A stretch of 64,000 bases of DNA from Antedon mediterranea (GCF_964355755.1 NC_092680.1:16811045-16875044), one strand, 5' to 3'. Positions 1 through 64,000 are shown, numbered from the stretch's first letter. Numbers and translations: made by a program. Notes: generated by a model from the letters alone, not told the origin.

Positions 1-32
1 AATAATAATGCAATATAAACAGTAAAACTTAC

Positions 33-51
33 CACTTTCGTCAGATGACAT
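33..51 (-). CDS. First coding exon of a third NLR paralog (NLR-0), gene continues off the left edge
   Basis: Exon 73-33 reads ttttcag|AAGATTCTAAAACATTAAAAGT-ATG TCA TCT GAC GAA AGT G|gtaagt (MSSDES). It is homologous to the start exons of the two NLR genes (MISSEEG at 8153, MSESMSAEEE at 18122). An upstream 5'UTR exon ends at 849 and is paralogous to the one ending at 8440. Confidence 0.7.
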
Positions 52-2060
52 ACTTTTAATGTTTTAGAATCTTCTGAAAAAAAAGTTTAAAATGGGAAGA
101 AAAAAAAACTACATTATTGTATTTACTTCAGAAGAGAACGGGATATATCGTTAACCAATTTAAACATTTTGAAATTAAAAAATGATTATAACTAGACATT
201 ATTTTAGTATCTAATTGCCACATACTGATAATTTGTACCCCATTAGTGAAAACATTTGATTATTGATTTAACATCATTAATAGGTCAAAGTACGTTCATA
301 TTGTAGACACACTGACTATTTCCACGCACAAGTATTATAGGCCACAGTGGTTCATTGCAGTAGATTCTCTTACGGTACTATGTCTAGCGTTAACATAACG
401 TAATCGAACAACAACAGGCAATGAATAGTACTTAGGCCTACATGGTGCATAGTTGGATAAAGGTTGTAGTCAAAAACCAGAAACTGTATGTTGTGTTTAT
501 TGTCTCTGTACGGGAATCTGATGTTTATTGTCTGTTAAATATTCCTAATTCAGAAGTAACTGAAAAAAAATTCTACGTTCATGATTTGAAATATCGAAAA
601 ATTATCGAATTTAAATTATCAACAATCAAATAATAGTTATAGAATAGAATAGAAACTGCAAACTTAGGCTCATAATAATATAAAATGAATTATTGGAAAT
701 AGATTAAATCCAAAATGGGTCTGAGATCTGGAATGAATGCGGTTTATATACTCTAAACTACTAAGCTACTAATAACAACTGTTTACTCTGAGGTATACAT
801 GTTGTTGTTTCAAACGGTACGTATTCTTAGCATACAAACTTAACTTGCCTTTGTGAAACAAGCACCGTTGTCCTAATGGCGGTTATCTCCTTCTCTGGTG
901 CTGGTCGAACAATGAATATTATGATTAGGTTTTTGTCATTATACATTTCCTAATGGTGACGTTGAATATGGTTATTCCATTTTTCTATTATTGTAAACGT
1001 ATGTGTGCAGTCAAGTGCAAGAATAGAACCCCTCTTGTGAAATGCCTACATTTTAAGCTAAATTGTTAGTGTGAAGGTGAACCCATACCAACAACGGATG
1101 ATGTTACCATTTATTGTTGAACTGGAAATTACTGAATCAAACGTAACCTTTACGTGTTCAAGTCAAATAAGTCAAGTAACATTTTGTAAATTAGTACAAT
1201 AATGTAAGATGATAAGTCTGTCGTGCAATCACCATCATCAGTTTCATGAAATAAAATAATAATAATAATAAAACATCAGATACCAAAAATGTAGGCCTAC
1301 TTCTTCGAAGTAGCAGTGTGCTTTCGATCCCAATGTGTTTGCTGAAGTGTTGGTTACATGGGTCAATTAAAAACCAGTGCATAAAAAACTACAATGATGT
1401 CATCACACTACAAAGAAAATTAAATTCAACAAGATACAATATTGTGATTGTATTTATTGAAAATATTATTAATGATTTGCGATATACATTTATACTTAAT
1501 ACTTATTAAAGTGATACACTAATACTTTATTATTATTCATCAAACCAATATATTTTGTGATTATTAAAAGTATATAAAACATAAATAACACAACCATTTC
1601 ATCATTGTATTGTATTATTATTTCATACTCATCTAACAACGAGAAACTGATTGTTCGCTTGGATTGTTCACTTAAATTTACACTTAATTGTAATAAATGT
1701 TACAACTTTCTTTAGGCAGGTCATTTTATTTATTTATGTATAAGTAATAAGTAAAAATTAGATGCCTTATATCTATATTTTCAGACGTTTAATTGCTAAC
1801 CATTCAATCGCCAATCCCATTCCATTTATAATAAAGTTATTCTTTTACTTTTACTGCTATCCCTATCATTAATTGTTTTAAAACATTTCTTTTACATTTT
1901 TTCATTATTAATCCGGTTCATTAAAATGTTCGTTAAATGCCAAGTATATAACTTATTCATGACAACATGGTATTAATTATTCTTCAAGTCCACACTACTT
2001 ATAGATTGAAAAAATAATCGAGTAAGTTATACTCTATCCCATTTACGGCAAGAATTATTA

Positions 2061-5000
2061 CTACTCGATTGTCCCCTGGTAATACATTGTTAACCTCGAT
2101 GGTTGCACTATTAACATGCCTTTTGAGGGGCTGGAGGAGACAACAAACGGGATTGTTTTACTGTTCTGGAAAACTATATTCATTGTTTTGTTGTTTGTTA
2201 TTTCTTTCTTGACGTCTACATATACTCCTCTTCTAGAAAACTTACTTGAAATGATTTGTTTTATATCATTTGGTAAAGCACAGTTATAGAGGTTAAAGTA
2301 CTCCAGCTTTGGAGCAATGTCTACTAAAGAGATTAATTGGGAAGGATTCACATGTTTAAGATTGTTAGTACTCATTAAAAGGATGTTTAATTTTGCTGTT
2401 ACTCGTCTATCAATACACTCTATAATCATATTGTCAATAACAGCACCTGATAAATTACATTTACGCATATTAAGGACTTTCAGTTCAGGAGATATAGCAA
2501 ATAGTAAAGCGAGTGAACATCCACTGATTTCACTTAGGTTATTACCACTAAGATCCAAACCTTTCAATTTTAACGACACTTTATTGTCTACACATTGGCT
2601 AACCATGTCATTGATAATAACACCTGATAAACCACTTTCTTCGACTGTAAGCGTGTCAAGCTCGGAGAAAGTGGTAAACATAGAAGCCATGGAATAACCA
2701 GTAACGTTAGTAAGACAATTCCCATTTATGTTGAGGTCTCTCAATTTGAATTGATTTGTTGTTTTAATTAACTTCTCCATCATATCATTCAGTATGTGTC
2801 CTGATAACCTACAAAAGCTTATGTCAAGAAATAACACCTGATATACAGAACCTAATAATGACGCCAATAATGTACCGTTTATAGTACTTAAGTTATTGCC
2901 ACTGAGATTAAGATACATAAGATCCATTTGTACATTATTGCAATGCTGTACGGGCATGACATTAGTAATTTGCATTTGTCGTCTTGACAAATCATTTGCA
3001 ATTGCATTAATAATGCCACCAGATAGATGACAACTTGAGATTTTAAAATGCTGAAGTTTGGAAGCAATTGTCATAATATAGGCCAGAGACGTGCCTTTAA
3101 TTGTGCTTAAATTGTTGTCATAGAGAATCAACTTTTTTAATTCCAGTGAGACTTTTCCAGAAAAAGATTTTGCCATATCATTGAACACTTGACCAGACAG
3201 CCTACAGTTGTGCATATCGAGAACTTCTAATTTTGGAGCCACAACCATTAACGAAGCCAACGAAGAACCATCGAGATTGTTCAAAACATTATCGCTGATG
3301 TCAAGTTTCTCTAATAGCAATTTTTGTCCACTACTGCAACACTTTTTGATAATATTATTTATAATTTCACCTGATATACTGCATCTAACCATGCTCATAA
3401 CTTTAAGTGTAGGGTTGAGAATTAAGAAGGAAGCCAATAATGAGCTGTCAATGCTGCTGAGGCTGCAACCAATGATAACCAGTTCTTTCAAGGGTAATTT
3501 ACAACCCACACTAGTAATATCTTTTGACATTTCATTAACTACTTTACTCGTAACAGATTCGTCTAATCTTAACGTTTTAAGTTTCGGAGAATTACACAAC
3601 AAGTGAATTAAAAGTGAAGGAGTTACAGAGCATTTCTTCAGACTGAAATTATTTATATCATATTTGAAATTTAGTTTCTTACATTCTAAGTTTAGATGCT
3701 CGATAACATTATCATCACACGTTTCAGAAACTCTTCTTAGAAGCTTATCTTGATCTGGTACAGCGATCATAATATGAGCTAGCATTATGCCCTTTTCTTC
3801 AGATGAACTTTCATTACAAATAACTTTAATAATGGTATCAGTTTCTGCAAAACAAGCTTGTAGTGGTTCAGAAAATACCGGACCTACACCGCGTATGTTT
3901 CTTAACAATTCAATAAATTTGTAATCTTCGCTTACATCTTGGATCATGTGATGAACGCATTTCATTAGGGACACACGTACTCTATCAATATTCGGCTTTA
4001 TTGACAAATGTGTCATGCTTGGGTGAGCACTGAGTGCATTCACTACATCAACTCTGTGCTCCTCTTTCACAATACTTAAATGTGTTATTAAGCTGCGATA
4101 TGTTGTTAAACTATTTGTTATCCAATGATTCAAGAACGTATCAGCCTTAGAACCTAAGAAGCCAATTGCAAACTCTCTTGCAACCTTCAGGTGATCATTG
4201 TCTATTAAACTATCCCATTCACATTCATTCGGAAGTAAATCGGTTTCTGTATTCCTTGTTTCTTTCATTGTACTATGTTGACTCTCTCCAGTCTGTAGAC
4301 TTACTTTATAGAAGTAGAATCCTACTAATGCTTCTACTAATAACTTATGAGGAGCTGTAAAAGTTTCTTCAAAACCGTATCTGGAATTTGGTAAATCTTT
4401 GTACACAAACCCTAATTGTAATGCCAATGTGACCATGTCGTTACTACCCTTTAGCTTCTTTTTGTTGACATATAGCTGGTTGAGTGTAAGACCTTCGTAT
4501 AGTCCTCTTCCTAACACAAGCATTGCGTCTACTAATTGATTCGGTGTATCTTTAAATTCCTCTATTTTCTGACCATTCTTTTCGTCTGTGTTGTATTGAT
4601 TTAAAACACTTCGAAATATTTCTTCAAATAAAACTGATTTTTCGGTTGGAAGATAGGTATTTTCTTCCCACATACCACACACTAACAGAAGCAGCCTTGG
4701 ATTTCTACACATTAAACGCACTTCTCGATGTCTAATAGGTCGGTATCTTTTACGATCAAGTTCTGTATTAAGGGATTCTCCTAAATACGATGCTCCTAAA
4801 TACGAAAAGTGTTTCGTAATATATTTATTTATGTTTTCCCCGTTAAAGCCTTTTACTTTAACATGCACATCACTTTCTTTAATGTATTGATCTATGTTTT
4901 CTGAGCGTGAGGTAAGTATCACTACACAATTTTCCAATTCTTCTCCTTTAAACAAACCTATTGGATCATTAACACCGATCTTTAAATCTTCCAATCCATC

Positions 5001-8000
5001 TAAAAGCAAGACTATTTCATTGTCATGATTGAGAAGAAATCTTTCAATCATTCTTGAATTTTCTGGAAGGCCAGTCTTCAAACTGAAATGCTTTAGTTTG
5101 ATGCGTTTTACAATTACATCTAAGATGTCTTCACCAGCTTCCATATCTCTGACATCAACAACAAATAATATTTTGCCTTGGAAAGTGTGATCTGTTTCGT
5201 TCGCCCATCTGTACGACAGATATCTGAGTAATGTTGTCTTTCCTATACCACCTTCTCCATTTATAAAAACTTTGCAAGCAGGTGTCGACTTAATAAGTGA
5301 TGAAAGCTCGTCTAATTGTATCGGGCTGGGACCTGTTTGGTTTACTTTCATCAGGTCAAGATCTGTAAACATATTCGCCATGTCTCCTTTAAATAGTGAC
5401 TTCTTAAATTCAGGTGCAGACTCATTGGTTTTGATGCAAAATTGTCTTTGATGTTTAAGAAGGTATTCTCTAATGATATCATCTGAAAATATTCATTCAG
5501 AAGTAAAACATATTATTTTATTCATTTAAAGAAAGGCAAAAATATGATTAGTATTTTAAAATACTTTTTTGTATATATTATGTAGGCCTAAATAAAACAA
5601 ATATCTACAATTGGTCTTAATATTGATGTAAACGTTAAATACCTTTGTCTCTCTTTTGTCTTCCAGATTCGGTTGAGTTCATTGCTTCGTCTACTAAAAC
5701 CAACAACATTGTTTCGTTTAACTATATACAATTTCATTAATATTGTACACATTTAAAAATTCAATTACCTTTAACAATTTTGTTTAATTCGCTGTTAGTT
5801 AATTAATAACCAATCACAGAACATATGGGCGTGTTGAATGCTTGTATTGGTTGGTTTAAACTAGTTTGCTAGGTAAAACACAAATAATATATAGCAAGGG
5901 ATTTATTTAACGAGTTTTTGTGGACAGAAGATGAAATTAAAACAAGTATACAATATACATTATTATAAAGTATTTACAATGTTAATTAGTATAAAAAGAG
6001 ATACAAATTATGTTATTTAGATATTACAATAACAATATAGAATAGAATAAAACGTTCTTAAATATATAAAAAGTACAGAGTACAGATAATTCCATGACTG
6101 CATAAAAAAGTAACAACACGTAAGAACATTAAGCTTGCATTTCCCTACCTTGGTAACTAAACCTTTGACTTGGTATTTGTGATACAGGGCTCATTTCTTC
6201 ACCTATTAAAACAAAACAAGTTATGTGAAACAGAATTGTCCAATTTCTTTGTAGTGTATTAATAATATATAAGAAATAGTATAATGTATTTATTATCACA
6301 GCAGTTATTAATAATTTTTTATTGCTTATTTATTATATAGGACAATATATTAGGTTAAAGATGTATTGTTCCTTTAACTAATTCCAAAAAAATAAAAAAT
6401 AAAAGATTTCGAAAAAACGTGGGTCATTTTGAAGTATCATAATAGTTATTAACTATCACCAAAAATGTTTCGACAAAAAAAAATAATTTAACTGAAATAC
6501 AGACGTTTTATACTCTATATGCATAATCATAAAACTTCCTCATGATCTGTGTGAAAATACCTTCTTAACCGTGACGAGTTGTATACAATCCTAATTTAGC
6601 ATATGCATAATGCGTACTAATTTGTTTGAAATCTTTGTTTACTTTTGCTCGTGACGATTTTCCAGTTGAAATGTAATCAAACTAATTTACCTGTTAATTA
6701 CGTAAACTTGTTTTGGCTCGAATTTTCGACTTAAAGTGAATAACTTTAATATTACTTTGATATGGCCACTTTAAATTTAGAATATTTTGACCTTCATTTT
6801 TGTGTGTTTCAATGGACAATACATCTTTAAGATTTATTTGTACGTATAAATAGATGTATATCATACCATAATGAATAAAACACTTCTCAGCTGAATCCAT
6901 TCCATTTTGCCGTAAGATTTGTCTAAATGCTTCAACGTTATCTTCTTTCAGTTTTCCTTGTTTCTCAAGATCCGTAATTAAACTCCAACTGTCTTTATAC
7001 TGCTTAAGTCCCGGAAAGTTACATATTGTATCAAAGGTATTTATATTGGCATCAGTAAGTACTTTGCCGAAATTTAATATATTGATTCTGTGCTTTGTGA
7101 ATGATGTCACATGGACTTTATCAATATTTTTGAAGTGGTACAATTTCTCCTTAATTCTCGACTTAAAACCAGATTGCTTAGTTATTTTGACAGTGTCATA
7201 CAAAAGTGTCAGATTTGTACGATTTAATTGTGCAGGCCCAACTAAATGAGACAACAATTCTGTCACATTAGTTGCTCTTTCCAAAGTCTGATTATCGTCG
7301 ACAATGTCTTTGTATAACACTTTTAACATTCCAAGATATCTAAGGCCATCATACCATGTTGCAAAGTCCACAATCAGCTGCCTGAATTCATCCTCTGAAA
7401 GATCTACATTTTAATAACAGTATCGTATCAGCTATCTTTATGATTTAAAAATATCCTTATTGTATTACTTGGTAATCAGTGATATCAACTATAGTTGTGT
7501 CACATTTCCTCTTCATTGTCACGTTTGACGTTTGTGTAAGATTTTTATTGAATAGATAGATCCTTCTTTCTTTTCAATTTGTCTTTACTTTGGTGTAATT
7601 ATACTACTATACTATACTCAATTAACAGTCAAGGTTAGGTTATTATTTAATTAAAACAATTTTTCTTAGTTTAATAACTATAGTACTCAAACAAGTATTA
7701 ATATAATTTATTAGCAAAGTCATTACAGGGTCATCACTGGGGTCATCATTTTCTATTCCGGAATAAAACATAATACATTTTGGACGTGATCATCTGCAGG
7801 TACTATATTGTCAGTATCAACTTATCTCAGCACTGGTCCTTGTTGTTTAATATTATATTAGGCCTATTTGTAGTATATTTTTTCTGTTATTTACCTTGGT
7901 TTGATTGCACTTTGGATCTCGACGACTCCGGCTTATCTTCACCATCGCCATCATCATCTTCACTACCTATAGAATCAAGATATATTATAACATTTGAATT

Positions 8001-8153
8001 AATAGGGATGATCAATAATTATATAATACTCTTACGATTTGGATCATCTACTGTACTACGGTACTGATTTAATACCTATTTCTCCACACCACTATTATCA
8101 AATAAGAAACAAAATAATATTTATAACTTACCACCTTCTTCAGATGATATCAT
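2061..8153 (-). CDS. NLR-A: NOD-like receptor, acidic N-terminus + tandem DED-like domains + NACHT + LRR, about 1385 aa, apparently intact
   Basis: Coding exons 8153-8132, 7966-7895, 7403-6867, 6202-6149, 5693-5643 and 5482-2061 are all GT-AG, all introns are phase 1, and the frame is continuous (4158 nt). Motifs: Walker A GEGGIGKTT, Walker B LLLDGLEDL, sensor-1 ILTSR, HD1 CRNP, WHD FTAPHKLLVE, then LxxLxLSxNxL / LxxLxMxxCxL repeats. Exon 7403-6867 encodes two helical death-fold-like units (DEFRQLIVDF..., SFTKHRINILNFG...). Confidence 0.88.
6359..6826. mobile_element. Non-autonomous TTAA-flanked DNA transposon (Kolobok-like MITE) in an NLR-A intron
   Basis: ttaa|AGATGTATTGTTCC ... GGACAATACATCT|ttaa gives a TIR with TTAA on both sides. 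Elements with related ends occur at about 41050-41325, 49203-49537 and 50209-50532. Confidence 0.7.
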
Positions 8154-9469
8154 TTCAGTGTTTTAAAGTCCTCTGAAAGAGAATTAAAAAGGCAAATATA
8201 ATTACGGTGTACACTTTTAAAATGTAGGCCTATAGTAATTTAATAAGTTCATAAATTAATAATGTTAGAATAGGCTCATGTACGCCTACAGTATACGTGC
8301 ATACAATAGCCGATGTATAGTCACCGACACATCAAAATGGTCTCTTTATTGATCTATGTAGGCCTATTTTGGTATCTATCAAAATCTCATAATATAAATA
8401 TTTATATATAAACGTAGTCACTCGACATTCAACACTTACCTTTGTGAATTGTAATCAGGCGCAGTAATAAAATGGCGTTTTTCCTTCTTGGATATGGATC
8501 GATTAATAACAATAATACATTTCCGGTGGTTGGCGTTGAATATGATTATTCCATTTTTGTATCATTGTAAATGGAGGTGAGAAAAGGTAAGAACAAAATC
8601 AATGGGATTCTCGGGGGCTGTCTAATAACTGATAGTAATAATTAACTATAATATGGTATTATTATAACTTTTTATTCGTTTGAAAGTGAACTTACACAAA
8701 AACAATAATACTCGATTTGTTCAATTTTAAGTGACTGCTTGTTAACAATTAGATAATGATAAGATTTCTTAAGCGCACTTATCAACATTCAAACCCGAAG
8801 GATACTAAACTGTAAAGCTAAAAAACTACCAAAACCTCACATAACCGATTCCGTTGACCAGCAACGTGTTTTCGATGCGATATGTCTGTTGAAATGTTAG
8901 TAATATTTGGAAAAATGTAAAGTACACTAGAGAAAAATTTCAAGAAATAAACATGTATTAATGTCATGTATTTATTTGTATTTGTATTTAATGATTTGCA
9001 ATTTTTAGGCCTACATTGCTAACAAGTGATAAAGTCTTATTAATAATATATAAATACAGATAATCAATTTGATGAAGCCCACTAAGGTCTGTTTATCTTA
9101 TAATTAAAATAATACACAACAAAATAATATAATTTTATATCAACTACATGTACACAGGTGATGTTAAGGAGAAATAACAAATACAGTAATGAAGAAAATT
9201 AACATCTACTGATTTTGCTTACGATTACCACAAACCAGAGCCGACCTGAATATTTCATTTGAACATTTTGCAATAACAAGTTCACTAAACAGAACCCAAT
9301 CACTAAAATAAAAAAGTATGTGGTAATAATTGCTTAGTTCTCTGATAGGCCTAGGATTATATATTTTAGTCTTTCATCGTCAATCAATAATGTTATTCCC
9401 ACTGAAATCAAGTGAGGGTAATATTAACTTATCTCCCCGTTTTGATAACTCGATTACAATATCATTAAT

Positions 9470-10310
9470 AATTTCACCGGGTAGAGTGCAATTACTCAAA
9501 TTTAACTCTGTATTGGACGAGGAAATGCTTATCAAGGAAGCTAACGATGAACCATCAAGCTGACTGAGGTTATTCCCACTTAAACTAAGTGAACGTAATT
9601 TTAACTTTTCTCCACGTTTTGATAAATTATTTGTCGTAGCATTAACAATATCACCAGACAGAGTACAGTCACTCAAATTTAACTCTGTATCGGACGAGGA
9701 AATGCTTATCAAGGAAGCTAACGATGAACCATCAAGCTGACTGAGGTTATTCCCACTTAAACTAAGTGAACGTAATTTTAACTTTTCTCCACGTTTTGAT
9801 AAATTATTTGTCGTAGCATTAACAATATCACCAGACAGAGTACAGTCACTCAAATTTAACTCTGTATCGGACGAGGAAATGCTTACCAATGAAGCTAACG
9901 AAGAACCATCAAGCTGACTGAGGTTATTCCCACTTAAACTAAGTGAACGTAATTTTAACTTTTCTCCACGTTTTGATAAATTATTTGTCGTAGCATTAAC
10001 AATATCACCAGACAGAGTACAGTCACTCAAATTTAACTCTGTATCGGACGAGGAAATGCTTACCAATGAAGCTAACGAAGAACCATCAAGCTGACTAAGG
10101 TTATTCTCACTTAAATTAAGTGAACGTAATTTTAACTTTTCTCCACGTTTTGATAAATCATTTGTCATAGCATTAATAATGTCTCCAGACAGAGTACAGT
10201 CACTAACATTTAACTCTGTATTGAACGAGGAAATGCTTATCAAGGAAGCTAACGATGAACCATCAAGCTGACTAAGGTTATTTCCATTAAAATTAAGTGA
10301 ACATAATTCT
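9470..10310 (-). repeat. Coding tandem repeat, 177-bp unit (59 aa, two LRRs), about 5 copies, three nearly identical
   Basis: acgatgaaccatcaagctgactgaggttattcccac occurs at 9544 and 9721, with near copies at about 9898, 10075 and 10252. Protein unit: LSGNNLSQLDGSSLASLVSISSSDTELNLSDCTLSGDIVNATTNNLSKRGEKLKLRSLS. Confidence 0.95.
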
Positions 10311-10313
10311 AAC

Positions 10314-10361
10314 TTCTCCCCTGGTTTCGATAAATAGTTCTCCCCTGGTTTCGATAAATAG
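10314..10361 (-). repeat. Perfect 24-bp in-frame tandem duplication in the LRR region
   Basis: ttctcccctggtttcgataaatag x2, giving NYLSKPGENYLSKPGE. Confidence 0.95.
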
Positions 10362-12227
10362 TTTGCCACAACGTTTATAATCTCACCAGATAGAGCACAG
10401 TCACTACAATCTGCATGGTTGGAAGTAATGCTTATTAAGAGAGCTAAAAAAAAACCATCCACTTGGCTAAGGTTATTCCTACTGATATTAAACGAGTACA
10501 ATCCTCTGTGCGTTAATAACCCTGTAGCCACATTATTAATAATCTCACCGGAGAGAGTACAGTTACTAAAATTAAAACTGTTAATGCTCCTTAAGGAACC
10601 TAAAGTAAAGCCATTAATCTGGCTAAGGTTATTCCCACTCAGATTAAGTGATCCTAAATGTATGTTCATTTCTTGATTTGAAATATAATTTGTCATCGCA
10701 TTAATAATCTCACCAGATAGATTGCAGTCACTGCATTTAAAATCTCCATGGTACAAGGAAGTGCTTATCAAAGAAGCTAAAGAAGAACCATCAACTTGGC
10801 TAAGATTATTGCCACTTAAATTAAGTGTATGGAAATCGAATCTGACTTGTTTTGAGATTAAACCATTTGCCATAGCATTAATAATCTGACCAGACAACGT
10901 ACAGTAACTAACATCAATCTTTGCAGGGAAGGGGATATATTGGCTTAATAAGGAAGCTAAAGAAGAACCATCCACCAGGCTAAGGTTATTCCCACTCAAA
11001 TTGAGTTTGTAGAATGTTAACTTCACTCCTCGTTTTAATAAATCATTTGCCATAGAATTGAAAATCTCACTAGACAGAGTACAATAACTTACATCAAAGT
11101 CTGTAGTCGAGTTACTGCTTATTAAGGAAGCTAAAGAACCACCATCTACCTGGCTAAGGTTATTCCTACTTAAATTAATTAATTGAAATTTGAACTTCAC
11201 TCCTCGTTTTAATAAATCATTTGTCATAGCATTAATAATCTCACCAGAGAGATTACAATCACTAACATCAATTTCAAACCAGATAGGCCTAATGCTTATT
11301 AAGGAAACTAAAGAAGAAACATCAACCTGACTAAGGTTATTCCCACTCAAACAGAGTGAAGATAACCCTATAATTTTTCCAGGTAAAGATTGTACCATAT
11401 CATTGAGCACATGACCTGACAGTTTACAGTTGCGCATGTCTATACCGTCTAATTTTGGAGCTATAACCATCAGCGAAGCAAACGAAGAACCACAAAGATT
11501 TTCCAATAGATTATCGCTTATGTTAAGGTATTCTAATAGCAATTTATGTCCACTACAACAACTACTACAACACTTGTTAATCATATTATTCATAAATTCA
11601 CCCGATATACTGCAGTTGATCATATCCAAACCTGTAAGTTTTGGGGTGAGCATTAAGAAAGAAGCGAATAAACAGCCATCAATGTTGCCAAGGTTGCAAT
11701 CATAGATAAACAGTTCTTCCAAGGCTAATTTACAACCCCTACTAGTGACTTCTTTGAGCATGTCATGTACTGCATCACTTTTAATGCATTTGTTTAAAGT
11801 CAAACGTGCAAGTCTTGGAGAATACCTCAACAAGTGAATTAAAAACAAAGAAGTTGCACGACTTTGTTCCAAAGCAAAATGTTATATCGTACTTGATATT
11901 TAGTTTCTGACATTCTGAGTTTAGATGCTCAATAACATCATCATCGCACGTTTCAGGAACCATTTTCAGAAGTTTACCTTGCTTTGGTACAGCGATCATA
12001 ATATGAGCTAGCATTATGCCCTTTTCTTCTAATGACTTTTCATTACAAATGATTTCAACAAGTTTTTCAGTTTCTGTAAAACAATCCTGTAATTGTTTAG
12101 AAAATACAGGACCTATGCCGTGTATATTTCTTAAAAGTTCTAAAAAATTGTAATCTTCTTTTAGATCTGGAATCATGTAATGAATGCATCTCATTAGTGA
12201 TGCACATATTTTATCAATTTGCGGTTT

Positions 12228-13709
12228 TCTATATATAAATTTACGTAAGGGCAAAATTCGGTAAATCGCGCCTTACTTTTAGAATTTTTACTCGATGGTA
12301 TGTAAAGTTGGTTCGTACTTTCGGTACTGATTTTAACCACCTGATTTAACCCTGTTTACTAATTAAATTAAGTTAGATAATTAGTTATTGACGATTAAAA
12401 CGAATTTAGGTTCAAAGATTTGCCCCAAATAGGGGTGTTTTCCGATCGTGGTATACACTGTCTAATGGATGTCCATCTTGAAAAATACCCGCCACAAAAA
12501 TGCGAGGAGGCTTCGCATTTTTCTATCTCCTCCTACGATAATTGTTTTTAATAGCTGAAAACCGGTTGAACAGTTCGAGTACAGCATCATAATGTTGAAG
12601 ACAGGCCGATTTTCTTTAAAATATACTATTTTGATACATTTAATATACGTTTTTACAAATGTATTGATTTGTGATGAATGGAACATTCCAAATTATTTGG
12701 TTTAACCATACAGGTATAGATTTAGATTTATGGGCCTCCTTGGAGAATAAACATAAATAGTATTGCAATGCTGTACAATACTGTTAAGGTATTAACCACT
12801 TTTGATCGCAATTTGAATCGCAAATGTCTTACTGTGAGTGTCGGTACTGTTAGATGTAATATAAAAATATATACAAATAAACTTTATTACTGTGAGTGTG
12901 GGTAGGCCCTACTGTTAGATTATAAACATATAATATACAAATAAACATTCCAAATTATTTGGTTTAACCATAGAGGTATAGATTTAGATTTATGGGCCCC
13001 CTTGGAGAATAAACATAAATAGTATTGCAATGCTGTACAATACTGTTAAGGTATTACAAATAAACTTTATTACTGTGAGTGTGGGTAGGCCCTACTGTTA
13101 GATTATAAACATATAATATACAAATAAATAAACGTTATTACTGACAGTTGCTTCTCAACGTTTGTATTAATTAATAATTTAAAACTATATAAACGTCGTA
13201 GTGGTGTATCGTTACATGTACTTTACTATTTCAATCGACTATGACAGTGAGAGTTTTAACAAAGTACCGTATTAAATCGTAAATGTTTTACTGTATTTAG
13301 TGGTATATTATTTATAGGCCTATAAAACATTAAAAACAATATTTCGTTACTGAGTGGTGGATAAGAATATATTTTAAAATGTTTCCTCTTTGTACCTATC
13401 TTCTTCCCCCATCCCTCAACCCTTAATGTTACATACAAAACACAAATTGGGTTTGTTTAAATGAGTCCAAATAAAAAATTTTGACTCATTTTGTTTCTCT
13501 CTCGGAAGTAATTCTCAGGGTGCTAATTTTGGTTGATTACATAAATCATTGTGTATATTTATTCGTTTCTGTAAACGACAATGTATTATAGTCCTGCGGT
13601 ACGTACATTTGAAATCTCCATTTTTTTCTCGCTGGAAATACTGTGTATTCGAGAACCATCTGTGGGCACGACCTAGATGGTACGCGAGCGAAGCGAGCGT
13701 GCCATCTAG
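12228..13709 (+). mobile_element. Non-autonomous Helitron (1482 bp) inserted in the NLR-B coding exon
   Basis: 5' end TCTATATATAAAT and 3' end ...GCCATCTAG. A GC-rich terminal hairpin is present (CTAGATGGTACGC / GCGTGCCATCTAG). There is no target-site duplication (T|T site), and exact removal restores the reading frame. Internal direct duplications lie at about 12682-12793 / 12944-13055 and 12872-12945 / 13055-13127. Confidence 0.88.
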
Positions 13710-15478
13710 TATTGATAAATTTGACATGCTCAGATAAGCACTAAGTGCATTTACTACAGCAATTCTGTATTCCTCTTTTACGATGCGTAATTGAGTAGTT
13801 AAGCTGCGATATGTTGTTAAACTATTTGTTATCCAATGATTCAAGAATTTATCAGCCTTCGAGCCTAAGAAGCCAATTGTAAACTCCCTTGCAACCTTCA
13901 AGTAATCATTGTCTATTATACTAGTACGCCATTCGTATTCCTCCAACAGTGGGTCGTTTTCTATATTCCCTCTGTGTTGCATTTGTGCACATTGTTGACT
14001 TTCAGCGGTCTGTAGACTTACTTTAGAAAAATAAAATCCTACTAACGCCTCTACCAATAACTTATGAGGAGCTGCAAAAGTTTCTTCAAACCCATATTTG
14101 GAATGTGGTGAATCTTGATACACAAACCCCAATTTTAAAGCCAATGTGACTGCATCTTTACTTCCCTTTAAGCTTCTTTTGTTGATATACAACTGGTTGG
14201 TTTTGAGACTTTCATAAAACCCTCTTCCTAGTACAAGAATTGCGTCAATTAATTCGTTTGGTGTACTTTCTAAGTTATGAATTTTCTGATATTTTCCATC
14301 TTTGATGTATTGATTTAAAATACTTCGAAATACTTCTTCAAATAGAGCTGCCTTTTCTGTTGGAATTTCTTGTTTTTCTTCCCAAATGATACAAATGGAG
14401 AGAAGAAGCATTGGATTTTTTACCATTGAAAGTACTTCCCAATGTTCGATTCCATCTTTATGAAGCTCTTCAATTAAAGATTCTCCTAAATTTGGTGCTT
14501 CAAAATATTGAAAGTGCTTTGTAATGTATTTCTCTATGTTATTTCTATCAAATCCTTTAACTTTAACATGAAAATCACTTGCTTTAATGTATTCATCTAT
14601 ATTTTCTGACCGTGAAGTAAGTATCACGACACAATGTTCCATTTCTTCTCCTTTGATCAGATTTATCGGGTCATCAACTCCAATCTTTAATTCGTCTAAC
14701 CCATCCAAAAACAAAACTATTTCATTTTCATGATCAAGGATGAATTTTTTAATTATTCTTGGATTTGCTGGAAGTTCAGTCTTCAAACTGAAATGCTTTA
14801 ATTTTATATGTTTTATCATTACATCTAGGATATCTTCACCACTGTTTATGTCTCTGATATGAACAAGAAATACTATTTTGCCTTGGAAAGTAAGATCTGT
14901 TTTCTTCGCCCATCCATAAGACAGATATCTGAGTAATGTTGTCTTTCCAATACCACCTTCGCCATCTATAAGAACTTTGCAAGCAGGTTTAGTCTTGATA
15001 ACAGATAAAAGCTCACCTAGTTTAATCGGGTTTGAATCAATTTTGTTTTGCTTTTCTTTCATCAGGTCAAGATCGGTGAACATATAAGCCATGTCCACCT
15101 TATAGCGTGACTGCATAATTGCTGGTGTAAACTCATTTGTTTTGATGCAACGCTTCCTTTGTTGTTCAAAGAGGTACTCTCGAATAATATCATCTGAAAA
15201 TGTTCATCAAAAGCATTTCATTACTATATTTGTTTAAAAATACATTTAAAATTTACATTTATAAGGTTTTTGACATATTTTTCAGGAATAGAAATATGTG
15301 GTATGCTTATTCAACATTTCAAGAAATACGAGCTAAATGGTAAGTTATAATCAAATTTATTTTAAAAATTGATAAACTTACCTTTACTTCTGATCTTTTG
15401 CCGTTTATGTTGAGATGGACCCATTTCATTGCCTGGAACGAAAGAATATTACATGTTTTATATTTGAATTTAGGCCAT

Positions 15479-15509
<31 letters not shown>

Positions 15510-18331
15510 ATACTTTATTTTAACACGGAAAAGCTTGTGTCAATCACAAGTCTCTTATTATAAATACGGATAAAAAAAACGTTGTTGCAAGAAACTGAAT
15601 GTAAATATGCCCATGTACATTTATTACATAACAAAATTGTATAAACAATATACAATAGTCAAGTTTAAGGTTCTTGATGCTACAAACTAGCCTAGGTGAT
15701 ATCTCTAACATTTACACAATTACATTAACATTTTTTTATAATTTAGTTTGACTTAAACTTGTTATTTCGAAATGTCAAACCTCAAAAGTATACGACGAAA
15801 AAGGTTAAAAAATTGTCCCATTGTGACAATAAAGAAGTAGGCATGTATGCGTTTTGTTCATGACGTAATTTGCTCCATCGAACGCAATTCAGAGATGCTA
15901 TGCTTAATGCATTTTATTATCTGAATTTTGGTTGCTTATTTTAGGCCTATACATTGTGCATTGCTTTATATCTTAGTTTTGATAATTTTTTTATTTCATC
16001 TAATTTATAGTGGACCTCTTAATGTCAGTTTTTTTGTAATAATACAAAATTTAGGTAATATAATCTGTGTGTGGAAAAATGTATTCTTTTATTATTACAC
16101 CTTTTGTATTATAAATTAAATTGTAGCATACCATCAATAAAACACTTCTCAGCCACGTCCATTCCATTTTTCCGTAAAACCTCCCTAAATGCTTCTATGT
16201 TTTCTTCTTTCAGTATCCCTTGTGTTTCAAGGTCCGCAATCAAGCTCCAACTGTCTTTATATTTCTTAAGTCCTAGTAGAAAGTTGTATCTTCCATCAAG
16301 AAACTCTATATTGGATTCAGTAAGTTCTTTGCCGAAATTTAGAATATTTATTCTGTATTTTGTGAACGATGTTACCTGAAGTTTATCAATATTCTGGAAG
16401 TGATACAATTTCTCTTTAATTGTTGACGTAAAACCAGATTGGTTAGTTACTTTCACTGTGTCGTACAGAATTGTAAGTTTTTTTTCGTTCAATATTCCAG
16501 GCCCAACCAAATGAGATAGCAATTCTGTTACATTCGATGCTCTTTGCAGATGATTTACGTCAACAATGTCTCTAAATAAAACTTTTAGCATTCCAAGAAG
16601 TCCACGTCCATCACACCATGTTGCAAGGTCCATAACTAACTGCCTGAATTCATCCTTTGAGAGATCTACAGTTAAATAATAATACATTATACGGTAAGTT
16701 GGTTTTAACTTGGCATTCATGGTGAAATGTCACGTCACAAAAATTTAAATATAATAATGATCATAACAAAAAAAAATGAAAATAAAAAGATCTTCCTAAG
16801 CAGGAAATTAAAGTAAATGCATATACATTACACCAAACTCATATTCATTACTTTTTAGTGCAATAAACCCTAATCACACACACAGTAGGTCTCTTAACAT
16901 GATGGAGTTTTATGATGGTGTTGTGTACTGTAAGGGGGAAAGGTGTGCACTCTGAGAATGCCCTCTAGCTATTATCGATATTGTACCGTTTAGTGTAATG
17001 TTGTTTCCCTGGATCCGCCATTTATATGTAACCATTTTAAATTATTAATTAGCGAACAGTTACAAGTTACAAACATATTTATATTATCACTCTGTTAATC
17101 AATCAATTAGTAGCCGCTGGCAATAATATTGATATCTTTATTCAGGAGGTACCCTTAGTTTCAGTGTTTCCCTCATATATTTACCTTGGTCTGGTTGGCA
17201 TATGGATCTCGACGATGACGCCTTATCTCCATCATCGTCATCTTCACTACCTGTGTACAGATGTGATAAATTATTTAGCATAATAAACGATGAATGAAAT
17301 GTTTTATCGGTTTGTAATAATAAATTAAGAAGCTGTTGTGAAAGAAATAATGAAACTCCCTAGAAGGTATTTATCATTTCGTAATTTAGCATTGGTTTGA
17401 TGAAAATTATATTCATCGCAATATATATGATATATTTTGTATTACTGAAAATACAATATTTCTTTTTTAAGTTGGCCTAATTTCAGTTGCTTATCGTTTA
17501 CATTAGGCTAATGGAGAGCATAAGTTAATAATGTTGCTTTACATGGGAATTTGTTTCCGCGGAACGATAAACAAGAATTTAAACATTAGGATTAGGCATG
17601 CGCATACTTTCTGACGTAAACTGTTCCAGAAATTTAATTACGCAGATTTAAAACTTTAAAAAATATTACTAAAGCAACTCAGTCTATCAACTCAAATGTA
17701 CGGTACTATCATTGTCTAACGATTTCTTATAACCTACAAAAGTCTTAAAATATTAGGACTACTGTTTTATCTTTTCTGTTATTACATTCATTTGTTTGCA
17801 ATCTTATCGACGCCGACTCATCTCCATCATCATCATCATCTTCACTACCTAGATAAAGATGAATCATAATTAGACCATTCTAGGTAATTACTGATGAACT
17901 CAATTTAAAGTGGTAATATGACATTTTAAAATATTTTTATAGGCCTAGTTTTCCGGGGTCACGCAGCTTGGATTTAACTATGACCTGATTATTTATACAT
18001 TCCACATTGTTTAACTTTCAACCGGATTAAAATGCTACTATATTTCCATGTACAATATAAATAATAGCCAACATAAAATAGATTAATTTACCCTCTTCTT
18101 CAGCTGACATGCTTTCAGACATGTTGTAGAATCTTCTAAAAACAGATTATAAAGAGAAATGTTTATTAAAATTACTTTGAAGGTGACTTTCAAAATTGAA
18201 AATCGAAAATGTATGATTAGGCTATACATTATTTTATTATGTATGATTATACATTGTATTTAATTAAAATTTGAACTTTGTACTCCACTGAATACGTATA
18301 CGTTTATACAATAGATAAGTAGGAATAAGCA

Positions 18332-18433
18332 AACTTTATGTGACAAAACAATGTGCCTATATGGACATGATGATGACACTACCATATTTGGGCATACCAC
18401 TACCATATTTAGGCACATTGCACTTTTTTTGTT
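18332..18433. mobile_element. Degenerate internal part of the AGCTCTGTCTACAC MITE family
   Basis: The core aaactttatgtgacaaaa...tatatggacatgatgatg...cactaccatatttgggca matches the copies at 21150, 21750 and 22081. The TIRs are lost. Confidence 0.65.
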
Positions 18434-19158
18434 GAGTGCGTACTTGCTATATTTACGTAGTACAATGATTCAGGATTAATGGTTTTGAACCTTTCAAAGA
18501 TTACTGGGCGGTTAACAGTTTCGTTATGCCTGTAAATTTATAATTTATATAATACTTATGCCAAATATTTGGCTACTCTGTACAACATTGATACAAAAAA
18601 AAACCAATTCTGTTGTCCACATTCAACTGAATTAATTTTCTTATATAAAAAAAATTAAAATCTAGTAATTGCCTTACTAACAGTGCTAGTTCGTTCTAAT
18701 CGTATCCATGGTTTTTTAATCACCCGTTGAAGTACTTGAAAATCTTTTTTCTTTCATATAAATATCGGGGTGTTGTTTCTACAGTTACTAAATTCATCGG
18801 AGGTGGAACTAAATTTAGAAAATTAGACCAGGTATCACAAGCAAGCTTTCAGGTCCTATTGGACGATATATATGTGTGGGGCAAATCAAAACCTAATTGT
18901 TTGACTAGATATGCCAAAAATGTTAGAACAATGGTTTATTAAAAAGTGTCTTAATTTAGGCTACTCACCATTTACAGCAGCCGTCAATCTTTCTCCAATA
19001 GAAAGTATCACATTTTCCAGGCTCTTTGTTGGACAACAGCCACACAAGTATTGTATCGTATTTCTATGCACAATGTATATTTGCTCTTGTAAAACAAACA
19101 TCGTTTATTAATATTAAGTACAAAGTTCTTCTGACATAGGCCTACAGAAGTATGGTAA

Positions 19159-19397
19159 GGCCAAACTAAAATACAATTTTTAGTTCACGTCCGGGATTTG
19201 AAAATGATGGGTTTATAGATTGTGATGTACCAAACATGAGAATGATAGTCAGATGTTTAAACTGCGGCTAAAATGGATCATGTAATTCGATGAAAAATTG
19301 AAATTTTTTTTTAGTTTGTTACTAAATAAAATTATTCCATAAACAATAAAATAGCCAATAGAGGACGTGAAACTAAAAATTGCTTTTTAATTTGGAC
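19159..19397. mobile_element. MITE with GGCCAAA termini (Zator- or Harbinger-like)
   Basis: TIR ggccaaactaaaatacaatttttagttcacgtcc / ggacgtgaaactaaaaattgctttttaatttggac, flanked by taa/tta. Confidence 0.65.
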
Positions 19398-19842
19398 TTA
19401 CTCTTATCTAGTACATTTTTTTTAAGTTGGTCTATATTTAGAATTTTACTGATGTTATGCTGCAACAGGCTTAAATTATGTTTTAGGGGGAACGTGGCTG
19501 TCTAGCCACTACGATAGCAATTTACACAAGCAACTGTAGGTTAATTTGGCGGTTTGTTTCAGTGAAATAAAACGGCAGAGGGCGGTGGTTTGACTGACGA
19601 CTGACGGTATTTATAGAACAACACAGTTCTTTATTAGAAGAAAAAAAACGTTCAACTCCTCAAAATGTATGTGTGACAATTATTAGCTTTTATTATCACT
19701 ATTGGGCTGTTGATCCTAATCAACTGATAATCACGGTATACATACCTCTTTACAGAATAATAATAAAATATAGTTAGATTATATTGAACATACATTTCTA
19801 CCAAACTAAATGTGCAACTGTATTTTATCTTCACTGCTCAAC

Positions 19843-20068
19843 CAAGGCAATTTAACAGGATACTGAGCTCTGGAGATCAAAGGGTTCAACTTTGGCTGCG
19901 AACGATCTGTTCAACGTCCCATAAATTAACAGACATCGCCCGCCGCGGAGAATGTGTACATAGTACAGTACTGTGGTATTTGTCGCAGCCAGACATACTG
20001 TAAAGAACTGTTACGAGCTCCTATCTTGGCAAGGCGAGCTCAGTGTCCTGTAGTATTAGATTGCCTTG
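19843..20068. mobile_element. P-element-like MITE with 7-bp TSD
   Basis: gctcaac|CAAGGCAATTTAA-CAGGATACTGAGCTC ... GAGCTCAGTGTCCTG..TTAGATTGCCTTG|gctcaac. Confidence 0.75.
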
Positions 20069-21149
20069 GCTCAACTAAACTCGTACCCACTTTTCTGTAA
20101 ATAAACAGTTTGTTTTTAATTATTTTGAATTAATTACAAAATATAAATGCAATCAAAAATGTGTTATATTAAGCAATAGAAAACATGGTTGAATATTCTA
20201 CGCTGCTTTATCGCAAAGGGGCAGCACAAAATAGGTAACAAGCACAGCACTGATAAATTGGCCTATCTACACAACCAACCCATATGTTAATTAAAAAGTC
20301 TGTATTTATTGTCTTTTTTTTAGTCCACCCGTTGGGCTCACAAAAATATTTGGGAGCTTAAGTATTATACGTATGAAACGCTATATGTGTCAAAATTAAT
20401 TAATATGACAATGTTAACTTTACATGAGAGAGTACAGCTATTAATAACCAATATATTTTGTCTAATTAATATGTTGCTTATACTGAGAAAGGTATCAAAT
20501 ATAACAATTTATTTGTTTCGATTTTGTTGACACCATTTATTTTTATTTCCATATATTCATGTGCAAATTCAAAGTTATGTTATATTTGTTACGGAACACA
20601 TAACGTTGAATATTAATTTATTACAATTATGAATTTAACAATTGTCAATGCGTGAATGTGACCCACACAAAACTCTACAGGGGTGAGAAAAGATGTTTAA
20701 ATAATTCTACAAAAGTGATTTTCGATTTCCTTCAATTCAGTATTTGAAAGATACAATACACAATATGCCTGTTCCACGTAATGAATGTTTACTTAAAATA
20801 ATTTGAAAAACAATATAGTAATCTATCTTAATTATAATAATACAATATACAACAATTAAATCTAATATATGCATTTTAATATTTGGGATTACTATCTATG
20901 AAGGAATGTGAAAATATTTACTATTTACAAAAAAAATGTTTCATTTTGAGAGAAAAAAAAATAATTTATTTTACAACCACAACAATGATGAAGTATTTTG
21001 AGGTAAAGTACTACTTTTGTACTTAACAAACAAGCTAACTTTAATTACGATAACGTTAATTAATGTTAATTAACCTTTGATATTCAAATTCATTTTCTGT
21101 AGAGCACAAAGTTTTCCAAATCGAATACGCCAAACAAATACAATTCTAA

Positions 21150-21278
21150 AGCTCTGTCTACACTATCAAACTTTTTGACAAAAAATATATGTCCCTACCA
21201 TATTTGGGCATATCACTACCATATTTGGCTACATAACATTTGTTTTTGTCTAACTAGTTTGATAGTGTAGACAGTGCT
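21150..21278. mobile_element. MITE, AGCTCTGTCTACACTATCAAAC TIR family (PIF/Harbinger-like)
   Basis: TIR agctctgtctacactatcaaac / gtttgatagtgtagacagtgct with TA(A)-rich flanks. Confidence 0.85.
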
Positions 21279-21749
21279 TTAGTTAGTGCTAATGTTTTCA
21301 AATAGCATTACGATGTTTGTGGTTGTTTAGAAACAAGATGGCGCCTGTTGTTCAGCAACAAGGCCTGCAAGACAGTTGGCCAAACTCTGTAACACTCTGA
21401 ATCAAACAAAGTTCATCTGATTCAAAACACATTAGCAATTGGTAGCACCCACTTTAAAAAGCATCAAAATATTACTGTTCAACTTAATATTATATGTACG
21501 ATTATTTAAAAATTAAACAACTGAATTGATTGAAGTCCAACATTTTAATGAATATTACCTCAAAGGAACACTGAACTCAAAGGAACACTGAACACTCAAA
21601 GAATACATCAAGTACAGATTTGTAAATAGTAATTTTCTATAAACCAATTGTTTCTATAGTATAAATTATCATTTCTAGATTATTAATAGATCTAATTATA
21701 ACATGAAAGAAATAGAAATACTATAAAAATACGACTTTACACTGATTAA

Positions 21750-21882
21750 AGCCCTGTCTACACTATCAAATTTTATGTGACAAAAAAATGTGATGTCCAT
21801 ATATGGACTTGATGATGTCATATCACTACCATATTTGGGCACAAGGTTTTTGTCAAACTAGTTTGATAATGTAGACAGAGCT
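21750..21882. mobile_element. MITE, same family
   Basis: agccctgtctacactatcaaa ... gtttgataatgtagacagagct. Confidence 0.85.
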
Positions 21883-22080
21883 TTACACTTAAGAATATTC
21901 AGCTATTTAATAGTAAACGTGTATGCTTTCACCAATCTTAAATCTTCTATTTTGTAATTAATGATAATTGATCAACATTCACAAAGTCAAAAAAAAAAAC
22001 CTGCCTGCAGTCTTTTTCAAATCAGAATCAATCAATCAGAATCACAGAATTTATCGTGATTACAATGATTATAAATATTA

Positions 22081-22231
22081 AGCTCTGTCTACACTATCAA
22101 ACTTTATGTGGCAAAAAAAATATGATATGCCCATATATGCACTGTCATATCACTGCCATATTTGGGTATATCACTACCATATTTGGGCACATCACACTTT
22201 TTTTGTTTAGTTTGATAGTGTAGACAAAGCT
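22081..22231. mobile_element. MITE, same family
   Basis: agctctgtctacactatcaaac ... gtttgatagtgtagacaaagct. Confidence 0.85.
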
Positions 22232-24774
22232 TAATTAAAAACACAAAATACATCACCAATGCAAATATAATTATAACTATACTGTACATGAAATATTATG
22301 AGTTGAATAAACACCAATGGTGGTTATAAATATACTATAGTTATGCGTACATTGTTTGCCGCCCTCTATTCTGTAGAAATCCTAACAGCCAAATAATATT
22401 ATAAATATTTAATTGTTGGAGAACTTGAGTAGTTTAATTAATAAGCTACACACTAAAAGTTTAAACATGGTGTTTTGTTTGATATGCAAACGCTTTATCC
22501 TATTACCACTTGGTATTAAGTCGTTTTTACCGTCAACATGATACAGTGGAACAAATTGTGAACATTCAACATGATCCGCCAAGTTGATGCGCACTCATTT
22601 TAAGCATAATTTCAGAATGTAAGATCTCCATTGAGATACAAATGTACATCAAATATAAAGTTTCTATCAGAATATTTATTAATTAGTTTACTTCCAACGT
22701 CCAATTCCAAGAATTGGTGAGATCAGCATTTTGAAATATATATATATATGATTAGATTAAGGTTCTTTGCTAGAAGTATTAATTGAATAATCAGCTACAT
22801 ACCACCTTCAGTAAATAAACCACATTTGTTGTTTTAAAATCTTCAAATGATAGGAATTTGTTAATATTCCTGTTACCCCGCGTGACATATCCAACATGTT
22901 TCATAATTTTAGCAGTCAGGTATTTAGTGACAGCTATGTACATTACGACTGTTGATGAAAAATGTGTGGCCTAGGCCATACATGATTATATGAATATAGT
23001 CCAAAATTGAGAAGGTGGTATAATGTTATCTTATCTGATACAGTAAAAGGCTATAACTACCGTATAATGACAACACACATATACTTAATCACTGCAATGC
23101 CTTTAAACAGAATAACATATAAAATACAATTCGTATTATTTATAAGGGAATCTATTATAGGTACTTGGAATGGCAGTCAATCTTACAGGGTGAATATATC
23201 ATATATTATTTATCTAACTGAAAATATAATCTATTTCTAACTAATAAAGATTTCTATAAATGTACAAGAATTATATGAAGATAATTTCAGCATGGTTTAA
23301 AATTTACAAATTTTACTAAAGTATATACTTAAGGCAATTGATACATTTAACTGTACCCTCTAGAGGAGCATACTGCTTTAAAAAAAAATACAAGCATAAT
23401 CAAAACTTTTCGAACCACATCATTATTTCAAAACGCAATAGCTACGCCAATTTTGAGTTGTTGTTAAGGTGTTTTATATGCTAATAAAGTGATTATGTAT
23501 AAAGCTGTGTTTACAGAAGGGATGTAATCGTTACAGACTTTCCCCTAAGCTGTCCATAAAATAGTACCAAGAGGAAATAATGCATGGCGTATGATATGAA
23601 ACCAACTAATCACGAATGGCAAAGATCACATATAATGGCAGTATACTGTACCTCCATGGTTATAATGTACAATTTAGACTGATTGATTAATGACTATAAA
23701 AATTCACCTGCATTTAAATTATAAAATTAATATTAAAAAAACCTGAATAATAAAAATTAGTCTAAATGACGATTTAAATGGTGATCTAAGTAACCATAAA
23801 CTGTCAGCTTTAGCGAAAACTCAATGCTGAAATCGCTGAAGTGAAACGTTCCCCCAGCATCACAATACTTAAATGTGCATGTGTGTAGTGGAACAAACTT
23901 GTGCACTCATGCAGAACATCTTCTTGATGTATGCCGTATACCACAGGTAGCAATACAAGATTGTGTAGTTTTAACTGAAAAAATTGAAACATAATGGTGA
24001 TATCCCAGACATATAGTATTAAATATAATAACATTCAAGGCACAGATCAAAGTTTCACCATAATTGAGTGATCTCCCAGCTTTTGATAAAGGTCTTTTCT
24101 GTTTTGGATACAAAATATTGCATAATATTCCAAATTTAGGTTCTATTACAAAACATATGTCAGACTTGGACTGTGACTGACAAACACATTGTTTTCTATA
24201 AATGCTGTTGCCCAAGATTTTCAAATAGAACGAAGAGGTATGCAGTACTCTATGGTTTGAACATGCTGATTTTCGACATTTTTTTAACCCCAGTCAAATA
24301 TTCCTTATTGAAGAATATTGTGGTGACCTAGCTGTAAGTGTGATAGTGGTAACACAGTAGTAAATTTGCTACTAAAAATACAGAATTAGGGAGCAACGGT
24401 TCATCATGGTCTTCTAACAAAACTCTCTTTCAGACACCTCACAAACATTACCACTATCCAAGATCATCACAACACAACCACTCATACAATAAACTTATTT
24501 ATTTATAGCATATAACTTCCAACACGCCTGTACATTAATCAAAGTTTTTGAATATTTCAATCATGGTGTACCACAATCACCAATCAAAAAGACAAATTAG
24601 TTTAATAAACCATGTTTACACGACTGCCAATTATATAATCTACTGCGGACTAACGCATTCGACACTTCATCTAGTTCTGTCTACACAGGGTCAGGTCAAT
24701 CTATGAACACAAGAAGACGTATATTAGAAATCAAGAATGAAGGGAAAATATAACATCAATTTATCTTACCTGTT

Positions 24775-27700
24775 TTAATCATTTTCATGCCCATTTTCCG
24801 AATGGTTATTAGTACCTTGATTTGAGATTTTTCGTTCTTTTAGCACCCGCTCAAAACATTCTTGCATAAACATAAACTGAAAGGATAGAAAGTAGCAACA
24901 TTTATATCATAAAATTATTATATCATTTTTATATTTTTTTCAGGAGCATTAGATAGAAGGGCAAAACAGCAATTTTAAATTTAGAGAATAACAAGTTTGA
25001 TAGGCGCTAAATTACAGGTAGGAAACACTAGCTGAGACAATAAAACTTTACTGCTGCTATAGAGTCCTCTCTTCGGGTAGGAAAAGAAATGTATGTTGGA
25101 CACACACAGCATGTGAATGATAAAAGTTATATTCTTTTGTTTAAATTGTATCCATTTGTTATGATTTTGAATCGAAGATAACCTTTGACCCATGTCTTTA
25201 GTTGTTTAGGCTTAGTAGTGAAAAGGATATCAAAGCATATTCTCATATTTTGCCTTTGGTCAGCATTTGGTAAGGATCTGCTTGCTTATGACTAGTAAAA
25301 TAAAACAGAGGGCGCACCTGCAAATCTCTCACAATTTCTGACTGGTTTATCCATTCAATAATTCAGACAATATAATATCAGATAATATGGCCCTTCTTGG
25401 TGCCAGTAAAATTAAACAATAACATTAAAGAGAGCTCTTTGTCTTATTTCTGGTTATATTTCATGCATCATCCTAATGACACATTACATGCATAATTATA
25501 ATACAAAAATGACTGACGTTGAAATACTCCTTCATGAGCATGTGAAGCTCCCCTTGGTCTACATATTGCGCTTCCAAGCACAGAGATATAAAAGCGACAA
25601 AATCTGATATATGATATCATAGTGCTGGAATTGTATAACTGAAGTTGTTATACATAAATTACATTTAAATTACTTATATAAAATGTGTCAGATTTTTACT
25701 ATTGCTAATTACTTTAACACTCTTATTTCTGTCTAAAACTGTTTCCAATTAATAATTTTGATACTGTGAAATTAGCTACATTAAATGAACAAATGAACTT
25801 GTTATTCATATTTGCATTGCTGAAATTGGTTGTAGAAATTGCAAAATAAAAAGTGTTCATTTTTCCACACATCCAACCAAAACATGGTTTTATAATTATT
25901 ATATTATTCAGTTCAGTTGGCCAAAAGCCAATTCAGACAACAATGACGAGGCTCAACAAAACGTCTTGACTTGTCAATGCTGTCAACGAGTCTTCTTGAG
26001 ATATAGTTTTTAGGTTGTTGTTGTTTTAAACTTGTTTAATTTTCTCCCGACAAAGTTGCCCTTAAGACAGCAGAATATATAACCTATCAAATCCACTTGT
26101 AGAATAAACTAATTCAAATAATAATAAAAATTGTATTAAAAATCTTTCCAGTATAAATAAACCAATTAATCAAAAACACCATACTCCTTTGATTCAAAAG
26201 CTTTATCACTGAAACAATAAATGTCAAAATAAATCAAACATCCCAATAAAAAGCTGGATATTTGAAAATTGAATCATAAGTCCGGATTTCTTTTAATGTT
26301 CTATAAAACAAATTGTTGTAAGCACAATATCTTGTAAAATTCTTTATATTCTTCTTGTTCTCTCTATGTTTTATAAATTTATAAAAAGGTGTGTGGCACA
26401 GTATGTTGGATTACTGATCGTGAGATGAAATCTTGGTTCAAATACAACTCTCGTCGCATTGCTTCCAAGTTTCAAGTATCCTTAGGCAAGAAGAAACTTT
26501 ACTTACGTTTGCCTCTCTCCACCCAGGTGTTATAAAATGGGTATGCGGGTAGGTTAAGACACAAATTGGAGTTGATTACTAGCTGAATTATGGGAGTATG
26601 TTTGTTTGATCCAAAAAAATTACTATGGTAATAATGTGAAGTGCTTAGAAGCAGTGCTATAAAACAACGAATATTATTATTATTTAGTTTTAACATTTTG
26701 AAATGATTACACTTTGAATTCAATTTATTTAGAACATGTCATATTCGAGTGCACTTACATATTGTGTGTGAACTCTGACCCATCTTGGCTTCTTCCCTTT
26801 CTTCTCATATTCAAATAAAAAAGCCATACCTTCTTCATCATTCTCAAACTGTTTTATTTCATCCCATTTGAACGTTGGTACTTGCTCCTAAGAAGAATAA
26901 ATAAAATATATTGTTTAAAACACTCTTTAAATCTGTATTTATTATTATATTCAATGTGCAAAGAAGCATATTATTAATGATCAATGTCTGTATTAACCAT
27001 TCACAACAGGCTAAGTGAATACGACTTAATGGAAATTCTTAAATCTTTATTGACTAAGTAATATTAGTCAAATACTTAATTTAAGGGAAATATCTCAATT
27101 AACTGTGATTAGTGAATACAGCCAGAGAATAAATTCAGATATAATAAAATCATGGTAGGTGAAATAAATCTTCAAAAATCTAGAAAATACACAGATAGTG
27201 AAAAAAGATACAGTTGCTTGAATATAAGTGGTAAAGACAAGACTGAAAAAGAAATATGATTGAAATTGAATTGAACATTATTATAAGTTGAATAAACAAC
27301 ATAGTGTAGAATAAGTGCCAGTGTTGACCAACTGATACAATTGAACAGCGTTTCATTACTACAGTAAAGAATACAAAAGTCAAAATTGTTATTGTAATTT
27401 ATAATCATAACTTAAAGACATTTATAACGCAAGCAAACCATTGTTGTTTTTAAACACTAAATTTTAGTCTTACATTTATATTAATTACCCACTTACGTAT
27501 TTCTCAGTAGCGTTAGATTTTAATAACCTCCTAAATCCGACTTATGCCAAAGGGAATACATAAAGAAATAATCCTGAGATTTGCATGCAATTCTCAAGAA
27601 ACAGTAAATCACTATTAAATAAGCAGCTTATGAAGAAGAAGCATGGCTGCATTGATGTGTATACTGTTATGATGTGCAAGTAGCACTGGTGAATAAGCAT

Positions 27701-30700
27701 GTTCTAATCAATATGCAGCATTGGTTAATAAGCATGTTCTAATCAATATGCAGCATTGGTTAATAAGCATGTTCTATTCAATATGTAGCACTGGTGAATA
27801 AGCATGTTCTAATCAATATGCAGCATTGGTTAATAAGCATGTTCTAATCAATATGCAGCATTGGTTAATAAGCATGTTCTAATCAATATGCAGCATTGGT
27901 TAATAAGCATGTTCTATTCAATATGCAGCATTGATTAATAAGCATGTTCTATTCAATAAGCAGCACTTGTGAATAAGCATGTTCTATTCAATATGCAGCA
28001 CTGGTGAATAAGCATGTTCTAATCAATATGCAGCATTGGTGAATAAGCATGTTCTATTCAATATGCAGCACTGGTGAATAAGCATGTTCTATTCAATATG
28101 CAGCATTGGTTAATAAGCATGTTCTAATCAATATGCAGCACTGGTGAATAAGCATGTTCTAATCAATATGCAGCACTGGTGAATAAGCATGTTCTAATCA
28201 ATATGCAGCATTGGTGAATAAGCATGTTCTATTCAATATGCAGCACTGGTGAATAAGCATGTTCTATTCAATATGCAGCATTGGTGAATAAGCATGTTCT
28301 ATTCAATATGTAGCACTGGTGAATAAGCATGTTCTAATCAATATGCAGCACTGGTGAATAAGCATGTTCTATTCAATAAAGCAGCACTGGTGAATAAGAA
28401 TGTTCTATTCAATAAGCAGCATTGATTAATAAGCATGTTCTATTCAATATGCAGCATTGGTGAATAAGCATGTTCTATTCAATAAGCAGCACTGGTGAAT
28501 AAGCATGTTCTATTCAATATGCAGCACTGGTGAATAAGCATGTTCTATTCAATATGCAGCACTGGTGAATAAGCATGTTCTATTCAATATGTAGCACTGG
28601 TGAATAAGCATGTTCTAATCAATAAGCAGCACTGGTGAATAAGCATGTTCTATTCAATATGCAGCACTGGTGAATAAGCATGTTCTATTCAATATGCAGC
28701 ATTGGTGAATGAGCATGTTCTATTCAATATGCAGCACTGGTGAATAAGCATGTTCTATTCAATATGCAGCACTGGTGAATAAGCATGTTCTATTCAATAT
28801 GCAGCACTGGTGAATAAGCATGTTCTATTCAATATGTAGCACTGGTGAATAAGCATGTTCTAATCAATAAGCAGCACTGGTGAATAAGCATGTTCTAATC
28901 AATAAGCAGCACTGGTGAATAAGCATGTTCTATTCAATATGCAGCACTGGTGAATAAGTATGTTCTATTCAATATGTAGCACTGGTGAATAAGCATGTTC
29001 TATTCAATATGCAGCACTGGTGAATAAGCATGTTCTATTCAATATGTAGCACTGGTGAATAAGCATGTTCTAATCAATAAGCAGCACTGGTGAATAAGCA
29101 TGTTCTAATCAATATGCAGCACTGGTGAATAAGCGTGTTCTAATCAATAAGCAGCACTGGTGAATAAGCATGTTCTAATCAATAAGCAGCATTGGTTAAT
29201 AAGCATGTTCTATTCAATAAGCAGCACTGGTGAATAAGCATGTTCTATTCAATATGTAGCACTGGTGAATAAGCATGTTCTAATCAATAAGCAGCACTGG
29301 TGAATAAGCATGTTCTATTCAATATGTAGCACTGGTGAATAAGCATGTTCTAATCAATAAGCAGCACTGGTGAATAAGCATGTTCTAATCAATATGCAGC
29401 ACTGGTGAATAAGCATGTTCTATTCAATATGCAGCACTGGTGAATAAGCGTGTTCTAATCAATAAGCAGCACTGGTGAATAAGCATGTTCTAATCAATAT
29501 GCAGCACTGGTGAATAAGCGTGTTCTAATCAATATGCAGCACTGGTGAATAAGCGTGTTCTAATCAATAAGCAGCACTGGTGAATAAGCATGTTCTAATC
29601 AATATGCAGCACTGGTGAATAAGCGTGTTCTAATCAATAAGCAGCACTGGTGAATAAGCATGTTCTAATCAATATGCAGCACTGGTGAATAAGCATGTTC
29701 TAATCAATATGCAGCACTGGTGAATAAGCATGTTCTAATCAATAAGCAGCACTGGTGAATAAGCATGTTCTAATCAATAAGCAGCACTGGTGAATAAGCA
29801 TGTTCTATTCAATAAGCAGCACTGGTGAATAAGCATGTTCTATTCAATATGTAGCACTGGTGAATAAGCATGTTCTAATCAATATGCAGCATTGGTTAAT
29901 AAGCATGTTCTAATCAATATGCAGCACTGGTGAATAAGCATGTTCTAATCAATATGCAGCATTGGTGAATAAGCATGTTCTAATCAATATGCAGCATTGG
30001 TGAATAAGCATGTTCTAATCAATATGCAGCAATGGTGAATAAATTCTATTCAATAAGCAGCACTGGTGAATAAAATGTTCTATTCAATTACATTTTTTTA
30101 TAGTAGATTTTATAAGGGTTTTTTTTATATTGGTTTTCTTGTTAATATTCTTTCATCATTAATCATATATATTTTTTGACAGTACTTTATTTTTATTAGT
30201 ATATTTAAACGAAACATGACATAACTAATAAAATGGATATGTTGACTTTATATGATTTTATGCTCTAGCGAACACAGAATATTCGCCGTCCTCCCCAAAC
30301 TGATGTGTTTCGTAAAGTCCCTATTAGGTGATGGTAAAGGACTAGAAAGGTATTTTAGTATCCTCTAGATATGTACTCACTTCAATAACACCTTCTTCAG
30401 TACAAGCCTGTAACCGGAATGTTTCAAGGTTGATAATCGGTACAACATGTCCACTCTTACGGGCATCACATGGGCAATGCGGGAATGCCAAATCCCCATA
30501 GCCTTTACATTGCCTCACAACTTTTAAATACTAATAAAAACATCAAAAATAGTTTTATTATTAATTATTGGTATATAATGTGGAAGGAAATTAGCATGGG
30601 TTGAGTATGAAATCTACACTAATGCATGTTTTCTGTTCATTAATTGTTATTTGTTCAACAAAAATGTCTGGGGCTTCTAAAGGGCCAATGAAGCTCTATA

Positions 30701-33700
30701 GTGCTCAAGCCAGAAGTTCTATAGTAGCTTAAAATCTACAGTATGTTCAGTACAATTAGTTAAAATTCATATAAACTCAATCTCACACATCACTATACAG
30801 TACATGGTGTTGAGAATAAAAAGCTTGTTCAGTATTTTAAATTGTTTTTTAATTATTATTATTATGTTCTGAAATATTGGGGAAAATTTCTTGCGTGGTA
30901 TGGAATTGTCGAAAACATTTACAACAAGAAACTTGACAATTTAAAATTGGAAGGTTAAACAATCAATTACTAATTGAGATATTTTGCAAAATCCAACAGA
31001 AAAAAATCCAGAAAAGACAATGCTTGAGGGTGTTATACTTTATAGTGTTGCTTCAAGGGGTTATTTACTAAATAGAAATTTTTCTACTTTACTATAAATC
31101 TGACAAAATAAGAACAAAATATGACACTTACTTTAATTACACACATACCTGTAGTTTTTGATCTTTTTCTTGAAATTGTGTTAGTTCACTTAACCTATCT
31201 TCTGGATCAATTCTTTCTTTACTAACATCATCTATGGCCTTTAAAGATAAAATAAAATATCATTAAAGATAATTATATTACCTGCCTAATTGGCTTTTTA
31301 CTTTAGCAGAAAAAAGCCATGTTATGAATTTGTCAGATCTAGAAAAACATCATCTATTTATTAATTAATATTGGCTAAGTGGTGGGTATCAAGCTTGCAA
31401 GCAACTCTGTACAAGTTCAATAGTTCAAATTATCGCATCACAATTTTCCTTCAAACCAACACTATGCCAATCAAAGTCTATTAATATTCATATTACTGTA
31501 TATAGGCCTACAATTGATTTGTTTTTGCATTTAACTGCCTATCTCTGTTGAATGAGGTACTGTAGGTATAAAATACAGTAGATTGACCAACAAAGCGTTG
31601 CCTTAAAAGGAGTGTCTCCTCCATAATGTATTTCCCCTCGATCATTTCAAAAGTTTCTCCCAAATATGATTGGGGGGGGGGGGGGGGCGGTTTCTATTGT
31701 AACAAAGATTTAAATATTATACTGTCCAGCAGGTCTTGCGGAAATAAAATAAATTTAAATTATTATTAAATATGTCAGCATATCTGAAATTTCAAATAAA
31801 ATAAATGATTATTTAATATGCAGTGTTCAAATTAATAATGTATTATTAAAAAGGTTTTAATGATTATCTTTCAGGTCACAGGGTGACCTATCTCCATACT
31901 TAAATACTGTGTTTCAATTCGTCTCATTAAGATTACGTCAAGTAGTTATGTTCGCGGTCTAATTGTACGTGATACGTGCACAGACATGATGCACGGTAGA
32001 TCTTCATTACACAACACGTAAAGAGACAGGCAGGAGAAGCCATTAATATATTTCAGAAAATTGTGTGTAGCAGGCAATGCACACTGACACTCTACATGCC
32101 TAAACTCTATTCTATGCTAAAACCCATTGATTACACTTCATTTTAGTAACATAATAAATGTGTTTATGATTAAATTTTGAAGCTGTAGTGTAAAGGTCAA
32201 CTTCTTGATCGTTAGTTTTTAGTACTATTTAAGCAAAAGTAAAAACCCTGTATTAACAATAAACTACAGATGAATATTTTTTTTCAGTAATATTTATAAT
32301 TATTAAATATTCCCTATAGTAATAATAATAATAAAAACTTTATTTAATCACGGTAACACTTGTTCACCTCAATGGTGTTTTTCGACAAGGCCGTAAGACA
32401 TACACAAATCAAATTTAACAAAACAATTAACAACAAGAGTTTATCTTAATTTACACTTAAATTAGAATAAATTAGAATTTTACAATAGATTGTAAAAGCC
32501 AAATTTACAAAAGAATAAACATCAAAATGAACAGAGCATAAGTCTATTTTTACTTAAATAATTAAACTTAATACTATAGATATTAATTAAATTATTAATA
32601 AGAATTTAACTAAAAACTGAAAATCTTAATTTACACATCTACATTAATATTAAATTACAGTAAAATAAATTAGAAATTTTAAAATTTGTGAAATCCAAAT
32701 CATACAAAAGAGTGAACACCAAGATTAACGTTAAGAAAGTAATTACTTACAAATAAATGCACCTGCATATTAACCTATTGAATTGAAATAGTTAGTGAAT
32801 GAATATTGATACTGAATTATATTAATATTTGATGTAATCATCAGGTTAAGCAAATTAATATTTTTGGTAATTCCCATTTTACTATATAATATTTAATAAT
32901 AATATAATTAAATACACAATGTACAATTAAAAATAAATAAAATAAATAATGTCCAATCAGTTATATATGAAACTGAGATGATGAGTTTGGAAGTAATATT
33001 TTGATTTATTTGATCATTATTAAATTGAATATTAGGTGGTAAAAACACATATTTAATTACCTTTGACAATGAATTGATATTTTACACATTGCTTATTATT
33101 ATTAATAAACAATATATTCATATTAAAAAAGCTGATACACTGTAGATCGGAACATTTTAGTGTATCCGTGTAGTTTTATATAATATTAATCATTTTTGTA
33201 CAAATACTACAATTCAGCGTTTTTCATGTATTTTTTTATGATTGAATAAAAAATATACCATATATATCCACTTACAAAATAGAAATTTTGTAAATATCTA
33301 TTGCATTCTCTTAAGATTGCTTGCATAGGAATAGTTATTCTAAATGCCAAGGTCCAAAAACATAAGACAGACAAAATAATGAGACGTTCTCAGAGGAAAT
33401 GAGAAAGGCTATAGAAGTAATAGACAAAATAATGAAGACATCTTTTTAGTCCCATATTATGATTCTTTTTCAAATCTTTATGACCAAATGAATATTCAGT
33501 ACAATCACAATTCAAAAGAGTCTCCCTCAAAGTGTTCTGCAATGTGACTGACACACTTTTAAATCGAGAACCCTTAAACATAATATATTTTTACTAACTC
33601 TACCCTAAATCTTCATGACAGAGTCTAGATCCTTTAGATAATTATTACCAGTTTGATATTGGGTCCTCATTTTTTTGTTTATCACTTGATTGATAAATGC

Positions 33701-36700
33701 CAGTCCAGCTCATACAGTAGCAACAGGCTATTTTAAAATGCACAGAATTTTAGTAGGCTAGTGAAACCCACTAGCACAAATCATTTTCCAATACTCACTG
33801 AAATTCGTATTGCTTTAATATAGTACACCATAGAGTAATAGTTCACTATAATATCTCTATGAGTACACACACAAAGAGGCCTACCTAGTGTACCCTTGCA
33901 TTTGATTTATTTTGTATTCTGTCACATGTCATTATTTTCTCTTTTTATTAATGATGCTCAACTTATTGTGAATATTTTGAAAATGTTGTTTATGGCTCAT
34001 GGAACAGGTTTTCGCGTTTTAAGTTCATGGACAAGGCTTTTGTGTGTTAGGCTCATGGACGAGTTGTTGCGTGTTAGGCTCATGGACGAGGCGAAATAAA
34101 GGATTAACTGTAGTGTGTGCTTATTCTACGATGCAGCTAAATTCTGAGCCATTTTTAAATGGGCCTAACCTTCAAGATGGAAGTGGCGGTCTAATTAAAT
34201 TAATTAAAAATTTAATTCTTTAATATCCTAGCCAACTATTTTATTTAACTCGGCTGTCTCATAGAATTGAACAATGTATTAAACTTGGCTTATGATTCAG
34301 GTCCAGAGGTAAATATCAATAATTTTCGTGTAACAGACGATAAAAGAATCATGAAATATTCTCCCCCATTCAACTCATTATGTACATTCGTAGTGTATAA
34401 CATTTATGGTCCCTCTTCTCAATGTGAATAATGCTTTTTACCTGTATTTGAATTGAAATATTTTATTTATACTGGCTGACTTCTTCAGTCAAAGACTGGT
34501 CTCCCAGAGGGCCCAGTTAAGATCAGTGGCTGTGATGTACTAGTACACCGGGGTAATCCCCTATTTGTCTTGAAGATATACTAGATTCTTTAAAGTGCAC
34601 ACAAGCTAGATGTGTACACTGGTCCTACGGTTTATAGTCCTTATCCGAGAAGACTCATTCTACCACCAGAACCACGGAGTGAGTGAGCTTCGAACCCCTG
34701 CCAATGTTATGGCTACGTAATTACGGTTCCACTGTCTTAATTGCTTGGCCACACACTCAATAATGTTTTATATTTATATAGTAAATTGTCCTTTAATGTA
34801 AAGCACTCATATAATTCAGCATCAGCTGCCAATTGCTACTTTCTTTCTATACCACAATAAAATAAAATAAATAAACCATCTTTTATCAAATTGTGAACGA
34901 TCGACCTGTTTTTTTTTTGTGCTTAGAATCTAAACTATATAACTTTATACAAAACTTTACATTTGTCAATGTGTGAATTAGATATTACAAATGCTCAAAT
35001 TATAAAACTAGCATATAGCAAAAGAAAGGAAATAGGTACTTAAAGTTCTTAGCTGATCATGATTTTTATACTTTCCAATACTTTAAAGATAACATAAAAC
35101 GGTTCAAATGTTTCAGTATCTATAAATATACAACATAATTAAGTTTTGCAAATCCTAGCTTTAAGCTAAGATTAAGAACGACTTAGCTGTCTTAATTCTA
35201 AGTAGAAAAGAAGATATTATGGAGTAATGTAATCTAAATTCTATCAGATTTTTCAAAGTATGACGTAAACTTTAACCTTATTTTCAAACATCATACTTGC
35301 AAACTATAGCCCCACTATAAACGTGAAAATGGTTTTAATAAATGCATGCAATATTTCAAACATATTTTAAAACCAGTATCTGCAGTCCACATTATGCAGT
35401 TCAGGATGGAATACAAAAACTTTTAAGAATCTGATTCTACCCTGAGCGGAATTCCGCTTAATCGATCGCTCCTCGTTCTGTGTACACAGTCAGAATAGAA
35501 ACAACATAGATTCTATTTTTTTAGTTTTTACTTACCGTTGACCTTTGACCTTAAGAGTAATATCAATAAGTTGGAAAATAATTTTATATTTGTGCAAAAT
35601 AAGGTGAAAGGTCACCGTCACGGACTGAGATAAAACAAAACACTGGGGTAACCCACTACTCTAGGAAGATGGACTGGATGGCTATTTGATTTTCACCTTA
35701 ATTGATATCATTCAACAAAGCCTGTTGACAAAATGATGCGCAAGCAGCTAGGCTTGAGATTATTGTAGAAACCTACCTGCCAATATAGGAAATCCATGGC
35801 TATTGCATCATGATTAAGAAACAGTTCTTGTTGAGGAGAGAATACCCACTTTCTAAGGCATATTCCAACCGAGCTTGTCGATGAATAGTTCTGGATCTGA
35901 ATATTGTGGGGGAATTCTGTTGGGCTTAACTTGCGTTCTGAAAACGAAAACAAATGGCATAGGATTATCATGACAATAACAGATAAAAGCCACAAGGAAT
36001 TATGTAATTATTATAATATAAGCCATCATTTATAAGTAAATACCACAGACATTGCGCCACAATTGTGACATTGTACCAACGTTTTTAGACACGTTTTGCC
36101 TTAATTACCTAATTAAAACTTGTTATTAATATCCATTTTTTATTTACCTACAGTATACATAATTGTCAGAAAGGCTTATTTAAAACCAACTAAAAAGCCA
36201 GTTTTGCTTAATTATGATTTTATTTAAATGCCGTACATTATGATATTGAATTATATTTTTTGTCTGAACTAAATGAGATATGATCAAATTTATACAATAC
36301 AATACGTACATGAATTGTGAAAATTGTGATAAAAAATACTTAACGATAAAATGCAATCTGCTGTGTGCTAGTAATTTATGATCTTTGACAAAAGTAGTTA
36401 TTACTTTGTAGAACCTTAAAGGACATCTTGACTGAGGACCATATTTTAACAACATATTAGGGATGTACATATGATTTTAGAACAATCACGAGATTAAGGA
36501 TATCGCCGCACGCGCTCGCCGTACAGCCGTAAATTGCTGTGTCGTCACAGGTGCATCGCAAAATTTACGTCATTTTCTGGCAAAGTCTAACAAATCACGA
36601 AAATTTCTAGTAAACACACTTTGTAAATAAATTTTTTAATCGTTTCTTTTGCTTATCTGGACTCATTAAATAGGTTTTGCGATGTACATGTGACGTCACA

Positions 36701-39700
36701 GCAATTTACGGCGACGGCGAGCACATGCGGCGATATCCTTAATCTCGTAATTGTTCTGAAATCATATGTACATCCCTAATACGTTCTAATGGTCCTCGGT
36801 CAAGTTCTCTTTTAATATTATAGTAAAATAGTTACTGTACTATATTATCAATACAATTTTTTATTATTTCATTTCCCAAAACACAAAAGGCCACCTGTGG
36901 CTGTGGCTACAATACAAAAAAAGGTTCTCAAAATGTATCAATGTTCGTATAAAAAAAATTACAAAGGATGTTGATAATTAATTATTGTTTAAATTAAATG
37001 TTTCCTTCTAATGTAATTGCAAAAAGAAGACAGAATATTAAACAAATAATTCAAAAAATAGTTCATATCAAGTTGGATTCCATTATCTATAATTCATACA
37101 ATGTATTAACATTCAGTAACATTCATTTATCTGCTTGAATTGACTACTGTATATATTATTATGTAGTATGACATACTGTATTCAAGACTGTGTAACTAAA
37201 GCAAGTATACTACCACATTTTAATAAACAATGTAAAAAAACACACAAGGCATACAGTACATGATAGAATACAATCTCAGGTAGCTCTCATTTGTAGAGCT
37301 CTTCATTCATGTTACCTCTACCATGTATCGAAAAGAAATGATGTGTTGGGATTCTCTCTCTCACTTAAGGGCAGGGTTCATGGAATGTACCATTATCTGA
37401 TAGGGATCTTTAATCAAATTGTATATATTCAAGTTGTAGCTCTCTTCTCGGAGAGAATAGGCTAATGTCGGTTTATCCAGGTAAGCTAGGCACAAATTAG
37501 ACGATAAGATACTTGTTGTAAAATGTAGTACAAAAAACATTGGTACTGTATTTTACATGTAAAAATATTAGGTTAAGCCTGGTTTCCATAAAATCGCTAC
37601 ACGACAGAGCGTAGCGATTCTATGGAAATGCCAGAATTTATTGCTAAATATTCTTTGGTACGCGTATACGATTCATCGCCGACAAAATTGGCAAAGTTGA
37701 ACATGGTTGAACTTTGCCGAATTGACTGCGATGAATCGGGGAGCCTTCCCGATTGCGTCGGCGACATCATTTTAATGGAAACGCTGTAGCAACGGTGTAG
37801 CGATTTTATGGAAACCAGGCTTTAAAGGGGGATTCTGGATTTAAAATTGCTTTTAAATATCGTTTATTTATTAAATAAAAAAAAATATAACAATATAGAC
37901 ATGTCAGAATGAAGAAGTAATAACGAGAAATTTAAAAAATTTAATTTCATATACATTTTAGGGTAAATTCATGGAAAGTCTGTTTTTCAGCAGCTTAGGG
38001 AAGCTCATTAATATTCATGAGATATTCACAAAATCACGTCACCAGTGGATTCCAAACTCGCGACGTCATGTACGTTGTGTTTGTCAACTAGGCCTAATTT
38101 ACATCTCTCTTCCCTGTCAAACGACGACCACCCGATCATTGTGAAATACATTTTTTGTAGATTTTCTAAGCTAGGCCTAAAGTGTAATAATAAGGCCAAA
38201 TAAAAAAACATACTTGTTAAGCGTCACCGCCCGCTCCTGATTATCCAGCCGCCTCTCTTTTTATTTTTATTTTTTTTTTACCGATATACAACGGAAAGTT
38301 CAGCGGCCCGACCCAGCTCCAGAGTAGGGCTCGAAATTCACGCTAGCAAACTAGCATTTTGCTAGTAGATTCTTCATAATTGCTATTTGAAAATTTCAAA
38401 ACTAGCAAATGTTTGTTAGGCTAGTGTAATTTTTGAAAAAATACATACTTTTTACTAGCTTAGACAACGCTAGCCGCCGATCGCTCTATGTCGACAACGG
38501 CAAATTGGTGAAAACAATTGTTTCATTTACACGCCGCTGATTTACGTAAAGGAAACGCGAATAGCACCGTGAATCATGTAATGTGGTAAACAGCAAGCTT
38601 TTTCCCCAACACATTAAATCATGTGCATTTAGTACGTCGCTGAGGATTACATCATCAGTCACGTGATTACAGAATACGCGATTATCAATTTAGGGATTTA
38701 ACGAAATAAATATTTTGCCTACACAGTGGTCGAAGCGCGTTTTTTTATAGGTTCGTAAATAGGAAACACCCCATACATAATGGACTCTACCAATTTTGTT
38801 TACGATGATCTCGCGCTCGAGATCGGCACACCACGAGGTCCTGTTGGGCGATGGGTTTCCTTATGCCTGGTTTACCTGCCTGGAATAATTACATACACTT
38901 TTTGCATCACAACTTTAAATACTGATTTACACAGCAATTGGCAAAGGATTCATCAAAGAAGAATGAATACGTTGAATAAAAATTCACTTAAGAAATGCCG
39001 TAAGCTGTTTTCAAACTATAAATCAGCCCACTATTTAGTATTATTGAGACCAAATCATGCTTCTCGCGATAGGGAATTTCCTGGATAGATGAGTCGAGCG
39101 AGAGACGGCGGATGGCCGATGAGTGAGGTTGGGGTAGCACCTTGGACGGATTAGTTAGCCTAAGGCCTACAATTTCGCTTGGTGGCAATTAAATTTAATG
39201 TTTTAATTACGTCTGGATATAAACAATACAAAACTCAATTTTGTCATAAGCAATAATATTTCATACATAGTCAATTTTGTTCTGTTTCGCATTTTAAAAG
39301 TTTGACGTTTCGTCCTAAAAAAGTGGGGCAAAACGTCCACCGCGCAAAAATATACCTCTATAAAAAGTAAAAAAAAAAAAAAAAAAAACCGTCCCCCCGC
39401 CCCTGAAAATTTATGAGGGTGTGACGCTTAACAAGTATATTTTTTTATTTGGCCTAACAGTAGTAGCATATATTTATTTGACATTTAATGAAATACAAAA
39501 TTTAGTACAGATTACGGAGTCATAAAGTATACTATTTTTATACCTCTATAGTACAGATCGTATTATCGGCTTCACGTACAATACTACTCTAGGCCTAGCC
39601 TAATGGGCGAGAGCCATTCTGACTATAGGGATTCCATGCCACGATGGCTACGTTAAAACAATGGGGCCCATGGGCCTAGCTAGCCTAGTACTACTACTAG

Positions 39701-42700
39701 ACGATTGGCCCATAAATAACAAAACCCATCCTATCAACCAAAACTCCTAAACAATCTAAACCTAAAACGTTCTACAAAATCGGCTGTAAATATTGAAGCA
39801 AAACAAGGTCCGATCGCCGTCCACATGATGTATGGTGTCCCGATCGTCTAAGTAGGCCTAAAATAGGCTTAGTTTACTCTCCAAAAAAGCGGATACTCAT
39901 GCATCAAGCAAGTAGACCAGGTAGTAGGAAGGAGATCTAGCTGATCCGGCCCAGTTAAAAATTGAGCTAGCTATAGTGTAGTAGACCCTATGCGAATAAA
40001 TACTACCAGGCCTTTTACTATAGGCTACACTCCAACTCTCTTATTCGAGCTATATTATCTATACCATTCCAGTAGGTCGAGTCGACCTTCAATCAAATAC
40101 TGTACATGGTTCATGTTTTGATTATAGACGGGGTATACTCGACCCGACCAGTTTGGTATTGTATATTGTATCTGCTTATCACGTGACGATGCCAGGCATG
40201 GTGGGCAGAGAGAGCACGTGTATCGTCGTCTCGCTCGATCGATCCTCAGCAGGAGGAATGTACAGTATACGTTACGCTTCATTGATTTTGATTTTTCCCT
40301 AAGTCGGTGCGAAAATCGGCAAACGTAAAGTGCAAACATATCTAATTTTTCACTGTTTTGATGAATTTTCATAAAAAAATGACTTTATAAATGGGAAGAC
40401 CGACTAATATTACATCAGATAAGTATAATTTTACAAAAGTAATTGATATGGTTAATGATAACGAGTCGTCGGAAGATGGACCATTTCACGAATTTCCTAT
40501 TTTGTAACCACAGTGTGATTTTGCCGTAGCTGCACTTGTAATCTGGCCTGATTTCACAGCCTTCGTTCTGCTTCACTGGGCGCTTATATAAATTGAAACT
40601 TTTACCGTTCAAGAGACAAACAAATATATTTTACATTTTTTACTATTCATTTTAAACCCGGAACCCCCCTTTAACCAGAGAAACATAGAACTAGGCCATA
40701 CGTTTAAATTATACTGGCAGTTCACATTAATTGTTCATTAAGTAGAATCTTTAATTATAGTCAGTACACATTAATGCATTAATTCCTCATATGATATTAT
40801 TAAGGAACTTACATTAAAGGAAATTAGCATTACCATTCAAAATTATTACCAATTACAGAGATAGAAAATATATTGAAATTTATAATAGTCTATATGTTCT
40901 CTTCTCTAAAGAATGTAATTAATATGTACAAAGCTTGATTATACATTTCTTTCCACTGGCCTATTAAAAAAAAAAGTAAGAGCTAAAAAAAAAAAGCTCT
41001 CACTATGAAATGTCCATTGCATTCTTATATTTTGTAGCTAAGTTCTTAAAGATATACTGTATTTCCCCCCTGAAAATAATTTGTTAAAATGTTTTTGTTG
41101 AATATGCCATTTTAGTGCCACAAAAAAATTGGATCAAAGACAATTTATTTACCTGAAAAACTGTAATTTAAAACAAAAAATAGTGAAATTGGCTGGAATT
41201 TAACTTAAGTAAAAACATTTTTTTTTAGTTCTTAGTAATTAACTTTATTAAAAGTGTGAAATGGCCTAGTCAAAGTCTTTTTTTTATTAATCTTCATTTT
41301 TCATGTTTTGGGGACAATACACTTGCAATAAATTAAATTCATTTGCAATATAACAAATGTTCACTTGGATCTCTAAACTGTGTCCTATACAGTAAAGTGT
41401 GTATACAATAATGATGTTATGACTTAACACATAATCAATTCATTTTGTCATAAAATGTATTAAGGAGGCAGAATATGTTAATTAGCTACTTTAAACACCT
41501 TTTTGTCAGTTCAAATATTTTGAATCTATTAATAATGTAAATTTCACTTTAAAATATTAATACCAAATATTCATAATTTTTACAGCATTTCGCAACTACC
41601 ATTCAAAAGTTGGTAAAGGTGGGTGCTGAATTCATTCTGAATGTAGGGAATAAGCTGTTAAAGCTCATTGTATTAAACCTCAACATTTTGTGGTCAATGC
41701 CGCCTTAAATCCTCCTTAGTGTTTTTCAACCAGGTACGCATTTACAGCCGAGTGGACTGGCCAGGGTTGTTTTTATCAGGAACGGGTCTTTCTGTGTCCT
41801 AACCACTTGGCTAACCAGTCCATAAATAGTTTAAAAACAAATTAGAGACATTTTGGCTTTTAAAACCATACAAATACCCATTAAAATAAACAAGGAATAT
41901 ACTTACCAAAGTCATCTTTGACAACGTACAAGGCAAAATAATTAGCAGCTTCTTCACTCATTTCTAGTTGAAAAACGACCATCTGAAATTATCAATATTG
42001 CATTTTAAAAATTATTATAAATACAGTCAACATAAACAGAAACCATCAAGCTTATTGTGTATCAACATTTTTCAAAAGCCCTTACACACCTGAAATGCAC
42101 ATGATGTAATGGCCAGAAGGTTTTGCCAATTGTGGGATATGCATATACTATTACCAAATCAGAAATGTTAACGGTGCACACCCATTAGACCTATTGGATG
42201 GGCACAATCTAAAAACATACACATCCCTGGAAACTTAAATATTCTATTAAAAATATAGCAGAATATGATAATTATATCAAGTCATAACTTTCATCTAATA
42301 ATCTAATCAGGAATTATGAAGAGCTTTTCCATTTGTAGTGCTAATACATACAGTAATCACTTGAATAATTCTTTGGCAGAATTTCATCAACATTTTTGTA
42401 ATGTGTATTTTAATACATACTTATAGTTCAGAATATTCCTATGTAGTAATTTTGAATCTCATTTGTGATACTCATAAATTTATTTTGTCACTCATTTGTC
42501 ACATTCCTTTGTCACACAATATGACACTCATTTGTGACACTCATTTGTGACACTCATTTGAGACACTCAAATTATGTTCTCACTCATTTGTGATACTCAA
42601 ATGTATGTTCTCACTCATTTGTGACACTCAAATTTATATTGTGACACTCAAATTTATATTCTTATTCATTTGTGACACTCATTTGCGACACTCATTTGCG

Positions 42701-45700
42701 ACACTCATTTGCGATACTCGATTGCGACACTCGATTGCGACACTCGATTGCGACACTCGATTGTGGTACTCATTTGTGTCGCATTTATTTGTGACACTCA
42801 ATTGTGAGAGTATGGTACTCACATAAAACACATTCATTATCAATTTCTGATTCTCACCTGATAAACATCTTCTGTTGTATTATTTTTTCTAATTTTCACG
42901 ATTATGCTTTTACGATTTGGGAGAAGAATCCTCATGTCCACTTCGCTAACTGGTTGCTTTTTACTCTATAATAAAAATCATAAATTATAAACCACTCAAA
43001 TGTTAAATGTTCTTTTTTTTTAAGCTCTGTCTACACTATCAAACTTTATGTGACAAAATAATTTGATGTGCCCATATATGGACATATTTGGTCAAATCAC
43101 TCTTTTTTTTTTGTCAAACTAGTTTGATAGTGTAGACAGATCTTTAGAGTATAACTGAACTGGTACTATATTGTATTACTGTACAGTATGTTAAACAGTA
43201 ACCTGTATTGCTACAGTTCAATTCCATGACAGTGTTCTTACAGTCAACTTTTATATAAAGCAAACTATACATAATAAAATAATAATAAACAGTATTTATA
43301 TAGCGCCTAATGGATCACTGACCCCTCTAGGTGCTTTACATTAGACCCTAACTAATGGTAATAAACTATCCCCCGCCGGACACCATTCCGGTATTTCTTA
43401 GTCGAGGTTTCAGGGATGGAGACAATCAATAATGTGAAAAAAAATGTAACTATAAGCTTAACTATGCTTAACTAAGGTAAAACTATCCCCTGAGTCAAGG
43501 TTTCGGGGCCAGAATTAAGAATAGATATACATAATGGTAAACGCATATTACATCTACACATGTTCAATAGTCTGTGATTGTACCATGTAGTAGGAGTAAT
43601 TCACCTTAATAATAAATTTATACATTATCGGGATGTGTTTTTTTTCATACCAAAGATATTTTTTTTAATTGCACCTTAGAGAGGCCGCAGGATGACTCAA
43701 AATATCGGGGTGGGAAAAAAAAAAATCCTAAATACATTGTGCATAACACTGTATCATAAAATTTGCAAAGGATAATTCACAAAAACTGAAAACAAAATGT
43801 TTAAAACAATTATAAGACAGTAGGATAATTGGGTACTTCACTTTGGTATGTTTAATTAATTGAATCTAAACTATTTCAACCGAACAGAAATATTAATGAA
43901 AAATGAAATTGTTATATGTATATATATTCAACATCATAATAAGATGTTTTCTACATGCAAGTCTGTACTTAACCTTAAGTTGGCATAATATTCAAGACTG
44001 AAGTAGTCTACTTGTGAATGTGGAGAAGTAAGGAAGTCAATGACCAGAGAAAGACCAAATTAAAAACATGATGTTTTCAATACCAAGCACCAGAACAAGA
44101 GCATATGACATACATTATGCCTGGGTTTGATCACAGATTAGGACCCTTTTCAGATAATGTTTTTTCAGCTATAGGCGCTTGACCTTTGACAAGATCGCCT
44201 TAAATTTATAATTTAAAACTACGATACTTAGTATTGTATATTCAGGAATAGCCGCTCCATAGTCTCTTTGCTTTTCTTCCTTATATCTTATTCTTATTAA
44301 CTCAAAATTATTTTTACTAACAAACATTACTATTTGTATGCTTAGGCTAGGCTAGTGTGTAAAACATTATTGACATAATATCATTATACATCCACATACA
44401 GTACAACTCTTCTTAACAATTTTTTCAATCTTCTAAAAGTCGTAGTTAGTCATGTCTCGGGTCACATTCTATGGTCACCGTACAGATAGGCTACTACATC
44501 AGTACTTCTATGAATGGATGACTAGTTGGTGACAAGAACGCTAGTTGGTCATACCCAGTACCGTTTTGATTTTACGATCTTTCAGGAAACCATCTCACAA
44601 CGTTATTGGCTGGCAATCACTTTTGTTTGCCTTTAAAAACAATTAAAATGTATACGTACCTCCTCATATTTATTTTCACTTGACTTCAAGAACTCCTGGA
44701 TATAGTCGGACTCTGAAATTATTCTTACCGAACAAACTGAAAATTACAAACAAATATTTAAATGCCATTGGTAATAATTAGATAGGAATAAAAATCCCAT
44801 ATTAATATCAAGAATAAGTAATTTTTTATAATATAAAATTTATTATTTTGTGTTTTGTACATAGTTTATAAGACACTGAAACAATATGAACCCAAAAAAC
44901 AATTGGCATATAATTTTAAATCGGTTTAAATAATTACAAACTGTAGTTTCTGCAGTAATTTCCTGAGAATAAGTTTATCAAACCAATAATCAACATAATG
45001 ATTTTCCTATTTAAAGGATTATGAAATTAGTAATTCATAATTTTCTATAGATTTTATACTGACTGACTGAGTACATTTATTAAAAATGTCAGCATCATAC
45101 ACAGCGATAAAAAAAAATAATAGTGGAATGAAGACGTTGTGTTTATGTTTTTTCAAAGCCACAAATGACAATACTTCAGAGCAACAATGCAATGCCAGTT
45201 GTACAGTACATTAAACAGACATACAGCACACAGGTAGCCGGCATTGTATAGTACTTCAGTATAATAATTCATAATGATAATTTATCATATTATTATTAGG
45301 GAACTTCCTCTACCAAACCAAACACTATTAAGCTCTGTCTACACTATCAAACTTTATTATGTGACAAAACAATGTGATTATCACTGCCATTTAAGCATAC
45401 AGTATCACTACCATGTTGGGAACATTACATTTTTTTGTCAAACGACAGTTTAGTTAGATAATGTAAACAGAACATTAGAAGATCTCCATAATGCTACTAT
45501 TAAATTGTGCCTTTTACTTTTAATGGCTCAGGGGTCTATAGAATTAATTTAGACATCTGTTAATAAGTATAAACGTATGTTACTTAAATTATGTATCAAC
45601 TAGGGGTTAAATATTTGATAACGTCACACTGAAATATCGAAAACCACAGTAAACATGAAAAGATCAGAGGTCACAGATTATAAATTTACAATTTTCGATA

Positions 45701-48700
45701 CAATACTGTTTGACAAGTATCATAATTGAAAAATAAACAAACAAAGGTCATATTGCCAATGTTAAAATAAACAGTTGCTTTTTTTAACATTTTAAACTGT
45801 TAATGTTTAACTAATCAACATTAAAATCAGGCATCTAATTTTGTGGTTTCACATTCTGTGGCCAAGCCAGGTTAAAGGTTGGTTTCCATTATACAACACG
45901 AGAAATTTGACCATGATCAGTAGCTCACATTAGCTTGATGAGCAGTTTTTTGTACTAATGGAAACCTCCCTTAAAGGCCAGGTGCGGGCAAAAAATTTCT
46001 ATTGATCATACATTCCAATAATTATCGATCTACAGTTTCCCCTATGTTTCATAATTTTTGGGATTTTATTTGTGTTACACGAGCTTGTTGAAAATAAGCA
46101 CTTTCTTATCAGTGGGGGGATAGTTCAAATTACACAGTAAAATATCTATTCTTTTGTACACAAATTTTGTAAATAGAGAGGCATTTTAAAAAGCTATGAA
46201 AAATAAATGGTGTGGTAAAAAATGTTATCAGATGACTAAATATAGGTAATATAACTTGAATATTACATTTCTGATATTTTTATTCAACTTCAGATTTTTA
46301 TTTTCATGCTATAGCAAAAATTATCCACCGTATATCCACCATCTTTTTTCACCGTCTAGGGAGTCACCAGACATGTTATTACATTAGGTTAACTACCTAA
46401 CTACTGAAAAAAAGTCTTCCTGGTTTTTATGGAAGAATTTTGCCAAATTTTGTATTTGACCATATTAAGGGAAATTCATGTTTTTTCGTCTCGATTTCTG
46501 TTACAAATATTTGATTTATGTACAATTAACCAAATATTATATTTAAAATTCTTGCCTGTACCTGAGCTTTAAAATGTAATTTGGGCCTACACGTTTGGTT
46601 TACACTCACAAATGTCCCTACATTCCAACCATTACACAAAACGATTTTTTTTTACTTTCATTATTCAACTTTTCATTGACATAAAGTAACACTTTTTATT
46701 AACATTGTTAATAGGATTAAGAAAGAAATTAGAAAACCACAGAGAGAACTCATCTACTGTACTATATTAAACATACAGTAATGTGACTAGGGACTGTCTA
46801 TGGTTGTTAATGACCTTATAGAAAAATTACCCTAACGCAAAAAATGCAGCTAAATGTTTTGTCTGTTATTAAATGGTAATTATATTATCGTTAATGTATT
46901 TTGTCTAAGAATTTAATTCAATAAATTTAATATAGCTGGCTCATGTCATTTGATTGGACGATTGTGAGTCACATGGCATGCAATAGTATACAAATAATGA
47001 ATGTTTATGAGTGCGATGGTACATATAATTTCATGAAGTGAAAGGTAAAATTCTATTTTGATAGACAAAGCACGAGTTAAAATAGAATTTAATATCACCG
47101 AATTAAATTATTTGTACTATCGCACTCATCTTAAACATTCATTATTTGTATTCCGTATCCTCGGGTTTAATCCAACTTCTGGTCTAATCCCACCACCTAC
47201 TTTATGTTTGATTTCAGAAAAAGGTGTATCCCTGGGTATATAGTCCCAGTATTGACTTTTGGTCTGGATGTAGGCCTCTCTCTCATCTGAAGATGAGTTT
47301 TTACAAGAAATGCTTACCAATCTTTTTTTTTTCCTGAATCAGGGTTTCCCCAGGTTTAGTTTCACTCTCCAAAGTCAGCCCAATTTCGTGTTCTAGGGAT
47401 ATGCGGCAATATTACATTTGAAAAAGAAGATTTCTTTTACTAACCTTTTTCTAGGTAATGCTGTAATTCTCTCCTTCTCGTGTCCAATTGTTTCTCTGAT
47501 AATGAAAAAGGCCATTTGCTTGGAAATTTAGGAAACTGAAAGTCGGCAAACTCTCTTTTCAGGTTTGAATGCAAAGTTGCAAATTCACTGAATCTATGTG
47601 AACACACCAATACACCAGCATTGTAAATATTATAAGCCTATCAAAAAAAAAATGAAATTTATCTAAATCAATTTTGTCGATAACACTGTGTAAATATGGA
47701 TTTACAAAGAGTACATATTGATACTATAGTCAAATCAGAAACATGATGTAATTCAACGAAATGTTCAATTTAAAAATTTGCATATTATTATGATGAAATT
47801 TCTTTCCTCTGGCCAAACAAGTGACATCTTGGTTTACACAGAGCAAGCATAGACAAAAATGAACTGGTTTTCAATAAAATAGTGTGGCTTTTGTCAGTCT
47901 ATCTAGGTTACTGTAATTGATCAAATAAGCTACTTCATTCTACACTGCAATAAAATAAACACAGTACATATTCACAATCACATACGGGAAATCAACTTTA
48001 AAATACCAATTTATTTTTAACATTTATGTTTTCCAGGATACTGAAATTAAAAGATATTGGTTGTTACTGTCAAATAACAGTACCAGTCAAAAAACAACTG
48101 GGCCTAAATAAAGATATGGGTTTAGATTTAAGTAATTACCACGGCAGTTATATGCATGAAAATCAAGTATGCGTAATACTGTAGACTGTAAATGGCAGTG
48201 CTGCAGTTGCAGATAAAATGCATTATAGTCAAGTAAGCGCAACAGTTAAGAATTGCATTGAGTCAAATAATAGCTGCAGGCAAATAAGCATGGCAGTCAA
48301 TATTGTAGTCAAGTATGCGTGGTAGTTAAATAAGGGCTGAAGTTACAATTAAATATATGCACAGGGGACTTTCAAAGCATAACAGTTGAAAAACGCTGTA
48401 GTTAAATTAGCGTTACAACTAAAATAAAGACGTTAGCTAGAACAAGCAGCTAAATAACGGCAGCATTCAAATATTTGTGGCACTTAAATAAGTGTGAAAG
48501 TTAAATAAGTTCTAGTAAAGTACTAAGTACCCGTCAGGGTCCCTACCTAGGGTTACAGGTCTCAGGTCTTTAGTTTTTAGTTTGTTTTTTTTTTAAATTA
48601 ATTAGTGTTCCATGACCTTCTCATCAAAATTAATGTCATTCATTGTTGTGCTGTGTCAATGTCAATGACAGCGAAATGTCCCCAATAATGGGGATACTGT

Positions 48701-51700
48701 AGCTATGCAAACAAGTAATAAGTAAGTAAGTAAAATAGTCTTAATTTTATACTACATCAAAGTACTGACAAAAAAGTGTGATGTGCCTAAATATGGTAAT
48801 GATATGTCTATGGGCACATCATACTTTTTTGTCACAAAAGTTTGATAGTGTAGACAGAGCTTTAAGCTATATTACATTAGGAGGCACCAATTTTCTCACC
48901 ACAAACTTTTCTCCATTTTTACTATCTTGCCTATAGTCTGGTATTGTAATTGAAACTTGTCTTTTTTCACTGTAGTCATAGTTTGAATAGCCTGACGATT
49001 CGTCACTTGGTTCTCCTCGTTCCTCTCGTAAATTTGGAACCGAGATGATTGTTAACGTTAATGACGACCCTCCTTGTTTGATCAAGTCCACAACATGCTT
49101 ATGAGTGGCGCCTTCTACATTCTCACCATTTCTGAAGAAAAAGAAATATTTGTAAGTGTATAGTATATTTTTGATATATCCCTATGGATGTTTTATATTT
49201 CAAGATGTATTGTCCCCCAAAGCCATGAAAAATGAAGATTACTAAAATCAGACTATAAATAGGCCATTTTGCAGTTTTGATTAAGTTATTCACTTCTATA
49301 AAAAAAAAAAAAAAAAATATTATTTTATTTAAAAGAAGACAAAAGAAACGGTTAATTTTAACCAAAAACCATTGTTTGACAGCTTTAAATTACATTTTTT
49401 CAGATAAATAACTTTTTTTCAATTCAGTTTTTGGTCAAAGTAAATAACTATTAAGTGGCAATAAAATGGCATAATCAATAACAAATAATCAATAACAAAT
49501 ATTGAAAAAAAAAATTGTTAAGGGGAAATTATATCTTTAAGATTAGCAACACAGTGCTGTTAATTTTTTTCAAAGAAAAACAATAAATCGGTATTCTCTG
49601 TAAATTCATTAAGAATATTTTTTCTTGATTTAATATCAGATGTGTGTATTTATATCATGCCCCCAAATAAGTTACAAATTATGCAATTTGATAGTAAACA
49701 CAATCACTAATTCCATACATTATAATGTCAATGCTTGAGGATAAACGTCACAAGATATTAATTTACCTGACAATGATGGCTATTCTATTTTTGTCATTTA
49801 CAAATTATATCATTTCGGTTTCCAAAAATAAAATGATATAAATTGTTATTAATAAAATTAGAAATAATTTCTAATTCTAGTGTACTAATAATAATTTATA
49901 TTATTTTACAATTATTGTATTGAAAACAGCCTCTAAAACTTGTCATCCCTGTACAGTGTATATCGTCAATCAGAATGTACAGTATCAGCATTGTAATAAT
50001 TAATCTTCGGGTAATATTAATTAAAATATTAATTAAATTTGTATTCTTTAAATTGTTGGAAGGCTATTTTGAATAAATTATATTTGTAATACTATTAGAT
50101 ATTCAATTTAACATTTATTTCGACCAGAATCAAACTTTGTAATGAACATAGATTAAACAAATAAAACAACAACAAAAAAAGTTGGTAGAGGGACCACATA
50201 GACACTTAAGATGTATTGTAACCTGAAAAAAAATTCTTAACCAAATTTTTTTTGAATATGCCATTTAAATGTAACTTAATAGTTATCCACTTTGACTATT
50301 GGATCGAACAAAAAAATACATTTACCTGAAAAAAACTGTAATTTAAAGCAAAAAAATTGTCAAATTGGTTGCTAACCAATTGGTTGAATTTAACAATTTA
50401 TTTTATCATTTTATTTTATAAACCACTTTTTTTTTCTATGGAAGTGATTAACTTTATTAAAACTACAAAACAACATATTTAAAGTCTGATTTAATTAATA
50501 TTCATTTTTCATGTTTTTGAGGGACAATACTTTAACAAGTCCGTCACTTTGGTCCCTCCTTATATACACAATCCATACAAAAAATTAACAAAAAACAAGT
50601 TTACATGTTCAGTGCCTTGGACAATCTGGCACAAGTACATGGCCACTGAACAACGCAAGACGAAATAAAAAATCATGACATTAAATAATACAGTGTATGT
50701 TGTAATTGCGTGGGAGTTTGCTAGACATCCTATTATTAGTGTTATTAGTTAAAAAATAATTTTGCTCAACCTGACTAAATACCTGTACTTTAAGGAAGTA
50801 AACACAATGAATGATACTTGCAAATAGTTATTTGGTAGAACTCAACCAATGATCTCAAAATTATACTCAAACCCATTTCCTATTATTTCTATAAAGTCTA
50901 ATTCTTTCTGACTATAGTTTCAATATTGATCTTTGCCATTTGACTGGCATCATGTGGAATTATTTTGTTCCATTTTAAAGTTCTATTCAATGGATCTCAA
51001 CAGCTCTGTCTATAGAGTTCTGCGGTGCTGACATCACAACGGTAGGTGGCGCTGCGTGGACGGTAGGTGGCACTGCATGGTTGCTAGCCAACCAAAAAAT
51101 GCGTTCAACCTGCCTGAGTGACTCCTAGTTCACCAATGGTTTGGAATAGGCTTATTGAAGTAGTCATTTTAAAACTTAATCATTTTCAATAAAAACAAAC
51201 TAAAATTTCAAAAGATCACTAAATATTTGTTTTTAACAATCTATTTATTCTTCAACTACAGTTTAAGTTAAACAAAATCAAGCTAAGATATAATTTGATA
51301 GAAACACAAATCTATAGTGGTTATCAACATATAGTGTTGAATGCATTTTTGGTAGCACCATTTACCGTTGTGACATAACACCGCAGAACTCTATACATTG
51401 TTCTGCTCCTCAGTTAGACTGAGTCCACCTTTTTACCATGGCCTATTAGTCCTAAACATCTGAAAGCGGAGCTTTTATGTTGATTAAATATATAATTATT
51501 ATTATAGTTTACTAGGACAGATTGTTTGTTTTTTTTGCTTTATTTTTTCTTTGTTTCATTGAAATAGACTCATGAAAATATTCTCCGCATTCAACTTATA
51601 AACATTTATTATTTGTACATTGTATTTAGTATTGTACTATTTTATTTTACACAAATTTCTTGGGCTTGCTTTTATTATTTTTACTGTATGGTCATTAGAA

Positions 51701-54700
51701 AAGAAATCAATTTCAATTTTAAAATGGTATTCTTACAAAAATGCTCTGAGAATTCAGTACATTTCATGATAGCTTTGGCAAAAACTCATCAGAAGTAATC
51801 GCACAATTCTGAAAATTCTTGTCATATTATTAGACATAAGAAGCATTATACAATTATGGAAGAATTTCATTACATGTTATAATACAATGCATTACTCCCA
51901 TTGGGGATGGCGGATAATGCTGTCAGTAGCTGCTAAGCATGATTGTGTATGTTGCTAATCATTAAGGCTCATATAATGCAGCATATGGTGCAGAAGTTAT
52001 CACCATTAAAATCTATTTTTAGCATCTCTTTATTAATATTATCCACCATAAATAGAAAATCTATATTCACAAAAACGAACAAAATATGTTTAAATATATT
52101 TATTTCATTCTTTGTTTTATACATTTCAGATAATTATCTAATTATCTTAAAAAATATATTATTTTATATTCATTAGAACTATGATTGATTTTATAGTAGA
52201 CATTCATTTTAAGTTAAGCCAAACCAGATCACAATTGGTGATTTAACATTAAGTGCCATGGACCTAGAATATTATCCTGTAATCCAAAATTAAAAACATT
52301 GCATGAAAGTTGGTTGTAGTAAGCCTGATGATAGGAATAGAAAAAGGCAAATATATAAGCATTTTTTATACAGTGGAAAATTCAGTATTGTATTGTTTCT
52401 CAAGTGGACATGTCATTGGAAAAGAAAATTGGTGATTTATTTTAATAATTGTGAACTGATTGTGGAAATGTTGTTGGCTTTTTCCAGTAATAACTGAAGG
52501 TTTTTGTTTAAGCTCGGTTCCGAGGCAATGCAAGGACGTAAGCACAGCGCCAGCAGTGATTTGATCAGGTACAAGCGACTTTTCGGGAGATTCATCACAT
52601 CATGATTGGTTGCTTTTACGTCCTTGATTTAGCCCAAGAGATGCCTATTTTGGTTTTTTGGGTATCTCTGTATGCTATGCTAATTACCAAAATGCATATT
52701 TTATGGTTTCTTTCCCGTGCTGATGTGCTCATCAGCATATATTTCTGGACAATAGTTTTACACAAAAAAACTCTAATTTTCATGTATCTTTTTTAAAAAC
52801 CATTTTATCACTTTTCTTATACATAATACAGAAGGCTAATTTCAAAAATAAGGCTGGAAAAAAGGTAGTAAGTCATAGGTACGTAGACCATCCAATATGG
52901 CTGACAGCAATAGATCAATCAGATTACATCAGTTTAAAATTATTATTCCTACTCAGTCACAGACTCATCTCAAATAGCGTGTGCGATGCATGTTCTGGTC
53001 AGGGTTTGGGAACAAAACGCGTACGTTTGTGATTTGTTTTTTGTGACGTTTGCTCCCAAACCCTTCCCATCATGCATTGTGCAATGACGTTCCTCGTGAA
53101 ATCAAGCTATTTGCAAAAATCTTACTGGCCAAACAAAGACCAAAGCAAATCACGATCATTATGATATAACAATCCCCTCATAATTATACAACTTTTTTTA
53201 AATTATTTATGTTTGTTTGTTTGTATGTTTGTTTATATATTTAGGCAATTACCAATGGGTAACCATAAGCAAATTCATTCACTATCTTTCGTAAATGTTA
53301 TTTACATATTAGACTAAATTTATTTTGTAAAACTGTTTGTTTATATCATAATATTAATAGCAACATTTTTTTCACATTATCGATTGCAAGCCGATTTCCT
53401 CAGTTGCAAAAAAATATGATTGATGACGGAAAAGCAACGCTTTCTAATCTATTAGTACAGTGAATAAACCTTTTCACGCCTCTAACCTTAATCAAATTCT
53501 TGTTCACAAGTACTCTTTAACCTTCCATGTCTTATAATTCAAGATTTTTTTTTAATATTTAATAAATTAGTACTCGTAGTAGAAATAACAACCATGACAA
53601 AACATAATGGCATTCTGATTGGAAATAAATGGTTCTTTTTTCATTTAAAATTTGCAAAATTTGCAGCATTCAGATGCTGCAATTTAAACAATTTAGTGAT
53701 GATGTTGAATTTTAAAATGATTAAATAGAAAAAAAACTTTTTGTTTTATATTATAATTTTTGTTTAGTTATTGACACCACAGGCCTAGTGTTATTTACAT
53801 TAAAAATGCATATTTACGTAAAATTGTGAACGTCTCAATAACATTAAAATTATAAATATAATGAATTAGCATGTAATTGATAACTTTTTTTATTTTGTTG
53901 GGCGAGGATTAGTATGACCAGATTTTTTTCGCAATTTGAATCAAGATACTTAATTCACATTGGAAAGGAAATTTCAAATTGAGGAAAGTATTTTCAAAAT
54001 TCAGTATTTGATCATAACCTAAAAGCATGATAACCTTAAAGTAAATATATATCCTACATAATTTATAATAGTTCAAGTGATTAAATTATTAACTTAACAG
54101 AATAAAATAAAATGTTATAATTAATAATTATGAATTTTGGATAAATGTTTTAATAATAATAATATAAGGCAAAAAACTGAATGGCAAATCAGGGCCTACT
54201 TATTTATAAATAGGTAGGCTAGCTTACTTTACTAACTATAGCAAGACTCAGAGTACTAGCCTCTTTCACAATTTCAAAGTGCATAGATAGAGGCTGATAT
54301 AGGCCTAGTGATAGATAGGCTAGGTCTAGCTAGGCCTAACTAGTACTAGGCCTACTAATACTAGGCCTATTTCTATACTAAGTTATAGTCATACTAGGCT
54401 AGTTAGCCTAGACTAGTTAATGTCTTATCTAGCTAGTAGGCCTATAGTATAGCCTATACACTCGTATTCTAGCCTGAGATGTATTAGTCTATGCCTAGCA
54501 TATAAGCTTGGGCTATTCTATGAACTAGCTAGGCCTAGGCTAGGCCTACATGTTGTGTTGACTGTTGACAGCTAGCTGGACTAGCTAGGCTGCTATATGC
54601 TAGGCCTACTCACACTTCCAGTATGCGGTCTCCCTTCAGGATCCCAGCCTTTTCTGCAGCTCCACCTTCCAAAACTGCGCTAACATGTTGAAGAGGTGCA

Positions 54701-54843
54701 TACAACTCTCCATTTATACTCTTCAGTTGACCACCTTCACTGACTTGTCCACGAACGTTAAATCCAAAACCAGTTTCACTTTTATGAATTTTAACAACCC
54801 GAGGTTCAATTTCTTCACTTCCCTGAATGTTTGCCTCCGCCAT
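24775..54843 (-). CDS. SNX27: Sorting nexin-27 (PDZ-PX-FERM-like), 11 coding exons, about 515 aa
   Basis: Exons 54843-54614, 49131-48900, 47637-47445, 44736-44660, 42965-42858, 41982-41907, 35937-35777, 31238-31149, 30530-30381, 26887-26759 and 24876-24775 are all GT-AG with a continuous frame (1548 nt). Diagnostic segments: [35 protein letters not shown] (PDZ), [21 protein letters not shown] (PX), [14 protein letters not shown] and [12 protein letters not shown] (FERM-like). Confidence 0.95.
26388..26685 (+). mobile_element. Degenerate tRNA-derived SINE (CORE-like centre, L2-type tail)
   Basis: A-box-like gtggcacagtatg and B-box-like ggttcaaatac. Central tccttaggcaag...tgcctctctccacccaggtg...aaatgggta. 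Tail gtgaagtgcttaga...gctataaa...(att)n. Confidence 0.6.
27680..30088. repeat. 35-bp minisatellite, about 69 copies, in SNX27 intron 9
   Basis: Head-to-tail unit gcagcactggtgaataagcatgttctattcaatat with no spacers. Variation falls mostly at a few biallelic positions. Confidence 0.97.
31672..31687 (+). repeat. Poly-G tract (16 G)
   Basis: Direct read at 31672-31687. Confidence 0.9.
34447..34755 (-). mobile_element. tRNA-derived SINE (Meta/MESC-like central domain)
   Basis: On the minus strand: gtgtggccaagcaattaag (A box), ggttcgaagc (B box), central tcggataaggactataaaccgtaggacc...gcactttaaagaatc, and an AT-rich tail. Confidence 0.65.
36420..36811. mobile_element. TTAA-flanked MITE with about 145-bp inverted arms (Kolobok-like)
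   Basis: ttaa|aggacatcttgactgaggacca...gatgtacatatgatt...gagattaaggatatcgccgca...ccgtaaattgctg is mirrored at about 36675-36811, followed by ttaa. Confidence 0.85.
37576..37821. mobile_element. Harbinger-like MITE
   Basis: Perfect TIR agcctggtttccataaaatcgctacac / gtgtagcgattttatggaaaccaggct. Confidence 0.85.
37826..40670. mobile_element. TTAA-flanked non-autonomous DNA transposon (Kolobok-like), host of a nested insertion
   Basis: ttaa|agggggattctggatttaaaat ... attttaaacccggaacccccct|ttaa. No transposase ORF seen. Confidence 0.75.
38194..39454. mobile_element. Non-autonomous DNA transposon with TAA TSD and GGCC termini (Zator- or Harbinger-like), nested in 37826-40670
   Basis: taa|ggccaaataaaaaaacatacttgttaagcgtcac ... 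gtgacgcttaacaagtatatttttttatttggcc|taa. Confidence 0.82.
42455..42810. repeat. Degenerate 13-bp tandem repeat
   Basis: (gacactcatttgt / gacactcgattgc)n, next to the donor site of SNX27 exon 5. Confidence 0.85.
43023..43143. mobile_element. MITE, AGCTCTGTCTACAC family
   Basis: agctctgtctacactatcaaac ... gtttgatagtgtagacagatct. Confidence 0.85.
45331..45473. mobile_element. MITE, AGCTCTGTCTACAC family (degenerate right TIR)
   Basis: The left TIR is intact. The core carries a CAGTA insertion relative to sister copies. Confidence 0.75.
45876..45971. mobile_element. Small Harbinger-like MITE
   Basis: aggttggtttccatta ... taatggaaacctccct. Confidence 0.55.
45975..46568. mobile_element. TTAA-flanked MITE (Kolobok-like)
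   Basis: ttaa|aggccaggtgcgggcaaaaaattt ... aaattcttgcctgtacctgagct|ttaa. Confidence 0.6.
46988..47151. repeat. Inverted repeat of about 36 bp, probably part of a non-autonomous DNA element
   Basis: atacaaataatgaatgtttatgagtgcgatggtaca / tgtactatcgcactcatcttaaacattcattatttgtat. Confidence 0.7.
48140..48520. repeat. Degenerate short-period tandem repeat (agtcaagtatgcg / agttaaataagc), probably transposon subterminal repeats
   Basis: Recurrent gtcaa(g/a)ta(t/a)gc-type motifs at roughly 20-25 bp spacing. Confidence 0.45.
48750..48861. mobile_element. MITE, AGCTCTGTCTACAC family, reverse orientation, one end eroded
   Basis: tttgtcacaaaagtttgatagtgtagacagagct|ttaa. Confidence 0.75.
51011..51395. 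mobile_element. MITE with about 33-bp TIR
   Basis: tatagagttctgcggtgctgacatcacaacggta / taccgttgtgacataacaccgcagaactctata. No clear TSD. Confidence 0.7.
54190..54608. repeat. Low-complexity CTAG/TAGGCCTA/TAGGCTA-rich tract at the start of SNX27 intron 1
   Basis: Dense taggccta, taggcta, tagcta and tagtacta palindromes. A similar tract lies at 57807-57880 in intron 1 of the TPR gene. Confidence 0.8.
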
Positions 54844-56174
54844 GATTACCACCCTGGATTCTCTGATAAAGTCATGTGACTTGTTGTGTTGTTTACATAT
54901 TTTAGAGGGCGGTATAATATTTACGCCTATACTTGTACTCTACTGTAGTACGACTTCTAAATTTTTACATGACACTGATAATCTTGACCAGCAATGTTAT
55001 ACTTCCATAATATCTACCTTATTCCACCCACCCAATTTAATTTCTTACTGTTGGGTGAATACGTTTAACATTTTAATAACCTAATCGCCTAATTGCACAT
55101 CAAAAGTTGGGGGAGATAATATATGATATCATCACGGAAGTGACTACAACTAACTTTCCTCCAATCCGAAACCAGCATCTTGGGAAATAGACTGACAATC
55201 AGAATTCGCCAGGGAGAGAGCAAAAATACATAAATTATTTGATTAAAAAATAATATTATAACAAAATATAACAAAATATAAAATATGTATTCACATATAC
55301 CGTAGACGAAAATATATTGTTTAAAATTACCTATAATAAGCATTTCATAATGCGTTTTCTTTATAACTTAACTTTGATACATTTTGGAGTCATAAAAAGT
55401 GCGGCCTTTAGAATTCTAACATATTGAAATAATAACATATAAAATGATTTTTAAAAATAAGATACGGAAAATTCACAAGTTACACGCAGGCCTACAATTA
55501 TTTTAATATCAGGCGTATAGATTTATTAATTTCAAGTTATTTGTAGATTTTCTAAACAAGTTTGTTTTAAAATCATGATATTCATACAATGTAAGATAAG
55601 TAATACTAATATGGTATAATACTGTATAATTTATTGTTTAGATTACTGGATGACATCCTGTTCAGACCCTGTGACACGTCAATCACAATGTTGCAGGAGG
55701 ACTCCAGTTTCCTGTTATAGCTTTTGTTCTTAAATTTCCAATTACCCTTTCCTTCTCCATGCATTCCCATTTAGAATAGAATATAATATTATGTTTTCTA
55801 ATGCATATTTCTTGATAAAATGTATTGTACTATGTTTTTCATTAAATTAATGCTATGTCCTCGCTGTGCCCTCAACCTTGGTAGCGAGGCTTGTTTCCAA
55901 AAGAAAGTCAGAATAATAATGATCTTAATAATTATAATACACATGATAAAAACATTAAATTATTAATAGTTGGAAGAGTATTTAATCGTTTTAATTTGTA
56001 TATCTACTTTGACATTCATGCTAAACACATTGCGTTCCATTAGTGCCACCATTTGGAACCAGAGAACACAAAGTTATAAAAATTACAAAATTCTTTACCC
56101 ACACTCACATCTAATTTTAAATTTTTGGCCACACGATTTTATTTAGCAGCAGATCACAATATTATAAACATTTA

Positions 56175-56630
56175 ACCAACCACAAATAAACTTGCTGTGG
56201 AAATTAAAACTCAACCATATAGTGACCGAATGAAATTTATGAAACTGCCATCATTAGCATTTCGAAGAAAGAGGTCTTGCTGCTTACAGATTTTTAGAAT
56301 GATACAAAAGTATGATAATGTTAATCCGGGTGTCTTTTTTGAATTAGTACCTTCTACTGTAACTAGAGGCCACAATTTTAAAATTAAAAAAGTTCATAGT
56401 AAATCGAAACACAGACAGAAATTCTTTTCAATATCTGCAGTAAATGATTGGAATAGTTTGCCATATCATATAGTAAATGCATCCTCTATAAATAATTTTA
56501 AAACCCATCTTGAAACACACTGGAAAACCCACAACCTAAAGTTTGAGCCATTATAACCAAGATGTTCAAAGAGGGACTCACAAACCTTAACAGGTTTATA
56601 GTCTAAAGGTCAAGGTAAATCAAGGTAAAC
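56175..56630 (+). mobile_element. 5'-truncated CR1/L2-group LINE fragment (ORF2 C-terminus + 3' tail)
   Basis: ORF 56197-56556 has the motifs YSDRMK..KLPSLAFRR, TRGH, FFS..VNDWNSLP and FKTHLE, typical of CR1-group ORF2 ends. Short tandem tail caaggtaaat-caaggtaaac. Confidence 0.85.
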
Positions 56631-56768
56631 TTATTTTATAAATGCTGTATGATTGGTCATAATTTTTCGACTCACTAGCGCCGGAAAAAAATCCCTTTTT
56701 TTAGGAGGCTAGAGGAGCTAGCTAGCTAGCTATGAATGTATTTCGATAAGAAAGATACTCGATCTTAC

Positions 56769-57597
56769 CAAGAATATATATCACAAGAATGAGTAATCCG
56801 CGATTTTCCCTGTAACAGTAATATTGTCCATGTGGTAGGGCGCCGCCATAAGTGTGGATGTATCTGGGATGTATACAACTTTTTGTGACGGTTTCACTAA
56901 TCAAAGGCTGGACCACCGGTAGTATTTTCATGATAAAAATGTTATAAACTACATGCCAACATCATGTTAAATACTATTTGGATGTTTAATTGTTCGTTTT
57001 ATGCAATTTATTTAGTAAAAACTGCCGTATAAACAGTTTGCTTTATCAACCGGGCGCTACGATAGCGTGACCGGGCGTGTTGGTGTTTACGCGTTTTCAC
57101 GAACGATAGTTTAATAATATTCCTATATTTAACTTGTTTCTGGTAAAACAAATAAATGTTAATGATATTTAACATTTTTTCCTATTAATAACATGTATTT
57201 TATACTAATTTATATCATAAAACAATACTTAATTTACCGGGCGTAGAGTAGTACATGGCAATGGTAAAGAATAGGCCGTGCTGAGTAACGATTCGTTGAT
57301 TTTTGGTGTTGCTGTGTTAGGCTTTTTTTGTGAACTAACTTAGCATGTTAGTAAATAATTGTCTGTAAAAGTGAATGTACACTAGTTTGTTAATAAATAC
57401 GTATTATAAAATAGTTTACAATTGCAAAATATATTATTATTCTATTTAATGTGACATGTATAATATCTATTAAATCAAGTCTTATTTAGTATGTATACAT
57501 CCGCCCTTATGAGGGCGGGCATCACTCTCTGGAGCTCTCTGTTACAAATTTCTCATGCAAAAATCGCGGAATACTCATTCTTGTGATATATTCTTTG
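56769..57597. mobile_element. P-element-like (or hAT) MITE with 7-8 bp TSD, just upstream of the TPR gene
   Basis: (g)atcttac|caagaatatatatcacaagaatgagtaatccgcgatttt ... aaaatcgcggaatactcattcttgtgatatattcttt(g)|atcttac. Confidence 0.82.
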
Positions 57598-57667
57598 ATC
57601 TTACGAACAACAGCAGAGCGCAGCAAGTCAGTAGTGAAATAATTGGATACAAGTCAACCAATTAATT

Positions 57668-60600
57668 ATGAATAATAAGGTTAATTTTTGGTAGTTGTAA
57701 AATGTTGTGGAATGGTACAAAAATGTTTCGTTCTTTTCAATCTAAACATAACAAATGTACTAAAATAAAAACATAATGTACAGTGTTATCGCCTCTCTAT
57801 ATATATGCCTAGAGGCTAGGCTAGGCTTTTTAGGGCCTTCCTTGCTAGCTAGCTAGCTAGCTAGCTAGGAGAGGCCTAAAGAAGGGTAGGATGTAGTACC
57901 TGGGAGTAGTAGGGTCGTTTCGCTCCTTTTGCGAAATTGTACAACAGGCTATCTATAGCAATATAAAAAAAGAGCGAAACGACCAACCTTAAATTAACAA
58001 TTTCCTTTTTGTATTGTATTTGATTTTATTTTATTTAATATTATTGTTTTTATAAATTTTTAATAGATTTCGCTGGTACCGTGGCCGTGTTATGCGCAAT
58101 TTGAAATTGCGCAATGGTATTCCTTGCGCAATTTAAAAATGTGCAAGTCATCCATGCGGCAACGAGAGCATTGGGGCTTGCTTCTCTCAAAATTATTTAG
58201 GCTACAGTAGCTAGGTCCGCTGTTTGAAATTTTCTGCACAATTTGAACTGAGTATTCTGATTCAAATTGCGCAAGAAAATTCTTTCACAATTTCAATTTG
58301 TTCAAATCATTCAAAATATGCATAACTAACAGCCGTATTCACAAGTGAAATAAACCTCGCTTATGATTGGTGTAAATACTGCCACTAAATCCACCATTTT
58401 GTTTGGCATCATTTTGTTTTTTAACAATTTTATTTATAGGAAAAAGCTGAAGAAGAGAAGGAACTGGGAAATGAGTGTATGAAATCCCACAATCCCACAG
58501 AAGCTATTCTGCATTATACAACCGGCATTAAACTAGACAAAAAAGAGCACCGCCTCTATAGTAATCGCTGTTTTGCTTTCTTGCAAATTCAACAATTTTA
58601 CCTTGCATTACAAGATGCTGAAACGGTCATAAAGCTTAACCCTGATTGGCCAAAAGTAAGTAAGTTATTTTTAGTGTTCAATAAAAATTGAGAGTCCTGA
58701 AGATTTGTGTATTTGTGAGGTTTTTTTGGCACTGAAATTATAATACAGTAAAATAGTGGAATATTATTATTATAAAAATATGGTTTTTTTATAGGGTTAC
58801 TACAGAAAAGGTGAAGTTCAATTCTGCACAGAGAATTATGAGGAAGCAATTAGGTCTTATGAAGTGAGAAAATTGTATTTTTTATCAAGATAGGGTACTT
58901 ATTTAGAACTATGAGTTCAACAAAGCCCTTAAAAGCATTATGATTCTTACTTTTAAAAACAAATAATTCCACTCTAAAGCTCTGTCTACACTATCAAACT
59001 AGTATAACAAAAACATTTTTGTGTCCAAACATGGTAGTGATGTGCCCAAATAGGGTAGTGATATGACATCATCATGTCCATATATTGGCACATCCCATTT
59101 TTTGTCACATACAGTTTTAGTATAGACAGAGCTTAAGAGAATCATCTACTATACAGGCTGATTTTAAATTTTAATTTAACATTTTTTCTGTACACTAATT
59201 ATTTTAAGTATTGCAAAATACTTTCTTATTTAAGACTGGACTTGCATTAGACAATGCAAATGAAGGAATACAACAAGCTATTAACAAATCCAAGCAAAAG
59301 CTAGAAGAATATATCAAAGGTAAAATGTTATTTTAAAAGTTGTTTTAGCTAGAGCACTTTTATGGATATATAAACTTTATAAAACAGTTTTATATTTTCA
59401 TTCCAGAGAGGCTCTACAGATATAAGTTTGCTATACATAAAAATATTATATCATATGTAAGGTAATATAGCTTGTGTACAGTAAGCCATAGCGTTCTTAC
59501 ACAAATGTGCCACAGCCAGCAGTATGGCAATGTCATACTTTATTATACAGTATTTTTATATTAACAGCAAAGCGGCGACTGCCTTGGATGGGCCTAGCTT
59601 TTGGTGTGCTTGTTGGTATTACACTTATTCTTGCTGATCACTTTGTTGCAGAAAATCCAATGTTAGAGGTAAAAGCATTTTTATCTTATCCACTGTATTA
59701 TGTTACTGTATTATTATACAAGGGTAATATGAATTGGTTATAGTCTTTGTATTGGGGAAGGAGGATCGCTACTTTTGTTTCTGTAGTTCCAACCACATAT
59801 TCTTTTTTCACTGGGCAGCTACAAAGAGATTTATTTCTGAATCATAGCACATACTAAATATATCAAGGCCTAGGTAATACATCATAGCTGTATGTTACCC
59901 CTTTCGCACCAAAACTCTGCAGTGATCTCCGGAGGCACGCCAGGGTTTTTGACCATTCAAAACGTTGAGAAACTCTGAAGAGACCAATTCACACCAACCT
60001 AAACACAGCGCTTTTTTAAATAAAATCGTAAATATCGCCCTCTAATTTGTTTGTTTACATAGCGAAGATCAATAGAATAGTTTTAATTGATATTTTTATT
60101 CTAATCATTATTTTCTCAGTCTCAGAAGTCATATACTGCTTTATTTATACAGTACTACTTATTGTTATTTAGACCCGCTATATATTTTGTACAAATATTT
60201 TTTTTAAAATGTAACTAAAGCAATGATTGATCATGTGAGGATGTCCTTTCAGAGAGTCAACTCCAGAGAATGTTCAGCTGTTCAACCCCGGTGTTTTGAA
60301 CTCCGTAATTATTTGATTATACCTTTCACATCAAAACACCAGGCTGTCAAATCCGGGATGTCTCCGGAGTTTTGCTTTTGGTGTGAAAGTTAACTTTTCT
60401 TGTACCTTCCTAGAAAAATATGCACCTAACCATGGTGAGGTGTGAACTCATCATCAACAGCACATTTACAAACCTTCATACACTGTGGGTCAATAACCAA
60501 TGATATTACTATTACTTATTTAGTCTATGGTTTTAAGATGTCTAGTTGTATCTGTATTTGCGTCTCTTGGTCTGCTAGCTACATGGCTGTACAGCTACAT

Positions 60601-61174
60601 GTTACAACTGCAACGGTCATCACTACTTGACCCTCCAGCTGATTTAGGATTTGGTAAGACATTTTAAATCCCTTAATCTTGAATTTTCACCAATGCTAAG
60701 AGGTTAACACTTTATAGTATGTGATCCAATATTCAGGCCAATATTTATCAAAGTAAAATTATAATACTGTAGTTCATACAGTATTGCATTGTACTTTTAA
60801 AATGTATAGATTCCAGGTATGTAATAAAAAAAATTCCCATTTAAAATATTTTGCCTTCACTGGAACCAATAAACCTTAACAGCCTAACATTCAAACTCTC
60901 TTTTTCTGTTTTCTTTTTAACATAATTTTAAATTGTTGTATTATAATGTATTTCAGAAGAACAACTGCTAGGCCTAGGCTGCTATAGAAAAGATGGACAT
61001 TCAATTGAGTCTCCAATTAGAAATAAAGTGTTACTTTAATAATAATATGTATATTTGTTTGATCTAGGATCTACTGAACCTAAATGTAATGGTACTACAG
61101 AAAAAACAAAAAATAGTAAAAAGAGCCCATCCGCTGAAAGAAGACGAAGTCAGAGAAAGTGTACAAAGACTTGA
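57668..61174 (+). CDS. TPR-domain protein (HOP/STI1-type three-TPR module) with two transmembrane helices and a basic tail, about 239 aa
   Basis: Exons 57668-57679, 58440-58655, 58795-58863, 59235-59319, 59568-59668, 60524-60653 and 61068-61174 are GT-AG with a continuous frame (720 nt). TPR motifs: AEEEKELGNECM, LYSNRCFAF, LNPDWPKGYYRKG. TM1 WMGLAFGVLVGITLILA, TM2 CLVVSVFASLGLLATWLY. The first and last exons are less certain. Confidence 0.82.
58978..59133. mobile_element. MITE, AGCTCTGTCTACAC family, reverse orientation
   Basis: agctctgtctacactatcaaacta ... tagtatagacagagct. Confidence 0.8.
59898..60390. mobile_element. Probable Harbinger-like MITE in a TPR-gene intron
   Basis: ctttcgcaccaaaa..ctccggaggcacgcc / gggatgtctccggag..ttttggtgtgaaag. 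Confidence 0.5.
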
Positions 61175-61537
61175 GGTAGTCATGATATTGCCAAATTTGA
61201 GTTCCATTGTTCAAGACAGCAGTTGCCTCCTTTACATTCAAAACTTCTTCTTAGACTGACTAGGTTCAGGATTTGTTAAACATGGTAGCATAATAATATT
61301 AATAGTCTGTCAAAACGGGGAGAGCACACACACATTTAGCGCTACCCCCCTATCACGTTTCTGTATTTTTATCTTGGAATAAACCTTGTATTTATTAATT
61401 AATTTTTTATGTTTTTTGAAATTATTTATTGGAAATGGAAGAAATATACAACAGTAACAGTATTTGTTACGCTAGTCAAGTTTTAGGTTTTGAAAAAGAA
61501 TTATAGTTAAAAATGTTGTTATTGTACAACCCTCTTA

Positions 61538-62168
61538 AGCTTGTTTTCCTGTCGACGTTAAGTTGCGTTGAGTTGACATATTCAACGATTTAACAGGAAA
61601 AGGGGGTAAAATCGTTAAAATCTTAAATCGTTAAAGTTGAACTCGGTTCAACTTTAACGATTACGATCGTTACGACTGACCAATCAAATGGTCCACAAAT
61701 TACGTCATTGCAGTTTGTGAAAAAATAGGTATGCGCTGACAATTCTTGAATGTTTACAACGCGACGATGTTTTTCACCTTTTTTGTACACTTTTAAGGTC
61801 TGATATTAAAAAAAACAAGTGTAAGTTAAATTAAATTATAATATTAAACCAATTAAATTTAATGTTTGTCTTTAGTGTAAGCCTAGATTAAGATATCAAC
61901 GAAAGTATGTCCTAGGCTGGGTTTGAGCATCAAAACCCGTAACTTTTTCAATTTTCACGCGGTCCCGGCTGCGCGTGGCCGGCCTTAGTTTTGCAACACT
62001 TCACGTCCGCGTGTCCTAGCAACGCTCTAGAGAACCAAGAAACTATGAACGATCGCGTAAAAATGTGTAAATATTCGTGGTCCGACTCGATCATCGTCAT
62101 CGCTATTTTATTTTCAACTTTAACGATTTTAAACTCAACGTATTTCAACGTCGACAGGAAAACAGGCT
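61538..62168. mobile_element. Harbinger-like MITE
   Basis: TIR agcttgttttcctgtcgacgttaagttgcgttgagtt / aactcaacgtatttcaacgtcgacaggaaaacaggct, with internal aacgat/atcgtt repeats. Confidence 0.82.
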
Positions 62169-63154
62169 TTATGGAGAGAATAACAACGTATTCCTTTTCC
62201 TAACTTTACTAGTGTTTATTTGGCATGCAAATATTTATACAATTTGAACGATGTTTCCAGAGCTGAACACACCATTCCATAGTGACTGATTTTTTCTGTA
62301 TTTTTAACTCAGAAATATTTTATATGCTTAATTCTATTATTAAATTAGACTTAAGTACAACATTATTCAGGATTAACAGTTAACATTTTGGGGGAAAATG
62401 GCAAAAGGCCTTCTACTTTCTAGGAGTTTTATTATATAATCTATATTGTTTTGATAACACATGACCACAGTGCTGATTTTGCCATTTTTCCTCTTTAAGG
62501 CAATTTAAATATATTTTGCATTTTTAGAAAATTTATCAATTTTCAGTGGTACTGATAAAAACGATATGTGCAATTATTTAGTAGGCTAAAAAACATTTCA
62601 TATAATATTGAATAGTTGGGAAGAAACAATTCCTTAAAATACATGTTTGTATTTATCAAATAATAATCTGATCTGTTCTCTGTTTTAACATTTTTATTTT
62701 CATCATATTTACAGTATTGACAATAATGTTTCCTCATTATATTCCATGAATTATAAATAAATAAAATAGTCAACGTTATAAACAAAGCTACACTTTGTAT
62801 AAACGTTTCAAGCACCGTAATTGTTTCATAATATTTACAGTATTAAAAAATGATTTCTTATTATTCCATGAATTATAAAAAAATAATATAAAACATACAG
62901 TTACTATTGTAAAAGTTTTAAGTACCATTGTTTAAAGTATGTTAATGGTGTTACTGAATTAGTATCCGTTAATATTTAAGTAATGTTGACAATGGACATC
63001 CTTTTATGAAAAATAAAGAACAAATTGTTTAAAAAAACAAAGCAGTATTTTTGTAACGTTGTCTTTAGAATAGATTGAATTTTTATCAAAAATGTCTGAA
63101 CTCATGTTGGGAAAATCTGTTACTTTTGCTAAAACCATCAATCACTTACATAAC

Positions 63155-63228
63155 AGGACTGGTGGTCTAGTGGTTTAGGTGCTCATCGTCCAAGGTAAAA
63201 GCGATGACATGTTCAAATCCTGCCTGGA
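63155..63228 (+). mobile_element. Degenerate tRNA-derived SINE head / tRNA pseudogene
   Basis: A box tggtctagtgg and B box gttcaaatcc are present. No convincing cloverleaf. Confidence 0.45.
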
Positions 63229-63382
63229 TTGTTATCATACAGAAGTTGCCATCAAACCCTATCATCAAAATGAAATTAATTTGTTATACTTATGTATTGA
63301 TTAACTAATAAAATAACTGGAATTAATTAATAATTAATTTATCAAGTTATTGGATTATTGATATTTTTTTTATTCAGACTAA

Positions 63383-63499
63383 ACCTCTGTCTACACTATC
63401 AAACGTGACAAAAAAAATGTGATGTGCCCATACAGTATATGGACATGATGTCATATCACACTTTTTTGTTCAAACTGGTTTGATAGTTAAGACAGAACT
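63383..63499. mobile_element. MITE, AGCTCTGTCTACAC family
   Basis: ctctgtctacactatcaaac ... gtttgatagttaagacagaact, with a CAGTA insertion in the core. Confidence 0.75.
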
Positions 63500-63824
63500 T
63501 AATATACTTATTAGAATTTTGCCACGTTTCTGAGTCCTATCACTTATTATGAGGCTTGCCAATGGGTAGACTTCAGAAAAAAACAAATAAAATTTTACCT
63601 TTGAAGAGCACTATGGCAACAAATTCAAATTGACTTTTTTCTGCTGTACATGCCATGTAGATCCAACTAAAGTTAACCATTAATTTGGTTTAGGTTTAAA
63701 ATAAATAAGCATTTTTAAAATAATATTAAAATATTCACAACAATTTGTTCGTGTCCAGTTTAAAAAAATATTTTGAAGTCCACATTGTTTAAAAAGAAGC
63801 AATTGATGTGTGTAATGTAAGCCG

Positions 63825-64000
<176 letters not shown>

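What the first reader, a model, noticed from the sequence alone, without database searches (positions are those of the whole stretch)
1..18122. Tandem cluster of tandem-DED/NACHT/LRR receptors: a possible adaptor-free NLR-to-caspase-8 system
Seen: at least three head-to-tail paralogs, and in the two complete ones splicing joins the 'separate' ORFs into one protein with two death-fold-like units before NACHT-LRR. Known: tandem DEDs are the hallmark of caspase-8/10 and cFLIP prodomains, whereas vertebrate NLRs use CARD, PYD or BIR. DED-bearing NLRs are reported in some invertebrates but are poorly characterised. Inference: oligomerised receptors could nucleate DED filaments and recruit a caspase-8-like protease directly, without FADD or ASC.
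Basis: partly seen in the sequence, partly recalled or inferred. Interest (0 to 1): 0.8.

Follow-up and report, generated by a model that had tools for sequence, protein, structure and literature searches.

The report
Feather-star tandem-DED immune receptor cluster
A feather star has a cluster of three related immune-sensor genes, only one of them shown to be intact, whose front end is predicted to fold like the docking part of caspase-8; the same part sits on many other feather-star signalling proteins, which likely lets these sensors call in cell-death or immune enzymes directly.

Summary
Partly confirmed. The window is crinoid DNA (Antedon mediterranea by source names). Gene B (8153-2061, minus strand) is an intact 1384-aa DED-DED-NACHT-LRR receptor. 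One spliced contig joins the end of the DED exon to the NACHT exon. The exon is predicted to fold as a tandem DED (Z 17.3 to caspase-8; PYD 8.0, DD 7.6). The second 'complete' paralog is broken by a 1482-bp Helitron-like insert and a frameshift. The third paralog's likely product is a 323-aa DED-only truncation. DED-NACHT receptors and the adaptor-free caspase idea have been in print since 2008. What my searches did not find in print: this module is a crinoid expansion (153 hits; 30 of 30 looked up are crinoid). It also sits on ROCO, TIR, RIG-I-like, Rel, kinase and USP gene models, and on a caspase-8 paralog whose prodomain nests among NLR modules. Best reading: homotypic signalling within this module family, rather than specifically to canonical caspase-8. 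No binding is shown.

The parts
8132..8153 (-). Gene B coding exon 1 (start codon at 8153)
   Evidence: matches the start of P0001
7895..7966 (-). Gene B exon 2, acidic/Ser-rich leader, phase 1-1
6867..7403 (-). Gene B tandem-DED exon (178 codons, phase 1-1)
   Evidence: Pfam; model; fold searches; hhalign; splice
6149..6202 (-). Gene B linker mini-exon, phase 1-1
   Evidence: joints in contig 5 of X1
5643..5690 (-). Gene B linker mini-exon, phase 1-1
   Evidence: joints in contig 5 of X1
2061..5482 (-). Gene B single NACHT-LRR exon, intact, to the stop codon
   Evidence: Pfam NACHT 59.5 bits, LRR_1 38.1 bits; no indel listed in this exon in 4 runs; no stop among 29 listed variants
18092..18122 (-). 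Gene A coding exon 1
17786..17848 (-). Gene A acidic leader exon (predicted)
   Evidence: paralogous to gene B exon 2 (blastn)
17185..17250 (-). Gene A second acidic leader exon (predicted)
   Evidence: blastn
16132..16665 (-). Gene A tandem-DED exon, phase 1-1, 72% aa identity to gene B's, dN/dS 0.23
15382..15432 (-). Gene A linker mini-exon (predicted)
13710..15193 (-). Gene A NACHT exon, native part up to the insert
   Evidence: Pfam NACHT 62.3 bits; tblastn 67.5%
12228..13709 (+). 1482-bp insert with 5' TC, 3' CTAG and a terminal hairpin, between two T; Helitron-like, with no long ORF; gene A's frame stops inside it at 13515
   Evidence: (hairpin z -3.45); Helitron criteria recalled
11853..12227 (-). 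Gene A piece after the insert, ending at a frameshift near 11880
   Evidence: frame -3, then -1
9380..11881 (-). Gene A LRR-coding frame, cut off from the NACHT by the insert and the frameshift
33..51 (-). Gene C coding exon 1; the rest lies beyond the window edge. It likely encodes P0002, a 323-aa tandem-DED protein without Walker A
   Evidence: assignment inferred from the matching N-terminus and equal contig length

Best explanation
Gene B is a spliced DED-DED-NACHT-LRR gene whose first domain is predicted to fold as a caspase-8-like tandem DED, and it likely signals by oligomerising and then recruiting crinoid proteins that carry the same family of tandem-DED module. Shown: exon structure, one spliced contig, NACHT and LRR domains. 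Predicted: the fold. Inferred from the NLR family: LRR-gated ADP/ATP exchange and oligomerisation that clusters the DED pairs. Inferred from the module's distribution: the clustered DEDs seed homotypic assemblies with module-bearing effectors, first of all caspases whose prodomain was grafted from the NLR-type module, possibly also kinase, Rel or USP fusions. Genes A and C are broken duplicates; if expressed, their DED-bearing, LRR-less products would tune this system.
For: The fold is tandem DED (Z 17.3, rmsd 2.5 A, 167 residues aligned; best PYD 8.0, DD 7.6, MDA5 CARD 5.4). Profile match to the caspase-8 prodomain set: 98.5%, 175 columns. The module is on 29 of 45 crinoid NACHT proteins, with up to 5 copies. 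Among 136 module-bearing proteins scanned with Pfam (tallied by hand): 22 Roc/COR, 12 NACHT, 6 TIR, 3 B-box/NHL, 2 caspase, 2 LRR-only, 1 each of RIG-I-like, Rel, kinase, USP, ZU5, fibrinogen, ubiquitin, HEPN and ENTH, and 80 with only DED or nothing informative. Anneissia caspase P0070 has His-Gly and QACQR motifs and two modules. Its second module is 75% identical to an NLR module and falls in the same starred clade as gene B (11 rows, 100/97), while its catalytic domain is 66% identical to canonical Anneissia caspase-8. Antedon caspases P0212, P0207 and P0213 group with an Antedon NLR module, P0022 (100/96). One clade for all caspase prodomains is rejected (p-AU 0.004). The exon is phase 1-1 and under purifying selection between A and B.
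Against: The only caspase found with gene B's module subtype is from Anneissia; none was found in Antedon among 69 hits. The fusion partners are NCBI gene models that I could not check; P0070 could join a neighbouring NLR 5' end to a caspase gene by mis-annotation. The DED2 alpha2 Phe and both RxDL motifs are absent from the module, so filament formation of the caspase-8 type is not assured. Gene B's Walker B reads DGLED, in 1 of 45 against DGLDE in 32 of 45. The AU test group was named after the trees were seen, and a simple model (LG+G4) was used.
Confidence: 0.5

Rival explanations
1. One reading: the receptor nucleates a DED filament that directly recruits the species' canonical caspase-8, without an adaptor.
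For: Same fold as caspase-8 tDED, collinear over 175 columns. Antedon has a canonical DED-DED-DD-caspase with QACQG (P0204). Its own DED2 has Pro where the caspase-8 consensus has Phe, so the receptor's missing Phe does not exclude pairing. The idea is in print for amphioxus (PMC2575513).
Against: Only 15% identity between the profiles' first sequences. Canonical caspase-8 prodomains form their own branch (100/98) and score at most 46.9 bits per stretch on the module profile, against 139-189 for P0070 and 151 for P0156. Crinoids have caspases that carry the NLR-type module itself.
Confidence: 0.2
2. The receptor signals through an adaptor: FADD, or one of the many crinoid proteins made only of tandem-DED modules, bridges it to a caspase, as ASC does in vertebrates.
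For: 80 of 136 scanned module proteins have no other informative Pfam domain, and many have 2-4 modules. The module profile's best PDB sequence hits are FADD DED and cFLIP, though weak (E 0.025-0.04).
Against: Many module-only models may be fragments or truncated receptors like P0002. No adaptor was identified. FADD could not be searched for in this genome.
Confidence: 0.2
3. The tandem DED is a regulatory or bait domain (a decoy for pathogen DED-targeting proteins, or an autoinhibitory part), and the output goes through another route.
For: The module occurs in 0 to 5 copies and is not detected in 16 of 45 family members; it also sits at C-termini of ROCO and TIR proteins. The canonical surface motifs are lost.
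Against: N-terminal death-fold domains are the usual NLR output (PMC3879445, PMC2858798, passages). The exon is conserved (dN/dS 0.23) rather than diversifying. Several module-less models are marked partial.
Confidence: 0.1

Closest known systems
Invertebrate DED-NACHT(-LRR) NLRs of amphioxus, sea urchin and Nematostella (PMC2575513; PMC3879445) and sea cucumber NLRs with one or more death/DED domains (PMC8913654)
   Same: Death-fold N-terminus of the DED type on NACHT-LRR; lineage-specific expansion; direct caspase engagement already proposed (passages).
   Different: Here a packed tandem DED on one phase 1-1 exon, in up to five copies, of a family that my searches found only in crinoids. The passages read do not say whether those receptors have tandem DEDs; their figures and supplements were not seen.
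Caspase-8/10, cFLIP and vFLIP (MC159) tandem-DED prodomains
   Same: Predicted fold and domain packing (Z 13.5-17.3); DED1 keeps a hydrophobic pair (V-L) at the FADD F25-L26 position.
   Different: About 15% identity; no Phe at the DED2 alpha2 patch; RxDL replaced in both DEDs; DED2 helix 3 modelled as a loop; attached to a sensor, not a protease.
DED-bearing RIG-I-like receptors of sea star and lophotrochozoans (PMC8662601; PMC8998645)
   Same: DED grafted onto a sensor by exon gain, with DED-dependent apoptosis hypothesised (passages). A crinoid RLR model with this module exists (P0111).
   Different: Those reports concern RLRs, with a single DED in Patiria; here one tandem module spans many protein classes.
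Vertebrate NLRC4/NOD2-type NLRs that recruit effectors through their own CARD
   Same: NACHT-LRR core (best PDB sequence hit 5irm, E 6.5e-5, recalled as NOD2); adaptor-free recruitment logic (recalled).
   Different: DED pair instead of CARD; no ligand known.

Membership tests
NLR (NACHT-LRR) | NACHT domain | tested here: met
   Pfam PF05729 59.5 bits against a cutoff of 26.7 for gene B; 62.3 for gene A
NLR (NACHT-LRR) | C-terminal LRRs in the same protein | tested here: met
   Gene B: LRR_1 38.1 bits against 20.6, same ORF. Not so for gene A, whose frame stops before the LRRs
NLR (NACHT-LRR) | Walker A and Walker B motifs | tested here: inconclusive
   Walker A GEGGIGKT present. Walker B acidic pair is swapped in gene B (DGLED, 1 of 45; DGLDE 32 of 45); the effect is unknown
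NLR (NACHT-LRR) | N-terminal effector domain spliced into the same mRNA | tested here: met
   One contig of run X1 with a 36-nt overhang into the DED exon
NLR (NACHT-LRR) | Ligand-induced oligomerisation and signalling | not testable with these tools
   Needs experiment
Tandem DED (caspase-8/cFLIP type) | Two packed death-fold helical bundles closest to DED | tested here: met
   Model pLDDT 93.3 with 6 + 5 helices; Z 17.3, rmsd 2.5 A, 167 aligned; ranks 1-12 are all DED entries; Foldseek top ranks caspase-8/cFLIP
Tandem DED (caspase-8/cFLIP type) | Pfam DED above the curated cutoff | tested here: not met
   33.8 and 29.7 bits against 35.9; relatives with several modules pass
Tandem DED (caspase-8/cFLIP type) | alpha2/alpha5 hydrophobic patch Phe on DED2 (cFLIP F114; PMC4558505) | tested here: not met
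   Thr in gene B, Gly in gene A; Gly in 69 of 197 modules, Phe not among the top four residues. Antedon caspase-8 also lacks it (Pro)
Tandem DED (caspase-8/cFLIP type) | E/D-RxDL charged triad | tested here: not met
   QSGF in DED1 opposite RIDL, and MDSA in DED2
Tandem DED (caspase-8/cFLIP type) | Filament formation and caspase recruitment | not testable with these tools
   Needs experiment
Helitron (for the insert; criteria recalled) | 5' TC, 3' CTRR and a 3' hairpin | tested here: met
Helitron (for the insert; criteria recalled) | Insertion between A and T | tested here: not met
   Lies between T and T
Helitron (for the insert; criteria recalled) | Dispersed copies or a Rep/helicase partner in the genome | not testable with these tools
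   No genome held; no second copy in the window

The most novel reading that the evidence does not exclude
Crinoids have rewired innate immunity around one mobile tandem-DED exon. NLR, RIG-I-like, ROCO and TIR sensors plug straight into caspase, kinase, Rel and deubiquitinase effectors through subtype-matched DED filaments, a private DED code that replaces the CARD/PYD/DD adaptors, with truncated copies such as genes A and C acting as FLIP-like dampers or as LRR-less activators.
Probability: 0.3. Interest if true: 0.75.

Novelty: new variant of a known kind. Interest (0 to 1): 0.48.

Why it matters
DED-bearing NLRs have been noted in invertebrate genomes since 2008, but their partners are mostly guessed. 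Crinoids offer candidate matched pairs: receptor modules and caspase prodomains up to 75% identical. That makes the adaptor-free idea testable with two short proteins. If the wider network is real, it shows how exon shuffling of a single death-fold unit can build a whole signalling system, and it supplies divergent tandem DEDs that lack the usual surface motifs for studying DED specificity.

Tried and rejected
Complex prediction of gene B tDED with Antedon caspase-8 tDED gave no answer (score 0.02, mark 0.34; alignments were not used); it is not evidence either way. No whole genome is held, so there is no genome-wide count and no FADD search. Single-sequence search against PDB sequences found no DED. 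The run search listed no holder on record as RNA; X1 is taken as RNA only because its contig skips introns. Reads were laid only on 1-6370, so gene A's expression, and whether its insert and frameshift are fixed or polymorphic, remain open. PYD, CARD and DD identities were rejected by fold score. The insert was rejected as an intron: its minus-strand ends are not GT..AG and the frame still shifts downstream; removal by cryptic splice sites was not excluded. Rfam found nothing. Two look-ups of earlier findings returned nothing. Lange et al. 2011 on Hydra NLRs is not held; I recall that it reports DED-bearing Hydra NLRs, unverified. No further paralog lies in 18300-64000 (tblastn with all proteins held).

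Full report
What is in the sequence. The first 18 kb hold three related minus-strand genes. Gene B has coding exons at 8153-8132, 7966-7895, 7403-6867, 6202-6149, 5690-5643 and 5482-2061, all introns GT-AG and phase 1, giving 1384 aa with no internal stop. A database protein of that length (P0001) matches the window and is named as Antedon mediterranea, a crinoid. Pfam finds NACHT and LRRs in the last exon and two DED stretches in the 537-nt exon, the latter just under the curated cutoff.

Splicing. Four runs were laid on window 1-6370. In X1, one contig skips both downstream introns at the predicted places and ends with 36 letters that do not fit the intron; the 30 printed equal 6868-6897, the end of gene B's DED exon. 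So the DED exon is joined to the NACHT exon in at least one transcript. The basis is a single contig of a run only guessed to be RNA. No indel is listed in the large exon (2 rows of that table were not shown), and the 29 listed substitutions there are 14 synonymous, 15 nonsynonymous and no stop (44 further rows of the table were not shown).

The other two genes are not complete receptors. Gene A's NACHT exon aligns to P0001 in three pieces. A 1482-bp insert occupies 12228-13709; it starts TC, ends CTAG in a hairpin (z -3.45) and sits between two T, which resembles a non-autonomous Helitron by recalled criteria, except for the target site. A frameshift follows near 11880. The spliced frame ends at 807 aa, inside the insert and before any LRR. 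Gene C shows only its first coding exon (51-33). P0002, on a contig of the same length, starts with the same residues, carries the module (76% identical) and ends at 323 aa; its last 19 residues match gene A's DNA in a shifted frame, before Walker A. Its assignment to gene C is inferred. Between A and B, dN/dS is 0.23 in the DED exon, 0.28 in the NACHT part and about 0.5 after the insert; LRRs often evolve faster, so this does not date the decay.

Fold. With a 41-sequence alignment the exon gives a confident model, pLDDT 93.3, with six plus five helices. Foldseek's top ranks are caspase-8 and cFLIP DED assemblies. Against 48,161 chains, caspase-8 tDED scores Z 17.3 (rmsd 2.5 A, 167 aligned), vFLIPs and cFLIP 13.5-14.3, single DEDs 9.6-11.7, PYD-type entries about 8, DD 7.6 and CARD filament entries about 5.5. 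Profile alignment to 29 caspase-8-like proteins is collinear over 175 columns at 98.5%. In that register DED1 keeps a hydrophobic pair, DED2 lacks the alpha2 Phe that PMC4558505 (passages) names as the binding patch, and neither DED has RxDL. Antedon's own caspase-8 also lacks that Phe, so this does not exclude pairing.

The family. The NACHT search gave 52 hits, of which the 44 strongest (E at most 4.6e-47) are all Antedon or Anneissia. Of 45 crinoid NACHT proteins examined, 29 carry the module, one twice and one five times. An unfiltered search of 1.84 billion representatives gave 153 hits, 150 listed. All 30 proteins looked up were crinoid; the rest are unnamed. Of 136 scanned with Pfam, 22 have Roc/COR, 12 NACHT, 6 TIR, 3 B-box/NHL, 2 caspase, 2 LRR only, one each RIG-I-like helicase, Rel, kinase, USP, ZU5, fibrinogen, ubiquitin, HEPN and ENTH, and 80 only DED or nothing informative (my tally; 14 of the 150 were not scanned there). 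These are unverified gene models.

Caspases. The search with P0070's catalytic domain gave 69 hits. Both crinoids have a canonical caspase-8 (P0203, P0204). Anneissia P0070 is 66% identical to P0203 in the catalytic domain but carries two NLR-type modules; P0156 carries one. In a 57-row tree chosen from 197 modules plus 10 caspase prodomains, P0070's second module lies in the starred clade that holds genes A, B and P0002, 75% identical to an NLR module. Three Antedon caspases with weak DED hits group with a different Antedon NLR module. NLR modules need at least four label changes on starred branches, and one clade for all caspase prodomains is rejected (p-AU 0.004; group named after seeing trees, LG+G4). 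This fits repeated exchange of the module between sensors and effectors. No Antedon caspase of gene B's subtype was found; that search is word-limited.

Mechanism. Most likely (0.5) gene B works like other NLRs: LRR-gated nucleotide exchange, oligomerisation, then clustering of its DED pairs to recruit proteins with a compatible module. Only the architecture and splice are shown and the fold predicted; the rest is inferred. Direct use of canonical caspase-8 (0.2), an adaptor step (0.2) and a bait or regulatory role (0.1) remain open.

Prior knowledge. PMC2575513 (passages) reports DED-NACHT in amphioxus, sea urchin and Nematostella, confirms one by cDNA and proposes direct apoptosis without an ASC-like hub. 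PMC3879445, PMC2858798 and PMC5094078 (passages) list DED among NLR N-termini; PMC8913654 (passages) counts 24 sea cucumber NLRs with one or more death/DED domains; PMC8662601 and PMC8998645 (passages) describe DED-RLRs and domain grafting. PMC11508797, PMC12909245 and PMC8195603 (passages) added nothing on crinoid DEDs. Eight searches listed no paper on crinoid NLRs or this module; subscription papers are missing from the library, and I read no figures or supplements, where tandem-DED NLRs may be listed.

Verdict. A real, transcribed tandem-DED NLR, with two broken neighbours. The architecture class and the adaptor-free idea are known; the crinoid-wide mobile module and the grafted caspase prodomain appear undescribed. 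New variant of a known kind, interest 0.48.

Noticed in passing
P0111, P0116, P0153, P0112: Crinoid gene models with the tandem-DED module on a RIG-I-like helicase (at the N-terminus, where CARDs usually are), a Rel/NF-kB protein, a kinase and a USP deubiquitinase.
   Followed up: partly
P0070 / XP_033126911 (Anneissia japonica): Caspase-8 paralog with four DEDs (two NLR-type modules) and NLR-like linker; a real graft or a chimeric gene model.
   Followed up: partly
P0204, P0205, P0209: Antedon caspases with unusual architectures: DED-DED-DD-caspase, a TPR-like N-terminus with caspase, and caspase followed by Roc (no QACxG motif found).
   Followed up: no
window 9380-10300: Gene A's LRR tail holds near-identical tandem LRR units, a recent internal expansion, although the frame is cut off from the NACHT.
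   Followed up: no
window 27540 onward (about 2.5 kb): 35-bp minisatellite array, about 68 overlapping copies listed.
   Followed up: no
window 54610-54939 and 48867-49181, minus: PDZ-coding exon (Pfam) and a probable next exon; resembles sorting nexin 27 by recall, untested.
   Followed up: partly
window 58440-58691, plus: TPR-coding exon of a neighbouring gene (Pfam).
   Followed up: partly
window 56176-56556, plus: 126-codon ORF that looks like the tail of a LINE reverse transcriptase by recall; no Pfam hit.
   Followed up: partly
window 21142-21890, 42991-43150, 48820-48878, 58971-59141, 63350-63430: Dispersed short inverted-repeat family, probably ends of a MITE-type element.
   Followed up: no
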